In this document: positions 1 to 64,000 of the stretch, in pieces
How positions within the stretch are numbered: the stretch's first letter is position 1
Layout of the letters: each line of letters begins with the position of its first letter
Assembly: GCA_011046085.1 (NCBI GenBank)
Contig: DSBK01000103.1
Span: 6,084 to 70,083, forward strand
From: Actinomycetota bacterium
GTDB lineage: Bacteria; Actinomycetota; Aquicultoria; UBA3085; Oleimmundimicrobiaceae
DNA: 64,000 nucleotides
Direction: 5' to 3'
Notes under the pieces: generated by a model
What the model was told of the DNA's origin: nothing
The model's input: the letters and a program-made list of their open reading frames with translations, nothing else
The model's database searches: none
Translations under genes and position numbers: made by a program

Positions 1-293
1 AGGTTGGTATGAACCACAACCCCGGTCGCATTTATAACCCTTTTTAAACTCGGAGACATAATCTCTTTTACTAACTCGCGCACAAGGGGAACTAGATCAT
101 CTGGCTCAAGCGATATATTCCGCAATTCATCCTCTTTTTTTGTAGCCAAAATCGTCTCTCTTAGCTTGTTGATGACGGAACGAACCGCGCTTACCACCAC
201 CGCTCGAGGATATCTTGGAGTTAAATCTTTTATGGCGGGAAGTTCCATAACCTCATCAACAGGGGAAAGCTGCCTTAAATATTTCTCTTTCAT
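1..293 (-). CDS. selA: L-seryl-tRNA(Sec) selenium transferase SelA, N-terminal fragment (gene continues beyond window start)
   Basis: Translating the reverse complement from the ATG at 293 gives MKEKYLRQLSPVDEVMELPAIKD...KRVINATGVVVHTNL, which matches the SelA N-terminus (E. coli ...LYSQLPAIDRLL... and ...RPVINLTGTVLHTNLGRA). It is missing from the ORF track because it is truncated at the window edge; the +strand ORF 166-402 is its antisense. Confidence 0.7.
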   Translation of the reverse strand, partial: MKEKYLRQLSPVDEVMELPAIKDLTPRYPRAVVVSAVRSVINKLRETILATKKEDELRNISLEPDDLVPLVRELVKEIMSPSLKRVINATGVVVHTN

Positions 294-446
294 CGTTGCC
301 TTGCGCCTCCTGTTTCTCTTCCAAAAGGATGATCAACTTTTTGGGCAACCTTTTCTGTCAATTACCCAAAGAAATGATAAAATTGAATATATCATAAGTT
401 AGCGCTTATTGCATGAACACTCATCTGAAACCAATGATCTGAGATA

Positions 447-1655
447 ATGGGTAAAAGATTAGATAATTTGAAACTAAACCAAAAAAAACGAAAAAAAACA
501 AAACTGATTGTATTCTCAGTTATTTTGTTTTTTCTTTGTGTTCTCTTTATCTTCTATCAAAATAATCTTAAAAATTCAATTTCAAAACAGACGACCGCAA
601 AAACAAATGAAGCAATCATCAAAAAAGAGGAAAACCCCCCACCTAAAAACCATTCCGATGAAACTTCAAAACCGGATGCGGCCATCTCCGTCCCAAAGGA
701 ACTTACAGTAATTGCCGTTGGTGATGTGCTTTTGGATAGACAAGTCGGGGAGATGATTAAAAAATACGGCATCGATGAGCCCTTTTCCGATGTGACCAAG
801 ATATTAACAAGCGCCGATGTCACGATTGCAAATCTCGAATGCGCCCTTTCAACAAGGGGCACGAAAGCCGATAAAGAGTACACCTTCAGAGGGCACCCCT
901 CATGGGCAATAGGTATAAAAAATGCGGGCATCGATGCCGTATCGTTGGCAAACAACCATTCCCTCGATTTTGGGACAGAAGCCTTGAGGGACACTATAAA
1001 TATTCTCGATGAATACGGAATTTATCATGCAGGAGCCGGAATGAACTCATCGAAAGCTCTCTTGCCCGCAATGATGGAGATAAATGAAAAAAAGGCATCC
1101 TTCCTTGCTTTTTCATACATAATCCCCAATGGATTTCTACCCTCTTCAACCAGAGCGGGGATTGCTCACGCGCGATCGCCTTACGCTCTTGTTACCAACG
1201 GGATAAAAGACGCAAAAGAAAATTCAGACTTCGTTATAGTTTCCTTTCACTGGGGAGTTGAATACGAAGACTATCCGATAAAATCCCAAATAGAACTGGC
1301 GCACTTAGCCATAGATGCCGGCGCCGACCTCGTGGTCGCGCACCATCCACACGTGATTCAGGGAATAGAGATTTACAAGGATAAACTCATCGCCTACAGC
1401 TTAGGGGATTTCGTCTTTGACCATTACAGCCGCAAAACGGGGGAGGCATTCATCTTAAAGTGCAAAATTAGCCAGGAAAAAACCCTTGAGGCAAGGGCAA
1501 TTCCCGTATATTTAACCCCAGATGGAAAACCTCAGATGGTCAAGGGCGATGAGGCCGACATCATTCTCGGCAGACTCAAAAAAATTTCCGAAAAACTCGG
1601 AACAAGTATAGAGATCGAAAATAACGAGGCAATCATAGAAACCCAAAATATCTGA
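447..1655 (+). CDS. CapA/PgsA-family metallophosphatase (poly-gamma-glutamate synthesis-like), N-terminal basic stretch plus TM anchor
   Basis: VIAVGDVLLDR, ANLECALS, ANNHSLDFG and HWGVEYEDYP motifs are typical of the CapA/YwtB family; the N-terminus has KKRKKTK followed by a hydrophobic helix. Confidence 0.8.
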   Translation: MGKRLDNLKLNQKKRKKTKLIVFSVILFFLCVLFIFYQNNLKNSISKQTTAKTNEAIIKKEENPPPKNHSDETSKPDAAISVPKELTVIAVGDVLLDRQVGEMIKKYGIDEPFSDVTKILTSADVTIANLECALSTRGTKADKEYTFRGHPSWAIGIKNAGIDAVSLANNHSLDFGTEALRDTINILDEYGIYHAGAGMNSSKALLPAMMEINEKKASFLAFSYIIPNGFLPSSTRAGIAHARSPYALVTNGIKDAKENSDFVIVSFHWGVEYEDYPIKSQIELAHLAIDAGADLVVAHHPHVIQGIEIYKDKLIAYSLGDFVFDHYSRKTGEAFILKCKISQEKTLEARAIPVYLTPDGKPQMVKGDEADIILGRLKKISEKLGTSIEIENNEAIIETQNI

Positions 1656-1702
1656 GCATATCAAAGAATGTAATGGTAAAATTCAATTAGGAGGTGGGAT
1701 TA

Positions 1703-1936
1703 ATGGTTAGCGCATACATTTTAATCACAGCCGAAGCGGGAGAGGCGGGTGAAATCGTAAAAAGAGCAACTGATATTGAGGGAGTAAAGTCCGTAAATGC
1801 CGTTACCGGGCCATATGACGCAATTGCTTTTGTAGAGGCCCCCGATTTCAACGCACTGGGGAATCTGGTGGTCGCAAAAATCCAAAGGATTAAGGGAGTA
1901 ATCCGCACCCTTACCTGCATACAAGTCGAGTTGTAA
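1703..1936 (+). CDS. Stand-alone Lrp/AsnC ligand-binding (RAM) domain protein
   Basis: About 78 aa: YILITAEAGEAGEIVKRATDIEGVKSVNAVTGPYDAIAFVEAPDFNALGNLVV...I..I.GVIRTLT fits the AsnC-type C-terminal domain. A GGAGGTG RBS lies 9 nt upstream of the ATG at 1703; the track start at 1694 is a GTG. Confidence 0.6.
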   Translation: MVSAYILITAEAGEAGEIVKRATDIEGVKSVNAVTGPYDAIAFVEAPDFNALGNLVVAKIQRIKGVIRTLTCIQVEL

Positions 1937-1972
1937 TTACATATTACTCAATTAATACCTTAAAAACACGGG

Positions 1973-3025
1973 CTATAAATCACGAACATCCAAGTAAACT
2001 TTGGTTATTTTGTTTGGAACACTTTTTGTGTATGGTTTCATAATAATTTCACCCTGCAATTTAACAAGGGCTCGCTTGGACAAAATCTTGTGGGCTGGAT
2101 TTCCCGTGTCAATGGCGCAAACCAAGCAATCGATGCCTTTATCTACCGCCAAGTTGTTTACATAATCTAAAAGCTCCTGAAATAAAAATTCACCCTCTTT
2201 TTCGGAGAAACCCACATCGAAGAGATACCATTGCTTTATGGTGCCACCCTTTTTGGGAACGTTCGGAAATGATAAGAAGGGTCTAATTATATAAGAAAGA
2301 AATCCCATAAGTTTAAGGGTTATGGGCAAATCAAGAACACAGATGTTAAATATCTTTGAGTAATCCAAAATTGAAACGGTGGCAAATCCACCGTCTCCTT
2401 CTGCGTAAAAAACCCCTTCTGAATTCATCTTTGAAACCCTGTCAAAATATTTATCTTCGCTTTCCGAGATAAAGAAGGAGTAATTCCTATAATATTCGCT
2501 TAGTACTTCGGACACCCTGGCGATATTTTCTCTACTTTGAGCAAGTTTAACCTCGACTTTTTGAACTTTTCTCTTTCTAGAAATTTGGATAGTGGGTAAT
2601 TCAAACCTTCGCTTAACGGAAAACCCCTTTTTAACCAAGAGTTTTCGAGGTGCCGTGTTATCATCCACGATGAACCCGTAGCCAAAATCCACTGAATTTT
2701 CTCTTGCCAGGATTTCAACGGCATCCACCAGTTTAGTGGCAATGCCCCTTCTTCTGAAATCGGGGTGAACCCTAAGGTCATAGATGTAGTTCGCTTTAAG
2801 GGTCGCCCCATTTAAATTGACGTCTTTAAAAGCACATGAGATAACGCCGACAACCTTGCCCTCTTCTTCCGCAACAAATGTGTGGGCGCGCTCATACATC
2901 TTGGAGCGCGCGAAGAAATCTTCCCGTTCCAAAAGGAGCTTTACATCTTTTCCTTGAGGACAAGCCATCTCTAAATCTGATAATGCTTGATTGTCAGCAC
3001 AACCAGCTTCTCGAAGATTTATCAC
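1973..3025 (-). CDS. GNAT-family N-acetyltransferase with a C-terminal domain of unknown function
   Basis: The acetyl-CoA binding motif RVHPDFRRRGIATKLV lies in the N-terminal half; about 180 aa of the C-terminus are unassigned. Confidence 0.65.
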   Translation of the reverse strand: MINLREAGCADNQALSDLEMACPQGKDVKLLLEREDFFARSKMYERAHTFVAEEEGKVVGVISCAFKDVNLNGATLKANYIYDLRVHPDFRRRGIATKLVDAVEILARENSVDFGYGFIVDDNTAPRKLLVKKGFSVKRRFELPTIQISRKRKVQKVEVKLAQSRENIARVSEVLSEYYRNYSFFISESEDKYFDRVSKMNSEGVFYAEGDGGFATVSILDYSKIFNICVLDLPITLKLMGFLSYIIRPFLSFPNVPKKGGTIKQWYLFDVGFSEKEGEFLFQELLDYVNNLAVDKGIDCLVCAIDTGNPAHKILSKRALVKLQGEIIMKPYTKSVPNKITKVYLDVRDL

Positions 3026-3438
3026 GAACTTTTCTCCCGATATTTGCTCGTTTTACCCCTTCGCCCCCGCTCGATCAAAAGAGCAACAAATATGATAAAC
3101 AAAATAGCCACAACATCGACCGCAAAGTCTTTCAAGCTGCAATCGCGAGTGGGAACGAAAAATTGATGCAACTCGTCTAAAGCAGCGTAAACAATACATA
3201 AGCTCGCAGTTAGAAACGGGGCCCTTTTTGAGGTTTCTTTTTGTTTTTCGAACGCCCTTAGAAACAAGATGCCAAGGATGGTGTATTCAAAGAAATGGAA
3301 AACGTAATCGGGCAAGAAGGATGGAACACCCGAAGCGGGCAATGAAGAAAAGAAGTATATAGCCACCATCCATAAAAGGGGAGGAGCCCAAATCAACAAA
3401 GATTGAATTCTTGTTTGATGAGGGGGACCACTAACCAA
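3022..3438 (-). CDS. VanZ-like membrane protein
   Basis: Four hydrophobic helices; LDELHQFFVPTRDCSLKDFAVD is the VanZ signature region. Confidence 0.6.
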   Translation of the reverse strand: MVSGPPHQTRIQSLLIWAPPLLWMVAIYFFSSLPASGVPSFLPDYVFHFFEYTILGILFLRAFEKQKETSKRAPFLTASLCIVYAALDELHQFFVPTRDCSLKDFAVDVVAILFIIFVALLIERGRRGKTSKYREKSS

Positions 3439-5041
3439 GACTTCCCCTCATTTTGCCCAGTTTTAAAACCCACTCGTTCACAAGATTGAACTCCAAACCT
3501 TCGTCGCTTACAATTGGCTCACCTTCAACCCCAATAACCTGTTTAAGCATTGGTTTCATGGTTTCCAAAATCGTGTCATAGAATTTATCTTGTTTTGTCT
3601 TTTCATACCATTTTATGCCCAGATATTTTTCTATGAGTCTAAGATCATCCTCCACAAGCGAGATAACTTGAGGCGGCAAAAACTCCGCGGCATTGGCAAG
3701 ATGAACGAACCTACAGGCAAATGCGAGGCTGCTCTTAAGACCAACATAACACTCAAGAAACTGATTTAAAATCTTCTTTCCATAACGCTTTTCAACCTCA
3801 TTTAATCCCCTGCCAACTCCGATAATTTCGGGGGGAAGTCCGATACTATACAGGGCCGCTGTGTAAGATATCGCTCTGGGCAATTCACCACCACCCTTCT
3901 TGTATGACTTTCTTACCTCATCCGCAAGAGTTTTGTCTGTTAAAAGATCGGCCAGCTCAAGGGGATGCGGGAAATCTCTAGCGTAACCAACATCGCTTTT
4001 TCTCGCCAACCGGTCCCTCTGCCCTGGTATCAAATCAGATATTCTACAAACAACATCGCTTACATCATAAAAGCAGGTTAAGTAATGCTTTACAAAGATG
4101 CCAATTATATTTATCAAAGTTGAGCGGAAATCATCATCAAAATCCAAGGGGCGTGAGGAGGGGAGCCTCTCTTTAAGGATTTCTGCCAATTTTCTCGTTT
4201 TATCGTAGCCGTGGTCGTATCTCATGGCAGACTGAATGGTTAGTGTGCGAACTCCACGATAGTCCTCCATGACATTATCTATGTTTTCCAAAGTAAAATA
4301 ACCTCTAAACGGAAGCGTTCCACCTCCTAAAATAGGAGCCATCTCAACCCCAAGCTCTTTTTGCAAGCGATAACCATCCGCAATCGCGATTTTATTTGAG
4401 AGAGCGGCGGCCACCATCCCGTAGGTAAGAGCAAGATCGGAAAGACCCAGCATGAAGCGTAACCTCTCGGTTTTTAACCCTTTCTCTCTGCAACCGTTCA
4501 AATAATCCTTAAAAATGGTGTAAACATCCAATATTTGAGGTATGGTTTCTATGAGCGGAATCACCTTTATAAGGTTGCGATCCTTACTCAGCCCGAATTC
4601 TTTATGGGCAAGCTCGATAACGTCGATGACTCTCTCTCGCACAGCAAGAATCTCCTCAGACCCCCTGCACATCGGCAAGATAATCTCTTTAATCGCATAG
4701 ATATTAGACTGCTTCCAGGCATGATAATTTGATTCGACGACGGACATTAAAGCCATTAATTGTCGAAAAACTCCCTCTTCCACGCCACTTGGAATCCGCG
4801 GAGTTACAAAGACTTCTTTCCCGGGCAAAATCCCCTTTCCGATCAGCCCTAAAACAATCTGAGATGTCTGTTGGTAAGGAGTCAGTTTCCCTTCAAAATC
4901 GACCATCGCCTCTTCAAGCCCCAGACCATCCGGTGCCGGAGTGAGAGAAAAGATGGCTTCCTTTGGTTCTTCTTGAATGGATATATAGGTTGAAGCATCG
5001 GGATGTTGGGTCATCATAGATGTTGGCGTTTTATCCTTCAT
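3431..5041 (-). CDS. ppcA: Archaeal-type phosphoenolpyruvate carboxylase (PepcA)
   Basis: The N-terminal MMTQHPD motif is the hallmark (IPRxMSTQHPDN) of archaeal-type PEPC; the roughly 535 aa size fits. Confidence 0.85.
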   Translation of the reverse strand: MKDKTPTSMMTQHPDASTYISIQEEPKEAIFSLTPAPDGLGLEEAMVDFEGKLTPYQQTSQIVLGLIGKGILPGKEVFVTPRIPSGVEEGVFRQLMALMSVVESNYHAWKQSNIYAIKEIILPMCRGSEEILAVRERVIDVIELAHKEFGLSKDRNLIKVIPLIETIPQILDVYTIFKDYLNGCREKGLKTERLRFMLGLSDLALTYGMVAAALSNKIAIADGYRLQKELGVEMAPILGGGTLPFRGYFTLENIDNVMEDYRGVRTLTIQSAMRYDHGYDKTRKLAEILKERLPSSRPLDFDDDFRSTLINIIGIFVKHYLTCFYDVSDVVCRISDLIPGQRDRLARKSDVGYARDFPHPLELADLLTDKTLADEVRKSYKKGGGELPRAISYTAALYSIGLPPEIIGVGRGLNEVEKRYGKKILNQFLECYVGLKSSLAFACRFVHLANAAEFLPPQVISLVEDDLRLIEKYLGIKWYEKTKQDKFYDTILETMKPMLKQVIGVEGEPIVSDEGLEFNLVNEWVLKLGKMRGSLG

Positions 5042-5230
5042 TGCTCTTCCTTTCTTAATCGCCTGTTGGATAAATATATTTCAATTCTTGGCATTTTAAT
5101 CAAATTAATTTGGCGCCATTATCACGTTATTTAATAAAATTATATCCTTTATCTAGATATATTGTAATATTCACCCCAGTCATGAACACAATTTTCTGAG
5201 AAAATTAAAATTTAATCTCCTCCTTTAACT

Positions 5231-5259
5231 TTGACTATTCTCAAATAAAGTATTATATT
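5231..5259 (+). promoter_or_regulatory. Sigma-70-like promoter for the Zn-ribbon-Hfq gene
   Basis: TTGACT (5231-5236), a 17 nt spacer, then TATATT (5254-5259); an AAAAGGTGG RBS precedes the ATG at 5290. Confidence 0.4.
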
Positions 5260-5289
5260 AAAAAATAATCAATTAAAAGGTGGCGCGCA

Positions 5290-5889
5290 ATGAAGGAAGG
5301 CAAATGCAGTATTTGTAACAAAAAGACAGAAAAGCTCTGGGTTTTAAATACAGCCATCTATGATGACCTGGATCTATCTGAACAAGGCGTGCGAGCAGAT
5401 ATCTGCGAACGATGCGCTACGGATGTGAGTGAAGTGGTCAATTACTTGAAAAAAACAAGCAAAATGCCCGCCCCGACTCAAACTAAAAGACCTGTAGAAA
5501 TCAAAAGCCAGTATAAATCGGCAGAACCTACAAAACAGGAAAATAAAGAACCTGTGGTAAAAAAAGAGAAGGAAAAACCTGAAAGTGAGTTTAAGAAATA
5601 TGATCCCAGACCCCAGTTAAGTAGAGGATTTGCCCAAAATGCCTTCCTTAAGGAACTTCATCACAACAAAGAGAAGATCGAGATACTAGGAATGGACAAT
5701 GAGGTTTGGAAAGGAAAAATTGAAGCTTACGATGAATTTTCTTTGGTTATTAGGACAAAATATGGTAAAGAGCTGGTTTTTAAACATGCGATAAAATCCA
5801 TCAAGCCCGCCTGCGAAGAGAAGGAAGTAGAAGTTTTTAAAAAGCTGGATGATTCCGTCCGCTCAGTTCCACCCGTGTTGCCTCACTAA
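5290..5889 (+). CDS. Zinc-ribbon / Lys-Glu-rich linker / Hfq (Sm-fold) domain fusion protein
   Basis: The N-terminus has CSICNKK...CERC (a C4 zinc ribbon). The C-terminus, NAFLKELHHNKEKIEILGMDNEVWKGKIEAYDEFSLVIRTKYGKELVFKHAIKSIKP, aligns with the E. coli Hfq core [56 protein letters not shown], covering Sm1, Sm2 and the YKHAI motif. Confidence 0.7.
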   Translation: MKEGKCSICNKKTEKLWVLNTAIYDDLDLSEQGVRADICERCATDVSEVVNYLKKTSKMPAPTQTKRPVEIKSQYKSAEPTKQENKEPVVKKEKEKPESEFKKYDPRPQLSRGFAQNAFLKELHHNKEKIEILGMDNEVWKGKIEAYDEFSLVIRTKYGKELVFKHAIKSIKPACEEKEVEVFKKLDDSVRSVPPVLPH

Positions 5890-6392
5890 ATCTTAACTAT
5901 CTTTCCAGATATCGAACCACAATTTTTATCTGTCGACTCGTCAATGTCAAGAAACCCAAGTGAGTTTTGGCCGGTAAATGCCCTATCCATAGCACTACCG
6001 GGATTAAACAATAAAACATTGTCAATTACCTGATTGTAAAATGAGTGGCTATGACCAAAAACTATGCAATCAACGTCGCTAAACTCTCTCCTTACCCTTT
6101 GCGGAAGATCAACAGGGGAACCCCAACCGTGCATCATGCCAATTTTACATCCACCGACTTCAACAACGATTTTTTCCGGTAAAACCTTCTTGGTATCGGG
6201 AAAATCCATATTTCCTCTTACGGCAACCGTTTTGGCCACATCTTTTAAGACCTCGAGGACACGCAAATCCACCATATCGCCAGAATGAAGGATAATATTT
6301 ATCTCTTTGAAGTGGCAATGGACAATTTCTGTTAAGCGATCGAGGTCTTCTTCCGTTTTAACGTGAGTATCCGAAATTACACCTATTCTCAA
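5886..6392 (-). CDS. YfcE/MJ0936-family metallophosphoesterase
   Basis: [16 protein letters not shown] and GHSHSF motifs; overlaps lon by 4 nt, so likely co-transcribed. Confidence 0.75.
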   Translation of the reverse strand: MRIGVISDTHVKTEEDLDRLTEIVHCHFKEINIILHSGDMVDLRVLEVLKDVAKTVAVRGNMDFPDTKKVLPEKIVVEVGGCKIGMMHGWGSPVDLPQRVRREFSDVDCIVFGHSHSFYNQVIDNVLLFNPGSAMDRAFTGQNSLGFLDIDESTDKNCGSISGKIVKI

Positions 6393-8767
6393 CTTTTGCC
6401 CTTTTTATTGGATTTAAGCTTTGGTCGTTCCTTTAGCGCGACCTTGAGAACATCGACCACATTTTTGACAAATATAAATGCTAACTCCTTGCGCACTTGC
6501 TCCGGCACTATATCCAAATCCTTCTCATTTTCTTTGGGAACGATTATCTTTTTCAAACCAGCCCTATGAGCGGCGAGAACTTTCTCTTTTATGCCCCCGA
6601 CCGGTAGAATATGCCCTCGAAGAGTAATTTCGCCAGTCATGCCGACATCTTTTTTGACGGGAGCCTTGGTTAGCGCCGATATCAGAGAAACTGCCATGGT
6701 AATCCCCGCAGACGGACCATCTTTTGGTATCGCTCCAGCGGGAACATGGATATGAATATCGTATTTATCATAAAAATTTTCAGGCGCTCCGAACTCTTTC
6801 GCTTTGGAGCGCGCATAACTCAGCGCCGCCTGTGCGGACTCCTGCATGACCTCACCCAGGTGACCCGTGAGGGTAAGTTTTCCGTTTCCCTTCATAAGCG
6901 TAGACTCAACAGATATGATATCCCCGCCGGCCTCCGTCCAAGCCAGCCCGGTGGCCACCCCAATCTCATCTCTTTCTTCAGCCAAACCATAATGAAATTG
7001 TGAGGGGCCAAGGAAATCGGTTAAATTATCCGGTATTATTTTAAAAAGTTTCTTTTCTCCCTCAACAATTTTCCTTGCAATTTGACGACAAACGGCGGCT
7101 ATTTTTCTCTCTAGATTTCTTACGCCGGCCTCCCTTGTGTGCTCCCTTATTATTTCTACCACTGCTTCCTCGGTAATTTCTAGGTCCTTTTCTTTAAGAC
7201 CATGGGCTTCAAGTTGTTTTGGTATCAAAAACTGTTGGGCGATTTTTAATTTCTCCTCTTCCGTATACCCCGGAAAGTGAATAACCTCCATCCTGTCTTT
7301 AAGGGCCGGTGGTATAGTGTCTAATATATTCGCGGTAGTTATGAACATGACATCGGAAAGATCAAAGGGGACCTCAAGGTAGTGATCGCTAAAAGCGCCA
7401 TTTTGTTCGGGATCAAGCACCTCAAGAAGGGCGGCCGTTGGATCCCCCCTAAAATCGGCTCCGACTTTGTCTATTTCGTCCATCATAAAAACGGGATTGC
7501 TGGTACCAATCTGCTTTATACTCTGAATTATCCTGCCCGGCAAAGCGCCAACATACGTCCGTCTGTGTCCCCTGATTTCAGCTTCATCTCGAACACCGCC
7601 GAGAGACACTCTGATAAACCTTCGCCCAAGCGCCCTTGCAATCGATTTGCCAATGGAAGTTTTGCCGGTTCCAGGCGGCCCAACAAAACAAAGTATGGCT
7701 TCCCTCATTTTTTCTTTTGCCAACTTTCGAACCGCCAAGTGTTCCAACACACGTTCTTTTACTTTTTCGAGGCCATAGTGATCTTCATCAAGAATCTCAC
7801 TTGCTTTTTCAATATTTAATTTCTCTCTCGATTTTTTGGCCCAAGGCAAGTCAATTAACCAATCGAGATAGGTTCTCACAACAGAGGCCTCGGCCGCAGC
7901 AAGCGGCATCTTTTCAAGCCGACCGATTTCCTTAAGGGCTTTCTCTTCCACTTCTTTTGGTATTTTCGTTTTAGCAATCTTGTCTCTTAATTCTTGAGTT
8001 TCCGCAACCCGCTCATCCTCTATCCCCAACTCCTCTTGGATCGCCCTCAACTGTTCTTTTAGGAAATATTCTCTTTGGGATTTTGTCATCTGCTCCTTTA
8101 CCCTGTTTTGAATTTTGCTACCCAGCTCTAAAATTTCGAGCTCTTTGGATAAAAAGGAGGAGACTTTCTGTAATCTTTCTTTTGGGCCTATGGCCTCCAA
8201 TATCTCTTGTTTGCCATCGGTCTTCAAATTTAAATGAAAGGCCACAAAGTCAGCCAACCTACCCGGTTCGTCGATGTTTAAAGATGCTACCAAAACTTCA
8301 GGGGGGATCGGCCTACCCAACCTAGCGCATTTTTCAAATTGAGAGATAAGGTTCCTCATTAAAGCTTCCGTCTCTAAGTCTTTTTTAGCTTCTTGCTCAA
8401 CAACCTCAATCTCCACCTTAAAATAGGGGTCAACCTGAATAAATTTTTTAATCTTTATACGAGACATCCCCTCTACCAGAGCCTTAGCAGTACCATCGGG
8501 AAGTTTCAATTCCTGCATTACCAAAGCAACCGAACCTACTTCATAAAGATCCTCCGGAAGCGGGTCCTGAACCTCAACATCTTTTTGAACGGCCAAAGCC
8601 ACCATATGGTCTTCGTGCATCGCCGCTTCCAAGGCGTTTATGGATCTTTCCCGTCCCACAAAAAGAGGTACCACAAGATTGGGAAAGATTATTAAATCTC
8701 TCAAAGGAATCAGCGGCAGCTCGTTTGGGATTTTCAAATCAGCTTCGTTATGATTTTTTGCTGTCAT
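6389..8767 (-). CDS. lon: ATP-dependent Lon protease
   Basis: Lon N-terminal domain, Walker [10 protein letters not shown], and the proteolytic Ser motif [20 protein letters not shown]. Confidence 0.95.
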
Positions 8768-8894
8768 TAAAGTCGTCCTTCCTATTTAATTATTTTATTT
8801 AATATGTAAACATATTCTTTAGATTCAATCATAATCCTTCCACAAATTAAGTAAGGTGATTACATAAAAAAGAAGGAACTAAAAAGGAAGCGCA

Positions 8895-10895
8895 ATGAAA
8901 AGATACACCTTTTTTTTAATGATGACAACCTCTCTCTTTTTCACATTTGCATGCATTTCTTGGGCCGCAAATGAAGCTCAGCTGGGACTCGTCTTCGATA
9001 AACCATTTTATGAACCCAACCAGAGCTTTTCCTTATCGGTTACAATTAAAAACCTTTCAAAAAATAAACTCAGTAACACCAAGGCAATTTTAACAATTGA
9101 GAATCCCGAAAACGGAGAGAAAATTTACGAACGAAAATTTTATCCCGGTAGCATTTTCTCTGAAAAGACCAAGAAATTTAGCCTAAAAAAGGATGTCTCC
9201 AATTTAAACTTATCAGAAGGAGTTTATCCCGTTCAGTTAAGATTTATAAAAGAAAACGAAGTCCTTGTGGAAAAACAAACATTCCTCACCATTTTAGATG
9301 AAGTAAAAATGCCATTGGCCGTGGCGCTCATCTGGAACCTCCATGAAACCGCACACTTTAATCCGCAGGGCATATTCCTGGATAACGAGCTCCAGGTCGC
9401 CTGCGACAAGAAAGGTGTGTGTCAGAAACATTTGGAAGCATTAAACGCACACCCAGCGGTAAATGTTTCGATGAACATAACCCCGCTCTTTGTGGAACAG
9501 CTTCGAGATATAAGTGACGGTTACAAAATTCTTGCCAAAGGAAAAATTAAGAACATAGGGGAGAACTCAAAAGAGGCCCAACGCGCAACCAAAATCCTGG
9601 AAGGATTTGAGAGGGCGATTAAAAATAAGCAGTTGGAACTCATGCCCGCTCCCTATTCCTACCCTCTCTTAAACGAGCTTACAAACGAAGAGTGGGGAGC
9701 AGACGATGCCGACCTTCAGGTGGCTTTAGGCAAGGAAGTAATCATGAAAACATTCCACTTATCTGAAGAACCAAAAGGAATGTTCAGCCCAAATCTAACA
9801 TCAAATTTGAACTCATTGTCGTGTTTAAGAAGCGAAGATATTGAATATACCGTATTAAATAGCAATCTTTTCGGTCCCACCGTAGGTAAATCCGAGGGAT
9901 TAGAAACAAAAGATATCTTCAAGCCATATAGGGTTCAAAACATAAAGGGAGATAGGGTATCCGTTTTATTCGCGGACGAAGAAATCTCAAACTCATTCGT
10001 AAAAAAGGAAGACCCTCACGAAGCGGTACAGCTTTTGGCCGGACAGCTCGCCCAAATTTACTTAAAAGAGCCCTACAAGCAAAAAATCGTGGTGATAGTC
10101 CCCGACAGCCCGGGTTGGCAACCGTCAACGGAACTCCTCGAAAACATCTATCTCTTCCTCGAGGGACCCTGGTTAAACCCAGTAACATTGGATATCGCAT
10201 TTGAGCTGGGTCAAACTCCCAGTCAGCCAATCGAGCTTCTCGAACCAAGAAGAGAAAAGAGCTACCTTCAAGTAAAATACGACGAAAACATAGGGCTTGC
10301 CCACACCGAATTGTCCAATTTCGGGAAAGTGGTTGAAGACGACAATCCCCTATTGAATAAATTGCACAAACAAATTCTCATAGCCGAAGCAAATGATTGG
10401 AGACTATCTGAAAACCCCGTGGTTGCAAACCGAGGTTTGGCTTTTTTAACAAACGTAATTGAAACCATAGACTCCGAACTGGATAAAGTATTCATCGAGC
10501 CCAAGGCGAGATTAAAAAACAATGAGGCACAAATCATCGTGCGCAACCGCTCTGATTATGACTTTAATGTATTTGTAAATCTAAATTCCGGGACAGGAAA
10601 AAGGGTAATTTTAAAGCCAGAGAAAAACCTAGTTAATCTCCCGCTTGATAATCAAAAAAGCTATGCCTATCGGCAGGCAGGCGGACAAAAAATTAAAGTT
10701 TTTATCAATAATGGCGATAAAAATATAAAAGAGGCAAGTGTAACGCTTTTTGGGGAGCAATCTTCCAAGAAAACTTGGTATGTGGCCTTAATTGGAAGCT
10801 TTGCTCTAATAATCCTTACAAGCGCAGCCATAATCTGGTTTTTCAATAGAAGAAAGGTGAAAAATCATGAGAGAACTGCTCGGAAGCGCCCTTAA
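8895..10895 (+). CDS. Exported protein with signal peptide and C-terminal TM anchor; function unknown (possible Ig-like N-terminal domain plus carbohydrate-active-like core)
   Basis: N-terminal signal peptide (MKRYTFFLMMTTSLFFTFACISWAA) and a C-terminal hydrophobic helix followed by RRKVKNHERTARKRP; the central ALIWNLHETAHFNP resembles the N-terminal motif of GH57/polysaccharide-deacetylase-like folds, but this is weak. Confidence 0.45.
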   Translation: MKRYTFFLMMTTSLFFTFACISWAANEAQLGLVFDKPFYEPNQSFSLSVTIKNLSKNKLSNTKAILTIENPENGEKIYERKFYPGSIFSEKTKKFSLKKDVSNLNLSEGVYPVQLRFIKENEVLVEKQTFLTILDEVKMPLAVALIWNLHETAHFNPQGIFLDNELQVACDKKGVCQKHLEALNAHPAVNVSMNITPLFVEQLRDISDGYKILAKGKIKNIGENSKEAQRATKILEGFERAIKNKQLELMPAPYSYPLLNELTNEEWGADDADLQVALGKEVIMKTFHLSEEPKGMFSPNLTSNLNSLSCLRSEDIEYTVLNSNLFGPTVGKSEGLETKDIFKPYRVQNIKGDRVSVLFADEEISNSFVKKEDPHEAVQLLAGQLAQIYLKEPYKQKIVVIVPDSPGWQPSTELLENIYLFLEGPWLNPVTLDIAFELGQTPSQPIELLEPRREKSYLQVKYDENIGLAHTELSNFGKVVEDDNPLLNKLHKQILIAEANDWRLSENPVVANRGLAFLTNVIETIDSELDKVFIEPKARLKNNEAQIIVRNRSDYDFNVFVNLNSGTGKRVILKPEKNLVNLPLDNQKSYAYRQAGGQKIKVFINNGDKNIKEASVTLFGEQSSKKTWYVALIGSFALIILTSAAIIWFFNRRKVKNHERTARKRP

Positions 10896-11232
10896 AATAA
10901 TTCTAATCGTCGTGATCGCATTCGTCATCATGAATGACGTCGGCATAGTCATAACAAGCTACTGGCATAGCTCAAGAACAGCAGCTGATATCGCGAATGC
11001 GGCGGCGATCAACTACAAGCTAACCGGCTCAGCTGAACAAGCTCAAGCGACAGCCAAAGACTGGGCCGATCAAAAGGGGGTTGAGATAACCGATTTAAAA
11101 GTAGAAGAAGGCACTTTGACAGCATCTATTAAAATACCGTCAAAAAGAACTTACATAATTCGCCACATTAAATTCCTGGAAAATATTCTCCCCACAAAAA
11201 AAACCGTAAGCATCGATATCCCAACCTCATAA
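10867..11232 (+). CDS. Small membrane-anchored hypothetical protein
   Basis: One N-terminal TM helix; overlaps the upstream gene by 29 nt; no recognisable domain. Confidence 0.4.
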   Translation: MRELLGSALKIILIVVIAFVIMNDVGIVITSYWHSSRTAADIANAAAINYKLTGSAEQAQATAKDWADQKGVEITDLKVEEGTLTASIKIPSKRTYIIRHIKFLENILPTKKTVSIDIPTS

Positions 11233-11325
11233 AAATTTCAAATTTAAAAAAGGAGTTTTTCTTCCTTTCTGCAAATAATAAATGTAAGTACACAATTAGA
11301 TATAAGGTTACGCGGAGGGGCGCCA

Positions 11326-12540
11326 ATGAAAGACTTAAACAAAAATTTAAATCCATCTGACCATTTTATTATTTCTTTTGAAAATGAAGTTCTCACCAAA
11401 TGTATCGGCTGCGCCAAGTGCTTGAAAGAATGCGAGATTATCAAGTTCAGCAAATTCGCCAATGCCGATTTAAGGGAACTGCAAAAAAAGCGGCTCGATT
11501 TTCTAATAAGCGGGACTTTGTCGAACGATGTGTACGAGAGCGCTTATCTTTGCATGCATTGCCATTCGTGCGAAATTTCCTGCCCCGTTGACCTAAACAC
11601 ATCTGCCATAAATGAACTAATCAAAGCCAGGCTAAAGGAGCGCGGAAAAGCCGCTCCGTTTGCCTTAAAGCTTTCAGTTCCCACAGACAAGTTAAATGCC
11701 TTCGGAATTCTTTCAAAAGTAATGTTCAATAAGAATGAAATGATCTGGCTAAACGAAGTCCCCGACGTTGATGTGGCCGTTTTTTTGGGATGCCTCTACC
11801 CGATAGTTGCAGATAAGGTCCTGGCCTCTTTTGATATTTTAGATGAATTAGGGGTAAAATTTGCCGCCCTTTCCGGTGGCGCCAATTATTGCTGTGGAGC
11901 TCTCGACTCGATGTCCGGAAACGCAAAAGAGGCAAGAGAAAGAGCTATAAATCTCGCCATGGCCCTCGACAAGCTCTCGCCACGAGGGACCATCCTTTGG
12001 TGCTCCACATGTTATCAACGATTAACCGAAATCAGCAAAGAAGAAAATTTGCCTTTCAAATGTCAGCACATAATCCCGTTTCTAAGAGATAATTTGGAGA
12101 GAATCAACTTTAAAAAGACGATAGATAAGAAGATTACCATCCATGATCCATGTCATCTGGGCAGAGGAGCCGGCAAATACGATAGCATTCGCGAGCTGCT
12201 TGGAGCAATCCCAGGCGTTGAAATCGTTGAGATGAAACACACAAAAGAAAAGGCGCTTTGTTGCGGTGGAGCCGCTTTATTCTCTAAGCCACGCGTCGCA
12301 AAAAATATGACGAAACAACGAATGGTGGAGGCGCAAAACACCGGAGCCGACATTCTCGCAAGCATGTGCGCGGGGTGTCACATGGCCTTCTGCGAAACCG
12401 AAGATAAATATTCGTTTGAAGTCCAAAATGTAATCGGGGTTCTCGCTGAGGCAATGGGGATAGAGTATGAAGATAGACTGAAGAACCATTCGGGCATCTT
12501 AAAAAGAGCTATGGGGATGCTTAGAACCTTCTGCCGTTAG
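11326..12540 (+). CDS. HdrD/GlpC-like iron-sulfur oxidoreductase (2x[4Fe-4S] ferredoxin plus two CCG domains)
   Basis: CIGCAKCLKECEI and CMHCHSCEISCPV ferredoxin motifs, then two cysteine-rich CCG domains (GCLYP...CCG...; CHLGRG...CCGG). Confidence 0.75.
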   Translation: MKDLNKNLNPSDHFIISFENEVLTKCIGCAKCLKECEIIKFSKFANADLRELQKKRLDFLISGTLSNDVYESAYLCMHCHSCEISCPVDLNTSAINELIKARLKERGKAAPFALKLSVPTDKLNAFGILSKVMFNKNEMIWLNEVPDVDVAVFLGCLYPIVADKVLASFDILDELGVKFAALSGGANYCCGALDSMSGNAKEARERAINLAMALDKLSPRGTILWCSTCYQRLTEISKEENLPFKCQHIIPFLRDNLERINFKKTIDKKITIHDPCHLGRGAGKYDSIRELLGAIPGVEIVEMKHTKEKALCCGGAALFSKPRVAKNMTKQRMVEAQNTGADILASMCAGCHMAFCETEDKYSFEVQNVIGVLAEAMGIEYEDRLKNHSGILKRAMGMLRTFCR

Positions 12541-12552
12541 CTCGAGGAAAAC

Positions 12553-13065
12553 ATGAAAAAATTAGATGGATATGAAAGTTTCCCGGTTTGGATTGTTTTG
12601 CTTGCAAATTCCTTAATGATTTTGATATATGGTCTCGGATTCTACCTCCTATCCAAAATAAGCATCTGGATAGGCATCCTTTACCTGTTATATTGTCTCT
12701 GGGTTGAATTTATGATTTTAAAAAGAAGCTGTATAGATTGTTACTATTACGATAAACTTTGCGGACTCGGTAAGGGCAAGGTTGCCCTTCTTTTCTTTAA
12801 GAAAGGCGACCCCAAAAAATTTGCTGAAAAGGAGCTTGTCTGGTATACGCTTATTCCAGATTTCATGGTAAACATATTTCCAATTGCCGGCGGAATAATT
12901 ATTTTGGTAAAGGACTTTTCCTGGCCTCTTTTAGCGATCCTCGCAATTTTTATAATCATCTCCTTTGGCGGAACCGCAGTTATCAGAGGACAATTTGCCT
13001 GCAAATATTGCAAACAAAAGGAAGTCGGTTGCCCGGCTGCAGAAATGTTTGAAAAGAAAGAGTGA
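12553..13065 (+). CDS. Cys-rich integral membrane protein (4 TM), possible membrane partner of the HdrD-like protein
   Basis: Four hydrophobic helices; CIDCYYYDKLCG and CKYCKQKEVGCP motifs; 13 nt downstream of the HdrD-like gene. Confidence 0.45.
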   Translation: MKKLDGYESFPVWIVLLANSLMILIYGLGFYLLSKISIWIGILYLLYCLWVEFMILKRSCIDCYYYDKLCGLGKGKVALLFFKKGDPKKFAEKELVWYTLIPDFMVNIFPIAGGIIILVKDFSWPLLAILAIFIIISFGGTAVIRGQFACKYCKQKEVGCPAAEMFEKKE

Positions 13066-13403
13066 GAGAGAACATAATAAAAACGGATATAGGAGGAAAA
13101 GTGGAGGAAAAGAAAAAGATAACCGAGGAGCCGAAACTTGAGGATATCATCGCTGAGTTGAAAGTGATGGGGGCTCAATTGAAGGATGCGTTTAAGACAA
13201 CGGTTGAGAGCGAAAAAGCAAAAAAAATGAGAGCACAGGTTGCGGATGGCTTCGATAGCTTAACCGATGCCTTCGATAAGTTCATAAAAGATGCAAAGAG
13301 CGGCCAGCTTGAAAAGGACATAAAGAAAGGCCTCCGCGACAGCATAAAGGTCATAAACGAGAAGCTTAAACAATATTCTGAGGCAAGAAAGGAAGAAGAA
13401 TAA
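13062..13403 (+). CDS. Lys/Glu-rich predicted coiled-coil protein
   Basis: Low-complexity charged sequence; 4 nt overlap with the upstream gene. Confidence 0.35.
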   Translation: MRENIIKTDIGGKVEEKKKITEEPKLEDIIAELKVMGAQLKDAFKTTVESEKAKKMRAQVADGFDSLTDAFDKFIKDAKSGQLEKDIKKGLRDSIKVINEKLKQYSEARKEEE

Positions 13404-13500
13404 AAATTTTCTTTTGCAAGCTAAACGGCTAAAAATTTCACCTAACGGAACGAGAACAAAAGAAGTTTATGGAGCGTAGTGGAGAAAATATAGAAAAGTC

Positions 13501-13530
13501 AAGCGCAAAGTGGCTTGCGCACATTTTTTA
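13501..13530 (+). terminator. Rho-independent terminator after the HdrD-like operon
   Basis: GCGCAA-agtggc-TTGCGC hairpin followed by ACATTTTTT. Confidence 0.5.
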
Positions 13531-13649
13531 CCTTTCATTTTGCTTTCCCACGCAACTTTTATTGTTAATTGCTAAACAAATTTTTTCCGTTTTGGACGAA
13601 GGTCAAAGGAAGAATTAGGGGGTAAATACCCAAAGCTCAAAACACCTTA

Positions 13650-14873
13650 TTACTCGTTGCTAATAAAGATATCGACGTATTCTTTATATATGAAGGACTG
13701 GCCGTATTTTTTATCTTTATCTTTGGGCGATAGAATTTCCATTTTAATAAATCGGTCAATGACAGTTTGTGCTCCAGCACGCGTAAATCCTGTCCAAGTT
13801 TGAATAACATTATTATTTACAATTGGCTGGCTGTAAAGTTTCGGCAAAATAATGGCGGCGCTTTCTGAAGCACGTTTTCCTAGTTTTTGAATTTTTGTCA
13901 TATCTCTTTCTCGCAGTAATGTTATTTTATCTACAATATCAATAGCTTCATTGGAAATTTCAATCACGCCGTCAAGAAAAAAATCAATCCAATCAGACAC
14001 ATTTCCGTTGTGATATCCAAATAATTTTTCGTAATAGAGTTTTTGATATTTTTTAAAGAAAGACGATAAAAACAAGACGGGCCTTTCTAGGTAGCCTTCT
14101 TTCCAAAGATAAAAGGTGATTAACATTCTGCCAGTCCTACCATTACCGTCTAAGAACGGGTGGATTGTCTCGAATTGCGCATGGATTATTCCTGCCTTAA
14201 TTATGGTTGGTATAGTGTCATCAGTATGTATAAATTTTTCAAGATCGTTGAGCGCTCTTCGCATATCATCAACGGGCGGAGGTACAAAACTGGCGTTATC
14301 CGGACGAGTACCACCAATCCAATTTTGTGTTTTGCGAAATTGGCCTGGATCAGGAAAATGAGTAGAACGCGCTTTGTCCATAAGTTGTTCGTGTAATTCT
14401 CGTATAAATCGAAGTGCCATCGGAAAATTATCCGTTGTTACTCTTTTTATCCCGTAATTAAGCGCTTTGATGTAGCGCAATATATCGTTAACGTCTTCCG
14501 GTATGTTTGTTTTTATTTTTATTTCAGCTTCAATGGCATTAATCATTGTCGCCATTGTGCCCTCGATTTGGCTCGAAGAAGCAGCATCTTTTCTTAGATA
14601 CATTAAAAGAAAAAAATCGGCATCAGGCAGAAATTTTGTAATGCCATCAAGCTTGCCGAGTAATCGAGTTGCCTTGTCGTTATTCTTTAAAGTTTTTGGA
14701 TCAAAATCAAAACCTTTCTTCGGTGGAAAAGGATTTGGAATGAAGGCTTTAAATCCATCTTTTTGTTCAATGTTTGTGCCAATTTTAATATTTTTCATAG
14801 TTTGTTTACATCTTTTACATAATGTATACAAAGTATATCGGTTTGTATCTATTGTGTCAACGAATGTATGCAA
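13650..14873 (-). CDS. Fic-family protein (class II, auto-inhibited; AMPylase-type) with C-terminal wHTH-like domain
   Basis: Canonical Fic motif HPFLDGNGRTGR (in ...HPFLDGNGRTGRMLITFYL); N-terminal inhibitory motif SSQIEG (S-x-x-x-E-G); lies in a visibly AT-rich islet flanked by non-coding DNA. Confidence 0.9.
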   Translation of the reverse strand: MHTFVDTIDTNRYTLYTLCKRCKQTMKNIKIGTNIEQKDGFKAFIPNPFPPKKGFDFDPKTLKNNDKATRLLGKLDGITKFLPDADFFLLMYLRKDAASSSQIEGTMATMINAIEAEIKIKTNIPEDVNDILRYIKALNYGIKRVTTDNFPMALRFIRELHEQLMDKARSTHFPDPGQFRKTQNWIGGTRPDNASFVPPPVDDMRRALNDLEKFIHTDDTIPTIIKAGIIHAQFETIHPFLDGNGRTGRMLITFYLWKEGYLERPVLFLSSFFKKYQKLYYEKLFGYHNGNVSDWIDFFLDGVIEISNEAIDIVDKITLLRERDMTKIQKLGKRASESAAIILPKLYSQPIVNNNVIQTWTGFTRAGAQTVIDRFIKMEILSPKDKDKKYGQSFIYKEYVDIFISNE

Positions 14874-15295
14874 AGTTTACTTCGTTATTTTTTCACATTT
14901 ACGATATATACATCATATTTACCAAACATTTGTTCGATTATCAAGAGCTCTTACCAATCCTTATAAATTTTTCATAAATATGTTACCCTCCCCTATCCTC
15001 CAATCCTAATGTAACTCCCTTCAAAAAAATAGCTTTTAGACAATGACGAATAGCTATTTTTGCTATAAACACTCCTTAACTGAAAACGTTTTCAGTTTTA
15101 GACAAAATTATGGCATACTACCAGCCAAATATCACATTTTAACCAACGCAAAAGTTCCTTTAACCCAAAAAACTTCTTTTGGAAAAAACAAAAAAGTACA
15201 ATATATTGAGTCTGTTTATGCAAATATGCCCATATATTGTGGATAACGCTGTGGGAATGGGGAAAACTAAAGAAATTCGGGAATCTATTAGTCGA

Positions 15296-15400
15296 AAGTG
15301 GGGAGATTTTTAGTTCGTTATTCATTGTTCGTAGTTCATAGCTCATTGCTCTGTCATAAGCTTTAAGCTATCTGCTATCTGCTATCTGCCATCGGTTATT
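15296..15400. repeat. Intergenic repeat element, copy 1 (heptad CTATCTG-type direct repeats plus TAGTTCG core)
   Basis: ...tagttcgttattcattgttcgtagttcatagctc...gctatctgctatctgctatctgccatcggttatttgctg; related to the elements at 22600, 25375, 31555, 51620 and 56760. Confidence 0.6.
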
Positions 15401-15409
15401 TGCTGTAAA

Positions 15410-18097
15410 TTACGCTCTCTCAACTCGCACTGCGCACACTTTAAGCTCGGGTATCTTCGATACCGGGTCGAGCGCAGAGTTGGTAAGCATATTTACCGGA
15501 GCTTCTTTGAAATGGAAGGGCACAAACACGGTTCCTTTTGGAACACGCGGAGCAACACATGCTTTAATTTCAACTTTCCCTCGCCGTGAGATGAGTTCGA
15601 CCCAATCATCGTCTTTTATATTAAGCTTTTTAGCATCTTCGGGGTTTATCTCAACCCTGGCCTCCCTGCAGACCTCGTCGAGCCCCATTGAATGTCTGGT
15701 CATCGTGCCAGTGTGATAGTGATACAAGAGTCTTCCAGTAGTTAAAACGAATGGATACTCTTTGTCCGTTTCCTCCGCAGGCGGCTTGTATTCAACCGCG
15801 TGAAATTTGCCCAACCCTCTTGTAAATTTCTCGGCGTGAAGAATTGGCGTTCCTGGATGCGTTGCGTCTGGGCATGGCCATTGAACGCTTTCTTTGCTCA
15901 CCCTCTCAAATGTTATTCCTCCATATGTGGGAGTGATGCTCGCAATCTCATTGGTAATTTCACCGACCGTCTCGTAATTCATCTCATAACCCATGACCTT
16001 CGCCAAATCGGAGATTATTAACCAATCGGGCCTGGAATTGCCAACTGGCGCAATGGCTCTTCTTACTATCTGAACTCTTCTTTCAGTATTGGTAAATGTT
16101 CCGTCTTTTTCAGCAAAAGAGACACCGGGTAGAACAACATCGGCAAGCTCAGCGGTCTCGGTTAAAAATATATCCTGAACGACTAAGAAATCCAACTTTT
16201 CAAAGGCTTCTTTCACGTGATTTAAATCGGGATCTGAGAGCATGGGGTTTTCGCCCATAATATACATGGCTTTGACCTCGCCACGCAAAACGGCATCCGT
16301 CATCTCGGTAACACTTAAACCGCCTTTTTCTGGAAGTTTCGCTCCCCAAATATCTTTGCACTTCTCAATAATCCCCAAATCGCAGACATTTTGATAACCG
16401 CTTACGCAACCGGGAAGCGCGCCCATATCACAGGCACCCTGAACGTTGTTCTGTCCCCTCAGCGGATTAACGCCCGCTCCAGGCCTTCCGATGTTTCCGG
16501 TAAGCATTGCCAGATTAGCAATGGAGAGAACGTTGTTCGTGCCCGTGGTGTGCTGGGTTATTCCCATACAGTAAAAGATTGCCCCGTTTTTAGCCGCAGC
16601 AAAGAGCCGCGCCGCCTTCCTTAAAGAATCGGCCGGTATGCCCGAAACATTCTCAACTTTCTCAGGCGTATATTTAATAACTGTTTTCTTTAATTCTTCA
16701 TAATCTTCCGTTCGTTTATTGATAAAGTCCTTATCTTCCAAGCCCTCCTCAATTATCACGTTCATGAGCCCGTTTAAAACAGCGACATCTGTTCCTGGTT
16801 TTTGAGAGAGCCACATATCGGTGTATTCTGTTAGCCGAATTTTTCGAGGATCAATTACAATTAATTTCGCTTTAAAATCATATACCGCTCTCTTCATCTC
16901 AAGAGCAACTATCGGATGATTTTCGGTGGTATTTGATCCGATAACGAGCATTACATCAGCTTTAACTATGTCATCAAGGGAGTTTGTCATCGCTCCGCTT
17001 CCAAACGCTTTGACCAGACCGGCCACAGTTGGAGCGTGTCACAAACGGGCACAATGGTCGATATTGTTTGTGCCAATCACCGCCCTCATAAATTTCTGCA
17101 TCAAATAATTTTCTTCATTGGTGCACTTTGCCGAGGAAAGACCCGCAATTGCATCTGAGCCATGTTTCTTTTTTATCTTTGAAAACTTGTCTGCAACGGT
17201 TTTAATTGCCTCATCCCACGAAGTCTCAACAAGCTCCCCGTTTTTTCGAACCAAGGGCGAGGTGAGTCTGTTGGGGTGATTTACGAAATCATAACCAAAC
17301 CTACCCTTTGCACAAGCATTTCCTTTATTGATACCACTCTCAACATCGGTTGAAACACGAACAATTTCGCCGTTTTTAATTTGGATTTCTAGCTCACAGC
17401 CACATCCGCAATAAGGACAGATGGTCTTCACTTTTTCTATTTCCCAGATTCTTCCCTTATATCTGCTCATCTTTTCAGTTAAAGCTCCTGTGGGGCAGGT
17501 GGATACACACTGCCCGCAAAGCTCGCACTTGGTTTCGATGAGCGACCTGTCATAAGGAGTTGTAACTATGGCATCGAAACCTCGGTTAGCAAAGGTATAG
17601 ATGCTGTTTTGCTGAACCTCCTCACAGATACGAACGCAACGGCCACAACTTATACATTTATTTAAGTCCCTTTCAATCAAAGGATTGTAATCTTCGATGG
17701 TATAGGTATGTTTTTCCCCTTCAAAACGGTTCTCTTCTATCCCCAGTTCATAAGCTAAATCTTGAAGTTGGCACTGCCCCGCGCTCTCACAGGTCACACA
17801 GCTTAACTCATGATCGGAAAGCAGTAATTCAACAATGGTTCTTCTGATTTCATAAAGCGGAACCGTATTGGTCTTTACAACCATGCCATCGATGACTTCG
17901 GTCGCACAGGCTGGCAGAAAAGTTCTTGCTCCTTCAACTTCAACGAGGCAAACTCGACAGGCTCCATACGGTTTAAGCCGCGGGTCATGGCAGAGCGTTG
18001 GAATTTTTATCCTATTTTCGCCGGCTACCTCAAGTATGGTTTTGCCGGGTTCGGTTTCAATTTTTCTATCATTTATGACCAAGTTAATCTTCGCCAT
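15410..18097 (-). CDS. fdhA: Selenocysteine-containing formate dehydrogenase catalytic subunit (FdhA; N-terminal 2Fe-2S/4Fe-4S domains plus Mo-bisPGD domain), one gene with an in-frame UGA at 17039-17041
   Basis: ORFs 17039-18097 and 15410-17026 are in the same frame. Reading through the TGA gives ...NNIDHCARL-U-HAPTVAGLVKAF..., the canonical Sec motif of FdhF/FdhA (E. coli ...RVUHGPSVAGL). The C-terminal part carries the molybdopterin dinucleotide-binding domain. Confidence 0.85.
16986..17038 (-). promoter_or_regulatory. SECIS-like hairpin immediately 3' of the fdhA UGA
   Basis: mRNA: UGA CACGCUCC AACUGUGGCC GGUCU GGUCAAAGCGUUUGGAAGCGGAGCG. The lower stem is CGCUCC/GGAGCG and the upper stem is GGCC/GGUC with a GGUCU apical loop, closely resembling the E. 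coli fdhF SECIS (UGCA-GGUCU-GCA) at the same distance from the UGA. Confidence 0.55.
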
Positions 18098-18108
18098 GCT
18101 TCCTCCGT

Positions 18109-18537
18109 TTACTTTTCTTTCTTCTTGGCGACCCTTGCTCCAAGCTCAATTAAGATACAGTCGATAAAATCCTTAACAAAGTTCGCTATGTCTGATATGG
18201 AAAGAATTCCCACAACTTTGCCATCGACGACAACCGGCAGATATCTTATCTCAAGTTCTTCCAATAATTTAGCCGCCTTTGCCGCTTCCATTTCGGGAGG
18301 AACAGAAACGACGCTCTCATGCATGATGCCGCCTACTTTTACCTCTCGAGCATTTAATCCAGAGGCAACAATCTCTGTGACTATCATTCTGTCAGTAACT
18401 ATTCCAAGAAGTTTTTTGTCAACGAGAACAAGAAGCGAACCGACCTTTTTTGTCCTCATAATTTTTGCCGCTTCTTCCGCCGTGGCATCAGGCGAAATTG
18501 AAACGGGATCCTCGGTCATTATGTCTTTAACGATCAT
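18109..18537 (-). CDS. CBS-domain pair protein
   Basis: Two CBS motifs (IMTEDPVSISPD...; HESVVSVPPEM...). Confidence 0.8.
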   Translation of the reverse strand: MIVKDIMTEDPVSISPDATAEEAAKIMRTKKVGSLLVLVDKKLLGIVTDRMIVTEIVASGLNAREVKVGGIMHESVVSVPPEMEAAKAAKLLEELEIRYLPVVVDGKVVGILSISDIANFVKDFIDCILIELGARVAKKKEK

Positions 18538-18558
18538 TGAAAGCTCCTTTCATAAAAC

Positions 18559-20376
18559 TTACTCGGCAACGTATATGGCATCAAACGGGCAGTGTTGCAT
18601 GCAGATACCACATTTTACACACTTTGCCACGTCTATTTCGTGTGGCTGTTTCTTTTCTCCACTTATTGCCCCAACCGGACAGTGTTTTTTGCAAACCCCG
18701 CATCCCTTGCAAATATTCTCTTTGATAATATAGGCAATGAGCTCCGAGCATACTCCCGCTCGACATCTTCCTTCTTTAACATGTTCTTCAAATTCCTTAC
18801 GGAAATATTTAAACATCGTGAGAACCGGATTCGGAGCTGTTTGTCCCAAACCACAGAGCGACGAAACCTTAATGTCCTGCGCCAAGTTTTCCAGGAGAAC
18901 CAGCTCTTCCTCATTGCTCTCTCCTTTTGTCATCCGTTGAAGCATCTCGAGCATCCGCTTGGTCCCGACCCGGCAGGGAACGCATTTTCCACACGACTCC
19001 TTCTGGGTAAAGGCCAAGAAATATCTTGCCAAATCGACCATACATGAGCTTTCATCCATAACAACCATCCCACCGGAGCCTACAATGGCGCCCGTTTGGG
19101 TTAGAGATTCGTAATCTATCGGCGTATCAAGAAACTCAGCTGGAAGGCATCCGCCGGATGGACCTCCAATTTGAACGGCTTTAAACTCCTCATCATCTTT
19201 TACCCCACCACATATATCGAATATTACTTCTCTCAGCGAGGTTCCCATGGGAACCTCGACCAATCCGCCGTTCTTAACCTTTCCCGTAACCGCAAAAATC
19301 TTGGTGCCTTTGCTTTTCTCCGTTCCTATGGCAGCAAACTTGTTGGCGCCGTTAATTATTATCCAGGCGATATTCGCAAGCGTCTCAACGTTGTTAATAT
19401 TGGTAGGTTTACCCCAAAGCCCGGATTGTGCCGGAAAAGGTGGACGAACCCTAGGCGTTCCCCTTCTGCCCTCAATCGACGCCATAAGCGCCGTTTCTTC
19501 CCCGCAAACGAAAGCGCCGGCGCCCTCTTTTATCTTAATCTCAAAATTAAAAGAGCTGCCAAGAATATTTTTACCCAAAAAACCTTTCTTCTTGACATGC
19601 TCAACCGCAATTTTTAATCGCTTAACGGCCAAGGGATATTCAGCTCTAACATATATATACCCCACAGACGCGCCAATGGCATAAGCGGCTATCATCATTC
19701 CTTCAAGAACGCTATGAGGATCACCTTCTAAAACACTCCTGTCCATAAACGCTCCAGGATCTCCCTCGTCCGCATTACAAATGAGATACTTTACATCACC
19801 GGAGGCCTTCCGAGCAAAATCCCACTTAATACCCGTGGGAAAACCAGCGCCACCGCGGCCCCTCAAACAGGAGGCCTTAACCTCCTCGACAACCTCTTCC
19901 GGAGTCATCTCGCTTAAAACTTTTTTAAGCGCCTCGTAACCGCCATGCTCTATATAATTGTCAATCTCTTCTGGGTCAATTTGCCCACAGTTTCTAAGAA
20001 CTATCCTCGTTTGTTTCTTATAAAAATTTATGTCCTTATAGAAAGGAACTTTCTCGCCCGTTGATGGGTCTTTGTAAAGTAAATCATCAATAATCTTGCC
20101 ACCCAACAGATGTTCTTCAACGATACGAGCTACATTCTCCGCTGAAACCATTGGATAAAAAATACCTTCAGGTTGAATGACAATAATTGGACCTTGCTGA
20201 CAAAAACCATGGCAACCAGTCTGAACAATATCTATTTCAGAAATCTTCCGCTTTTTAAACTCTTCTTTGAAAGCAGCATTTACTCTGTCTGCGCCGCTCA
20301 AAATACAGCCAGTTCCTGTACAGATAAAGACCCTATTTTGTTCTTCTTTGACATCTATTTTGCCCATAAATTTCAC
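18559..20376 (-). CDS. NuoF-like NAD(P)H-binding flavoprotein subunit (HydB/FdhB type; N-terminal thioredoxin-like 2Fe-2S, FMN/NADH site, C-terminal 2x[4Fe-4S])
   Basis: RGRGGAGFPTGIKW, GEETALM and ESCGKCVPCRVG (N3 cluster) motifs plus C-terminal CxxCxxCxxxCP x2. Confidence 0.85.
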   Translation of the reverse strand: MKFMGKIDVKEEQNRVFICTGTGCILSGADRVNAAFKEEFKKRKISEIDIVQTGCHGFCQQGPIIVIQPEGIFYPMVSAENVARIVEEHLLGGKIIDDLLYKDPSTGEKVPFYKDINFYKKQTRIVLRNCGQIDPEEIDNYIEHGGYEALKKVLSEMTPEEVVEEVKASCLRGRGGAGFPTGIKWDFARKASGDVKYLICNADEGDPGAFMDRSVLEGDPHSVLEGMMIAAYAIGASVGYIYVRAEYPLAVKRLKIAVEHVKKKGFLGKNILGSSFNFEIKIKEGAGAFVCGEETALMASIEGRRGTPRVRPPFPAQSGLWGKPTNINNVETLANIAWIIINGANKFAAIGTEKSKGTKIFAVTGKVKNGGLVEVPMGTSLREVIFDICGGVKDDEEFKAVQIGGPSGGCLPAEFLDTPIDYESLTQTGAIVGSGGMVVMDESSCMVDLARYFLAFTQKESCGKCVPCRVGTKRMLEMLQRMTKGESNEEELVLLENLAQDIKVSSLCGLGQTAPNPVLTMFKYFRKEFEEHVKEGRCRAGVCSELIAYIIKENICKGCGVCKKHCPVGAISGEKKQPHEIDVAKCVKCGICMQHCPFDAIYVAE

Positions 20377-21156
20377 CTAATCCAGATAAGAATGACAATA
20401 AAGAACCTCGTTCCTCAATATCCTAACCGTCTTTACTGTATCCATTAACTCTTTGTCAAAAGGATCGGCAATCGCGGCATCTAAGCCAACGGTTGCAAGC
20501 ATAGTAAGATATGTCCTATCCAAAAGAGGTTTAGTTTCAGCAAGAGCGCCATTTGATATATTGCTTAGACCCACAACCGTCTTAAGCGGAGGATCGTTTA
20601 GCTGCCTGAACATTTTTATTGCCTCGATACCCTCCAAAGCTTGCTCTTGTGAAACAGCTATGGGAAGAATCAATGGATCAAGGTAAAGATTTTCCAAAGG
20701 CACACCCTTCTCCGCCATTTTGGTCATAATATCAACGGCTATCGCCATCCTTCCGTTGGCATCGCGAGGAATACCCGTTGCAGGCATAGTCAAACCAATA
20801 AGTTTAGCATCGTATTTTGCGGCTAAGCTGGTCATCGTTTCGAGCCGAGTTGGCTCGCCCGAAGCAGAATTTATGATCGGTTGCTTCTTACAAACTTTTA
20901 GTCCCGCTTCCATAGCTTCCGCATTGGTGGTATCTAAACAAAGGGTTACATCAACCGCATCTTGCACGGTGTTTACAACCCACTCCATCATCTCCGGTCC
21001 ATCTTTTCGAGCCGGTCCAATGTTTATATCCAAAGCATTGGCACCGGCCTCAACCTGAGCTGCCGCCATATCTTGAATCGGCTTCGGATCCCGATTCTTC
21101 ATAGCAGGACCTATGGTCAGCGACATAACATTAACTTTTTCTCCAATTATTAACAT
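20377..21156 (-). CDS. acsE: Methyltetrahydrofolate:corrinoid/iron-sulfur protein methyltransferase (AcsE, pterin-binding domain)
   Basis: MLIIGEKVNVMS...ALDINIGPA; the roughly 259 aa pterin-binding TIM barrel is typical of AcsE. Confidence 0.75.
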   Translation of the reverse strand: MLIIGEKVNVMSLTIGPAMKNRDPKPIQDMAAAQVEAGANALDINIGPARKDGPEMMEWVVNTVQDAVDVTLCLDTTNAEAMEAGLKVCKKQPIINSASGEPTRLETMTSLAAKYDAKLIGLTMPATGIPRDANGRMAIAVDIMTKMAEKGVPLENLYLDPLILPIAVSQEQALEGIEAIKMFRQLNDPPLKTVVGLSNISNGALAETKPLLDRTYLTMLATVGLDAAIADPFDKELMDTVKTVRILRNEVLYCHSYLD

Positions 21157-21171
21157 TTAAACCTCCTGTTT

Positions 21172-21687
21172 TTAATTAATCGTTTTTTCTCTAGCCCTTA
21201 TGCTACGTATAATTTCTCTAGCTTCGTTGGGCGTCAGCCGCCCATAAGTTTCATTATTTATCCTCATAACCGGAGCAAGACTGCAAGCTCCTAAACACGC
21301 AACCGATCTCAAAGTGAACTGACGATCGTGGGTTGTGCCATTCTCTTCAATTCCAAGTTCGTTTGCCAACGCTTCCGTTACTTTCTTTGCGCCACTTACA
21401 TGACAAGCCGTTCCATGACATACAGATATCACGTTTTTACCGACCGGAATGAGCGAAAACTGCGAATAAAAGGTGGCGACGCCGTAAAGCTGACTCAACG
21501 GAATTCCCGTCGCCTCGGAGACATAATCCAAAACTTCCTCAGAGAGATAACCGAATCTCTCCTGTATCTCCTGGAGCAGAGGAATGGTCGCACCGTTATA
21601 ACTCTTGAATTTCTCAATGATGTCAGAAATTTCAGAGATACCAAATTTTTTATCTTTTCGCCCATCACACTTACATTGACACGCCAT
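21172..21687 (-). CDS. NuoE-like thioredoxin-fold [2Fe-2S] subunit
   Basis: CHGTACHVSG...CLGACSLAPVMRIN four-Cys pattern of NuoE/HydC. Confidence 0.85.
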   Translation of the reverse strand: MACQCKCDGRKDKKFGISEISDIIEKFKSYNGATIPLLQEIQERFGYLSEEVLDYVSEATGIPLSQLYGVATFYSQFSLIPVGKNVISVCHGTACHVSGAKKVTEALANELGIEENGTTHDRQFTLRSVACLGACSLAPVMRINNETYGRLTPNEAREIIRSIRAREKTIN

Positions 21688-21726
21688 CTAGCCCCTCCCT
21701 TCCTTGAAAATAATTTAATTTTTAAT

Positions 21727-22509
21727 CTACGACCTCTTTTCAAGCTCCTTTTTAAGAAGGCCAATCTCTTTCACAAATTCTTCATCGAGGTCATAGGGTG
21801 ATTCCCCTTCCATGTCGGCAAGATGAACATTTTGACTCTCGCTTATCCAGCCAATTATAGGCAAATTTGGAATTTCTTGCTCTATTTTTTTCTTTATATG
21901 ATCACTTTCTCCACCTTTAGCTTTATTTATTACCAAAAACATCTTTCCGATACCGATATCATAGGCAAGTTTTTTAATTGACTTTGCGGTCTCTATGCTT
22001 CTAAGACCGGGTTCGACCACAATAAGTAAGGTATCTACCGATTCGGCCGTCGCTCTGCCTAAATGCTCGATGCCCGCCTCCATATCCATGATGACCACTT
22101 CATTGCGTTCCACAAGTAGATTCCTTATCAAGCTCCGCAAAAGGGTGCTTTCGGGACAGATACAACCGCTTCCCCCTTTTTCTATACCGCCTAAAACCAA
22201 AAGCTTTATTCCCAAAAGTTCTATTCCCAGCCTTTCGGGAAGATCATCCACTTTGGGATTTATCTTGAAAAAACTTCCCACGGTACCTGATTTTGCACCC
22301 GTGCGCTCCTCGATCAGTTTCTTCATCTGTGAAATTGGCACAATCTCCCGCTGTACCTTAGAAACACCGGCAATGGCAGAACCGAGATTAGCATCGGGAT
22401 CGGCATCAACCGCCAAAACCTTATAACCATCATCGTTATATAACCTGGCAAGCGCCCCAGCGATGGTCGTCTTCCCAACACCGCCCTTGCCCGTAATTGC
22501 TATTTTCAT
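21727..22509 (-). CDS. cooC: CooC-type Ni-insertion ATPase (MinD/ParA fold) for CODH
   Basis: MKIAITGKGGVGKTT deviant Walker A; about 260 aa. Confidence 0.8.
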   Translation of the reverse strand: MKIAITGKGGVGKTTIAGALARLYNDDGYKVLAVDADPDANLGSAIAGVSKVQREIVPISQMKKLIEERTGAKSGTVGSFFKINPKVDDLPERLGIELLGIKLLVLGGIEKGGSGCICPESTLLRSLIRNLLVERNEVVIMDMEAGIEHLGRATAESVDTLLIVVEPGLRSIETAKSIKKLAYDIGIGKMFLVINKAKGGESDHIKKKIEQEIPNLPIIGWISESQNVHLADMEGESPYDLDEEFVKEIGLLKKELEKRS

Positions 22510-22599
22510 TTAAACGCTCACCTTCGTCGATGTACAACCCGGCTTACCTGATATCTGATACAGGACATTATTTGGTTGGCTGACCCGTACCGGGCAACT

Positions 22600-22885
22600 T
22601 TAATAATAGTCGATGGCCCAAAACTCTCTGCTCCATTAGTCGATAGTCTCTTAGTGGGGAGTCGGCAGTAAGTTCAATTGAGAATTAAAAACGAAAAAAT
22701 TTAAAATCTTTAAAGACATTCTTAATTTTTAATTACCGCCCGCACTGGGGTGGGTCGTTTTTATTTTTTTCGTAAGACCAGCATCTGGCATTCTCCATTC
22801 TCCATTTGTCTTCTAACTTTCCCCTTTCCCCTTCACCCTCTACCCTTATTTTGCCTTCTGCCATCTGCCATCAGCTATATGCAAT
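22600..22885. repeat. Intergenic repeat element, copy 2 (full length, about 250 bp)
   Basis: ...attagtcgatagtctcttagtggggagtcggcag...AT-rich linker...cccctttccccttcaccctctacccttattttgccttctgccatctgccatcagctatatgcaattag; near-collinear with copy 4 (31555-31790). Confidence 0.7.
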
Positions 22886-23943
22886 TAGCCAAAATATTTG
22901 TCTCTCAAAACGGAGGAAAGCTCAGCCGTTAATTTTATGCTTTTTTCCGCCAAATCCACCGCCATTGAACCCGTGCCACAATTTGGCGTGATTAAGCTCG
23001 CCTCAAGGAGTTTCATCTTATCAGCACCCTTGTCGACCAATAATTGAACTTTTTCTTCAAACCTTTTAAGTAAATCTTCCAGGGTCTCACCCGATATCGC
23101 ATCTGGACTCGGATAGGTGGATGGGACTATCCCCCAGGCGAGCACCCCTCCTCTATCCAAAAAATTATTGAGTTCTTTTGGATATAAGGCCATGCTTTCA
23201 GTGTGGTCATACGCATCGAAGCTTATGATGTCAACGGCAGTTTCCATTAAGATGCTCCAGTCAGTGCGACCACAGCAATGAACCCCGCAAAGGCTGTCCA
23301 CCGCATAAAAACACTCATTTAAATAGGATATAACCTCGTCTTTATTGAGTTTTATGTAAGCCGAGCCGTAAGACTGAAGATAGGGCTCGTCAAAGAAAAC
23401 AACCGTTTTTACATCGGGAGATAATTTCTTAAATTGTCTTAATTGCCACTTAGCCTTCATGATAAGCGTCTTTATGATGGCATCTCTTAAAAGATCATTG
23501 TAAAGAACCGCTTGTTTGTTTTGATCGGTTACGGTCAAACCAAAGCTAATTGGCCCTATCATCTGGCCTTTTAACATAACCAAATCAGCCGGCATGCTCT
23601 TTTCCAAGATGCTCATCATAGCATGGAACCCACGCGCGTAATCTTCGGATATCTTGAAATAATCTAAATCTTCGGCCAAAAATCTATCATAAAACCTCTC
23701 AAGCTCCCATGCCAAATTTCCCCGGGCCTCGAGATGAATCCTTTTCTTTTCCTCATCTATCCTTATCGCCGGCATGCCCTCTGAAATTTGAATGAACATG
23801 CTCTCTTTGAAAGAAACGTTAGGAAGTTGGGGCCATATCGGTATCTGGGGAGTATGCTTCAAAACCACCTCACACGCTTTATCTGCGTCTATGTGCGGCA
23901 TACTTCCAATGGTTGTCGGAAGACAGCATGGCTTAAATTCCAT
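22885..23943 (-). CDS. Short MetE-like (cobalamin-independent methionine synthase C-terminal fold) methyltransferase
   Basis: CCLPTTIGSMPH matches the MetE C-domain motif LPTTTIGSFPQ; the roughly 350 aa UroD/MetE-fold size is typical of methylcorrinoid-dependent methyltransferases. Confidence 0.65.
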   Translation of the reverse strand: MEFKPCCLPTTIGSMPHIDADKACEVVLKHTPQIPIWPQLPNVSFKESMFIQISEGMPAIRIDEEKKRIHLEARGNLAWELERFYDRFLAEDLDYFKISEDYARGFHAMMSILEKSMPADLVMLKGQMIGPISFGLTVTDQNKQAVLYNDLLRDAIIKTLIMKAKWQLRQFKKLSPDVKTVVFFDEPYLQSYGSAYIKLNKDEVISYLNECFYAVDSLCGVHCCGRTDWSILMETAVDIISFDAYDHTESMALYPKELNNFLDRGGVLAWGIVPSTYPSPDAISGETLEDLLKRFEEKVQLLVDKGADKMKLLEASLITPNCGTGSMAVDLAEKSIKLTAELSSVLRDKYFG

Positions 23944-24816
23944 CTACAAAATTCCCTTCTTTTTTAAGATTGGAGAGGGATCAACAATAAGACGTCTTAA
24001 ACCGATATCTTCGGAACCCGCCCCTAAAGCTAGACCCATGAGTTGCGTAAAGTACACTATCGGTATACCGTATTTGGTATTATATTTCTTCTCAATCTCT
24101 TTTTGTCTCATATCAAGATTGGTCTGACAGAGGGAACAAGCTACAACAATCATATCCACGCCGAGCTTCTTTATCTCTTCCAGCAAGTCGTGGCAGAGCT
24201 TGATGACGACATCCGTTCTGCTTAGCGCGAAACTTACTCCGCAACATTCGGTTTTATAAGGCCAATCCAAACTCTCGGCTCCCAGAACTCTCATTATATT
24301 GTCCACACTCTGGGGGTCCTCAGGCACATCAAAATCGGCAACCTTCGGGGGTCTCGTTAACATACAACCGTAGTAGCAAACAACCTTTAGCCCTTTAAGC
24401 GGCTTCTTTACCGCTTTCTCTATCTTCTTCAAGCCAACTTCCTCGGTAAAGAACTCCACTATATTGAAGACCTCTGTGCCGCCTTCAAATTTTCTTCCAA
24501 CAACCCCTTCGGCCTTCAATCTAAGTTTTTCGTCCTCTTTTATCTCCTTGATGGCCGTCTTTAATCTCCAGGCACAAGCAATACACGGAGCCAGCAACTT
24601 CTTGAAACCAGCCTTACGAGCCGACACCAGCGTATATAAAGGTAGAGCCGTCGCAAGAAGATGTGATGTGTTATGAGCCGACGAGGCGCCACAACAAATC
24701 CAATCCTTGAGTTCTTCTACATCAAGATCAAGAATATTACAAACCGCATCAACAGATTCTCCAAATTCCCTAGCCGTTCCCTCGTATGAACAACCAGGAT
24801 ATAAACCATACTTCAT
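23944..24816 (-). CDS. hdrB: Heterodisulfide reductase subunit B-like (two CCG domains)
   Basis: MKYGLYPGCSYEG...CCGASSAHNTSH and a second C-rich CCG repeat. Confidence 0.8.
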   Translation of the reverse strand: MKYGLYPGCSYEGTAREFGESVDAVCNILDLDVEELKDWICCGASSAHNTSHLLATALPLYTLVSARKAGFKKLLAPCIACAWRLKTAIKEIKEDEKLRLKAEGVVGRKFEGGTEVFNIVEFFTEEVGLKKIEKAVKKPLKGLKVVCYYGCMLTRPPKVADFDVPEDPQSVDNIMRVLGAESLDWPYKTECCGVSFALSRTDVVIKLCHDLLEEIKKLGVDMIVVACSLCQTNLDMRQKEIEKKYNTKYGIPIVYFTQLMGLALGAGSEDIGLRRLIVDPSPILKKKGIL

Positions 24817-25367
24817 TTCGACTCCAGCTCTTTAACTTTGGCAAAAATTCTTCTAACCACATGTACATTTTCAACCTTGTGAGGCAACAGACTAAACTTG
24901 CCCTTTAAAAACAGGGGTAATCCGGATGCCACATCCTTTAGGAATTGCTTCGTCTTTAACTTAATGAGCATCACAAGACCAATTTCATAGGTGCGTCCAA
25001 ACCTCTCTAGAAGAGAGAGAAAGGAGTTATTGAAAGCATCGATTTCTAACACCGGATTCCTATGTCCTTCATGCTGCGCTATTATTTTTGCGGCATCGGC
25101 CACCATAACAAAATCGAGATTTTGAGGACATCTTGTCATACATGTTTGGCAAGAAAGACAAAGCCAAACCGATTGATCTTTGAGCACCAAATCTTTTTGC
25201 CCTAATTGTATCGCTCTAATCAATTGATGCGGCTTGTATTTCATCGCGTACGCCAAAGGACATCCAAGCGTACACTTCTTGCACTGGTAACACAAGTTAA
25301 CATCCTCGCCGCATTCTTTCTCTATTTGTTTAGCAAATGTTGTATCAATTTTAAGTATTTCTCTCAT
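24813..25367 (-). CDS. hdrC: Heterodisulfide reductase subunit C-like (2x[4Fe-4S])
   Basis: CYQCKKCTLGCP and CLSCQTCMTRCP. Confidence 0.8.
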   Translation of the reverse strand: MREILKIDTTFAKQIEKECGEDVNLCYQCKKCTLGCPLAYAMKYKPHQLIRAIQLGQKDLVLKDQSVWLCLSCQTCMTRCPQNLDFVMVADAAKIIAQHEGHRNPVLEIDAFNNSFLSLLERFGRTYEIGLVMLIKLKTKQFLKDVASGLPLFLKGKFSLLPHKVENVHVVRRIFAKVKELESK

Positions 25368-25374
25368 CGAGAAA

Positions 25375-25469
25375 CTCCTTTGGTTGAGAGTCTGTTAGTC
25401 GGTAGTGAGGAGTTACTAGTTGTTAAACCTTCGTTTCATCACCCTCAACTACCCACTCCCCACTAATAA
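25375..25469. repeat. Intergenic repeat element, copy 3 (core module)
   Basis: gagtctgttagtcggtagtgaggagttactagttgttaaac...ctacccactccccactaataactacccact. Confidence 0.55.
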
Positions 25470-26399
25470 CTACCCACTGGCCTTTGGCCTGGGCAAAAAC
25501 CCCGCTTTCTCAACTATGCCCGACACAACTTCCTCCCACTCAACCGCCATTATGTGTACACCGGCTATGCCTTTTATCTTCTTAACTTGCTCAATAATAT
25601 CGACACAGATGTTTTTGCCTTCCTCTTTGGCTCCCTCTTTTCCAACGGCAACCATCCGCTCAATGACTTCGTTTGGAACATCCATGCCGGGAACACAGCT
25701 TTTCATATACTTTGCCATCCCCACAGATTTTAAAGGAGCAACACCCGCAAGTATGTAAACCTTCTTATGTAAACCAAGTTCTCTAACCATCTCCATCCAT
25801 TTGGCAAACTTTTCAACATTATAAACAATTTGTGTCTGAACAAAGTCGATCCCGGCTTCAACCTTTTTTGCGAGACGCAGCGCCCTGTATTCAAAGGGGT
25901 CAGAGAAGGGATTTTCGGCCGCTCCAACGAAGAAGCGCGGTTCCACCTCTATCTCCTCGCCGCATTGGAACTTCTTCTCGTCGCGCATATCTTTAATCAT
26001 CTTAATGAGCTGTATGGAGTCTAGATCAAAAACATTTTTCGATTGAGGGTGATTGCCAAATTTTTGATGATCACCGGTTAGACAAAGAAGATTTTTTATC
26101 CCCAAAGCGGAAGCCCCCAATAAATCGCTTTGTATCGCTATGCGGTTCCTGTCGCGACAGGTCATTTGGATTATCGGCTCTAGACCTTTCGAAACCAATA
26201 TCGCCGCCGCCGCAATTGAGGACATCCTAACCACCGCCGTCTGACAATCGGTAATATTTACCGCGTCAACACAGTCCTTTAAGATGTCCGTTTTTTTGGA
26301 AATAACTTCGGCATCGGCGCCTTTTGGGGGACCAAGCTCGGCCGTTACCGCAAAATGTCCTGCTTCCAAAACCTTCTCAAGATTGCTTCCCGATTTCAC
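25470..26399 (-). CDS. metF: Methylenetetrahydrofolate reductase (MetF)
   Basis: MTHFR TIM-barrel: VNITD, LCLTGD, LGASALGIKN motifs; 309 aa. Confidence 0.9.
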   Translation of the reverse strand: MKSGSNLEKVLEAGHFAVTAELGPPKGADAEVISKKTDILKDCVDAVNITDCQTAVVRMSSIAAAAILVSKGLEPIIQMTCRDRNRIAIQSDLLGASALGIKNLLCLTGDHQKFGNHPQSKNVFDLDSIQLIKMIKDMRDEKKFQCGEEIEVEPRFFVGAAENPFSDPFEYRALRLAKKVEAGIDFVQTQIVYNVEKFAKWMEMVRELGLHKKVYILAGVAPLKSVGMAKYMKSCVPGMDVPNEVIERMVAVGKEGAKEEGKNICVDIIEQVKKIKGIAGVHIMAVEWEEVVSGIVEKAGFLPRPKASG

Positions 26400-27064
26400 A
26401 GCTTCATATCCTCCCTCACCATCTTTCTTGGCCCACCATCCCGACTCGTTGACCAGTCTTTTGCTGGTAAAATATCGGTCAAATTATCGAGCTTGCCAAG
26501 CGTTTTTAACCTATCGTAAATGAGCTGCCAGCCACAATCCACTTCCGAGTCAATTTCGCACTTTCCGTCCTGAGAACCACCGCAGGGACCGTTCAAAAGA
26601 CTCTTTGAGCACCTAACGATGGGGCAAATTCCACCGGTCTTGTCGAGCACACAGTTTCCACAAGCCCCGCACCTCTCCGACCAAACCCCTTGTTCTTCAG
26701 GCAACCCCAAAAAAGTGGTATTGACGGCCGGGTAAACAACGGCCTTCGGGAACCGCTCCACAAGCGTTTGAACACCAATTCCGCAAGCCATCGAAAGAAC
26801 AGCATCACAAGTTTCAATTTTATCCTTCAATTCATCTACAAACTCCCATTCACATTGACGAAGCGGGGTTTGCTCCAATATTTGAATCGATTTTTCCTCT
26901 TTATTTCGCGCCAACTTAATCGCGGACGCAAGAATACTCACTTCTTTGTCCCCGCCCGCCATACAGATGGCAACACAGGTGCCACATCCAGCTATGAGAA
27001 TCTTGTCATGCTCAGCAATCATACCCAAAACCTCTTGTATTGGTTTCCTTTCTCCAATAATCAT
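26396..27064 (-). CDS. metV: MetV (MTHFR C-terminal-like zinc/Fe-S small subunit)
   Basis: Cys-rich 222 aa protein immediately upstream of metF with 4 nt overlap, as in the acetogen metVF pair. Confidence 0.75.
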   Translation of the reverse strand: MIIGERKPIQEVLGMIAEHDKILIAGCGTCVAICMAGGDKEVSILASAIKLARNKEEKSIQILEQTPLRQCEWEFVDELKDKIETCDAVLSMACGIGVQTLVERFPKAVVYPAVNTTFLGLPEEQGVWSERCGACGNCVLDKTGGICPIVRCSKSLLNGPCGGSQDGKCEIDSEVDCGWQLIYDRLKTLGKLDNLTDILPAKDWSTSRDGGPRKMVREDMKL

Positions 27065-27480
27065 CCGACTTTCCTCCCCACATTGGGTCCTAACTTTTTT
27101 AAGTTTTCATAAAAAACGCGGAGCAACTGTGCAAATTTAATCCCGTTGGAGGGAGCCAAATAATACATCTGCACCCTCTCCTCTTCGACACCAATCTCCT
27201 TTAAAATTTCCTTAATGCTAGACACCCTCGCCTCAGCCCTTAAGTTCCCTCTCAAAAACTGGCAAGCTTCCTTATGGCAAGCAAAAACAGCAACACCATC
27301 ACCTTCTTCTAGCGCCTTCATGATGTGAATGGCCTCGATCTTTCCTGAACACGGCACCCTTATCATTTGTACGTCGTTCGAGAAAACAAACCGGGACTCG
27401 ACCGCCATGTTGGCAGAGAGTAAACCGGAGTGCTCACAACAGAAAGCGGTTATTTTTGGCTCAAAATCTCCCTTCATCAA
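27061..27480 (-). CDS. mvhD: MvhD/FlpD-like [2Fe-2S] protein
   Basis: FCCEHSG...RVPCSGKI...VFACHKEAC. Confidence 0.8.
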   Translation of the reverse strand: MMKGDFEPKITAFCCEHSGLLSANMAVESRFVFSNDVQMIRVPCSGKIEAIHIMKALEEGDGVAVFACHKEACQFLRGNLRAEARVSSIKEILKEIGVEEERVQMYYLAPSNGIKFAQLLRVFYENLKKLGPNVGRKVG

Positions 27481-29105
27481 CCCACTTCACCTGCCATACT
27501 ATTAACCAACTGCCCCATGACCTTCGCGTTAGTATAAAGCGGAAGCTCTATCGCCATAACAGGACACTCGCTTGCACATATCCCACACGATTGACAGGAT
27601 ATTGGTATCACTTTTGCCGTCTCTTCTTTTTGATCAACAACTATCGCCCCATGAGGACATGTTCTAACACATGTAAGACACAGAACGCATCTGTCCGAAT
27701 TTATCTTTGCAGACGTTAAATCCAGCTCAATTTCTCCCTTTGAAAGAAATGAGAGAATCTCTTGTGCCGTGGCCCTCGCCTCGGTAAGTGTCTCGTTTAT
27801 ATTCTGTGGCAACCGGCATCCGCCAACAAAAAAAACCCCTCGTTTAGATGATTTGGTCGGCAAAATCTTGACGTTGTCCTCTTGGAAAAACCCGTTTGAA
27901 TCGAGGTTTACCGAGAGTAACTTGGCCAGCTCTTCAAAGCCTTTGCGGGGTGCCGCTTTCTCGCCCACAACTAATAAATCGGCCTCGAAAACCATTTCTT
28001 CGTGGGGATAATCTTCGTTTATCAGAGAAACTTCAACAACGTTATTTAAAACCTTGATTCCCGGTTTTTCGACGTATTTAAAGAACAACACACCGGCTTC
28101 ACGAGCTCTCTTATATAATTCTTCACCACCATCGAACGAAACCTTCAAATCCTTACACAAACAAATCACATCGGAGTCAAATTCTTTCTTTACAGCCAAC
28201 GCCTGTCTCAAAAGCGCTTGTGTCTGCACTTTTAAATCCTCATCGACCAAATCAGTTAAGAAACATATCCGCCCGGGTACATCGTTTGAAGATAACCTCT
28301 TCTCAAAATCTCTTTGTCCAATAACTCTTGAATTGAAATTTTCGCCGAGCTCCTCAATGGGCACTATGGACTCATAACCCACCGCAACAACAATTGCGCC
28401 GACTTCAAGAACCGACTCATCTTTCCCCTCAATTTTTACGATAAATCCTCCAGCATGACCCCCCGTGTTGGCCAAACGTGAAGAGCTAATGATCTTTATT
28501 TTTTCTTCTTTTTTGAGCGCTCTAATCTTATCGCCCAAAAAATCTTGCAAGCCCTCAATCGCAGCAATTTCTCCACCGAGATCCTGACCCCCTTCTACCA
28601 AAACCACATCTAAACCGCCTCCGGCCAGAGTAAGCGCTGTCTCAATTCCAGCAATTCCACCCCCCAAAACAAGAACTTTTCGATTTAACAAAATTTTCTG
28701 AGTCTCGATTGGTCCCTGATTTTCAATCCATCTCGCGGCACGAACTATAAGTTGAACAGCCCTATCAAGAATTTTTACCTTCTTGCCACATATAACAATA
28801 GCTTCACCAAGATTTATAAAAGCCAGCGCGTAAGGATTTAGGCCAGCCTTCTTGAAAGAATTCTTAAAAATTTTCTCATTTGATCTCGACGAATAACCGG
28901 CAATAACAGCGGCAGATAATTTGTTTTTTTTCACAAACTCTTCAAAATCATCTCTGAGCCCTTCATCGCGCACAGAGGAGCTTACAGTGGACGCGAAATG
29001 AAGTCCGCTCAACTTTGAACATATAGCTTCAACGCTCAAAAACTTCCCCAGGTTACCCTCAGGATCATATATAAATATTCCTATTTTGGAAATTTTATCT
29101 TTCAT
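27477..29105 (-). CDS. HdrA-like FAD-dependent oxidoreductase with C-terminal 2x[4Fe-4S] ferredoxin domain
   Basis: VLVLGGGIAGIETAL Rossmann motif; C-terminal CVLCLTCVRTCPHGAI and CQSCGICASECP. Confidence 0.75.
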   Translation of the reverse strand: MKDKISKIGIFIYDPEGNLGKFLSVEAICSKLSGLHFASTVSSSVRDEGLRDDFEEFVKKNKLSAAVIAGYSSRSNEKIFKNSFKKAGLNPYALAFINLGEAIVICGKKVKILDRAVQLIVRAARWIENQGPIETQKILLNRKVLVLGGGIAGIETALTLAGGGLDVVLVEGGQDLGGEIAAIEGLQDFLGDKIRALKKEEKIKIISSSRLANTGGHAGGFIVKIEGKDESVLEVGAIVVAVGYESIVPIEELGENFNSRVIGQRDFEKRLSSNDVPGRICFLTDLVDEDLKVQTQALLRQALAVKKEFDSDVICLCKDLKVSFDGGEELYKRAREAGVLFFKYVEKPGIKVLNNVVEVSLINEDYPHEEMVFEADLLVVGEKAAPRKGFEELAKLLSVNLDSNGFFQEDNVKILPTKSSKRGVFFVGGCRLPQNINETLTEARATAQEILSFLSKGEIELDLTSAKINSDRCVLCLTCVRTCPHGAIVVDQKEETAKVIPISCQSCGICASECPVMAIELPLYTNAKVMGQLVNSMAGEVG

Positions 29106-30163
29106 TACTTCCTCAACATCTTTCCGACTTCCGCCGCCGCCGCTTTACCGTGAGCCATAGATTCTTCGATACTTTTCGGCCCTTGACACGCCCCAGCAAG
29201 AAAGATGCCAGGGTTGCTTGAACAATTTAAAAGTTCTCCTTTGGCCCTATAAAAACCGTGCCCATCTTGGTCAATCCCTAAAGTATCAGCCAAAAATTTT
29301 GCGTCGTTTTGAGGTGACAACCCAACGGATAAAACGATGAGATCGAACTCATCTAAAATAACCTCTCCCGTATCGGCATTTATACTCTTAACTTGCAAAA
29401 AATCGGAATTAACATAACCATAAACTTTCGACGGCAAATTCCTCACAAAACGTATCCCAAGCCCCTCACAACTCTTGCGAAGTTCATAAAAACCCTTGCC
29501 AGCGGGCTGAACATCCATGTAAAAAATAGTAATATCCGATTCGGGGGTCTCCGACTTAATAAGTTTTGAAAGCCGCAACGCGTACGGGCAACACACTTTT
29601 GAACAATAACCCTTGCCTATGCTCTCGTCTCTGCTTCCAACACACTGAAAGAAAGCAATTTTCTTTGGCGTTGAGCCATCCGTGGGTTTTGCAATTTTTC
29701 CAGTTAGACGCAGGGACCGTTCAAGGTCCAATGCCGTGATGACATTTTTGTACTTTTTGTATCCGTACTCTTTTTTTGCCTCCGCATCGAAAGGCATGAA
29801 GCCCGTTGCAACCACCATGGCTCCAACTTTCAACTCCACTTCTTCAAAGAGAGATTCCTCTTTTGCCGCTCGAGAAATTTGCAGCCTAAAATTATCGGGC
29901 TTGCCTGAAAAAGACATCACCTCAGAACCGGTTAAAATTCTTATCTCCGGATACTGAAAAACTTTTAAGATAAGTTCATCGGCAACGCATGCCGAGCACT
30001 TGTTGCACTTCTCCGTGGCCTTGCAAGCAAACCCAGCCGCATGCCCCCCGGTTTGAGTATCTCTTTCAATAATGTAAACCAGAGAACCCATATCAGCCAG
30101 GGCTATGGCCGCGCTTATGCCGGCTATACCGCCACCGATAACGGCAACGTTTCGTGAGCTCAT
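29105..30163 (-). CDS. HdrA core (thioredoxin-reductase-like FAD domain) paralog
   Basis: VAVIGGGIAGISAA, FQCVGSRD and CSKVCC are HdrA signature motifs. It is a separate gene, not a Sec split: the TAATG stop/start overlap with the downstream ORF was verified. Confidence 0.7.
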   Translation of the reverse strand: MSSRNVAVIGGGIAGISAAIALADMGSLVYIIERDTQTGGHAAGFACKATEKCNKCSACVADELILKVFQYPEIRILTGSEVMSFSGKPDNFRLQISRAAKEESLFEEVELKVGAMVVATGFMPFDAEAKKEYGYKKYKNVITALDLERSLRLTGKIAKPTDGSTPKKIAFFQCVGSRDESIGKGYCSKVCCPYALRLSKLIKSETPESDITIFYMDVQPAGKGFYELRKSCEGLGIRFVRNLPSKVYGYVNSDFLQVKSINADTGEVILDEFDLIVLSVGLSPQNDAKFLADTLGIDQDGHGFYRAKGELLNCSSNPGIFLAGACQGPKSIEESMAHGKAAAAEVGKMLRK

Positions 30164-30190
30164 ATCGCTCAGTCCTTTTAATTTATAGGA

Positions 30191-31534
30191 TTAATTGCTC
30201 CAATTTTTAAGATAGGATGGGATATCCCCAGCTTCTCTGGGTCCAACTTCAACTACCCAATCTGGAAGTTCATCTTCCAGCTCTCCACTGATTTGAGCCA
30301 CATATCCCGGTATAGATACCTTCCTATGGCTGACCTTGTCGGTAATTCCACAGCGCTTCATGAACGGCCCGATGTTTTCGGGAATAAACTTACCGGCAGC
30401 CCAAGCAGTTAAAACCGATAGCCCTTCCACATCCATTATGCAAATCCAGCAAGGAACTTTGCTCGCCTCCACCTCTCCAGAGACCGTAAAGTAAGTTAGA
30501 GAGAAGTTAGTTGTAAGCAATACCGGCGAGTTTTCATCCGGCTCACCAATGGGATAAATACCCTCGTCAATTTGCATGGGCTTCTGCGGATCGGTGTAGA
30601 TGTTTTGTCGCAAAACATAGAGTGGAAGCGCTCTCCAAGGTTCAAGATCTTTAACCACAATTACTCCCGCGTATTTCATTATGCTAACAGCAGCAGCAAC
30701 GGCTTCCATGTACGGATCATCATACGCTTCGCACGGAAAAGCAATGATGGGATAGCCAAGGGGCTTAAATTTTTTCTTCAAAGCCGCGCGTCTTATAAAG
30801 GTGGCGTCTTTCAAACTATCTTTTATACTTCTTGAGCCGGAATCTAAAACTAAATCCTTAACTCCTTGAGCGGTTATCTTTTCAACCAACTCTGAAAGAG
30901 CGTTTAAATCTTTGGCGGCAACTACCAGCGGGCAATTATTTTCTTTGGCAAGATTTGCCATCTGCTCAAAATTGTTCTCATTTGCCGCACACAAAAGCGG
31001 CTTGCTTTGAGCGCAAACCAAAAGGGCGGCCTTCATCACCTCAGAATTGTCTGTGATAAGCACCAGAGGAAATTCCGTTCCCATCGCTTTTTTAACTAAC
31101 TCGGTAAACCTGCCCGCATCGTTAGAAGATGATTTAACGGCCACCAAATCGGCCCGAAGCAGCTGACCCACTCTCTCAAATTGGGAATTTTTTATTTGGG
31201 CAAGTTTTCCGTCGATTTCTGCATCGCTCATCCCATCATCCACAAGAACGGCGAGACCAGGTTGATTATAAAAGGTCTTTTCGTGACGGAAAAGAACGGC
31301 CTCCTCCCCAATTTTTATAGCTTTGTCACCCGTTCCAATCGTTACAAGACGAATAGGAGGAGCTGAAGCTTCGGATAATTCAGTTTTAGTTTCTTCTGAA
31401 ACGTAAGGACACGCCTCCAGTTGCGCCTGCCCCGCGGCAAGTTTCATTGCAAAGGCAAGACAAGTAGGGATACCACATTCACCGCAATTCTTTTGAGGTA
31501 ATTTTTTGTAAATATCAAGTCCAGTTAACGCCAT
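30191..31534 (-). CDS. acsC: Corrinoid iron-sulfur protein large subunit (AcsC/CdhE)
   Basis: N-terminus MALTGLDIYKKLPQKNCGECGIPTCLAFAMKLAAGQAQLEACPY matches the Moorella AcsC [4Fe-4S] N-terminal domain; about 447 aa. Confidence 0.85.
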   Translation of the reverse strand: MALTGLDIYKKLPQKNCGECGIPTCLAFAMKLAAGQAQLEACPYVSEETKTELSEASAPPIRLVTIGTGDKAIKIGEEAVLFRHEKTFYNQPGLAVLVDDGMSDAEIDGKLAQIKNSQFERVGQLLRADLVAVKSSSNDAGRFTELVKKAMGTEFPLVLITDNSEVMKAALLVCAQSKPLLCAANENNFEQMANLAKENNCPLVVAAKDLNALSELVEKITAQGVKDLVLDSGSRSIKDSLKDATFIRRAALKKKFKPLGYPIIAFPCEAYDDPYMEAVAAAVSIMKYAGVIVVKDLEPWRALPLYVLRQNIYTDPQKPMQIDEGIYPIGEPDENSPVLLTTNFSLTYFTVSGEVEASKVPCWICIMDVEGLSVLTAWAAGKFIPENIGPFMKRCGITDKVSHRKVSIPGYVAQISGELEDELPDWVVEVGPREAGDIPSYLKNWSN

Positions 31535-31554
31535 ATATAAATCTCCTTTCAGTC

Positions 31555-31790
31555 GATTTTAGCTATCAGCCATTTGCTACCTGCTATCTACCATCAGCCA
31601 TTTAGTCGGTAGTCTCTTAGTCGGGAGTCGGGAGTTAACAATTATTAGTTTCTTAATTCTTTAATTCCTGTTACCCGTTCCCTATTACCCTTTGCTATTG
31701 TTGTTTTGCAGCCTACGGACTCTCTACCCTTTCCCCTTATTTTGCTATCAGCTATCTGCCATCTGCTATTTGCTATTTGCCAATTAGAAC
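31555..31790. repeat. Intergenic repeat element, copy 4 (full length)
   Basis: agctatcagccatttgctacctgctatctaccatcagccatttagtcggtagtctcttagtcgggagtcgggagttaac...ccctttccccttattttgctatcagctatctgccatctgctatttgctatttgccaattag. Confidence 0.7.
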
Positions 31791-33985
31791 ATCGGTGGCA
31801 TCTCTAAAGCAGGATGACCCACCTTCTGCATATGAGTCATAACCTCTTCTTCGGTGGTTGCCACCGTTTCATCGGCTATTTTATCAACAAAATCGGCGAT
31901 TCCTTCCTCTTCTCCACGCTTTTGTAGTTCCGTTCTAAGAGCATCCTTTAACTCCTTTGGCATCCAAACAAGTCTCTTTAAGCCACCATCAGCAGATATA
32001 AACTTTTTGCTGGTTATGTATTGGCGGCCAATCCCGATAAATCCTGGGAGCTGGACACCTCCTCCGACCGTGCCAGCCAGAGTAGAAAACTTCATTCCAC
32101 AGGGAGTCATACCGGGAAATTCTCTGTTAACTATCATTACACCATTTGCCATCGGAAGAACCGCGACCACACACTCAAAACAACCACATGAAGTCATCGG
32201 ATCTTCCATCATAGAATAGGCGTTAAACCGCTCGAGAGATTGATTTGATTTTACAAAAACAAACTCGTTGACGTTTTTCCACTGACCTTTAATCGCATTT
32301 ATCGTATCGCCCTTCTTAACGGGTTGGTTGGGACCAGTTGGATTAATTTCATAAGCCGCTTTGCCATCAAGCCAATTATAAGCGCCGCAAAGCCCCAACC
32401 TTTCAGGTGTAATCATACAGACATGGTTCGGAGCAAAGCTCTGGCACAAGGTGCAGGAGTAGAAGGTGTCCACATTCTCGTCGGTCATACCGCGAACCCT
32501 TTCATCCCTGTGATGATATGCCCTCCTGGCTTCCTCCAACATCTGGTCAACCTTTTCAAGATCGGTATAGACAGTAACCTGAACTTTATCTACTATCGCC
32601 GGATAATCCGCAGCAAGTTTCGCAATGAGTATCTTTCCAAAATGATGGAAATTGAAACCTGCGTTCTTTGCCTTCTTGCTAACTCTTACCCATATGATGT
32701 CGCGCTGGCCCATATGAAAAATGCCTTCGGCGCCGTTTATCATGTGGTGGACCTGTCTTTCCAAAACCGATTCGAAATCATCCTGCATCTTTCTGCCTGC
32801 AACATCTATAACCATAGCGAGAGGAAGTCGTTCGCCCTCTTTGATCTCACCTATATCTTTTCCAATGACTTCAACCTTACCGTTTTCTACCTCTTCCATT
32901 TCTTTCGTTCTTAAAAATTCAAAAGCGTGTGTCTTTTGCCCGCCAAATTCAACGTACGTATCTTCCCCTCTAATCCTTTCTCCTTCAAAGGCGGGGCCAA
33001 AAGCAACGGGGATATCAATCTTGGTAACCTGAATTTTAAGTCCTCTTACCTCAATCGCCTTTTCCACCATTGCGTCCGGGGAAATATTTGAAACCACGTG
33101 CTCATACGTACAAACTCCGGTTGGAAGAATTTGGGGTATATCTGTATCGGCAATGGTCGGAAAACCAAAATTTATGGCGCCTGCCGCCTGAGCGTATTTC
33201 TCATCATCGACCTCGCCCAGAGCCAAAACAAACGCAAAGATTCTGTTTTTGTTATAAAGCAGTATTCTTCTAAAATCGCCGGGCTTAACCCCGCCGAAGG
33301 AAAGCGCCGCACGGGTCGCAAAACCCAGAGGGAAAACCGTAGCTGTTATATCTTTTCCAAAAGGAACGAGTCTCGTCTCCCAACCCATCTGGACACCTTC
33401 CTCTTCAAGTTGCTCGGTCATACTCTTCCCATCGGTTGAAGCCGACATGAAGACGTAGATATTTTTTTCCTGAAGTTCCCGAGCTATCTTTACCGCCATT
33501 TCATTGGTGGGAGCCGCTCCCACGCATGCGGCAAATCCCGGAGCCGAGCCATCGACAAATTCGACGCCTCTTTCCCTCATTATGACGTCATCGGCTGCAC
33601 CCAACCAAAGGTTGTTATCCGCCGGCTCCAACGACATTGTGTAAGGAGGAGATCCCACATATTTAATTGCCTCAATGATTTCATCTGCAAAAAGCGTTGC
33701 CATTCCGGCATCCAAGGCGGGGCCCAGATACGGCAACCAAACCTTCTCCGATGGCACAGGAGGGAGTATGCTTTTGGTGTATGCCAGAACTTTCTCCATA
33801 TCCCCAAGCGTGGAAACAGCCATCCCCGTAATTCCGTAAATTACGGGCAGATAATAACCTGTGTTTGGAAATTCCACCTTTTTGTCTGGCCCATATTTTC
33901 CCAAGGCTTCTTTGAGATCTTCTTCCGCTCTCTTAGTTATCTTATGGGCGCCCCTTATGGCAGCCGAAGCGATGATCTTAGACAA
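31784..33985 (-). CDS. acsB: Acetyl-CoA synthase (CODH/ACS beta subunit, A-cluster)
   Basis: Long collinear identity blocks with Moorella AcsB, for example TDE.VDTFYSC.LCQSFAPNHVC..TPER.GLCGA, PMTSCGCFE and FSTLAG..GGG.Q.PGF.GIGR.YI.SKKFI.ADGG; 733 aa. Confidence 0.95.
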   Translation of the reverse strand: MSKIIASAAIRGAHKITKRAEEDLKEALGKYGPDKKVEFPNTGYYLPVIYGITGMAVSTLGDMEKVLAYTKSILPPVPSEKVWLPYLGPALDAGMATLFADEIIEAIKYVGSPPYTMSLEPADNNLWLGAADDVIMRERGVEFVDGSAPGFAACVGAAPTNEMAVKIARELQEKNIYVFMSASTDGKSMTEQLEEEGVQMGWETRLVPFGKDITATVFPLGFATRAALSFGGVKPGDFRRILLYNKNRIFAFVLALGEVDDEKYAQAAGAINFGFPTIADTDIPQILPTGVCTYEHVVSNISPDAMVEKAIEVRGLKIQVTKIDIPVAFGPAFEGERIRGEDTYVEFGGQKTHAFEFLRTKEMEEVENGKVEVIGKDIGEIKEGERLPLAMVIDVAGRKMQDDFESVLERQVHHMINGAEGIFHMGQRDIIWVRVSKKAKNAGFNFHHFGKILIAKLAADYPAIVDKVQVTVYTDLEKVDQMLEEARRAYHHRDERVRGMTDENVDTFYSCTLCQSFAPNHVCMITPERLGLCGAYNWLDGKAAYEINPTGPNQPVKKGDTINAIKGQWKNVNEFVFVKSNQSLERFNAYSMMEDPMTSCGCFECVVAVLPMANGVMIVNREFPGMTPCGMKFSTLAGTVGGGVQLPGFIGIGRQYITSKKFISADGGLKRLVWMPKELKDALRTELQKRGEEEGIADFVDKIADETVATTEEEVMTHMQKVGHPALEMPPMF

Positions 33986-35939
33986 TTTCCAGCTCCCTCC
34001 TCATTTCCATATCGTAAAGCACTCTCTCTTTTTCGCGGTCTATTCCCAGGGCCTTTCTTCTCTTATCTATATTCTCAATCAGAATCTTAGCCATCTTAAC
34101 AGGATCGGGCTCGTAAAACCACTTTCCGCCCGTCGTCTCCTCAATTTCTTTAAAGAGATAATCGGATATTATCTCGCTGTTAGCTGTCGGGAAGGAGACA
34201 CCGAAACCAACCACGGCTCCGCTTGAGACAAAGTACTGACCTATGGCTACAGCTTTTTCGCTCATCCATTCCGGAGCGCAGCCAGCAGCCGGTATCTCGC
34301 TTATATCTTCACCGAGACCGCCTTCTTTAACTATCTCCGAGACAGCGACGAGAATTCGGCTGTTATCAACACACGAGCCGCAATGAAGCACGGGGGGGAT
34401 ACCCACCGCCTCGCAAACCTCGCGCAAACCAGCGCCCGCCAACTCGGCGGCTTCGGGGATAAGCAACCCTTCCTTTGCGCAACTTATCGCTGCGCAACCC
34501 GTAACCAAAACAAGTATGTTGTTTGCGATAAGCTCCTTAACCAATGTGGTGTGGACATAATCGTGTTTTACGCGCGGGTTGTTGCACCCCACAACGCCCA
34601 CAACGCCCTTTATCCTGCCATTGATTATGTTGTCGTTTAATGGTCTGTAAGAAGCGCGGAACCTTCCGCCTAGCATGTAGTTTATGGTTTCGTGAGAAAA
34701 GCCCGCCACAAGTTCAATTTCTTCTTTGGGAATATCGACCTTTCTCCTTTTGGGATAATTTTTAATGGCCCTTTTGACGATATTTTTTGCCGTTTCAATG
34801 GCATTATGATGATCGAATTCCATATGCGTGGCGCCCAAAATTTTACCCTTAGAAGAGGTAGTGATTATCTCTGTATGATAGCATTGAGCTACCGTCGGCA
34901 AAGACTGCATGATACATTGCACATCCACCACCATTGCATCGACAGCGCCCGTACAGATGGCCAACTCCTGCTGTAAGAAGTTGCCAGCCACGGGAATACC
35001 TTTGCGCATCAAAATTTCATTTGCCGTGCAACATATGCCAGCGAGGTTTATGCCTTTAGCGCCCGCCTCCTTGGCCTGTTCAACTAACTCAGGATCCCTT
35101 GTCGCGGCAACTATCATCTCGGAAAGCAAGGGCTCGTGACCGTGAACGATTATGTTAACTTCATCTTCTTTAAGGACACCTAAATTCACCTTTGCCCTGA
35201 TTGGAATGGGGGTCCCAAACATTATGTCTTGAAGCTCAGTGGCAAGCATCGAACCACCCCAGCCATCAGCTAAAGATGCCCTGCAACCATGAAGCAGGAT
35301 ATTTTTATAATCCTGATCGACGCCCATGTGGGTCCTGTGCATGGTTTCAACTATCTCGCGGTCAACCCCGCGAGGCGATATTCCTTCTTCTCTCCAGCGT
35401 TCTTGTCTCTTTTTCGGAGCTTGTTTTACAAGAGTTATTTCACCTTGCTGTTTGCTCATCTCAGCGAGAGCTCTCTCGCCCAACTCCAAAGCTATCTGGT
35501 TTTTGTCTTTGCCTTCTACATTGATATCAAAAGTTTTGGCCAAGGCATGCAATTTCGTGTCATCTTTTATCTCATAGCCGGGCACTTCGCCTTTTGCTGC
35601 AGCAATAAAGGTAAATATAACTTCCCTTGCGTGATCCGAGTGCGCGGCCGCCCCAGCAGCAATCATTCGAACAAAGTTTCTAGCCGCAACCGTGGAAGTG
35701 GTAGCGCCACAAACCCCGGTTCTTGTCTCGGTTACCCTGCAAGGACCCATTGAACATATTCTGCAACACGTTCCGCCCGAACCAAACGAACATGACTTAA
35801 GGGAAGCGACCCTATCAAAAGCGGTCTCTGCCCCGTCTTTTTTAGCCTTATTTATCATTTTTGCGCTTGCGGTGCAGCTGGTCTGCTCGCTAGCAGCAGG
35901 GTAAAATTTGTTTTCTCCGTTTTCGTTTTGTTTTTTCAT
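33978..35939 (-). CDS. acsA: Anaerobic Ni-Fe-S carbon monoxide dehydrogenase catalytic subunit (CooS/AcsA)
   Basis: N-terminal CCRICSMGPCR and downstream Cys/His C-cluster motifs; about 650 aa; immediately upstream of acsB with 8 nt overlap. Confidence 0.9.
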   Translation of the reverse strand: MKKQNENGENKFYPAASEQTSCTASAKMINKAKKDGAETAFDRVASLKSCSFGSGGTCCRICSMGPCRVTETRTGVCGATTSTVAARNFVRMIAAGAAAHSDHAREVIFTFIAAAKGEVPGYEIKDDTKLHALAKTFDINVEGKDKNQIALELGERALAEMSKQQGEITLVKQAPKKRQERWREEGISPRGVDREIVETMHRTHMGVDQDYKNILLHGCRASLADGWGGSMLATELQDIMFGTPIPIRAKVNLGVLKEDEVNIIVHGHEPLLSEMIVAATRDPELVEQAKEAGAKGINLAGICCTANEILMRKGIPVAGNFLQQELAICTGAVDAMVVDVQCIMQSLPTVAQCYHTEIITTSSKGKILGATHMEFDHHNAIETAKNIVKRAIKNYPKRRKVDIPKEEIELVAGFSHETINYMLGGRFRASYRPLNDNIINGRIKGVVGVVGCNNPRVKHDYVHTTLVKELIANNILVLVTGCAAISCAKEGLLIPEAAELAGAGLREVCEAVGIPPVLHCGSCVDNSRILVAVSEIVKEGGLGEDISEIPAAGCAPEWMSEKAVAIGQYFVSSGAVVGFGVSFPTANSEIISDYLFKEIEETTGGKWFYEPDPVKMAKILIENIDKRRKALGIDREKERVLYDMEMRRELEIV

Positions 35940-38485
35940 TTACTGGCTCCTCCTTTTGAAACACTTACAGCAATGAGCCGATGCTGTGGACTCTTTAACT
36001 TTGAATCCACGTTATCGCTTGCCAAAACGCCTCTTTCTTCATGACAACTTGGCATAAACAGCAACCCTTTGGGCAAAGAGCCGAGCATCTTCACCGATGT
36101 TGTTATCTTGCCTCGCCTAGAGGAAATTAAAACCGCGTCTCCTTCTTTTAAACTCAAAGACTCAGCATCCTCGGGGTTAAAGCCAGCGTAATTTCCCTTG
36201 TTTAATTCAAGAATAGACAGTTTCGAATTTCTTGTTCTTTGCCCATCGTAAAATCCAAATGATGTCTCGCCAACAATAAGCGCGTAAGGATACTTGCCAT
36301 CGGGTTCTTCACCAGACTTTTTTGGTTTTACAACGATAAAATCGTATGTATTCTTTTCGATCTTCTTGGGAATGGGAACCAGGGACTTTATCTCCTTGGC
36401 AATCTCTTTCTCAGAAGAGTATTCCATAGTATAGTCCATTCTTTCAGACAAATCAGCTATTGTCTCCCAGTCGGGTTTAGCCAAGGGTTCGAGAGCCGCC
36501 TTCACCTCTTTTGTCTGATACTCCAAGTTAACAACGGTGCCATTACTCTCGGCTAAAGTCGCGCCGGGCAACACAACATCTGCCATTTTCGCGGTTTCCG
36601 TCAAAAACACATCTTGAACCACCAAAAAATCTAAAGATGAAAACGCCTTCGCCACCTTTGATGAATTAGGAAACTGCGCAACCGGGTCCGCGCCGACAAT
36701 ATACATTCCTAAAACGGACGAGCCCATGTTTTCAACCATTTCCATGGCCGACAATCCCATTTCGTCGGGAAGATCGCGTTCCCATATTTTCTTGAAATCG
36801 TTCCCGATTTCATTCGCTCTCCTTGCGCCCGGATAAAACCCAGCCAAAGCCCCCATGTAGATCGTACCTCGCAAGTTGGAAGACAAAAGACATGGTAGCA
36901 CGCTTGCTTTGGTTCTTCCGGTTAGAAGCGCGATATCGGCAATTAATCCCATGCTTTGAGAGCTCACGGTTTCCGCTCCAAAGAGAATGATTGTCTTTTT
37001 GCCTTCTCCGTAAAGCTTTGCGGCTTCCTTTAAAAAGTCCTTGGATGTTTTTGTTTCCTTTTCTATGGTTTCTACTTTTAATCCGTCGAGAGACTTCTTA
37101 AATTCATCAAAATTCTTACACTTTTTAGTAAATTTTTCGTCATGCAGGTTTTCTTCCAGCAATTCCTTTAAAATCCCGCTTAAGACAAACTCTTCGGAGT
37201 CAACCTGTGGTTCTATATGAAGATCAGCAAGTTCAGAAATCTCCGTCTTTTTAGAATCAATGACAACGACTTTTGCTCCATTTAAAATTGCTTTTTTGAC
37301 ACTGGCGCCAACGCGAGGGTAAGACGCCGTAAGATCCGCGTTCACGAGCAAGAGAACGTCTGCCTCCTCAACATCCTTCATTGAAACAACAGCCCCATCC
37401 CTAAGCGCTTCATACAAATCAATTAAAGCGGGGAAACCTAAGAACCTGGCGGAACTATCGATATTGTTCGTCCCAATGCCAGCCCGCAAAAACTTCTGGA
37501 ATAAGTAAGCAACCTCATTTGTGTTTCCCGCTCCCATGAAACCACCGATGCTGTTTGCTCCATGTTTTTTCTTTATATCAATAAGACGCTCCGCCACAAC
37601 CTTAATAGCCTCTTCATAAGTACTCTCGGTTAAAACTCCATCCTTTTTAATTAAGGGCTTCGTAATTCGCTCAGAGCTTTCCACAAAATCCCATCCAAAC
37701 CTACCCTTTGAGCAAATATAATCACACGAGACCTCCCCGGTTGCCCTCATAATCTGTCCGTCCACGGTGCTAAACACAAGCTCACAACCGCAGCCACAGT
37801 AAGAACAGACCGTTTTTGTTTCTTTCATCTCCCATTCTCGACCACAAAAACGTCTATCAACCTCAACCAAAGCGCCAACGGGACAAACCGCGAGACAACT
37901 TCCGCAGAAATCACAACCCGACTCCTGTAATGGCCTATCCATTGGCGTAGCCACCTTGGTAACCATGCCCCTTTTGACAAAGTCAATAATATCCGCCCCC
38001 TGTTGTTTGCAGATTCTCACACACCTTCCGCAAAGAATACAGAGATTGTAATTTCTCTCTATGAAGGGATTGCTTCTGTCAACATCGTAACCTGGATCTT
38101 TCATTGAGAAACTGGTTTTCTCGATGCCAAGCTCGTAAGCATACTTTTGGAGATCGCAAGCGCCATTTTTATCGCAACTCATACAATCTCCGGGATGATT
38201 TGAAAGTATCAACTCCAGAACAAAACGCCTGGCCTCTCGAACTTTCTCCGTGTCGGTATCAACTACCATCCCATTCTTAACTTTTTGGGCACACGAAGCC
38301 ACAAGCCCTTTGCCTCCCTCAACTTCAACCAAACAAACCCTACACGAACCCGTGCTGGGAAGACATTCGCAGTAACAAAGATGAGGGATATCAATCCCCG
38401 CCATCTTGGCCGCCTGAATGATGAGAGTCCCTTCGGGAACTTTTATTTCTTTTCCGTTTATCGTTACGGTGACTTGATCACTCAA
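35936..38485 (-). CDS. FdhA/NuoG-like large Fe-S subunit lacking the Sec/Cys Mo ligand (non-catalytic electron-transfer paralog)
   Basis: Same N-terminal 2Fe-2S plus 4Fe-4S architecture and NNID motif as fdhA, but ...NNIDSSARFLGFP... replaces ...NNIDHCARLUHAP...; the C-terminal molybdopterin-binding-like domain is retained. Confidence 0.75.
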   Translation of the reverse strand: MSDQVTVTINGKEIKVPEGTLIIQAAKMAGIDIPHLCYCECLPSTGSCRVCLVEVEGGKGLVASCAQKVKNGMVVDTDTEKVREARRFVLELILSNHPGDCMSCDKNGACDLQKYAYELGIEKTSFSMKDPGYDVDRSNPFIERNYNLCILCGRCVRICKQQGADIIDFVKRGMVTKVATPMDRPLQESGCDFCGSCLAVCPVGALVEVDRRFCGREWEMKETKTVCSYCGCGCELVFSTVDGQIMRATGEVSCDYICSKGRFGWDFVESSERITKPLIKKDGVLTESTYEEAIKVVAERLIDIKKKHGANSIGGFMGAGNTNEVAYLFQKFLRAGIGTNNIDSSARFLGFPALIDLYEALRDGAVVSMKDVEEADVLLLVNADLTASYPRVGASVKKAILNGAKVVVIDSKKTEISELADLHIEPQVDSEEFVLSGILKELLEENLHDEKFTKKCKNFDEFKKSLDGLKVETIEKETKTSKDFLKEAAKLYGEGKKTIILFGAETVSSQSMGLIADIALLTGRTKASVLPCLLSSNLRGTIYMGALAGFYPGARRANEIGNDFKKIWERDLPDEMGLSAMEMVENMGSSVLGMYIVGADPVAQFPNSSKVAKAFSSLDFLVVQDVFLTETAKMADVVLPGATLAESNGTVVNLEYQTKEVKAALEPLAKPDWETIADLSERMDYTMEYSSEKEIAKEIKSLVPIPKKIEKNTYDFIVVKPKKSGEEPDGKYPYALIVGETSFGFYDGQRTRNSKLSILELNKGNYAGFNPEDAESLSLKEGDAVLISSRRGKITTSVKMLGSLPKGLLFMPSCHEERGVLASDNVDSKLKSPQHRLIAVSVSKGGASK

Positions 38486-38502
38486 TTTCTTTCCTCCTTT
38501 AA

Positions 38503-39024
38503 TTAAACAATTTCTATGGCATCAACTTCACATACGGCCAGACATTTGCCGCAGTTAGTGCATTTTTTACTCTTAATATAATAGGGCTTATTATCCGAAA
38601 GATATGGAATCATTTTGTCTCCAACAATTGCATCCTCGGAACAAACCACTTTACAAGCTCCGCAAGACGTACATTTTTCTGGATTTATCCAATAATTTAA
38701 TATATCTTCACAGGACTTTTGGGCACAATGTTTCTCTTTTATATGTTCCTCATACTCGCCCTTATATGAGGACAAGGAGTCCTTTATAAAAACAGCGGCA
38801 TCTTTGCCCAACTTGCATCGGGCGGTGTCAATAATATGAGAAGATATCTCCTCGAGCAAAACCACGTCTTCCTCTTCTCCCTCTCCTTTTGTAATTCTTT
38901 CAAGAACATCGACCATTCGTTCCGTTCCAAGCATGCAGGGCAGACACTTACCGCACATCTTATCTTTAGTAAACCCCTTTAAGAATTCTAGCGTTATCAT
39001 AACGGAACAACCGTTGGCGCTCAC
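38503..39024 (-). CDS. Stand-alone NuoF C-terminal module homologue (N3-type cluster plus 2x[4Fe-4S])
   Basis: MCGKCLPCMLGTER... parallels ESCGKCPPCRIGTYE of the adjacent NuoF-like gene, followed by CTSCGACKVVC and CTNCGKCLAVC ferredoxin motifs. Confidence 0.6.
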   Translation of the reverse strand: MSANGCSVMITLEFLKGFTKDKMCGKCLPCMLGTERMVDVLERITKGEGEEEDVVLLEEISSHIIDTARCKLGKDAAVFIKDSLSSYKGEYEEHIKEKHCAQKSCEDILNYWINPEKCTSCGACKVVCSEDAIVGDKMIPYLSDNKPYYIKSKKCTNCGKCLAVCEVDAIEIV

Positions 39025-40958
39025 TTGACCACCTCCTGCCTGCCTGTCTGTCGGCAGACACGGCCGGCAGGCACAGCCTGCTTACCAGAAGATACAGTCT
39101 TTTCCTCAAACTCCCTCACAACACAACCTGTCGGGCAAACTCCTATACAAGCTCCGCACTTTTCACAATATGACTGGTCGATGTAGAACCTGTCCCGCTC
39201 TTCCACGATCGCGTCATAAACACATACTTCCTTACAAAGACCGCAAAGAAGACATTCCTCCTCATGTATTCTGTATCTACCAAGCGCCGTGCATGCGCCG
39301 GCTGGACAATATCTATTTCTTATATGAGCTTCATACTCATCCCTGAAATATTTGATGGTTGAAAGCACGGGATTGGGCGCGCTTTTCCCCAATCCGCAAA
39401 GAGCTGTCTCTTGAATATGCTTACCTATAATTTCAAGGCGCTCAATATCTCCCTCTTCACCTTTACCTTCAACAATTCTAGTCAAAATATTAAACATCTC
39501 ATACGTTCCAATCCTGCAAGGAGGACATTTCCCACAGGATTCCACCTGAGTAAAAGAGAGGAAGTATCTGGCAATTTCCACCATGCAATTGGACTCATCC
39601 ATAACAACAAGCCCGCCGGAGCCCATCATTGCCCCAACCTCATCCAATGAATCGAAGTCTACCGGCAAATCGAGATATTCTTTGGGGATACATCCGCCGC
39701 TGGGTCCACCCGTCTGAACGGCTTTAAACTCTTTGTCACCCAAAATGCCGCCACCTATATCGTAAACAATCTCTCGAATGGTGACCCCCATTGGAACCTC
39801 GATTAGGCCCGTGTTTTTAACTTTTCCAGTTAACGCAAATATTTTTGTTCCCGGTGAACCCTTTGTCCCAATGGAAGTGTACCAATCCGCTCCCTTGATT
39901 ATTATCGGAGCAATATTAGCCAAGGTCTCAACGTTATTCAATACGGTGGGTTTGCCCCACAAACCCTTCTCTACAGAACGAGGAGGCGTTGTTCGAGGCA
40001 TTCCTCTTTTGCCCTCAATGGAGAACATAAGCGCTGTCGACTCTCCACATATGAAGGCCCCCGCTCCCCGTTTTATTTCCAAATCGAAGTTAAAACAGCT
40101 CCCAAGTATATTATTACCCAACAAACCAAGCTCCCTCGCCTGATTAATGGCTATAGTTAAATTCTCAACAGCAAGAGGATACTCTTGTCTCACATATATG
40201 AACCCCTTTTCGCAGTTACCCAGAGCATAAGCGCCAATTGCCATGCCCTCGATGACTGAATGGGGATCTCCCTCAAGAACGCTTCTGTCCATAAAAGCAC
40301 CCGGGTCCCCTTCGTCGCCGTTACAAACAATGTACTTTATATTTCCCTTTGTTCTTCGGCCTCCTTCCCACTTTCTCCCCACAGGGAAGCCAGCGCCACC
40401 CCGACCTCTCAGGTTGGACTTTTTAACCTCGTCGATAACTTCTTCCGGGGTCATATCGCTCAAAACTTTTGCCAGAGCCTCATAACCACCAACCGCTATG
40501 TAATCCTCTATGTTGGTCGGGTCAATTTGACCACAATTTCTTAAAACTATTCTATGTTGCTTGCCGTAGAAGGAAATCTCTTCCTCTTTGACAGCAAGAT
40601 CACCCGTAATCGGGTCAACCACTTGCAGACGGTCAATGACCTTGCCACGGTTTATTGTAAGATCAATTATCTTAGCCGCATCAAAAGGATCAACTTTTTG
40701 ATAAAAGACATCAAGGGGCTCTACAATTACAATGGGGCCCTTTTCACATAATCCCTGGCAACCGGTGGGCCTTATTTCAAAATCGACACCTTGTTTGGCC
40801 GCTTCTTTTTTGAAGGCCTCCACCACCTTTTGGGAGCCCGAAGCGCGACATCCCGTTCCACTGCAGACCCGAACTATCGTCTTTTTCTGCCTTGCTCTTT
40901 TGTTACAAATTTTTTCTCTTAAAGCACTTAATTCTTTAAAATTTTTGAGTTTACTCAT
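39021..40958 (-). CDS. NuoF-like NAD(P)H-binding flavoprotein subunit (second copy)
   Basis: RGRGGAGFPVGRKW, ESCGKCPPCRIG and C-terminal 2x[4Fe-4S]; paralogous to 18559-20376. Confidence 0.85.
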   Translation of the reverse strand: MSKLKNFKELSALREKICNKRARQKKTIVRVCSGTGCRASGSQKVVEAFKKEAAKQGVDFEIRPTGCQGLCEKGPIVIVEPLDVFYQKVDPFDAAKIIDLTINRGKVIDRLQVVDPITGDLAVKEEEISFYGKQHRIVLRNCGQIDPTNIEDYIAVGGYEALAKVLSDMTPEEVIDEVKKSNLRGRGGAGFPVGRKWEGGRRTKGNIKYIVCNGDEGDPGAFMDRSVLEGDPHSVIEGMAIGAYALGNCEKGFIYVRQEYPLAVENLTIAINQARELGLLGNNILGSCFNFDLEIKRGAGAFICGESTALMFSIEGKRGMPRTTPPRSVEKGLWGKPTVLNNVETLANIAPIIIKGADWYTSIGTKGSPGTKIFALTGKVKNTGLIEVPMGVTIREIVYDIGGGILGDKEFKAVQTGGPSGGCIPKEYLDLPVDFDSLDEVGAMMGSGGLVVMDESNCMVEIARYFLSFTQVESCGKCPPCRIGTYEMFNILTRIVEGKGEEGDIERLEIIGKHIQETALCGLGKSAPNPVLSTIKYFRDEYEAHIRNRYCPAGACTALGRYRIHEEECLLCGLCKEVCVYDAIVEERDRFYIDQSYCEKCGACIGVCPTGCVVREFEEKTVSSGKQAVPAGRVCRQTGRQEVVK

Positions 40959-41466
40959 CGTTCTCTTCCCCTTTATTTTTAAGGGCCGAGATTATCTTCT
41001 TTGGATTTCTCTCTTTAGAGACATTCTCGTTAACCACAACGACCGGGGCAAGCGCACAACATCCGACGCAACTCACCGTTTCCAGGGTAAATTCGAGGTC
41101 GTCTGTAGTTTCACCGGCTTTTATTCCGAGCTCTTCTTCCAACCCTTCGAGAATTAATTTCGAACCGCGAACATAACAAGCTGTGCCTGTGCAAACTTTA
41201 ATTATATTTTTTCCTCGAGGGGTAAAGTAAAAATGCGCATAAAACGAGGCAACCCCATACACGTGAGCCAGAGATAAATCAAATTCATCGGCGATAACTT
41301 CGAGTGATTCTTCAGGCAAAAAACCAAATTCTTCTTGAACATCCTGCAGAGCATGTACAAGTACTCCCGTCTTGCCTTCATACTTCTTTAGTAATTTATG
41401 GACATCATCTACATCTATCTGAATTTTTTTCTCTTCTTTTTTGGTACCACAAACGCAATTGGACAT
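40951..41466 (-). CDS. NuoE-like [2Fe-2S] subunit (second copy)
   Basis: CTGTACYVRG...CVGCCALAPVVVVN. Confidence 0.85.
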   Translation of the reverse strand: MSNCVCGTKKEEKKIQIDVDDVHKLLKKYEGKTGVLVHALQDVQEEFGFLPEESLEVIADEFDLSLAHVYGVASFYAHFYFTPRGKNIIKVCTGTACYVRGSKLILEGLEEELGIKAGETTDDLEFTLETVSCVGCCALAPVVVVNENVSKERNPKKIISALKNKGEENDE

Positions 41467-41481
41467 TACGCTTCCTCCGAA

Positions 41482-42420
41482 CTAACTCATCAGTTCTTCT
41501 ATGAATTTTTTTGTTAACTTAACCGCTTCGGGATGCCTCATAACCAAGACATCGCCACCGGCGATTAACATGCTAGCAGCCGTCATAAATTCCCAGAGAA
41601 TCCCCCTCTTTTCAGGATCACCCCAGCTCGGCTCGTCTTCCGTCTTTGCTTCTTTGGCTTTCCAGACCTCTCTTCCAAAGTCACACAATATCGGCATCTG
41701 AGTCATTTCATCATTTTGCTGGAGAGCCGCAAGTCGTAACCTCTCCATAATCGAATACACATACTCTAAACCATATCCTAAAGCTGCCCCGCTTGGGTCC
41801 ATCACCAGTCTATCGGCCTCCAAACCCAATTGGGTCATCAATATATTTAGTTGTTTAGCCATGTTCACATCTATTGGAGAGAGCCCCGAAACATTGTGCT
41901 TATAGCCAATCGCCGCAGCCGTTATGGGTTTATAGTTATCTTCTTGAGAGGGACCCAATATAACTCTTTGCCCCTCGGTAACTTCGGCAACCTTTTTTAA
42001 AACCTCCCCATCTTTTTCGATATTGCCGCTTCCATAAACGCATAAAGGCACGGAGATTGCCTCTAGAACGGCTTTAACGGTCTCAGCTGCTTCAGCAGGA
42101 TCGCGATTCTCGCCGTTTGGATCGGTACTCACAAGCCGTAAACAAATCATGTCCGCTCCGAACTCATCCTGGCACTTCTTTGCCCATACAACCGGATCAC
42201 TCAGAACATCTCTAAACGGCTTTGCTACAGCGCTGGACCAATTATCCGGAGCTACATCATAAACCTCCATAGCTATAACCGGTTTTCTGGACATCTCACC
42301 TTCAAAGAAGTGAAACGGCATCGCAATTTCCCCGCCGACCGTAATTTGATTGCTCTCACCACCCATAATAACCTCGCGGATTTTCCCTTGATATGTATCT
42401 ATCGGTGCTTGAAATGCCAT
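41482..42420 (-). CDS. acsD: Corrinoid iron-sulfur protein small subunit (AcsD/CdhD)
   Basis: 312 aa TIM-barrel-like protein adjacent to acs genes with the expected size. Confidence 0.7.
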   Translation of the reverse strand: MAFQAPIDTYQGKIREVIMGGESNQITVGGEIAMPFHFFEGEMSRKPVIAMEVYDVAPDNWSSAVAKPFRDVLSDPVVWAKKCQDEFGADMICLRLVSTDPNGENRDPAEAAETVKAVLEAISVPLCVYGSGNIEKDGEVLKKVAEVTEGQRVILGPSQEDNYKPITAAAIGYKHNVSGLSPIDVNMAKQLNILMTQLGLEADRLVMDPSGAALGYGLEYVYSIMERLRLAALQQNDEMTQMPILCDFGREVWKAKEAKTEDEPSWGDPEKRGILWEFMTAASMLIAGGDVLVMRHPEAVKLTKKFIEELMS

Positions 42421-42466
42421 TCTATATCTCCTTTCAAAAACTAAATTTATTTTTCACCCCAAAGAG

Positions 42467-43324
42467 CTACTTTGTTAAGGATTGTTTCTTGGCCGCCTTA
42501 ATGGTGTTCTTTAAAAGCATGGTTATGGTCATCGGGCCAACGCCTCCAGGAACGGGGGTGATGGCCGAAGCTTTTTTGCTCACGCTTTCAAATTCTACAT
42601 CGCCAACAAGCTTTCCACTCTCTAAACGATTTACGCCAACATCTATAACTACAACACCGTCTTTTACCATATCACCTTTTATCATCTCGGGTATTCCCAC
42701 CGCCGCAATGAGAACATCTGCCCTTGCGGTATGAAAATTTAAATCAACGGTCTTTGAGTGACAAATGGTAACTGTGGCACTCTTTGATAACAACATAAGC
42801 AAAATCGGCTTACCAACAATATTGCTCCTGCCAACGACCACCGCTTCTTTTCCCTTTAAATCTATTCCCGAATGTTCGAGCAAAACCATTATTCCATGAG
42901 GGGTACAGGGAAGAAATGTATCTTCTCCTATAACCATCTTCCCAATATTTTCGGGATGAAAACCATCTACGTCTTTAGCCGAGTCTATGGCATAAAGAAC
43001 CCTTTTTTCATCTATTTGTTTTGGCAATGGAAGCTGAACTAATATTCCGTTTATCTTGTCATCCTTATTTAGCTTATCAATTAAATCCAGTAATTCTTCT
43101 TCAGAAGTATCTCCAGGTAAATCGTGTTTTTCCGAGTAGATACCAATCTGGGCGCAACCCTTTTCTTTTTGACCAACATAAACCTTTGAAGCTGGATCAT
43201 CCCCAATAATTACAACGGCCAAGCCGGGCACAATACCATTTTCTTTAAGTTGCGCAACCTCGCTCGTCATCTCTTGTCGTATTGAAGCAGCGATAGCTTT
43301 ACCATCGATAATTCTTGCCGACAT
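42467..43324 (-). CDS. folD: Bifunctional methylene-THF dehydrogenase/methenyl-THF cyclohydrolase
   Basis: MSARIIDGKAIAASIRQEM..., YVGQKEK and GILVQLPLP motifs. Confidence 0.9.
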   Translation of the reverse strand: MSARIIDGKAIAASIRQEMTSEVAQLKENGIVPGLAVVIIGDDPASKVYVGQKEKGCAQIGIYSEKHDLPGDTSEEELLDLIDKLNKDDKINGILVQLPLPKQIDEKRVLYAIDSAKDVDGFHPENIGKMVIGEDTFLPCTPHGIMVLLEHSGIDLKGKEAVVVGRSNIVGKPILLMLLSKSATVTICHSKTVDLNFHTARADVLIAAVGIPEMIKGDMVKDGVVVIDVGVNRLESGKLVGDVEFESVSKKASAITPVPGGVGPMTITMLLKNTIKAAKKQSLTK

Positions 43325-43344
43325 TTAATTGCTCCTTTCAAGTC

Positions 43345-44103
43345 TTATAAATTCAGCTTATTAATAAGTTCCGAAACCGTCTTAAAAGCGATGGACTCAT
43401 CAAATAACTCAAAAATCGGTCCTCTTCTTAAATCTATCTCTAAAATCTGCTCATCCAAAGGCACTACTCCCAGAAGTTTGAGGTCTAACTTTTCTATCTC
43501 GTCCCTTAAAATAGGGTTTAGCTCGCCGTCGGGAACACGATTTACTATTAAATATGTCTCCTTCACCTTTAACTCAAGATCCTTAGCTAAATCTCTAATT
43601 CTCGCAGCAGCCCAAATGCCTCGAGGGCTCGTATCCGAAACCAACAAAAGCTGGTCAACCTCATAGGTCGTCCGTCTACTCAAATGCTCCATACCGGCTT
43701 CGTTGTCCATAATCACATAACGATAATTTTTCGCCAGTATGTCCATATACCTTCTCAAAATGTTGTTCACATAACAATAACAACCGGGGCCTTCGGGCCG
43801 GCCCATAACCAATAAATCAAACCCCGCCGCTTCAATTAAAACCTCTTGAATTTTAAGCTCCAAATAAGCATCCTTGGACATCCCGGGTGGAATTGAGCCC
43901 ACATTTTTGGTTATCTCTTCCCTTAAACTGCCGATGGAGTCCTTAACTCTCACACCAAGAACTTCGTTTAAATTTGAATTGGCATCAGCATCCACCGCCA
44001 ATACCGGTGTGAGTTTCCTGCCCAGCAAATATTTAATTATCAATCCACTCATGGTGGTTTTTCCTGTGCCGCCTTTGCCCGCAACGGCTATCGTAAAAGC
44101 CAT
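43345..44103 (-). CDS. CooC/AcsF-type Ni-insertion ATPase (second copy)
   Basis: MAFTIAVAGKGGTGKTT. Confidence 0.8.
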   Translation of the reverse strand: MAFTIAVAGKGGTGKTTMSGLIIKYLLGRKLTPVLAVDADANSNLNEVLGVRVKDSIGSLREEITKNVGSIPPGMSKDAYLELKIQEVLIEAAGFDLLVMGRPEGPGCYCYVNNILRRYMDILAKNYRYVIMDNEAGMEHLSRRTTYEVDQLLLVSDTSPRGIWAAARIRDLAKDLELKVKETYLIVNRVPDGELNPILRDEIEKLDLKLLGVVPLDEQILEIDLRRGPIFELFDESIAFKTVSELINKLNL

Positions 44104-44117
44104 AAATTCACCATCAA

Positions 44118-46037
44118 TTATCTATTTTTTAACTCTTTCATCACCATAGGAAACAACTCAACGTTTGTATGCGGCAAAAACAGCGCCGAAATATATTTAT
44201 CCATGAATTTGTTATCGGCGCTCAGCTCCAGATAAGCCATCTTGCTGGCCACTTCTTTCGCTTCAAGCAGCATCTCTTTGGATAAAGATCCCAAGCTGGC
44301 TCCGATAAGAGATCCATTGCCCACGAACTTTACCTTCTCAAACGGATATTCCGGTAACAACCCTATGGTTTGAACCCGCTCAATTTCAAGATAGTTGCCA
44401 AAAGCGCCGGCGATAAGAATCTCTTCCACATCCGAGATATCTACGCTCGTACTTTCAAGCAGAATGCTTATTCCGGCAAAAATAGCCGCCTTTGCTCTTA
44501 TTAAATTGTCAATATCCACTTCGGTTACGACTATATCTTCGCCGTTGGCGGTTTCATCGGCCCATGCTAAAACATACTCTGGGCCATGTTTGCCCTCCCT
44601 TACCCGCGGACTGTTGAGTTCCACATTTATCTTACCTCTTTGGTCCACTATCCTGCTTAAAAACATTTCAGCCAAGGCATCAATAAGGCCGGAGCCACAA
44701 ATGCCAGCTGGCTTTGTTTGGCCGATTGTTAAAATCATCGGTTCACATGTACCACAATCTATGCGAACCTGCTCGATAGCCCCTTTAGCCGCTCTCATGC
44801 CATGTTTAACCCCGCCACCTTCAAAAGCGGGACCAGCCGAACAAGAACAGGCAACCATCCAATCGGTGTTGCCGAGAACAATCTCTCCATTGGTCCCAAT
44901 ATCTATATATAACGTCAGCTTCTTGGAACGGGACACCCCAGACGCTAAAACACCCGCAACTATATCTCCGCCCACATAGCTGGCCACACATGGAAAACAA
45001 CAAGCATAGGTTTCTCCGAAAACATCCAAACCGCAATCTTTCGCTTTAATCCAGGGAAAATCACTAGCCGTGGGGATATAAGGCGCTTCCCTAATATATT
45101 TCGGACTCAACCCCAAAAACAGATGGGTCATGATCGTGTTTCCGGCCAAAACCAAACAAGAAGTGTCTGAAAATTTAATCCCCGCTTTGTCTGCCAGCTT
45201 CATCAAAAGCTCGCTTATGGTGCTTGCAACCAACGACTGCAACTTAATAAGCCCGTCTCTCTTGGTGGAAAAAATCATCCTAGAGATTACATCTTCCCCA
45301 CAGCTTGCTTGGGCATTGTAATTGGAGGCCTGGGCCACAGCCGTTCGTTCTTTCAAATCTATCAAACGAGCCCCGATTGTAGTTGTTCCAATATCTATTG
45401 CCGCCGCATAATTTTCCTTCGCGGTATCCCCGGACTCAACTTTTATAATCTTTACGCTTGAATTATTCTCAAGCAAAGTTACCGTAACCCGCCAATCTGC
45501 TTCACGAATAACTCTGGCCATGTACTTTAAAACCGACAGGTCGACATCAACTTCTGCCTCCAAGCCGTGTTCCTTGCCAAGCTCCCGCTTTATTCTCTTC
45601 AAATCGTCCACGTTGTCGCTCAAGTTGGGCGCGGGCATCTCAATATAATACTTTTGAATCGGCGGACGCCTTTGCCAGCTCGAAAGATGCTCTTCCCAGC
45701 CCTTTGCGGACAATATATGTGAAGCTGGAGCTTTTTCCCTCTCAATGAATTTGCCCAAGCGCGACTCGGGAGGAACCCTTACCTCCAAATCGCTCTTAAT
45801 TGTTGAGAGACAGGCCAGGACATAGCCTTGCTCGATTTCTTCAGTTGTCAATTTGCTGGTCGGCCTCTGCTCAACGACACCTTTTTCTACAATTACTCGA
45901 CATTTGCCACACGTGCCGTCTCCGCCGCAGGAAGCGCTTATGTGAACCTCCGCCGCCATAGCGGCACGTAAGAGATTCTCTCCTTCCTCCACTTCAACTT
46001 GCTTGTCGTCTGGGCAGAAGGTTACTTTATGCTTCAT
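44118..46037 (-). CDS. RACo-like reductive activator of corrinoid proteins (N-terminal [2Fe-2S] ferredoxin plus ASKHA ATPase)
   Basis: N-terminal plant-type ferredoxin CGGDGTCGKCRV...C; the roughly 640 aa size and context beside CFeSP genes fit. Confidence 0.7.
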   Translation of the reverse strand: MKHKVTFCPDDKQVEVEEGENLLRAAMAAEVHISASCGGDGTCGKCRVIVEKGVVEQRPTSKLTTEEIEQGYVLACLSTIKSDLEVRVPPESRLGKFIEREKAPASHILSAKGWEEHLSSWQRRPPIQKYYIEMPAPNLSDNVDDLKRIKRELGKEHGLEAEVDVDLSVLKYMARVIREADWRVTVTLLENNSSVKIIKVESGDTAKENYAAAIDIGTTTIGARLIDLKERTAVAQASNYNAQASCGEDVISRMIFSTKRDGLIKLQSLVASTISELLMKLADKAGIKFSDTSCLVLAGNTIMTHLFLGLSPKYIREAPYIPTASDFPWIKAKDCGLDVFGETYACCFPCVASYVGGDIVAGVLASGVSRSKKLTLYIDIGTNGEIVLGNTDWMVACSCSAGPAFEGGGVKHGMRAAKGAIEQVRIDCGTCEPMILTIGQTKPAGICGSGLIDALAEMFLSRIVDQRGKINVELNSPRVREGKHGPEYVLAWADETANGEDIVVTEVDIDNLIRAKAAIFAGISILLESTSVDISDVEEILIAGAFGNYLEIERVQTIGLLPEYPFEKVKFVGNGSLIGASLGSLSKEMLLEAKEVASKMAYLELSADNKFMDKYISALFLPHTNVELFPMVMKELKNR

Positions 46038-46053
46038 TTAATGCTCTTTTCCC

Positions 46054-47748
46054 TTAAAACAAGCCAACTATTTTGCCGTTCTCATCTATATCAATCTTCG
46101 TCCCCGCGGGTACAGAGGGGAGTCCAGGCATCGTCCTCATATCGCCACACAGCGGGTACAAGAAACCGGCGCCAATCGATGGACGAATATCTCGCACGGG
46201 CAACCTAAAATTGCGTGGTCTCCCCTTCAATGCGGGATCATGCGAAATTGAAAGATGTGTTTTAGCCATACAAATCGGAAGATTGCCCCATCCATACTTG
46301 GTGTATAGCTCTATTTTCTTCTCGGCCGTGGGAGAAAAATCGACACCGTCCGCGCCGTATATCTTGGTTGCAATGGCCTCAATCTTTTCTTTGATTGGAG
46401 CATCATCGGGATAGAGGAATTTAAAGTTAGACGGCTTATCGCATGCTTTGACAACCGCTTCTGCAAGCTCTTTGCCGCCCTCTCCCCCTTTAGCCCAAAC
46501 GTCGCTCTTAACGGCATCTTCCGCTCCTGCGGCAAGCGCGCGCTCACGTATTAAATCTACCTCTTTGTCAGTATCAGTAGTGAACTTATTGACCGCCACA
46601 ACAACGGGCACGCCAAAGAGTTTCATATTCTCGATGTGTTTCTCTAAATTCTCGATACCCATGGAGAGAGAATCTAAATCTTCTTGGATAAGCGCGGGGT
46701 CTAATGATCTTCCAGCAACCACCGTAAACCTCCCACTGTGCATCTTAAGAGCACGAACGGTTGCGACAATCACGACACAGTCAGGTTTCAAACCGCTTAT
46801 GCGACATTTAATATTCATAAATTTCTCAGCGCCACAATCCGCGCCAAAACCACTCTCTGTAACCACATAATCAGCAAGTTTTAAAGCGATTTCATCCTCA
46901 ATTATCGAATTGTTGCCATGTGCAATGTTTGCAAAAGGACCAGCATGCACTAGGCAAGGCGAGTTTTCTGTCGTTTGAATGAGGGTTGGTTTAATCGCAT
47001 CCTTCATAAGAACGGTCATCGCCCCGGCGCACTCCAGATCCTCGGCCGTTACGGGTTTTCCATCATGGGTGAAGGCAACAACTATCCTGCCAAGACGCTC
47101 CCGTAAATCCTTCAAGTCGCTCGCAAGAGCCAAAATCGCCATCACTTCAGAAGCAACGGAAATATCAAAACCAGTTTCCCGAGGAATGCCGTTTAGCTTT
47201 CCGCCCAATCCAACAACTATGTTGCGAAGAGCCCTATCGCTCACATCAACAACCCTATTCCAGCTGATGGTGTTGGGATCGATGTTTAATTTGTTTCCTT
47301 TCAAGAGATGATTATCGATGAAAGCGGCGAGCAAATTATTGGCAAGACTTACGGCGTGAACATCGCCCGTGAAATGCAAATTAAAATCTTCCATGGGTAA
47401 TACCTGAGAATAGCCGCCGCCGGCCGCGCCGCCTTTAATACCAAAGACGGGACCCAGAGAAGGTTGCCTTATGCAAGTCATCACCTTCTTATCAATCGCA
47501 TTTAATCCAAGTGAAAGCCCTATTGTTGTTACGGTTTTACCTTCTCCCAACGGGGTCGGCGTAATGGCCGTAACATCGATATATTTACCATTGGGTTTAT
47601 CTTTTAACCTCTTTAACACGCCAAGATCTACTTTTGCCTTGTACTTTCCGTAAAGCTCAATTTCATCATCGGTCAAGCCGAGCCCATCAGCAATTTTTGT
47701 AATTGGCTCAAGTTTTGCTTCCTGTGCAATTTCTAAATCAGTTTTCAC
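46054..47748 (-). CDS. fhs: Formate-tetrahydrofolate ligase
   Basis: [16 protein letters not shown]..., [15 protein letters not shown]; 564 aa. Confidence 0.95.
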
Positions 47749-47897
47749 GAAACAATCCCCCTCGGTTAGTTAAAAAGTGAGCATAGATGAAATTATTCTA
47801 GGTTGAGCAACTAAAAATAACAACAAATTTACCTTCAACGATAAAAATTTAAAGGTAAGTGGCGAAAATAGTCGGTTAACTGGCAAAAATTCGTGGG

Positions 47898-48638
47898 TTA
47901 CATGCCTAAAAGAGATTTCAGATCGGCAGCTTTTCTTCGACTAACCGGAACTTCAATCCCGCCGGAAAGACGTAGAATAAAACTTCCGTGAAACATCGGC
48001 ACAATCTCTTTCGCCTTATGGACATTGACGAGGTAACTACGGTGAGTCCTAAAAAATCCCTTTTTTAAAAGACGTTTCTCCAGCTCCTTTAAGTTAAAGG
48101 AGCTGGAGTAGACTCCGCCGGTCGCATGAACAAAAACTCTCTCATTTTGTGAGTGGATATAAGCTACATCTTCTATGGGTATTAATATTGTTTTTCCTTT
48201 GTCTTGCACCGGCAAAAGGTCTATCTGGGCCTCTTTTTTTTCAACCTTCTCCTGCTCAACCTCACTTACACCCCTTTTAATTCTAAAAATCTTATTTACG
48301 GTTTTAGCAAGACGTTCTTCTTCAAATGGCTTAACGAGATAATCCACGGCATCAAGCTCAAAAGCCTTTACAGCATGCTCTCCGTATGCGGTAACGAAAA
48401 CAACCATGGGCGATAACGGGAATTCGCCGATGATTTCAGCAATTTGAAGACCAGTCAGCCCCTGCATTTGTATATCCATGAAGACTACATCATATTTCAA
48501 GGCTTTTATGAGCTCGATAGCTTCATTCGTGTTTGTTGCTTCTCCAACAACCTCAACATCTCCAACCTCTTGCAACATATACCTAAGTTCTGAGCGAGCA
48601 GGAGCTTCATCGTCAACTATCAGCGCTTTTAGCTTCAT
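47898..48638 (-). CDS. LytTR-family response regulator
   Basis: REC domain (LIVDDE...D) plus C-terminal LytTR DNA-binding domain. Confidence 0.85.
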   Translation of the reverse strand: MKLKALIVDDEAPARSELRYMLQEVGDVEVVGEATNTNEAIELIKALKYDVVFMDIQMQGLTGLQIAEIIGEFPLSPMVVFVTAYGEHAVKAFELDAVDYLVKPFEEERLAKTVNKIFRIKRGVSEVEQEKVEKKEAQIDLLPVQDKGKTILIPIEDVAYIHSQNERVFVHATGGVYSSSFNLKELEKRLLKKGFFRTHRSYLVNVHKAKEIVPMFHGSFILRLSGGIEVPVSRRKAADLKSLLGM

Positions 48639-50004
48639 GGCTTCCTCCTAAAATCGGAATACGTACCGTAACTCTTGTCCCCTTATCTTTTATGCTCTGT
48701 ATATCCAAAGAAAATTCTTCGCCATAGAGACTTTTTAACCTTTCATTTACATTGCTCAAACCTATCCCCATCCCTTTGCCAAGCCCCGAGAACAAAATTT
48801 CACCCTTCTCATCCTTCTTCATTCCTTTTCCATTATTCCAAACCTGAATGGTAACTTCGGAGTCATGTGTTTGCGCTGATATCTTCACCTTAATGTGTCC
48901 ACCGAGCGTCCCACCATATTTGACTGCATTTTCAACCAAAGGTTGAATAATTAGGGCTGGCATTTTTACTCCCAGAGCTTTCTTGTCGATCTCTTCAATA
49001 ATGTTAAGACTCTGCCCAAACCTGGCTTTCTCAAACAAAAGATATGAATTTACGTAATCTATCTCTTCCTCCAAAGTTACAAAATCGGACTCTCGTTCAA
49101 GTGATCTTCTAAAAAAATCGGCAAATTGGATTATAAGCATTCGCGCCTTCTTTGAGTCGGTTCTACACAAACTTGCAATCGTGTTTAAGGTATTGAAAAG
49201 AAAGTGTGGGTTTATCTGCGCTTGTAACGCTTTAAGTTCAGCTTTATATGTGAGCTCCTCCTGTTTGTCAATCTCTGAAAGTTCCAGTTGGATGCTGAGC
49301 AATTTGGCCAATCCTTCGGCGAGCGTAATTCTGCTTTCGGTCAATTCCTTCTTATCCGGGTAGTAAAACTTTAAGGTGCCCGCGACTACGCCCCTGGTCT
49401 CTAAGGGAACCACTATGGCCGCGCTCAAAGGACAATCGGAGACAGGGCAACCTATCTCATCTTTGCTCTCTAGAATCCTCAATTCATCGTGTTTTAAAGC
49501 TTCTTTGGTGGCCTCGGTCAAGATTGGCGCACCCGCTTTGTGATGATCCTCTCCCACGCCTGAAAAAGCCAATACGGTCACTAAATTTGTAAGAGCAATG
49601 GCCATCGCGTCGGTATTTTTTATCAATATTCTTGCAACTTCCCCCGCGGATTTTTCATTGAGCCCCGTCCGGAGATGAGGTAAGGTGGCATTTGCCATCT
49701 CGAAAATTTGATGTGAGTATAGGGCTTTGACGTGTTCTGGTTCGCTCTTTTCAATAAAAATCCTTAAAACTGAGAATATAGCGAGCGCAACGAGCAACCC
49801 CAGAAAAATTAAGCCCCATCCTTCGAAGGCAACGCCCAAGAAGAGCAAAATCCACCCTAATAATATGGTGGCAAAACCCGCAAAAACACCAACCGCTATC
49901 ATTTGGCGTTTAAATTTATCCGTTTCGAAATGTTCTCTATGCTTAACTACCATATTCTTTCCTCGAATAATAAGTAACGTTATTATACAATATTTGATAT
50001 CCAT
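48613..50004 (-). CDS. Sensor histidine kinase, LytS/YehU-like (2 TM, GAF-like, His_kinase, HATPase_c)
   Basis: INPHFLFNTLN H-box and C-terminal HATPase N/G boxes; overlaps the response regulator gene. Confidence 0.8.
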   Translation of the reverse strand: MDIKYCIITLLIIRGKNMVVKHREHFETDKFKRQMIAVGVFAGFATILLGWILLFLGVAFEGWGLIFLGLLVALAIFSVLRIFIEKSEPEHVKALYSHQIFEMANATLPHLRTGLNEKSAGEVARILIKNTDAMAIALTNLVTVLAFSGVGEDHHKAGAPILTEATKEALKHDELRILESKDEIGCPVSDCPLSAAIVVPLETRGVVAGTLKFYYPDKKELTESRITLAEGLAKLLSIQLELSEIDKQEELTYKAELKALQAQINPHFLFNTLNTIASLCRTDSKKARMLIIQFADFFRRSLERESDFVTLEEEIDYVNSYLLFEKARFGQSLNIIEEIDKKALGVKMPALIIQPLVENAVKYGGTLGGHIKVKISAQTHDSEVTIQVWNNGKGMKKDEKGEILFSGLGKGMGIGLSNVNERLKSLYGEEFSLDIQSIKDKGTRVTVRIPILGGSHEAKSADS

Positions 50005-50025
50005 CTGCTTGGAGGTATCTTAAAC

Positions 50026-50559
50026 ATCAAGTTAAAAGAAATTTTCAAACATTTCTTTAAAATTGGTCTCGGTGCGTTTGGCGGAATAGTGGCCATTGCC
50101 CACATCGAAGAGGAATTGGTCGGAAAAAAAGGCGTTGTGCCGAAAAGCGAGTTCAAAGAAGGACTCGCCCTGGCTCAGATTATGCCCGGTTCAACAAGCA
50201 CATCTCTTGTGGCATATCTCGGATATCATTTAGGAGGGTTGGCGGGGGCAGTCGTGGCAATATCCGCATTCATGTTGCCCGCTTTCATCATCATGATACT
50301 TCTTGCTTTGGGATATCTTCACTTTCAAAATGTTTCCTTCGTAAGCTCAATTTTAAAGGGTTTAAACGCAGTGGTGGTAGCTTTGATTATTGATGCCTTG
50401 GCAAGCCTAGCCAAATCCACGATTAAAAAGAAACGGGAGGGCGTCATCGCTTTGCTTGCTTTTATAGCTCTCTATTTTTTAAAGGCTGATCTATTTTTGC
50501 TTATTTTTTTGTCAGGTTTGCTCGGCTTAGTGTTTTACGTATTGGAGGAAAGAGGTTGA
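50026..50559 (+). CDS. Chromate transporter family protein (short-chain CHR, N-terminal half); start codon uncertain
   Basis: The CHR family signature F(F/L)KIGLGAFGG is encoded in-frame upstream of the track's GTG start (50089), and a GGAGGT RBS sits at 50011-50016. Confidence 0.65.
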   Translation: MKLKEIFKHFFKIGLGAFGGIVAIAHIEEELVGKKGVVPKSEFKEGLALAQIMPGSTSTSLVAYLGYHLGGLAGAVVAISAFMLPAFIIMILLALGYLHFQNVSFVSSILKGLNAVVVALIIDALASLAKSTIKKKREGVIALLAFIALYFLKADLFLLIFLSGLLGLVFYVLEERG

Positions 50560-51140
50560 AAAAACGGCTTAAATTCTTAATTTACATATTTATCGCGGCC
50601 GTGATTGCCTTGGGAATATCTACGCCACTTCTTGCCAAATTAAATTTCGCGTTTCTTAAAATTGGAGCCATAGTTTTCGGAAACGGTTACACCGTCATAC
50701 CCTTCATACAAAAAGAAATTGTTGAAAGCTACAAATGGTTAACCCCCGAACAATTCGCGGTAGCCATTGCCCTTTGCCAAGTAACACCGGGACCGGTGAT
50801 AATTTTGGCTACCCTCGTGGGTTTTATAGCCGCGGGGGTCCTTGGCGCTTTGTTTGCAACCATCTCAATACTTTTACCATCCGCCATCTTAATAATTATA
50901 CTTGCCAAACAACACAAACGGGTCAAAAATTTGAAATCGTTGCAAGCCTTCTTTGGAGGAGTAGTTGCGTCTGTAATAGGAATGCTCGCAGCAATCGCAT
51001 TGAGTTTTGGTAAGGCAAATCTAGTCGATTTCAAAACGGGCGCACTTTTTGCAGGTGCGCTTGTTGGTCTGGTCTATCTTGATATTGAGCCCATCTATAT
51101 TGTTCTCGCAAGTTGCATAGTATCATTATTTATCTTCTAA
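50556..51140 (+). CDS. Chromate transporter family protein (short-chain CHR, C-terminal half)
   Basis: LKIGAIVFGNGYTVIP motif; 4 nt overlap with the partner gene. Confidence 0.7.
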   Translation: MKKRLKFLIYIFIAAVIALGISTPLLAKLNFAFLKIGAIVFGNGYTVIPFIQKEIVESYKWLTPEQFAVAIALCQVTPGPVIILATLVGFIAAGVLGALFATISILLPSAILIIILAKQHKRVKNLKSLQAFFGGVVASVIGMLAAIALSFGKANLVDFKTGALFAGALVGLVYLDIEPIYIVLASCIVSLFIF

Positions 51141-51166
51141 TGCACCTAAAGAGCTTTTTCACTAAT

Positions 51167-51556
51167 TTATTTGGATTGGTGATTTTTAACTTTTCCCTCG
51201 GTTAAAATCTTTTCAGCCTTTTTAATCATCTCAATCTCACCCTTGTAAGAGAGTATTTTGGAAGCATTCTCAACTGACACCCACCTGACTTCCCTTACTT
51301 TAAAATCGTGATCACCTATATCGCCTTCAACATATTTCATCAAATAAAAATGAACAAACTTATGATATCTTATCCTGTGGAGGTTCCAATAAAACCAGTA
51401 GTCAATCTGGCCAATCTTATCGACAATTTCGCCAATTAAACCAGTTTCTTCTTTAACCTCACGCAACGCAGTTTCTTCAGGTGTTTCATCCCTCTCAACC
51501 AAACCCTTAGGCAAGCACCAAACATTCTTCTTATCGTTTCGAGCGGTAATTGCCAC
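51167..51556 (-). CDS. NUDIX hydrolase
   Basis: Nudix box G-x5-E-x7-REVKEETGL. Confidence 0.8.
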   Translation of the reverse strand: MAITARNDKKNVWCLPKGLVERDETPEETALREVKEETGLIGEIVDKIGQIDYWFYWNLHRIRYHKFVHFYLMKYVEGDIGDHDFKVREVRWVSVENASKILSYKGEIEMIKKAEKILTEGKVKNHQSK

Positions 51557-51619
51557 TTCTGTACGATTGTCGATAGTACGATTGTCGATAGCTTTAAAAC
51601 TACACCACCCGAGGACACA

Positions 51620-51790
51620 ACGGTCTCGGTCTTCAAAAAAATCCGCCTTTCCAGTTTAATAGTCAGGAGTCTGTTGGTCGGGGTGGAGGGCAAGCTCGAA
51701 TTAAAAAATAAAATATAAAAATGAAAACTAACAGCTCTTAGCCTCCAGCCCTCAGCTGCCAAACGCCCCGCCAGCAGCGGGCAAGCGCCA
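51620..51790. repeat. Intergenic repeat element, copy 5 (diverged)
   Basis: agtcaggagtctgttggtcggggtggagggcaagctcg...AT-rich...ctcttagcctccagccctcagctgcc. Confidence 0.45.
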
Positions 51791-53569
51791 TTAAATGTCT
51801 TTAGCAATACAGGTTTTATTGCGACCGCTTTTTTTGGCCCGATACATAGCTTGGTCTGCCTTATCGAATAAGAGCGGCGCTTCTTTTATTCCTCCAGCAA
51901 GAGAAGCTACCCCTATGCTTAACGTTATCGGAATACGTTTTCCTTCAAAAATGAAATCAAACTCCTCGACCCTGTAACGCAATTTCTCCGCAACCGCGAA
52001 TGTTTCCGTTTTTGAAATTTGCGGTAAAATTATGGCAAATTCATCTCCGCCCTGGCGGGCCGCAATATCCGCTTCACGCAAGTTTTTACGCAATATCTGC
52101 GCAACCGCTTTCAGCACCTCATCTCCTCTCAGGTGCCCATATGTATCATTAATTAGCTTAAATCGGTCTATGTCGAACACTATGATAGACAACTGGGATT
52201 CGTAGCGCTGAGCTCTACGAACTTCTCTCTCTAGAGTGCGGTTAAACCCATAGTGGTTGAGCAGCCCCGTAACTGCGTCAATCATGGACATCTTCTTCGC
52301 GTCTTCTTTTATTCGATTCATGAGCTTCTTTTGGTAGGGAAAACATGTGTCCCAATTTGTTATCCCTCTGTATACCGCGAGCGCATTTTCGCTGCATGTT
52401 CGGTAACCGCAAGCGCCACAATTCAGTTCATCTTGAGGAGAAAAAATTTCTGCCTCCGCCATCAATTTTTCTATCTCTTCTTTGGATGGGAACGATAAAT
52501 CTATTGCCTTGCTGGTAAATGTTCGCCTCAAACTAACTTTCGGCAAACCGGGGATTATCTCGGAGGGGCTGGGCCACCCAATTTTCCTATGCTCTTTCCT
52601 GTAGTTTTTCTGAATCTGATCCTTTAGAGTATATAAACTTCGCCCTTTAGCTAAACCGTTTCTCATCGCGGGACCATTAATACAACCATTGCAACTTAAA
52701 ACATCAATAAACCGAGCTTGAACCTCATTTAAACTTAATGCTCGTGCCAAAGATTGCACACCATCAACGCCCCTTGTTGCTTTAAAGTTCCGATTAATTG
52801 CACTCGTTTCCATCATAAATTTCCGGGGCAAGCCACCCGGTAAAGAATCAAATCGCGAAACTTTTTCAACCGACTTTAATTTCGCTTCCGATAGAGATTT
52901 TAAATCAACCTCTATATCATCAAGCATCTCCTTTAACTCAGAGAACGTTATGACCGCATCGATCGCATCCATAACGGATTCATCGGCCACCTCGGCTTTT
53001 TGAGCAACACAAGATGTTACGTAGACGGTGTAAACATCGCCATATAACATTTTACAAAGACGGCCTTGAGCAATCATCGGGGAAACAATTGGGGCGAGAT
53101 AAGGGATTAAATCAGGAAAATATTTCTCTATTAAATTTACAACGACAGGGCAAGTAGAACGTATTATTGGAAAATCATCGTCCTGGCTCAAAATATTCAT
53201 ATATTCATTGGCCACAAGCTCTTCGCCTAAAATGGCGCCCTCGACAGCATCGAATCCGAGCTTTATGAGACCGGCGGCAATTTCAGTTGAACCAAAAGGA
53301 TAAAAAGCCGCCAGATGCTCGGGAGCCAAGATTGCAATGGCATTCTTTTTTTTGTTGGCCAAACGCTGTACTCTTTTTTTACTATTTTTAAGTGTTAGGG
53401 CGCCCTGCGAACAAGCTATTACACATTCACCGCAAAATATGCACAGTTCATGCAGAACTTCAACGCCACCGTCAGCCACCTTTATACATTTAACGGGGCA
53501 CGAACGGATACATCTATAACATTCTTTACATTTTTCGGGGCTGCATTCGATTATGTTTAAGGTTTCCAT
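51791..53569 (-). CDS. Sensory [FeFe]-hydrogenase-like protein (2x[4Fe-4S] plus H-cluster domain plus extra 4-Cys cluster) fused to a C-terminal GGDEF diguanylate cyclase
   Basis: N-terminal CxxCxxCxxxCP x2. The H-domain carries L1 RSTCPVV (TSCCP with the proton-relay Cys replaced by Thr), L2 VTSCVAQKAE (MPCxxKxxE) and L3 DVLSCNGCINGP (ExMACxGGCxxG). A CGACGYRTC...C cluster follows, and the C-terminal GGDEF domain has an intact RQGGDEF motif. Confidence 0.7.
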   Translation of the reverse strand: METLNIIECSPEKCKECYRCIRSCPVKCIKVADGGVEVLHELCIFCGECVIACSQGALTLKNSKKRVQRLANKKKNAIAILAPEHLAAFYPFGSTEIAAGLIKLGFDAVEGAILGEELVANEYMNILSQDDDFPIIRSTCPVVVNLIEKYFPDLIPYLAPIVSPMIAQGRLCKMLYGDVYTVYVTSCVAQKAEVADESVMDAIDAVITFSELKEMLDDIEVDLKSLSEAKLKSVEKVSRFDSLPGGLPRKFMMETSAINRNFKATRGVDGVQSLARALSLNEVQARFIDVLSCNGCINGPAMRNGLAKGRSLYTLKDQIQKNYRKEHRKIGWPSPSEIIPGLPKVSLRRTFTSKAIDLSFPSKEEIEKLMAEAEIFSPQDELNCGACGYRTCSENALAVYRGITNWDTCFPYQKKLMNRIKEDAKKMSMIDAVTGLLNHYGFNRTLEREVRRAQRYESQLSIIVFDIDRFKLINDTYGHLRGDEVLKAVAQILRKNLREADIAARQGGDEFAIILPQISKTETFAVAEKLRYRVEEFDFIFEGKRIPITLSIGVASLAGGIKEAPLLFDKADQAMYRAKKSGRNKTCIAKDI

Positions 53570-53665
53570 ACTGCTTCACTTAACAAATATTATTTTTTTA
53601 ACGAAACTAAGCACCAAAATATAACGCCTTGCTTAAAAAAATCAAATGCCCCTCTATTTTAAACT

Positions 53666-54133
53666 TTAATCATCGGTCAAATCATAAACTTGCGCACCTG
53701 TCACGTTTTCCAGATCCGAAGACCTCATTTTGAGGATGACGCTGGGCTCGCCCGCACTGGTGTAAATGACATCCCGTGCTTTTAAGTTTAAGTCCATAAC
53801 TGTGCGAAGCACAATCTTGTGAGCGATAGGTGGGGTTGCCCCCAACATATAACCGGTAAAATCCACGACTTCCTGACCAGTTGCAATTCTCACATTTGAC
53901 GCCTCAACGGCTCTTTTTAATTTTTTATAGCTAACCCTTTTGTCTCCTGATAAAAGGGTTAGCACCGGCTCCTTGTCAGCTATAAAAAGAACCGATTTAA
54001 CAATCTCTGTGGGAGGAATATTTAAGATTGCCGCCATTTTCTGGGTAGATGTTATAGGATAAGAAAGAGGAATGACTTCGTGAGGAATATTTTTCTCGCT
54101 AAGGACATTGTGAATATCCACACTTGCCTTCAT
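53666..54133 (-). CDS. YbaK/ProX-family aminoacyl-tRNA deacylase
   Basis: 155 aa YbaK fold signature. Confidence 0.75.
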   Translation of the reverse strand: MKASVDIHNVLSEKNIPHEVIPLSYPITSTQKMAAILNIPPTEIVKSVLFIADKEPVLTLLSGDKRVSYKKLKRAVEASNVRIATGQEVVDFTGYMLGATPPIAHKIVLRTVMDLNLKARDVIYTSAGEPSVILKMRSSDLENVTGAQVYDLTDD

Positions 54134-54222
54134 TTGTTTCCTCCTCGCTTAAAAAAACACCCTTAGTATACCACTTTGGAAGAAAAATTAAAAAACATGC
54201 AGAACAAAATGTACAACTATAT

Positions 54223-54687
54223 TTATCGAATAAGCTGTAAAGCTTTACTAACTGCTTCAGAAGGTCCACTGGCAGAGATGATTGCCTCTATGGGTTCCCC
54301 TTCTTTATTCAACTCCCAGGTTTCTATCCCCACCACAAACCTACCCATCTTCAAGGCAAGGCCTATCTCCGAAAGTGTCCCAAACTCTCCTCCGATCGCT
54401 ATCACCACATCGGAAGCCCCAACCACTAGGGCATTCCGCGCTTCAGCCATTCCCGTAGGAATTGCCACATCGACAAAGGAATTTGCATATTTCCTTGTCT
54501 TTGAAGGCAAAATACCGACCGTTAACCCTCCCGCACCTTTAGCGCCCCTACAGGCAGCTTCCATGACGCCTCCCAACCCGCCGCAAACAAGAATGGCCCC
54601 ATTCTGTGCTATTTCTTTTCCAACTTTACAAGCAACTTCAGCTAGTTTGTTGTCACACTGTCCTGCGCCTATTACCCCAACATACAT
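54223..54687 (-). CDS. TIGR00725/LOG-family Rossmann-fold protein
   Basis: GAGQCD...VCGGLGGVMEAACRGAKGAGG...GGEFGTLSEI. Confidence 0.75.
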   Translation of the reverse strand: MYVGVIGAGQCDNKLAEVACKVGKEIAQNGAILVCGGLGGVMEAACRGAKGAGGLTVGILPSKTRKYANSFVDVAIPTGMAEARNALVVGASDVVIAIGGEFGTLSEIGLALKMGRFVVGIETWELNKEGEPIEAIISASGPSEAVSKALQLIR

Positions 54688-54699
54688 ATCAAAACCCCC

Positions 54700-55608
54700 T
54701 TAATCCGTAGTTCCTGAATGATTGTTTGAAAGATGATCTTTATGCGGATTAACGTGGACCATCACGTCAATAACATTGCCCATCTCATTTATTATCGATC
54801 GCTTTACATCAACAGCTATCTCATGTCCTTCTGCAACAGTAATCGTTGGGTCAGTCTCAATCTTCACATCTACAAGCAAAAACTGGCCGGCAAAACGCGC
54901 TCTAATTTCACGCGCATGCTCAACACCTCTTACTCCCTCTGCTATTAAAGTAATTTTTCTTAAGATGGCTTCGTCGGGCAAAGTGTCTATAAGCTGGTAA
55001 AACGCATAGAGAGACGTGGTATAACCAATCCTGGTTATAAAAAGAGAAACAATTGCTGCGGCAACAGCGTCAAAAATAGGATACCCCAACCTTGCGACGG
55101 ATACACCAATTACAACCGAAAATGAAGCCAAAACATCAGAGCGATGATCCCGTGCCTTCGCAAGAACAGCAGGGCTATTTAACTTCTTCCCCGCCTTGTA
55201 GGTATATCGAAACATCCCCTCTTTTGCCAGAAGAGTCAAAAGAGCGGCCAGTAACGCAATCGGCTCGGGCTTTGTGTATAACCGATTAACAACCGAGTAA
55301 ATTGCAGAATAAGCAATAAAAATACCCGTGCCGATGACAAACAGCCCCACAAGAAAAGCAGAGATTGCTTCCACTTTACCGTGGCTATAGGGGTGATTGA
55401 CATCGACCGGCTTTTTGGCAATCTTCAATCCAAGAATCGTTACGATATCAGTAATAATATCGGCGAGCGAGTTAACAGCATCCGCAATAACGGCCTGGCT
55501 CCCGCCCACAATTCCAGCGAACAATTTTACGAAAACCAGCCCCACATTGCCCCAAATGCCTAAACGAGCAGCTTGTTCAGCTATAAGAAATCTTTCTTCG
55601 CGTTGCAC
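54700..55608 (-). CDS. Cation diffusion facilitator (CDF) family metal efflux transporter
   Basis: Six TM helices plus C-terminal cytoplasmic domain; HRSDVLASFSV motif. Confidence 0.85.
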   Translation of the reverse strand: MQREERFLIAEQAARLGIWGNVGLVFVKLFAGIVGGSQAVIADAVNSLADIITDIVTILGLKIAKKPVDVNHPYSHGKVEAISAFLVGLFVIGTGIFIAYSAIYSVVNRLYTKPEPIALLAALLTLLAKEGMFRYTYKAGKKLNSPAVLAKARDHRSDVLASFSVVIGVSVARLGYPIFDAVAAAIVSLFITRIGYTTSLYAFYQLIDTLPDEAILRKITLIAEGVRGVEHAREIRARFAGQFLLVDVKIETDPTITVAEGHEIAVDVKRSIINEMGNVIDVMVHVNPHKDHLSNNHSGTTD

Positions 55609-55631
55609 ATAAACCAGACCTTAAAGAAAAG

Positions 55632-56648
55632 TTAAAGCAGATTGCGTTCCAACAAAACTTCCGCTATTTGGGTAGCGTTTAGAGCGGCGCCCTTTCGTAA
55701 ATTATCCGCTACAATCCAGAGATTAAGTCCGTTTTTAATAGATTCATCTTCGCGAATCCGCCCAATATAACAAGCATCTTTATTCGCCGCAAAAATAGGG
55801 AGAGGATAAACCAGATTTTCGGGGTCGTCAATTACTTCGACACCCGGCGCATTCTTTAAAATTTCGCGTGCTTTATCGGCAGTTATTTTCTTTTCAGTTT
55901 CAATGTTAACCGACTCTGAATGAGAGATTAAAACGGGGACCCTGACACACGTTGCGGTTATTCCCATTTCATCGTCTCCCATAATCTTCCGAGTTTCGTT
56001 CACCATCTTCATCTCTTCTTTGGTATAACCATTTTCTAAAAAACCATCGATATGGGGAAGTAAGTTAAAGGCTATCTGGTGGGGATATACATTTAACTCA
56101 ACCTTCTTCTCGCCCAAGACTACGCTTTTAGACTGATTTAAAAGTTCTTCAATAGCTTCTTTGCCGGTGCCTGAAACTGCCTGATAGGTTGAGACAACCA
56201 CTCTTTTAATCCTGGACCTATTATAAAGCGGTTTGAGGGCAACCACCATCTGAATGGTTGAACAATTCGGATTGGCAATAATTCCCTTGTGCCAGCTCAC
56301 ATCATCAGGATTAACTTCCGGAACAACCAGGGGAACGTCGGGTTTCATTCGAAAAGCGCTGCTGTTATCGATAACTACTGCCCCTGCACGAACAGCATGT
56401 GGAGCATATTCTTTGCTTATTTGAGCGCCAGCCGAAAAAAGGGCAACATTAATGTCTTTGAAAGAACTCTTGGTTAACTCTTCAACCGTTACACCGGTCC
56501 TTTTAAATGTTAATCGACGACCTGCGGATTTAGCGGAAGCAAGCAATTTGAGTTTTTTAACAGGAAACTTTCTTTGCTCTAGCACCTTGCGCATTTCTTC
56601 GCCTACAGCACCCGTAGCTCCCACTATCGCCACATTATATTCTTTCAC
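55632..56648 (-). CDS. asd: Aspartate-semialdehyde dehydrogenase
   Basis: VAIVGATGAVG NAD-binding motif; active-site Cys region; 338 aa. Confidence 0.9.
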   Translation of the reverse strand: MKEYNVAIVGATGAVGEEMRKVLEQRKFPVKKLKLLASAKSAGRRLTFKRTGVTVEELTKSSFKDINVALFSAGAQISKEYAPHAVRAGAVVIDNSSAFRMKPDVPLVVPEVNPDDVSWHKGIIANPNCSTIQMVVALKPLYNRSRIKRVVVSTYQAVSGTGKEAIEELLNQSKSVVLGEKKVELNVYPHQIAFNLLPHIDGFLENGYTKEEMKMVNETRKIMGDDEMGITATCVRVPVLISHSESVNIETEKKITADKAREILKNAPGVEVIDDPENLVYPLPIFAANKDACYIGRIREDESIKNGLNLWIVADNLRKGAALNATQIAEVLLERNLL

Positions 56649-56759
56649 TCTTTCTTACCTCCAAAAATCAGTTATTTGTTAGTGGTTGATTGTTAATAGC
56701 AAACAAAAATCAAAATTTTTCAATTGCCGTTTTTATCTTTTACTTTTCATTTTTAATTA

Positions 56760-56818
56760 ACTTTTAACTCTACCCTTTGCCCATTACCCTTATTTTGCTA
56801 TCTACCATACGCCATTAG
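56760..56818. repeat. Intergenic repeat element, copy 6 (3' module only)
   Basis: ctctaccctttgcccattacccttattttgctatctaccatacgccattagctatttcc. Confidence 0.55.
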
Positions 56819-58033
56819 CTATTTCCCAAGACCAAACTTTTCATGCAAAGCCCTTACGGCTAAATTCACATCTTTCTCATCAATAACACATGAAATTTTT
56901 ATCGAAGATGTGCTTATCATCCCAATATTTATGTTATTTTCAGCCAGAGCTGAAAACATATCTGCCGCCACCCCTGAGTGTGTTCTCATTCCTGCCCCGA
57001 CTAAGGAAATTTTAGCAATTCTTTCATCGCGCACGGAACCCCTTGCCCCAAGCTCGCTAACCATTTTGTCAACTACGCTTTTCGCTTTCGTTAAATCATC
57101 CTTCTCCACGGTAAAAGATATGTCAGTATAGTCCTTCTCGCTGACATTTTGAATAATCAAATCAACATTTACATTTGCATCAGCTAGATTCCTGAAAACT
57201 TTTGCAGCAATCCCTGGCCTATCAGGTACGCCTAAAATTGTAATTTTGGCCTCGTTAATATCATGAGTAACTCCACTTATTATGGCCTTTTCCATTATTG
57301 CATCTGCCTCCTTAATCAACGTTCCAGGCTTCTCCGAAAAGCTCGACCGAACATGAATACAAACACCATAATTCCGACCAAATTCCACGGATCTTGCCTG
57401 CAAAACTTTGGCGCCGGTCGCCGCCATCTCCAACATCTCATCGTAAGATATCTCATCAATTTTACGGGAGTTCTCAACTATGCGCGGGTCAGCCGTAAAA
57501 ACACCCTCTACATCTGTATATATTTCACAAATATCGGCTTTAAGTTTGGCTGCCAGAGCCACCGCAGTGGTATCGGAACCGCCTCTTCCCAGAGTAGTGA
57601 TGTCAGAGTCAACCGTCACCCCTTGAAAACCAGCCACAATGACAATTTTTCCTTTCTTAAGCTCACTTAAAATTCGGTCCGATTTTATATCTATTATCTT
57701 CGCTTTTGTATGAGCGGCATCCGTTAAAATTCCCACTTGCAAACCAGTAAAAGAAATTGCATCGTAACCTAAAGCTTCAATTGCCATAGCTAAAAGCGCC
57801 ACCGACATCTGTTCGCCGGTAGCTAAAAGCATGTCAAGCTCTCTTTTGGGAGGTGAAGAGGTTATCTCGTAAGCCATTTTCAAAAGATTGTCGGTACTAT
57901 CCCCAACAGCGGATACGACAACGACCACGGAGTTTCCTTCGCTTTTAGCTTTAACCACGCGTTTTGCTACAACTTTTATCCGCTCTGCATTTACAACCGA
58001 GCTCCCACCGTATTTTTGAACAACTATTCCCAA
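56819..58033 (-). CDS. lysC: Aspartate kinase (with C-terminal ACT domains)
   Basis: [13 protein letters not shown]...; 404 aa. Confidence 0.9.
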
Positions 58034-58098
58034 ACGACATCCCTCATTTAAAGATTTACCCTATTTTAGCAACCTACCATTTAAGGAGCAAGACAACT

Positions 58099-60378
58099 TT
58101 AATCAAGCGGTCGATTAAATAAATGGTGATTAGCGACAATTTTGAGTCTTTCGCTCAAATCACCCAGACTCACTGAGAGTAAATTATTTAAGAGGTGCAC
58201 ACCGGACGAGCGTTTAATAAGAATGGCCAGATTCGAAAGAAACCGTTTATACATATCTATCTCTTCTCCTAAAGAGATATGATCCATCTCAACAATTTCA
58301 ATTTTTCCATTGTTAATGCCCAAATTAAGATCATCGTTTAAAATATATTTCTTGACTTCGACTTCAATATTTTGCACCAGTTTACTTCCGCCTATTTTGG
58401 CATATTGCTTCAATAAAGAATTGGTTATGTTAACAAACGTCTCCCTTATCGCCCTTCTCTCTTCTTCTTTGTTCTTCAACAACTTCCAATAGAAATCTTC
58501 CTCGGAAAAAATTTTGATTTTTCCCCTCTCGAATGCCAAGAGGAACGCTTCGACCACATCGGGATCAAATTGGGTGCCGGAATTTTTTTTAACCTCTTCA
58601 ATAGCCTCGGTGGCCATCTTCGCCCTATGATATGGCCTGTTGGAAGTCATCGCTTCAAAACAATCGGCAACTGTAATGATCCTGGCTCCCAAAGGTATCT
58701 CTTCACCCGATAATCCTCCGGGGTAACCTAGGCCATCATAGCGCTCGTGGTGATGGCGAACAAGCGATATGATATCCCAAGGAAATTCAATCGGCACCAA
58801 TATGTTTGCTCCTATTAAGGGATGGGTTTGTATTATTAGCATCTCATCGAAGGTGAACTTGCCTGGTTTAAGAAGTATCTGCTCGCCTATGCCAATCTTC
58901 CCTATGTCATGCAATATTGCAGCTACTTTAATCTGTTCTCTTTCGGACTCGCTTAACCCCATTTCTTCCGCTATGGCAACCGCATACTCCGTAACTCTAT
59001 CGGCATGGCCCCTTGTGTAGGTGTCTTTCGCATCCACCGCTTCGGCCAAAGCTCTTATAACGCCAAAGAAATTATTCCTTATTTCCTGATAAAGTTTAGT
59101 ATTTTCAAGAGCTACCGCCGCCTCGTTGGCCATCGCGGTGAGAAGCTCGAGGTCATCATCATCAAACGTCTTGTCGCCAATCTTGTTGGTTATGTTTAAC
59201 ACACCGATTATTTTACTTCGCACCTTCAAAGGAACAACAATTGCATCTTTTGTGCCCTCTTTTGCTTGAATTGGTTGAAAACGAGGGTCATTTATCCCGT
59301 TGATAAGCAGAAGCGGCTCGCCCTTCTTGGCTACCCAACCAGAAATTCCGTCGCCGAGCTTCAATTTCGTGCTTTTTACAACTTCATCACTTAAGCCGTG
59401 AGCCGCCTTGATGGTCAACTCATCTTTTTTCTCATTTAGCATCATCAAAGAAGCTTTTTCTGCCCCTATGATTCCGGTGGCCGCATCCAGTATCGTTTCC
59501 AAAAGCTCTTTCTCGTTGAGAGAAGAGCCCAACGCTCTCCCCACGCTGGCTACGCAAGATTTTGCTTGGGACTGGGAGGTGCCAAGCTCGTTTATCAGCG
59601 ATGAAAATTTTCTGGTCATCTTATTGCAAGCTTCAAATAGCTCGCCGAACTCATCTTTGGATAAAATTTTTGCTCGTTTCTTAAAATCGCCCTTTTCTAC
59701 CTGCTGAGCGGTACACTTCAAAATCTCAATCGGGCGATACACAAATTTTGATAATACCACCCACTGCAGAAACAAACTAACCAAAATGACAACAAGCGCT
59801 AGCAAAAAACTTCTTAAGTAAATTGTGTCCACAACCTCAGCAAATTCGACAAGGTTGACATATATGTGAATTGCTCCCGACAACTCCCCCTCAACAAAAA
59901 ATGGCATCACAATCTCTTGAGCTCTTGTTCTTCTATCAAAAAACCCAAAACTTTCTACAACCTCGCCTTTTTCCGATTCCTCCCCGATGAAAACCCAAAT
60001 TTGTTCAATGATTTCCCTTTTTTCAATGGCGCTACGCAAGCATTCATCCTCATCTTTCTCTCCTTTCTCCTCGGCATCCAATGAAAAGAGTATGTTGGCC
60101 CCTTTATCAACCACATGAAAGCAAACAAAATCTTGATTTAAGGAATGCGCATAGGAAAATAGGTATTTTTCTTCAGGTAGAGATATGACCTCATCTTCTA
60201 AAAAATTCTCAACATGGTATTTAAGAGAATTTGCGATAATAAAATTTTTCTCTTTTGCCCACTCCAAACAACGGTTTTTTTGCCATTGGACTGAAAAATA
60301 AGTCATAGCTCCAACAAGCACAAAAATCAATAGTCCGCCGGCTACCCCAAGCTTCCAGCGCAACCTCATTTTAACCAT
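58099..60378 (-). CDS. HD-GYP c-di-GMP phosphodiesterase with N-terminal TM/periplasmic region, HAMP and GAF domains
   Basis: HD...HDIGKIGI...HHERYDGLGYP (HD-GYP); HAMP linker after TM2; GAF domain in the middle. Confidence 0.85.
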   Translation of the reverse strand: MVKMRLRWKLGVAGGLLIFVLVGAMTYFSVQWQKNRCLEWAKEKNFIIANSLKYHVENFLEDEVISLPEEKYLFSYAHSLNQDFVCFHVVDKGANILFSLDAEEKGEKDEDECLRSAIEKREIIEQIWVFIGEESEKGEVVESFGFFDRRTRAQEIVMPFFVEGELSGAIHIYVNLVEFAEVVDTIYLRSFLLALVVILVSLFLQWVVLSKFVYRPIEILKCTAQQVEKGDFKKRAKILSKDEFGELFEACNKMTRKFSSLINELGTSQSQAKSCVASVGRALGSSLNEKELLETILDAATGIIGAEKASLMMLNEKKDELTIKAAHGLSDEVVKSTKLKLGDGISGWVAKKGEPLLLINGINDPRFQPIQAKEGTKDAIVVPLKVRSKIIGVLNITNKIGDKTFDDDDLELLTAMANEAAVALENTKLYQEIRNNFFGVIRALAEAVDAKDTYTRGHADRVTEYAVAIAEEMGLSESEREQIKVAAILHDIGKIGIGEQILLKPGKFTFDEMLIIQTHPLIGANILVPIEFPWDIISLVRHHHERYDGLGYPGGLSGEEIPLGARIITVADCFEAMTSNRPYHRAKMATEAIEEVKKNSGTQFDPDVVEAFLLAFERGKIKIFSEEDFYWKLLKNKEEERRAIRETFVNITNSLLKQYAKIGGSKLVQNIEVEVKKYILNDDLNLGINNGKIEIVEMDHISLGEEIDMYKRFLSNLAILIKRSSGVHLLNNLLSVSLGDLSERLKIVANHHLFNRPLD

Positions 60379-60429
60379 GCTTACCCCTTGTTATTTTATG
60401 TTTCAGTTAATTTATCGGCACTTTCTCAA

Positions 60430-60466
60430 AAAAAATAACCCCCGACCATCTAGGCCGGGGGTCTTA
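60430..60466 (-). terminator. Rho-independent terminator hairpin (copy A), 50 nt upstream of the HD-GYP start
   Basis: Minus strand: ACCCCCGGCC-uagaug-GUCGGGGGU followed by UAUUUUUUUU; a 30 nt identical copy occurs at 60806-60842. Confidence 0.6.
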
Positions 60467-60805
60467 ACTTCCGTAACGCAGCACCCTTCTTCATAAAATC
60501 AGCTACAGTTGCCTTTAGTTATAGAGATTAATATCATCCACAAAATGGGGTTTTTTCTTTACTTTGCTTGTTTTAAAAATGCCATATCATTTTTAGGTTT
60601 AAAATAGGTTTACGAGGATTAGCGCCGAAGCTGTTTGAGCCCCGATTTGTCGGGACGAGTTCTGCAGGCGCCCGAGTAAACCGTACATTTTAAGCCGTTA
60701 AGAAAATGATCAGGCTACTTTTCTTTTGGTTACTTTTCTTAGGTGAGTAAGAAAAGTAACAATTAAAATTAGTTTTAATTATTACAAAAAATTTTTTGGG
60801 CAAAA

Positions 60806-60842
60806 TAATAACCCCCGACCATCTAGGCCGGGGGTTATACAA
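60806..60842 (-). terminator. Rho-independent terminator of the por operon (copy B of the same hairpin)
   Basis: Same hairpin followed by UAUUAUUUU, immediately 3' of the porB stop. Confidence 0.65.
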
Positions 60843-60867
60843 TCCAAACAACAAAACAGAGGGAGAT

Positions 60868-61788
60868 TTAACCCTCTCCGCAGAGTTTAAGAAGTTTTCC
60901 CCAGTCTCTATCGACCTTCTCTTGCAGCTCCTTGACGATATGTTCGTTCTCGGGCTTGAAGAGATGCTTAAATCTTCCTTGAAGTTTGAGCCATTCAGCC
61001 AAGGGTTTCTTTTCCCTCGGCTTATAAGTCAACTTCCACTCACCATCTTCAACCTCGTATAATGGCCAGAAGCAGGTTTCAACCGCAAGCCGTGCCATCT
61101 CAAGAGTTGCGTCGGAAGCGTGACGCCATCCGCGGGGACAAGGCGCAATCACATTTAAAAACGCCGCTCCCTTAAGATCGAATGCTTTCTTCGATTTTTT
61201 GAGCAAGTCTTTCCAAGAGGAAGGAGACGCTTGGGCTACATAAGGAATATCGTGTGCGGCGATGCAGGCGGTTAAATTCTTACGGTTTTGCTTCTTACCC
61301 GGCTCCGCCTTGCCCACTGCGGAAGTGGTAGTCCACGCGCCTCTCGGGGTAGAGCTTGAGCGCTGAATGCCAGTATTCATATAAGCCTCGTTGTCATAGC
61401 AAACATAAACCATATCATGGCCACGCTCCATCGCTCCCGAAAGAGACTGAAAGCCGATATCGTAGGTTCCTCCGTCGCCACCAAAAGCCACAAATTTAAT
61501 CTCCTTATCCAGTTTCCCTTGACGTTTCAAGGATTGGTAGGCAGCCTCCACTCCACTAATTGTCGCGGCGACATTTTCAAAAGCCGTGTGGATGTAAGGC
61601 GTATTCCAAGCGGTGGAGGGATATATCGTGGTCGATACCTCAAGACATCCGGTAGAGCAACCAACGACCACGGGTTTATCGGTCCCCATAAGAATCTGCC
61701 TTACCACAGTTCCCGCTCCACAACCAGCGCAGAGCCGATGGCCAGAGGTGAGTCTTTCTTTTCTCGTCGTCAACTCCTTTAATTTCAT
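60868..61788 (-). CDS. porB: 2-oxoacid (pyruvate):ferredoxin oxidoreductase beta subunit (TPP-binding)
   Basis: GDGGTYDIG TPP motif; 306 aa. Confidence 0.85.
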   Translation of the reverse strand: MKLKELTTRKERLTSGHRLCAGCGAGTVVRQILMGTDKPVVVGCSTGCLEVSTTIYPSTAWNTPYIHTAFENVAATISGVEAAYQSLKRQGKLDKEIKFVAFGGDGGTYDIGFQSLSGAMERGHDMVYVCYDNEAYMNTGIQRSSSTPRGAWTTTSAVGKAEPGKKQNRKNLTACIAAHDIPYVAQASPSSWKDLLKKSKKAFDLKGAAFLNVIAPCPRGWRHASDATLEMARLAVETCFWPLYEVEDGEWKLTYKPREKKPLAEWLKLQGRFKHLFKPENEHIVKELQEKVDRDWGKLLKLCGEG

Positions 61789-62996
61789 GCCAACACCTCC
61801 ACTTCTTTTAACCCAAGATAATCCATGGTCTTCTTGGCCTTACCAGTCTTTGCAACATCCATCAACGTCTCAAACGCCTTACTTGCCTCATGTAAAGTGT
61901 AATCTCTGCCACCTAAACCATAGATAAAGTTGATCAACCGCGGCCTCTTCTCCAAATCAAATAAAGCGGATTTAATCTCCCCAAACAGAGGACCGGTAAA
62001 TCCAGGTGAAATTGCCCTGTCAAGAACAGCTACCGCTTTCAAATGCTTCAAGGCCTCAGCAAGCTCTTTGGCGGGGAAGGGTCTGAATGCCCTGAGTTTA
62101 AGCAATCCCACAGGAAGCCCTTTAGCTCGAAGCTCGTCTACCACATACTTTGTAGTTCCCGCAGAAGAGTTTAAAGTAACAATGGCCACCTCTGCATCAT
62201 CAAGCATATACTCTTCGAAGAAACCGTATTTTCTTCCGGAAATCTTGGCAAACTCATCGGCTACCTCTAAAATGACCTCCCGGGACCTTTCCATCGCATC
62301 TGCTTGATTCTTTTTATGCTCCATAAAAAAACCGCCGAGACCGTCAAACGGCCCGTAAGTTACGGGGTTATTGACATCTAAGAGCGGCAGAAGAGGTTCA
62401 CGCTCACCCACAAAATTCTTAACCTTCTCATCCTCAAGAAATTCTACTTTCTCGATCCCGTGGCTGATGATAAACCCGTCCAAATTCACCATTACCGGAA
62501 GCATAACTCTCTTATCTTCGGCGATGCGAATTGCTTGAAGGGTATTATCGTATGCTTCTTGAGCGTTTTCAGAGTAAATCTGTATCCAGCCTGCATCTCT
62601 TGCTCCCATGCTGTCGCTATGATCACAGTGAATGTTAATGGGAGCGCTTAAAGCTCTATTAACGTTGGGCATAACAATTGGAAGACGCATACCAGAGGCA
62701 ATGTAAAGCATTTCATGCATCAAGGCGAGGCCTTGTGAAGATGTTGCCGTCATAACACGAGCCCCCGCGGCAGAAGATCCGATGCAAGCGCTCATCGAGG
62801 AATGCTCGCTCTCCACCGTAACATACTCGGCATTAACTATGCCGTTGGCAACAAACTGAGAAAAGTTTTCCATAATCGCCGTTTGAGGGGTTATGGGATA
62901 AGCGACCACGACATCGGGATTTATTTGTCTCATCGCTTCCGCCACAGTGCTGGCGCCTGTTGTAGCCACAATCCTTTTTTTGCTCATATCTTTCAC
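61785..62996 (-). CDS. porA: 2-oxoacid:ferredoxin oxidoreductase alpha subunit
   Basis: 403 aa with typical PorA N-terminus; overlaps porB by 4 nt. Confidence 0.85.
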   Translation of the reverse strand: MKDMSKKRIVATTGASTVAEAMRQINPDVVVAYPITPQTAIMENFSQFVANGIVNAEYVTVESEHSSMSACIGSSAAGARVMTATSSQGLALMHEMLYIASGMRLPIVMPNVNRALSAPINIHCDHSDSMGARDAGWIQIYSENAQEAYDNTLQAIRIAEDKRVMLPVMVNLDGFIISHGIEKVEFLEDEKVKNFVGEREPLLPLLDVNNPVTYGPFDGLGGFFMEHKKNQADAMERSREVILEVADEFAKISGRKYGFFEEYMLDDAEVAIVTLNSSAGTTKYVVDELRAKGLPVGLLKLRAFRPFPAKELAEALKHLKAVAVLDRAISPGFTGPLFGEIKSALFDLEKRPRLINFIYGLGGRDYTLHEASKAFETLMDVAKTGKAKKTMDYLGLKEVEVLA

Positions 62997-63272
62997 CTAC
63001 CCTTCCGCCATCTCAATTACATTAAAGGGACACTCTTTGGCACAGATGCCGCAGCCTTTGCAATAATCCATATCTATGCCCCTAACCTTACCGTCTTTAA
63101 CCAAAACAGCGCCCTCGGGACACGATATCCAGCAAATCAAACACTGCTTGCACTTTTCTTCGTCCCACTTTGGAGTGCTTGAACGCCATCCACCAGTCTT
63201 GTATTCTCTCGCCGTACCGCCTTTGGGAATGATCCCCCCCGGCAAAAGCTTATCTGCTCTCCAATCTTTCAT
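62997..63272 (-). CDS. porD: 2-oxoacid:ferredoxin oxidoreductase delta subunit (2x[4Fe-4S] ferredoxin)
   Basis: CKQCLICWISCP and CKGCGICAKECP. Confidence 0.85.
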   Translation of the reverse strand: MKDWRADKLLPGGIIPKGGTAREYKTGGWRSSTPKWDEEKCKQCLICWISCPEGAVLVKDGKVRGIDMDYCKGCGICAKECPFNVIEMAEG

Positions 63273-63840
63273 TCACCGTCACCTCTTCATAAGCGCGCTC
63301 AATCGCTTTCAAATTTCCTTCTAATACCTGCGGGCTAAATTTTTTGCTAAAGGATGCCGCGAAATGATCAATCACATCATCTAGCGCAATCAGCCCTGTG
63401 GCCTTGACAAGAGCTCCTATCATGGGAGTATTTGGAATCGGCTTACCCAATGTATCCATAGCTATTGAGGTTGCATTTACAGTATAAACCTTTCCGTTTT
63501 TTACACCCAACCTTTTCTTCACATCACTTGGATCGTCTGCGGTATTTACCAAAATAATACCGTCTTTTGCTAAACCTTTGGCAACGTCGACAACGTCCAG
63601 CAAGGTCTCATCCAAAACTACTACTATGTTTGGGTTTTCTACAGGACAATAAATACTAATCGGGGTGGATGCTATTCTTGTAAAGGCTTGAATGGGAGCT
63701 CCCATTCTTTCGGGGCCATACTCTGGAAAGGCCTGAATATCTTTCCCGCTGGCCAGCGCGGTCTCCGCCAAAAACTTAGCGGCCGTAACCGCTCCTTGGC
63801 CGCCACGTGCATGCCAGCGAATTTCAGTGCATTCCTCCAT
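63250..63840 (-). CDS. porG: 2-oxoacid:ferredoxin oxidoreductase gamma subunit (start re-assigned to the internal ATG)
   Basis: The MEECTEIRWHARGGQGAVTAAKF N-terminus is typical of the gamma subunit; a GAGGTG RBS lies 6 nt upstream of the ATG at 63840; the track's longer start at 63921 adds 27 atypical residues. Confidence 0.75.
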   Translation of the reverse strand: MEECTEIRWHARGGQGAVTAAKFLAETALASGKDIQAFPEYGPERMGAPIQAFTRIASTPISIYCPVENPNIVVVLDETLLDVVDVAKGLAKDGIILVNTADDPSDVKKRLGVKNGKVYTVNATSIAMDTLGKPIPNTPMIGALVKATGLIALDDVIDHFAASFSKKFSPQVLEGNLKAIERAYEEVTVNERLESR

Positions 63841-63890
63841 CTCTTCACCTCTTTCCTTTTTTTTAAAGACAGCAATGAAATATACCTCAA

Positions 63891-63927
63891 ATAAAATAGA
63901 AAAACCGCTAATTTTCGACAAGCGGTT
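63891..63927 (-). terminator. Rho-independent terminator of an upstream minus-strand gene lying beyond the window end
   Basis: Minus strand: AACCGCU-uugucgaaaauu-AGCGGUU followed by UUUCUAUUUUAUUU. Confidence 0.5.
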
Positions 63928-64000
63928 GATTTACAATGGTTAACGGTCAATTTCTAGCCCGTTCGGTTCTCACATTTCCCTTCTCCCCTCCAGCGCTTTC

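Follow-up and report, generated by a model that had tools for sequence, protein, structure and literature searches.

A sensory-type [FeFe]-hydrogenase module is genuinely fused to an intact putative c-di-GMP synthase within a single predicted polypeptide encoded in the 64-kb stretch of DNA analysed here, which we refer to as the window. The gene lies at 51791..53569 on the minus strand and was delineated from its open reading frame, domain profiles, orthologues, and an AlphaFold2 model (mean pLDDT 91) as coding for a 592-aa HydS-like Fe-S sensor with a GGDEF diguanylate cyclase. From the N to the C terminus, the protein consists of two ferredoxin-type [4Fe-4S] motifs, an [FeFe]-hydrogenase H-domain, a Cx2Cx4Cx16C cluster motif, and a GGDEF domain, and it is very probably a diguanylate cyclase controlled by an Fe-S sensor of HydS descent.

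Results

Architecture of the fusion protein

The open reading frame starts with ATG and encodes 592 aa, exactly as had been stated in an earlier reading made without database searches (the sequence-only reading), and the architecture proposed there, with an Fe-S N terminus, an H-cluster domain, and a C-terminal GGDEF domain, is correct as judged by Pfam profiles and alignment to CpI. The public JGI gene call (P0001) is only 562 aa long and starts 30 residues late, which cuts off the first Fe-S motif; we prefer the long form because it is supported by the homologues. A gene-call artefact or chimera was ruled out because over 50 clusters contain full-length orthologues, at a locus that is conserved.

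Matches to Fer4, Fer4_9, and Fer4_10 (Pfam) define a 2x[4Fe-4S] ferredoxin-type domain at residues 10–59 (53393..53542, minus strand), in agreement with the two N-terminal motifs recognised earlier, and its cysteines (C14, C17, C20, and C24, followed by C43, C46, C49, and C53) are invariant or nearly so in the alignments. The accessory cluster expected behind the H-domain was likewise recovered as a [4Fe-4S] motif formed by C384, C387, C392, and C409 (52343..52420, minus strand), both by the FeS profile PF04060 (residues 382–410, 30.1 bits against a cut-off of 23) and by the spacing read from the sequence. This spacing, C384-x2-C387-x4-C392-x16-C409, is exactly that of the Cx2Cx4Cx16C motif described for TmHydS and TamHydS (PMC8163306). 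[quoted passage not shown]

The H-domain and its pocket

The Fe_hyd_lg_C profile (PF02906), anticipated across residues ~60–330, matches residues 76–300 (52670..53344, minus strand) over its full length (profile positions 2–245 of 245, E 1.9e-42, 146 bits against a cut-off of 22.1), and a Foldseek search with the AlphaFold2 model retrieved the solved [FeFe]-hydrogenases DdHydAB, TkHydA, CbA5H, and CpI with E ~1e-20. All four H-cluster cysteines are retained, as claimed previously, with C140, C187, C293, and C296 corresponding to CpI C300, C355, C499, and C503. In the L1 motif (I-R-S-T-C-P, residues 136–141; 53147..53164, minus strand), FPIIRSTCP pairs with CpI FPMFTSCCP, which aligns T139 with C299 and C140 with C300. 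In L2 (T-S-C-V-A-Q-K-A-E, residues 185–193; 52991..53017, minus strand), VYVTSCVAQKAE pairs with CpI VTVMPCTSKKFE, placing T185 at M353, C187 at C355, K191 at K358, and E193 at E361. In L3 (D-V-L-S-C-N-G-C-I-N-G-P, residues 289–300; 52670..52705, minus strand), FIDVLSCN-GCINGP pairs with CpI FIEVMACHGGCVNGG, so that L291 falls on M497, C293 on C499, and C296 on the bridging cysteine C503. The four ligands are kept in 51–52 of 52 homologues, C296 being invariant and C293 present in 51.

Compared with the canonical catalytic motifs (L1 TSCCPxW, L2 MPCxxKxxE, and L3 ExMxCxxGCxxGG), the hallmarks of groups A and B are lost at three positions (C299 to Thr, M353 to Thr, and M497 to Leu). The H-domain instead carries a non-relay residue at the C299 position (T139) and a residue of the Gly/Ser/Thr class at the M353 position (T185), as sensory HydS proteins do; the substitution frequencies of sensory enzymes at both positions are given in PMC10055695. 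Scores against the NCBIfam models of the catalytic groups stay far below the cut-offs (TIGR02512, 89 vs. 406; TIGR04105, 154 vs. 450), and a catalytic [FeFe]-hydrogenase was rejected on these scores and on the missing relay cysteine. An active metabolic hydrogenase that merely bears a GGDEF tail would agree with the strong Fe_hyd_lg_C match and with the low but real H2 turnover of TmHydS and TamHydS, but partner subunits and maturases are also absent nearby. The protein might otherwise have decayed, with a purely structural sensor half and a constitutive cyclase; against this, 16 cluster cysteines have stayed invariant across 30–72% identity along with many residues of the pocket, and the syntenic position is kept. 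We regard either outcome as very improbable.

The sequence-only reading had also taken a Thr in place of the proton-relay Cys as the pattern of group C sensory enzymes. The substitution itself stands (T139 at the C299 position), but the attribution does not, since HydS proteins mostly carry Ala, Ser, or Pro there (PMC10055695, PMC10407848). Thr is rather a hallmark of the clade, found in 72 of the 76 GGDEF-fused members, while residue 139 in the sister groups is mainly P, S, A, or C (Thr in 10 of 77 kinase-fused proteins and 4 of 112 others). The same number of GGDEF-fused members (72 of 76) have Arg at the T297 position (R137), where the sister groups have S, T, or A. Within the motif A-P-E-H (residues 82–85; 53315..53326, minus strand), E84 is placed at CpI S232, which adjoins the proximal Fe-CN ligand, from the alignment consensus “LAPS” (CpI A230-P231-S232) and not from structure; Glu occupies this alignment position in 71 of 76 GGDEF-fused proteins, whereas Ser does so in 70 of the 77 proteins fused to a kinase and in 102 of the remaining 112 HydS-like ones. 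The changes S232 to Glu, T297 to Arg, and C299 to Thr, plus P248 and R266, form a pocket signature that is private to the GGDEF clade and missing from its sisters. With respect to hydrogen bonding of the CN ligands, K358 is kept (K191) and the S232 position holds the clade-specific Glu. Clade I has kept equivalents of both K358 and E361, as well as P141, P164, G246, and P300, whereas clade II (Gemmatimonadales) has lost the K358 and E361 equivalents.

Connector helix and GGDEF domain

The GGDEF domain (residues 429–585; 51815..52285, minus strand) was identified by PF00990 (residues 429–585, E 8.8e-46, 156 bits against a cut-off of 23.8) and TIGR00254 (170 bits against 37.4), and it is 41% identical to 3ign (Foldseek TM 0.95, rmsd 1.4). 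Its motifs for metal and GTP binding (DxD..FK..ND, GH..GD, and a C-terminal K/R) are present as FDIDRFKLINDTYGHLRGD, RQGGDEF, and YRAKKSGRN and are (nearly) invariant in 52 sequences, with D466, D468, N474, R498, D501, R505, G507, D509, F511, and K579 fully so. The RxxD I-site reads READ (R498-E-A-D501) and lies five residues upstream of the active-site motif RQGGDEF (GGDEF at residues 507–511). The profile match and the invariance of the canonical catalytic residues in 52 homologues bear out the earlier description of the domain as intact, and a cyclase that is catalytically complete and product-inhibited is the best explanation of these residues.

The last cluster cysteine is separated from the GGDEF domain by a connector of 19 residues (410–428; 52286..52342, minus strand), which is a DSSP helix in the AlphaFold2 model and may act as a signalling helix. 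No match was obtained after the C-terminal cluster to the PAS domain by which group C / M2f is recognised; the GGDEF domain follows the helix. Comparable helices enter the GGDEF domains of the coiled-coil-linked diguanylate cyclases WspR, PleD, and the bacteriophytochrome PadC, to several of which the GGDEF domain of the fusion is 35–41% identical and which share its catalytic residues and RxxD I-site; they differ in their input, which consists of receiver, phytochrome, or other domains. The literature searched contained no structural or biochemical description of an Fe-S or hydrogenase-like input to a diguanylate cyclase. In the mechanism that we propose, the state of the Fe-S centres would change the conformation of the sensor dimer, and the connector helix would pass this change on to both GGDEF domains. 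The encounter rate of the two GTP-loaded active sites, and with it the rate of c-di-GMP synthesis, would thereby be set, while the RxxD I-site would cap the output.

Orthologues and conserved locus

Full-length orthologues (P0002–P0004) are 72% identical to the fusion, and the gene occupies the same syntenic position in nine further loci at 40–72% identity. Where organism names are given for the orthologous loci, they are Actinomycetota (Ca. Oleimmundimicrobium and kin), and the genes adjoining the fusion are 59–89% identical to those of a Ca. Oleimmundimicrobium MAG. The conserved order runs AspK-ASD-...-LOG-like-(YbaK), the fusion, and (rSAM)-(NUDIX)-...-LytS/LytTR-FTHFS or HypCDE, with YbaK and NUDIX absent from a few orthologous loci. 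Because this position is conserved at such levels of identity, vertical descent, with one copy per genome in Wood-Ljungdahl Actinomycetota (Ca. Aquicultoria and relatives), best explains the distribution seen in these comparisons. Besides the source bin, GCA_030651595.1, GCA_040755895.1, and GCA_900174565.1 contain the gene. A second clade of HydS-GGDEF fusions occurs in Gemmatimonadales, and the members of the fusion cluster carry only actinomycetotal and Gemmatimonadales taxon labels. P0127 and P0239 look like products of separate fusion events.

When the 150 best representatives of the sensor half (at 50% identity) were compared by output domain, 37 carried a histidine kinase, 16 GGDEF, ~16 a sigma-54 activator, and 3 MCP, with PAS or no output domain as further variants; by its domain combinations, the sensor half is a modular sensor with many output variants. 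When the genome collection was scanned with the family alignment at full length, in a search that seeded on GGDEF motifs, 79 hits were generic GGDEF proteins and a single one, L009 (Gemmatimonadales), was a full-length fusion. The fusion cannot be called rare: it belongs to a conserved orthologue family that automatic annotation already lists as “diguanylate cyclase”. A literature search found no description of an [FeFe]-hydrogenase or H-cluster fused to GGDEF or a diguanylate cyclase, and the fusion is present in public databases and unstudied.

Genomic surroundings

None of hydE, hydF, hydG, and hydA is encoded in the 64-kb window, which for the maturases had been noted before, and neither hydA nor hydEFG occurs within 10 kb of the fusion in any of 11 GGDEF-fusion loci (the window and 10 others), the absence at the high-GC Gemmatimonadales locus L009 being judged only by its match to L008. 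Both kinase-fused controls, by contrast, are flanked by two nuoE-nuoF-hydA (hydCBA) operons, which gives an association with group A hydrogenase operons of 0/11 versus 2/2. The radical-SAM gene that adjoins the fusion in L005 and L089 was considered as HydE and rejected, the L005 copy being an AmmeMemoRadiSam enzyme (327 bits). Two orthologous loci have genes for [NiFe] hydrogenase maturation (hypCDE) no more than 10 kb away. A survey of three Wood-Ljungdahl actinobacterial classes, based on incomplete MAGs and SAGs and without mention by name of the organism of the present window, reported HydABC and HydEFG in only one genome and [NiFe] hydrogenases alone in the rest (Merino et al. 2020, PMC7325909). 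A further literature search on the hydrogenase content of Oleimmundimicrobium, Aquicultoria, and Geothermincolia yielded nothing usable.

The neighbouring Wood-Ljungdahl cluster, previously described as H2/formate/CO-dependent, does contain formate dehydrogenase and CODH/ACS genes besides Hdr/MetFV genes, but its dependence on H2 is not shown because no hydrogenase gene is found in it. As further context, a putative c-di-GMP phosphodiesterase with HAMP-GAF-HD-GYP architecture (58099..60378, minus strand) was identified 4.5 kb upstream of the fusion from the motifs HDIGK and HHERYDGLGYP in its translation and a match to a NosR-family c-di-GMP phosphodiesterase model (152 bits, under the family cut-off of 400). 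The HD-GYP neighbour pointed out earlier is therefore real, but a conserved partnership is not, with the gene present in L003 and L004 and absent at this position from seven other clade I loci (L001, L005, L006, L007, L089, L090, and L091). An Rfam scan of the window detected no c-di-GMP riboswitch and no other RNA family at threshold.

Discussion

Comparison with known hydrogenase-like sensors

The fusion shares with the putative sensory TmHydS of Thermotoga maritima (group C / M2f) the N-terminal 2x[4Fe-4S] domain, a compact H-domain with the four cluster cysteines and the K358 equivalent, the loss of C299, and a small residue for M353. The two differ in output (PAS in TmHydS, GGDEF here) and at position 299 (Ala and Thr, respectively), and the sampled PAS-type relatives, used as a proxy for TmHydS, have Ser at the S232 position and Thr, Ser, or Ala at the T297 position instead of Glu and Arg. 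Genes of the TmHydS type are, moreover, often found in group A hydrogenase operons (PMC8163306), unlike the fusion gene. Of the relatives without a GGDEF domain, those closest in the sensor half are the histidine-kinase-fused HydS-like proteins (HydDB group C1 type; e.g., P0101 from Melioribacteraceae and P0052), which are 36–39% identical over 70% of the query and have D289 and L291 at L3 in common with it, as well as the sensor layout and a short linker to a dimeric output domain. They differ in their HisKA+HATPase output, in a pocket with Ser/[STA]/Pro where the GGDEF clade has Glu/Arg/Thr, and in their location between two nuoE-nuoF-hydA operons with response regulators, while the GGDEF clade never lies beside hyd genes.

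TamHydS of Thermoanaerobacter mathranii (group D / M2e) is nearly identical in sensor numbering (C20; A137/T139; E289/D289; C379/C384) and likewise combines a layout of four clusters with a hydroxyl residue at M353. It is devoid of any output domain, however, and no counterpart of the proton path proposed around its Glu252 is evident in the fusion protein, and for both reasons membership of group D was rejected. [2Fe] binding in vitro has been proven for TamHydS. More distant parallels exist. The eukaryotic hydrogenase-like CIA proteins Nar1/NARFL have an H-domain with the cubane cysteines, do without [2Fe] and HydEFG, and are oxygen-sensitive; they differ in serving Fe-S protein assembly and in having no signalling output. 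In the [NiFe] hydrogenases of group 2c, a cyclase is linked to, but is not part of, the catalytic subunit. This class (“diguanylate cyclase-linked (putative)” in HydDB) resembles the fusion in that a hydrogenase-type sensor is proposed to control c-di-GMP production, but it has an unrelated metal centre and fold, and its function is itself only putative.

The signal sensed

That H2 or redox state is transduced into c-di-GMP synthesis, as the sequence-only reading held, is reasonable insofar as the state of the Fe-S centres or H-cluster would be the input. H2 as the signal is doubtful, because the clade is uncoupled from [FeFe]-hydrogenase and maturase genes and because of the survey results (PMC7325909). 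We consider it nearly an even chance that the H-domain carries only the [4Fe-4S] cubane and reports low-potential redox state, which would reach it as ferredoxin-level electron pressure or as oxidant damage to the clusters, rather than H2 at a [2Fe] subcluster built by HydEFG. The location of both kinase-fused controls between hydA operons, the single genome with HydEFG in related classes, the private pocket signature, and the complete loss of K358 and E361 in the Gemmatimonadales subclade all point in this direction. On the other hand, the retention of the K358/E361 equivalents, P141, P164, G246, and P300 in clade I over 40–72% identity argues for a [2Fe] pocket that is still constrained, the near-invariant Thr at the C299 position could hydrogen-bond an adt amine, [2Fe] binding and a reaction with H2 are established in vitro for the characterised relatives TmHydS and TamHydS, and the reported absence of HydEFG was deduced from incomplete genomes.

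A genuine H2 sensor is the main alternative, a serious one to which we give roughly one chance in three. HydEFG encoded elsewhere would install [2Fe], and binding or oxidation of H2 at a slow, non-catalytic H-cluster, in a pocket proposed to have Thr in place of the relay cysteine and a Glu/Arg pair next to the proximal CN, would alter conformation and in turn c-di-GMP synthesis. In its full form, in which such a Thr/Glu/Arg pocket converts H2 pressure into c-di-GMP in an otherwise [NiFe]-reliant, acetogen-like actinomycetotal host, this reading becomes somewhat less probable still. It is consistent with the four H-cluster cysteines and K358/E361 equivalents conserved in clade I, the full HydS layout including Cx2Cx4Cx16C, the small or hydroxyl residue at M353 and the loss of C299 typical of sensory enzymes, the hypCDE genes near two orthologous loci, and the existence in HydDB of a putative diguanylate-cyclase-linked [NiFe] sensor class; in a Wood-Ljungdahl acetogen-like host, H2 would also be a plausible key signal. 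Against it stand the lack of hydEFG and hydA near all 11 fusion loci, unlike the kinase-fused sisters, the confinement of HydEFG to one surveyed genome (PMC7325909), and the changes S232 to Glu and T297 to Arg, which are without precedent in characterised H-cluster pockets, while keeping three maturases merely for one sensor would be unparsimonious. A simple redox relay to the output domain is, in addition, doubtful because the C-terminal cluster of TamHydS was not reduced by H2 in a 2026 study that argues against such a relay through the C-terminal cluster of HydS (PMC13104023).

The cubane-only redox sensor, which we find slightly more likely than true H2 sensing, would include as a sub-case a sensor of oxygen, nitric oxide, or reactive species of the FNR/NsrR/WhiB kind. 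Intact clusters would keep the cyclase in one state, and oxidation or loss of a cluster would switch it and evoke a c-di-GMP response (e.g., aggregation) upon exposure of a strict anaerobe to oxidants. The close spacing of four [4Fe-4S] sites in a strictly anaerobic lineage would suit this role, as would the Gemmatimonadales clade, which keeps the cysteines, has lost the [2Fe]-specific K358 and E361, and belongs to a phylum of mostly aerobic or facultative organisms. The oxygen sensitivity of the [2Fe]-free Nar1/NARFL proteins would also agree with it. However, the N-terminal ferredoxin-like pair is the usual electron-transfer port, with which reversible redox equilibration fits at least equally well, and we consider an oxidant sensor improbable.

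Significance

A single-chain fusion with an easily assayed product, c-di-GMP, would be a convenient test system for HydS-type modules that could separate the responses to H2, reductant, and oxidant and show which residues transmit the signal. The value of the fusion is tempered because the modular sensor comes with many other outputs and because public databases already contain this architecture. The clade-specific Glu/Arg/Thr pocket leads to the hypothesis, which the apparent lack of linkage to hyd genes supports as well, that bacteria have turned a hydrogenase sensor into an Fe-S redox sensor that needs no maturases. If H2 sensing were true, the protein would represent the first case of an [FeFe] H-cluster wired directly to a nucleotide second messenger and a one-polypeptide enzymatic readout of the still-putative sensory function of HydS, and it would match, on the [FeFe] side, the putative diguanylate-cyclase-linked [NiFe] hydrogenases of group 2c. 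In the organisms themselves, uncultured Wood-Ljungdahl Actinomycetota from subsurface and oil-impacted habitats, the fusion would make the control of lifestyle depend on redox or H2 status.

Architecture of the fusion protein

The open reading frame at 51791-53569 (minus strand) is real, begins with ATG and encodes 592 residues. A HydS-like sensor and a GGDEF diguanylate cyclase had been read in this single chain from the sequence alone, and Pfam, NCBIfam, alignment to Clostridium pasteurianum CpI, AlphaFold2 and Foldseek confirm it. Pfam delimits a ferredoxin-type dicluster region at residues 10-59, a full-profile match to Fe_hyd_lg_C (76-300, E 1.9e-42), PF04060, which is a small "FeS" motif (382-410), and GGDEF (429-585, E 8.8e-46; NCBIfam TIGR00254, 170 bits), while the hydrogenase part scores far under the NCBIfam cut-offs for catalytic families (TIGR04105, 154 vs 450; TIGR02512, 89 vs 406). 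In the residue-level alignment, C140, C187, C293 and C296 correspond to the CpI cysteines C300, C355, C499 and C503, and K191 and E193 to K358 and E361; the proton-relay C299 is replaced by T139, M353 by T185 and M497 by L291. The accessory motif (C384-x2-C387-x4-C392-x16-C409) is the exact Cx2Cx4Cx16C signature of the characterised putative sensory hydrogenases TmHydS and TamHydS (PMC8163306). All canonical catalytic residues of the GGDEF domain are kept, and the invariant RxxD inhibitory site (READ, five residues upstream of RQGGDEF) implies feedback inhibition by c-di-GMP.

The public JGI call of this protein (P0001, 562 aa) uses an internal GTG start and is 30 residues short. The missing portion (53480-53569, minus strand) includes the first CxxCxxCxxxC Fe-S motif, and orthologues back the long form; such truncation may be the reason that some database entries are without Fer4 domains.

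An AlphaFold2 model built from 52 homologues has a mean pLDDT of 91. By Foldseek, the N-terminal 440-460 residues resemble solved [FeFe]-hydrogenases and the C-terminal part resembles GGDEF structures (3ign, TM 0.95, rmsd 1.4), and in the model a single helix (410-428) leads from the final cluster cysteine into the cyclase domain. Diguanylate cyclases work as dimers, and the geometry of the two half-sites is usually set by the helix running into the GGDEF domain. Since the connector helix begins one residue past the fourth accessory-cluster cysteine, any sensor change, be it in cluster redox state, cluster loss or a rearrangement of the H-domain, would be well placed to shift it. In TamHydS, H2 induces secondary-structure changes but does not reduce the C-terminal cluster (PMC13104023), so we do not assume a purely electron-relay model for the fusion.

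Outputs of the HydS sensor module

Clusters at 90% identity that combine PF02906, PF04060 and PF00990 came up by the dozen in a word-indexed search, and for several of them NCBI or JGI already uses the name "diguanylate cyclase" or [quoted passage not shown]. Exhaustive HMMER searching, for which only the sensor half served as query, gave 651 representatives at 50% identity (E <= 1e-30). Among the best 150 of these, 16 carry GGDEF and 37 a histidine kinase; another 21 long proteins (within P0123-P0260) include 16 with a sigma-54 activator and three with an MCP domain, and the rest are PAS-only (~570 aa) or end without any output domain (~410-470 aa). One protein, P0239 (796 aa), joins HydS, GGDEF and HD-GYP on one chain. 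Given these varied outputs, the HydS module is a general-purpose bacterial input domain that has GGDEF among its regular outputs. The [FeFe] group C subtypes of HydDB are kinase-, chemotaxis- and phosphatase-linked, the cyclase-linked subtype being [NiFe], and its C1-C3 scheme contains neither HydS-sigma-54 nor HydS-GGDEF-HD-GYP. Our literature search found no paper on a fusion of a HydS-type [FeFe] sensor with GGDEF.

Two clades with a shared pocket signature

The GGDEF-fused family splits into two clades. Clade I, whose named members are Actinomycetota MAGs, includes the window protein, and its locus is constant across the loci examined, apart from YbaK and NUDIX genes missing in a few: aspartate kinase, ASD, ..., LOG-like, YbaK, fusion, (AmmeMemo radical SAM), NUDIX, ..., LytS/LytTR, followed by FTHFS and Wood-Ljungdahl genes or by hypCDE. 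This constancy fits an old, vertically inherited gene. In loci L005 (11792-12847) and L089 (11876-12919) a radical-SAM gene lies between the fusion and NUDIX genes; the L005 copy was scanned and rejected as HydE, scoring 327 bits as an AmmeMemoRadiSam-system enzyme.

Clade II belongs to Gemmatimonadales. Here L2 is remodelled to "GVCLTEGG", the K358 and E361 equivalents are lost and the first accessory-motif cysteine is sometimes absent. At two such loci (L008, 12747-14842, and L009) a sigma-54 activator gene lies 5' of the fusion, and 3' of the fusion come a 242-aa ORF, a free-standing receiver gene and one for an HD-GYP protein; together they may form a self-contained c-di-GMP module.

Both clades share residues that set them apart from kinase-, PAS- and other-fused sisters. 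The S232 position is Glu in 71 of 76 GGDEF-fused proteins (Ser in 70/77 kinase-fused and 102/112 other sisters), the T297 position is Arg in 72/76 (Ser, Thr or Ala in sisters) and the C299 position is Thr in 72/76 (mainly Pro, Ser, Ala or Cys in sisters); Pro248 and Arg266 are likewise GGDEF-clade-specific. The Glu/Arg pair covaries perfectly and, judged from the alignment, would sit at the termini of adjacent strands from which the CpI [2Fe] pocket is built. P0127 and P0239, GGDEF proteins with sister-type signatures, look like independent fusions.

Genomic neighbourhood

The window derives from a relative of Ca. Oleimmundimicrobium, in class Ca. Aquicultoria of the Actinomycetota. In MAG GCA_030651595.1 the counterpart of the fusion protein shares 72% identity with it, six neighbour proteins are 59-89% identical and gene order matches. 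Downstream lies a large Wood-Ljungdahl cluster (FTHFS, RACo, CooC, FolD, AcsABCDE, MetFV, HdrABC-like, MvhD) with two sets of NuoEF-like genes and two subunits resembling formate dehydrogenase. One of these, a formate dehydrogenase alpha subunit (15410-18097, minus strand) adjoining CBS, NuoF-like and NuoE-like genes, is split into two ORFs by one in-frame TGA (17039-17041) at the usual selenocysteine position (HCARL-U-HAPTV), so that the enzyme probably contains Sec; a hairpin downstream of the TGA shows no folding advantage over shuffled sequence (z = -0.44). The other, an 849-aa formate-dehydrogenase/NuoG-like protein (35936-38485, minus strand) with Fer2_4, NADH-G_4Fe-4S_3 and molybdopterin domains, lies inside the CODH/ACS cluster together with separate NuoF-like and NuoE-like partners (38503-41466, minus strand). 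A 352-aa ORF (22885-23943, minus strand) between the CooC and HdrB-like genes of the Wood-Ljungdahl cluster has no Pfam or NCBIfam match. The window holds two FDH-NuoEF-type modules and no hydrogenase of any type.

A HAMP-GAF-HD-GYP gene 4.5 kb upstream of the fusion is genuine; among the orthologous loci it is found there only in the closest relatives (L003, L004), and seven others lack it. Directly 3' of the fusion lies a small MutT-like NUDIX hydrolase gene (51167-51556, minus strand), whose 234-bp gap to the fusion suggests a possibly mis-set start. It follows the fusion in most clade I loci examined, excluding L003/L004 and L007; the pairing is probably no more than synteny, though it sets the hydrolase beside an enzyme that consumes GTP. 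Rfam reports no family at gathering score across 1-64000, and neither a tRNA nor a riboswitch, including c-di-GMP riboswitches.

H2 or Fe-S redox state as the possible signal

The sequence-only reading holds for the architecture, the HD-GYP neighbour and the absence of hydE, hydF and hydG from the 64-kb window. Its label of the neighbouring cluster as H2-dependent finds no support, because the window has neither a hydrogenase nor these maturase genes, and the uncoupling from hyd genes extends to the family and speaks against an H2 signal. None of 11 GGDEF-fusion loci has a hyd gene within 10 kb (L009 judged by its match to L008), unlike both histidine-kinase-fused controls, which lie directly between two separate nuoE-nuoF-hydA operons (L092, 5771-17906; L093, 5705-17959). 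Three response-regulator or hybrid-kinase genes also lie between these operons, making up a compact regulatory island in Melioribacteraceae-like genomes that putatively responds to H2. HydS genes are typically located in hydrogenase operons (PMC8163306), and among three Wood-Ljungdahl actinobacterial classes HydABC and HydEFG were found only in the Hakuba genome, the remaining, incomplete MAGs having [NiFe] enzymes only (Merino et al. 2020, PMC7325909).

A true H2 sensor nevertheless keeps a sizeable minority share of the probability: the sensory module is complete, its characterised relatives bind [2Fe] and are reactive towards H2, and clade I has kept the K358/E361 equivalents, along with several Pro and Gly residues of the pocket, over deep divergence. 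Against it, besides the gene context, stand the acidic/basic pair in the GGDEF-clade pocket, which is without precedent, and the Gemmatimonadales sister clade, which dropped the [2Fe]-specific Lys and Glu and retained the cysteines and the cyclase. On the strength of the missing hyd genes, the published survey of incomplete MAGs, the pocket pair and the clade II losses, we tentatively and only slightly favour a cubane-only Fe-S redox sensor, at somewhat short of even odds; the remaining probability goes to an oxidant-damage variant and to minor alternatives.

Within the known HydS sensor family the fusion represents a new output variant that has not been described before and carries a pocket signature of its own; it is not a one-off. 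Only moderately surprising for the specialist, it would be a useful experimental handle on whether, and how, HydS modules sense H2.

Follow-up and report, generated by a model that had tools for sequence, protein, structure and literature searches.

Near-identical terminator-like hairpins flank a lineage-specific insert between porB and an HD-GYP gene

Two near-identical hairpins lie between a pyruvate:ferredoxin oxidoreductase operon and the gene for a putative c-di-GMP phosphodiesterase, and the locus raises the question of whether they, or the structured DNA that separates them, take part in the control of that gene. Our preferred answer, to which we give a probability of roughly 0.6, is that the por terminator is present twice, flanking a stretch (X) whose insertion is limited to this lineage, and that the HD-GYP gene has its own sigma-28-type promoter after the second hairpin. 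Coordinates refer to the window, that is, the whole 64-kb stretch of DNA that was analysed.

The spacer and its repeated hairpin

The genes on either side of the spacer are those given by the first-pass annotation, with porGDAB upstream and a HAMP-GAF-HD-GYP gene downstream. The ORFs upstream of porB have Pfam matches to POR_N/PFOR_II, Fer4 and POR, and the HDIGK, HHE and GYP motifs were all found in the HD-GYP protein. The spacer from porB to the HD-GYP gene is 489 nt long and has one and the same sequence in two ENA assemblies (L007, L008), while two Logan contigs (L001 and L009) jointly span it, again with identical sequence. Since four independent assemblies agree to the base, the spacer with its repeats is not an assembly artefact; these four assemblies of the organism show zero differences over the spacer and about 0.06% overall. 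Owing to the same identity, a covariation test on the four conspecific sequences gave no information. No tRNA or tmRNA was found in the 64-kb window.

58099..60378, minus strand: HAMP-GAF-HD-GYP protein, 759 aa, putative c-di-GMP phosphodiesterase (Pfam HD_5, HD, GAF, HAMP)
60427..60463, minus strand: T2, second terminator hairpin (terminator-like call; fold)
60429..60462, no strand assigned: direct-repeat copy adjoining HD-GYP, 34 nt (repeat family D1, reference copy)
60798..60838, minus strand: T1, predicted intrinsic terminator of the por operon (terminator-like call; fold; orthologues in relatives)
60802..60835, no strand assigned: direct-repeat copy adjoining porB, 34 nt (repeat family D1, 33/34 against the reference)
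60868..61788, minus strand: porB, TPP-binding beta subunit, last gene of the porGDAB pyruvate:ferredoxin oxidoreductase operon (Pfam TPP_enzyme_C)

The repeated hairpin string described earlier exists, with its coordinates shifted by 1-2 nt: as quoted it is 29 nt long and lies at 60434-60462 and 60807-60835, and the complete direct repeat extends to 34 nt, of which 33 are identical between two copies 373 nt apart. The 26-nt hairpin core had two matches in the 64-kb window when up to three mismatches were allowed, and none in 100 shuffles. Neither blastn nor a repeat search of the whole window revealed a third copy of the repeat, and no copy of the 26-nt core or of the hairpin occurred in the other fetched stretches of this organism, which represent part of its genome.

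T1 begins 29 nt past the porB stop codon and consists of a 13-bp stem (ATAACCCCCGGCC/GGTCGGGGGTTAT, 60838-60808) with the tail TATTTTGCCC at 60807-60798, and T2, which lies 58 nt from the HD-GYP ATG, has its stem at 60463-60437 and the tail ATTTTTTTTG at 60436-60427. The U-rich tails that follow the stems read UAUUUUGCCC for T1 and AUUUUUUUUG for T2, the latter being the better U-tract of the two, with an 8-U run. Both hairpins fold more stably as minus-strand RNA (T1, -25.8 kcal/mol on the minus strand versus -20.2 on the plus strand; T2, -23.3 versus -16.6 kcal/mol) since one G.U pair of the minus-strand RNA corresponds to an A.C mismatch in the plus-strand RNA. This agrees with their initial description as intrinsic-terminator-like on the minus strand, where a GC stem-loop is followed by a U-tract and to which the terminator-like calls are confined. 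Judged from these features, T1 and T2 are both predicted intrinsic (Rho-independent) terminators, and T2 would presumably also act as one in vivo.

The locus in related species and the nature of the insert

The locus was compared with that of three Actinomycetota species of the class Aquicultoria (L002/L005, L010/L011 and L006). All share the gene order dnaX-ybaB-recR-porGDAB-hairpin-HD-GYP-aspartate kinase-asd, with a single hairpin in each relative, and their spacers measure 151 nt (L002/L005), 126 nt (L010/L011) and 58 nt (L006) as against 489 nt here. The post-porB hairpin of L002, L010 and L006 lies at an offset of about 25-35 nt, near that of T1, and in four of four species its outer stem ACCCCC/GGGGGT is invariant while the inner stem varies in sequence with its pairing kept. 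The suggestion that one of the two hairpins terminates the por operon thus fits T1, which is orthologous to the lone post-porB hairpin of the three related species; lying 3' of the last gene of the unit and conserved with its pairing, T1 has the attributes of an operon terminator and would stop por transcription as its lone orthologue would in the relatives.

In all three relatives the orthologous HD-GYP gene lacks the 339-nt interior, X, on its upstream side. Because these species have one hairpin and a short spacer, we read X as an insertion peculiar to this lineage, with one copy of a duplicated terminator on either side, and T2 would have arisen when the insertion event duplicated 34 nt comprising the hairpin and the start of its T-tract. 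The pair resembles tandem or insulating intrinsic terminators in its GC stem-loops and U-tracts, in the place of T1 past the last gene of the operon, in the T1 orthologues that stay paired despite sequence change, and in the position of T2 just before the next candidate promoter. Tandem terminators, however, are usually differing hairpins close together, whereas here near-exact duplicates (33/34 over 34 nt) have 339 nt of unrelated DNA between them. A further point against our reading is that a flanking duplication of 34 nt is much longer than the target duplication of any classical transposon.

60463..60801, no strand assigned: X, 339-nt non-coding, palindrome-rich, lineage-specific insert between the repeat copies (absent from relatives)
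60581..60715, no strand assigned: long imperfect palindrome ("rod") in X, about 135 nt (inverted repeats I12 and I24)
60729..60760, no strand assigned: perfect 13-bp AT-rich hairpin GTTACTTTTCTTA-GGTGAG-TAAGAAAAGTAAC (inverted repeat I4, 100% complementary)

X is AT-rich (about 35% GC over 60465-60807). The longest ORFs of the spacer would encode 54, 39, 32 and 29 aa, the 54-aa ORF crosses the T1 hairpin, and no product matching the 54-aa or 32-aa ORF is on record in sequence databases; none of the ORFs of X is credible as coding sequence. The whole 489-nt spacer had no blastn match in plasmids or phages, three patterns from the interior of X had no match in viral contigs, and when the spacer was compared by blastn with the window, and X with every fetched locus, each matched only itself. 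We also considered X as a decayed tandem duplicate, either of the 3' end of porB or of the promoter together with the 5' end of the HD-GYP gene, and rejected both models since local alignments scored no higher than those of shuffles.

The strong local hairpins that had been pointed out in the first-pass annotation were recovered, namely the 13-bp hairpin, CCCGA-TTTG-TCGGG and the GCGCC/GGCGC pair. The arms of the first (60729-60741/60748-60760) overlap the next palindrome, at 60756-60785 (I8), and the other two belong to the rod, in which CCCGA-TTTG-TCGGG (60641-60654) forms the apical hairpin. The rod has a core of 58% GC and arms that align, with indels, at about 80% identity, and it folds at -48.1 kcal/mol on the minus strand and -49.1 kcal/mol on the plus strand (z = -5.1 and -4.1). 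Relative to shuffles, the z scores were -7.2 (minus) and -5.5 (plus) for the region including the terminator hairpins and -4.8 (minus) and -3.7 (plus) for the interior of X alone. Unlike the terminator hairpins, X showed no G.U asymmetry between the strands (9 versus 8 G.U pairs), and its folding energies were -86.6 and -86.1 kcal/mol. Since X folds alike on both strands, its structure points to palindromy at the level of DNA rather than to a selected RNA, and X appears to be functionally inert, with no demonstrable function expected in the control of the HD-GYP gene.

A candidate promoter for the HD-GYP gene

The second hairpin had been thought to leave little room for a promoter upstream of the HD-GYP gene. 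This view does not hold, as the 58 nt after T2 contain a conserved box with the element GCCGATAA suitably spaced from the ATG.

60410..60438, minus strand: conserved promoter-like box TTATTTTTTTTGAGAAAGTGCCGATAAAT (28/29 identical to L002/L005)
60379..60404, minus strand: predicted 26-nt 5' UTR of HD-GYP (from the position of GCCGATAA at -15 to -8)

The box follows directly after T2 and carries the -10-like element at 60419-60412, 33-34 nt before the ATG. The stretch TTATTTTTTTTGAGAAA(G/T)TGCCGATAAAT is identical at 28 of 29 positions between the window and L002, while the HD-GYP proteins are just 70% identical. The version in L010 reads TTGCCGATGAAAT and retains GCCGATGA. From the last base of the -10-like element to the ATG there are 33 nt in the window, 33 in L002 and 27 in L010. 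For comparison we used the sigma-28 consensus, in which a -35 TAAA is separated by about 15 nt from GCCGATAA, the established flagellar/WhiG -10 element located at -15 to -8 (PMC8325347, PMC12784957). The element matches this -10 consensus at 8/8 positions here and in L002/L005 and at 7/8 in L010, and when the 64-kb window was searched with up to one mismatch, the HD-GYP site was the sole intergenic match upstream of a correctly oriented gene. The -35 position (60438-60435, -34 to -31) reads TTAT in the window and in L002, with two of four bases agreeing with TAAA, and shares bases with the foot and U-tract of T2, while L010 has TAAA at 12 nt, not 15 nt, from the -10-like element. In total the box has two mismatches, and two base mismatches were tolerated in the published promoter search (PMC8325347).

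From these matches we infer a sigma-28 promoter in the box. The conserved box and the perfect -10-like element after T2 make it most likely that the HD-GYP gene has its own promoter there, and T2 would then be an insulating terminator and not a leader attenuator. T2 would abut the upstream edge of this sigma-28 (FliA/WhiG)-type promoter, whose T-run would at the same time be the U-tract of T2; in L002 the box occurs with no hairpin immediately before it. Transcription would start near 60404 and yield a 26-nt leader with a ribosome-binding site (Shine-Dalgarno sequence AAGGGG at 60389-60384), and T2 would merely insulate, keeping por read-through, or any transcripts born in X, out of the HD-GYP gene.

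Other promoter candidates fared less well. The first-pass annotation had noted a promoter-like site on the plus strand, but two such sites were found where 2.5 were expected, which is not above chance, and a consensus scan of 60000-61300 returned no sigma-70-like promoter on the minus strand. A second sigma-28-like match, TAAA-N13-GCCGTTAA within X (GCCGTTAA at 60694-60701, plus strand), was set aside as a chance occurrence, with the wrong spacing and no gene downstream.

Promoters of the sigma-28 (FliA/SigD/WhiG) type are known from c-di-GMP genes, and E. coli pdeH (yhjH) is FliA-dependent. The present case is similar in that GCCGATAA precedes a gene of the c-di-GMP phosphodiesterase type and is kept in two relatives; it differs in its poor -35 (TTAT, not TAAA), in an enzyme that is HD-GYP and not EAL, and in a sigma factor and transcription start that are predicted ones. 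In Rubrobacter (R. radiotolerans) five validated WhiG-type promoters lie ahead of diguanylate cyclase/phosphodiesterase genes (PMC8325347), and flagellar gene clusters are present in 41-91% of species in basal actinobacterial classes including Aquicultoria (PMC10746217). No sigma-28 or flagellar gene was seen among the scanned ORFs, which cover part of the 64-kb window. A sigma-28/WhiG-type promoter before an HD-GYP gene in this deep-branching acetogenic lineage would fit the sigma-WhiG/c-di-GMP circuit of Rubrobacter and Streptomyces, and would imply a feedback loop linking c-di-GMP breakdown to the motility sigma factor.

Weighing the alternatives

Two further explanations would give X a role as RNA. 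It had been proposed that X and T2 form a long regulatory leader of the HD-GYP gene, either a riboswitch, for c-di-GMP for example, or an attenuator, with a transcription start upstream of T2 and T2 as the expression platform. The closeness of T2 to the ATG (58 nt) speaks for such a leader, as does the arrangement in L006, the most distant relative, where the lone hairpin abuts the HD-GYP ATG with no promoter box; there the gene must be expressed either by transcripts that read through the por terminator or from a promoter inside porB, and by extension read-through could be relevant to HD-GYP here too. Nevertheless, an Rfam scan of the whole window at gathering thresholds returned zero families, and in 60000-61300 at E <= 10 there were only 20 weak sub-threshold matches, among which neither GEMM-I (RF01051), c-di-GMP-II (RF01786) nor any other riboswitch family occurred. 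The likeness to c-di-GMP riboswitches is therefore one of context only, a structured region and a terminator upstream of a c-di-GMP-related gene; neither of their covariance models matched at any of the thresholds used, conservation of the region in the three relatives is lacking, since X is absent even where the HD-GYP gene and the promoter box are both retained, and the conserved sigma-28-type promoter candidate sits between the terminator and the gene. No convincing antiterminator and no strong local complement was seen when about 100 nt upstream of T2 were read by eye and the fold of the whole region was inspected, the one strong complement to the arms of T2 in that fold being T1, 373 nt away, and the consensus scan predicted no upstream promoter on the minus strand. 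We regard the leader as improbable, and the guess of a c-di-GMP riboswitch found no backing in the scan.

A less improbable though still doubtful alternative is that X is a small RNA gene of at most about 340 nt on the minus strand, with its own promoter just after T1 and its end at T2, so that the duplicated hairpin would belong to the small RNA as its terminator. It would account for the presence of a strong T2 with an 8-U run when the por operon already has T1, and both the degree of folding (z of about -5, far beyond shuffles; the interior scored -4.8 and the rod -5.1) and a near-exact strong terminator at the 3' end are also what a small RNA would show, which counts against our preferred reading. 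One suitably placed element could serve as its promoter:

60778..60786, minus strand: extended -10-like sequence TGTAATAAT, read at 60786-60778 (sequence reading; weak, the sole candidate promoter found for a transcript of X)

The consensus scan, on the other hand, found no minus-strand promoter, and no known small RNA family, 6S RNA included, had an Rfam match in the region. The best Rfam match in 60000-61300 was STnc490, which scored 25.3 bits where the cut-off is 56, a score driven by the terminator hairpin and an AT-rich hairpin. X is absent from all three relatives and has no homologue in plasmids, phages, viral contigs, the window or the fetched loci, its equal folding energy and G.U counts on both strands look like DNA palindromy, unlike those of the terminator hairpins, and duplication alone accounts for the identity of T2 with T1. 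We rejected 6S RNA, group II intron domain V, dif/Xer sites and integron attC, which gave no Rfam hit and whose architecture, by the features commonly ascribed to them, is unlike that found here.

The remaining explanations concern the origin of the repeats. Compatible with our reading of a duplicated terminator around X, but itself rather unlikely, is an origin of X as a mobile or integrative element, miniature or decayed, that inserted at the terminator hairpin by site-specific or Campbell-type recombination, the 34-nt repeats then being attL/attR cores. The near-exact (33/34) repeats flank DNA unrelated to either side, the insert is limited to one lineage, its interior is rich in palindromes, as in non-autonomous elements, and 34 nt falls within the length range of att cores. 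MITEs, REP/BIME and att-flanked elements share with X the form of a short, AT-rich, non-coding, palindromic intergenic insert at the end of an operon with direct repeats; unlike them, X has no terminal inverted repeats, no evidence of multiple copies and no recombinase gene, for which its longest ORF (54 aa) leaves no room. With a flanking duplication of 34 nt and no second copy found, it does not qualify as a MITE or IS, and the plasmid, phage and viral collections held no match to it. As for the notion that the hairpin is a generic repeat, REP-like or a terminator reused throughout the genome, whose two copies are here by coincidence, its one support is an exact 27-nt match after a small ORF in an unrelated high-GC JGI metagenome contig (L004), which we judge to be coincidental. 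There were only two copies in 64 kb even with three mismatches allowed, and none in the other fetched stretches of the organism, so that REP/BIME-like dispersal was not seen; no exact match occurred in GTDB species-representative genomes or viral contigs, and by its position the hairpin is an orthologue of the por terminator found in the relatives. Genome-wide reuse, which had been offered as the simple alternative, is thus very improbable, more so than any other explanation considered here.

For the preferred reading, a duplicated terminator around X, the consequences are fairly ordinary and matter little beyond annotation: the identical hairpins near a signalling gene would be a duplicated terminator, not a riboswitch. 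It is a long shot that X represents either a newborn small RNA gene or a miniature insertion or integrative element of a new kind, in each case one that duplicated the 34-nt terminator on entry; if it did, an element of this type would arrive already insulated by terminators on both sides. A 34-nt terminator duplication flanking an insert is in any case an unusual footprint, and if recurrent it could indicate an insertion mechanism that targets terminators.

Terminator-like hairpins in the porB to HD-GYP spacer

The flanking genes named in the first-pass annotation, a four-gene por operon upstream and an HD-GYP protein downstream, were borne out, the latter being a HAMP-GAF-HD-GYP protein with HDIGK, HHE and GYP motifs. 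Between porB and this protein's gene, the next on the minus strand (58099-60378), lie 489 nt of spacer. The two copies of a 34-nt direct repeat there carry near-identical hairpins, T1 near porB and T2 near the HD-GYP gene, and enclose 339 nt of interior sequence (X, 60463-60801).

Features of the porB to HD-GYP spacer
60868-61788, minus strand: porB
60429-60462 and 60802-60835: 34-nt direct repeat, 33 of 34 positions identical, 373 nt spacing
60838-60808, minus strand: stem of T1, tail UAUUUUGCCC, called as intrinsic-terminator-like
60463-60437, minus strand: stem of T2, tail AUUUUUUUUG, called as intrinsic-terminator-like
60785-60798: palindrome
60756-60785: palindrome
60729-60760: perfect 13-bp hairpin
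60581-60715: imperfect palindrome of ~135 nt with a GC-rich core

The repeated hairpin string reported previously is 29 nt long and lies within the 34-nt repeat, at coordinates 1-2 nt from those first given. As RNA, T1 folds with -25.8 kcal/mol on the minus strand versus -20.2 on the plus strand, and T2 with -23.3 versus -16.6 kcal/mol, because a stem position paired as G.U in the minus-strand RNA is a mismatched A.C in the plus-strand RNA. Since the spacer is base-for-base identical in two ENA assemblies and is jointly spanned with no differences by two Logan contigs, an assembly error can be dismissed as the source of the duplication; divergence among the available assemblies is just ~0.06%. 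Both Logan contigs (sample SRR7787775) stop inside X, at the end of L001 and the start of L009, and overlap by 27 nt (window 60576-60602) at the long palindrome's edge, which hints that the assembly graph branches there because of strain variation or a repeated k-mer. Two other assemblies cross this point without a break.

Ancestry of the spacer and properties of the probable insert

Close relatives of the HD-GYP protein are very few: one 100% cluster, named as an Actinobacteria MAG, is followed by proteins of 70%, 55% and 50% identity, the first of these from Candidatus Oleimmundimicrobium americanum (Actinomycetota, class Aquicultoria). The relatives' loci share the gene order dnaX-ybaB-recR-porGDAB-HD-GYP-aspartate kinase-asd-cation efflux, and in three related species the porB to HD-GYP spacer measures 151 nt (L002/L005), 126 nt (L010/L011) and 58 nt (L006). 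Each has a single hairpin, ~25-35 nt from the porB stop, with an outer stem (ACCCCC/GGGGGT) that is invariant across the species compared and an inner stem that differs in sequence in every species while its pairing is kept; the L002 loop, CTAAATG, resembles CTAGATG of the window. T1, the orthologous hairpin after porB, is therefore the ancestral por terminator. By parsimony, the ~340-370 nt of the window spacer that all three relatives lack would be an insertion in the window lineage after its split from that of L002. In L010 (5001-7268) and L011 (3279-5546) two genes stand in place of a single HD-GYP orthologue, one for HAMP-GAF (483 aa) and the other for the HD-GYP domain (240-267 aa), which could reflect a frameshift, a pseudogene or a genuine split.

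The local hairpins noted from the sequence are present in X as members of one palindrome chain. GC content is ~35% (measured over 60465-60807) versus 44% for the window, and no ORF in X exceeds 54 aa, the ORF of that length crossing the T1 hairpin. X folds far better than its shuffles on both strands (z = -4.8 minus, -3.7 plus), with near-equal energies (-86.6 and -86.1 kcal/mol, respectively) and G.U counts (9 and 8), unlike the strand-asymmetric terminators; such symmetry is the signature of DNA-level palindromes and not of selected RNA structure. Searches with X or the whole spacer gave no match in plasmid and phage collections and only self-hits in the rest of the window and every fetched locus, and three interior patterns of X had no match in viral contigs. 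Local alignments of X to the porB 3' end and to the promoter plus HD-GYP 5' end scored no better than shuffles; a decayed copy of either flank, and thus a simple tandem duplication, was rejected.

The putative HD-GYP promoter and the reading of T2

The ~50 nt after T2 had been thought to leave little room for a promoter, but a conserved promoter-like box was found there. The 29 nt after the T2 stem (60438-60410, minus strand), TTATTTTTTTTGAGAAAGTGCCGATAAAT, are identical at 28 of 29 positions in L002/L005, despite just 70% identity between the proteins and a remaining spacer that cannot be aligned; L010 keeps TTGCCGATGAAAT. The box contains GCCGATAA (60419-60412), the -10 consensus of flagellar-type sigma-28/FliA/WhiG promoters, which lies at -15 to -8 and is paired with a -35 TAAA (PMC8325347; PMC12784957). 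With up to one mismatch this element occurs 91 times in the 64 kb window, twice between genes, and of these two only the match at 60419-60412 precedes a gene and points towards it. The weak point of the candidate promoter is its -35 position, which reads TTAT (2 of 4 matches to TAAA) and overlaps the foot of T2. Counting from -15 to -8 predicts a transcription start near 60404 and a 26-nt leader in which AAGGGG (60389-60384) is the Shine-Dalgarno sequence. In the three species that have the box, the -10-like element ends 33, 33 and 27 nt before the ATG. Such a putative promoter fits the five validated WhiG-type promoters before diguanylate cyclase or phosphodiesterase genes in Rubrobacter (PMC8325347) and the flagellar gene clusters common in basal actinobacterial classes including Aquicultoria (PMC10746217).

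In L006 (GCA_964480305.1, CAYZOM010000003.1), the most distant relative, just 3 nt separate the end of the por hairpin (112-155) from the HD-GYP start codon. The sole Shine-Dalgarno-like sequence is the 3' arm of that hairpin (AAGGGGG), and no promoter box is present. HD-GYP expression there must proceed via read-through of the por terminator or a promoter inside porB, translation requires melting of the hairpin, and the coupling of por to HD-GYP thus differs between species.

The most economical reading is that X arrived beside the por terminator in an insertion event that also duplicated 34 nt, comprising the hairpin and the start of its T-tract; the single mismatch would stem from a T in the T1 tail having later become A. 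T1 would still terminate por, while T2, where the terminator T-run passes into the HD-GYP promoter on its upstream side (34 nt separate hairpin and box in L002, where no hairpin directly precedes the box), would act as a second, insulating terminator, with HD-GYP transcribed from its own sigma-28-type promoter and not through a T2-containing leader. Transposon target duplications do not reach the 34 nt seen here; this length is within the att-core range of integrative elements, or the duplication could be a product of cruciform repair. X lacks a recombinase gene, terminal inverted repeats and any known second copy. The observation itself was confirmed; the terminator part of the original interpretation stood and the regulatory-leader part did not. 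All the components are of known kinds, namely intrinsic terminators, a putative sigma-28-type promoter and an orphan intergenic insert, and the 34-nt terminator duplication is the sole unusual aspect.

An independent minus-strand small RNA of up to ~340 nt ending at T2 is unlikely: the consensus scan predicted no sigma-70-like promoter on that strand, the sole candidate in X, found by eye, is an extended -10-like TGTAATAAT (60786-60778), and, because no selection need be invoked to explain why T2 matches T1, that match speaks for neither a small RNA nor an attenuator. A long leader or riboswitch for HD-GYP appears very improbable, given that X is missing from all three relatives, that the conserved box lies downstream of T2 and that no Rfam riboswitch is among the 20 weak matches (E <= 10) in 60000-61300. 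All of these fall far under their cut-offs, the best being STnc490 (25.3 bits versus 56), driven by the terminator hairpin and an AT-rich hairpin. Neither c-di-GMP family is listed, contrary to the initial guess, nor are other riboswitches or 6S RNA; across the whole window every Rfam family stays below its gathering score, and tRNA and tmRNA genes are absent. That the hairpin is a genome-wide reused element, as also proposed, is scarcely credible and finds no support in the accessible sequence: the 26-nt core of the repeat has exactly two matches in the 64 kb window with three mismatches tolerated (0 of 100 shuffles had any), no further copy emerged from scanning the full window for repeats or from blastn of the spacer against it, and the single exact match elsewhere sits in an unrelated high-GC contig. 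This match of 27 nt, AACCCCCGGCCTAGATGGTCGGGGGTT, in L004 (JGI Ga0172380_10162253, 900-930) was unexpected; it directly follows a 121-aa arginine-rich ORF, ~60 nt before a tRNA-like sequence, and probably reflects a chance resemblance of GC-rich terminator stems.

Neighbouring genes and an intergenic repeat family

A minus-strand Wood-Ljungdahl cluster (22885-47748) encodes CO dehydrogenase, acetyl-CoA synthase, CdhD, a RACo activator, methylenetetrahydrofolate reductase, a formate-dehydrogenase-like molybdopterin enzyme and formate-tetrahydrofolate ligase, in keeping with an acetogen within Aquicultoria. Intergenic repeats of ~65 nt (minus strand, AATAGCWGATGGCAGATGGCAGATAGCAAAATAAGGGTAAAGGGTARAGGG) lie between minus-strand genes at 22814-22878, 31705-31783 and 56758-56822; the sites are after ORF 22885-23943, in the gap between the acetyl-CoA synthase gene and cdhD, and directly after aspartate kinase upstream of asd. 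Three or four 7-nt units (GATGGCA/GATAGCA, giving UAG/UGG triplets every 7 nt) precede three GGG blocks spaced 7 nt apart, and the repeat, which has no Rfam match, looks like an array of putative binding sites for a regulator that recognises RNA or DNA. Finally, ~5 kb downstream of the HD-GYP gene, a minus-strand gene (51791-53569) encodes a 592-aa protein with an Fe-hydrogenase large-subunit-like domain and a GGDEF diguanylate cyclase domain, which may synthesise c-di-GMP in response to redox state or H2 in the HD-GYP neighbourhood.
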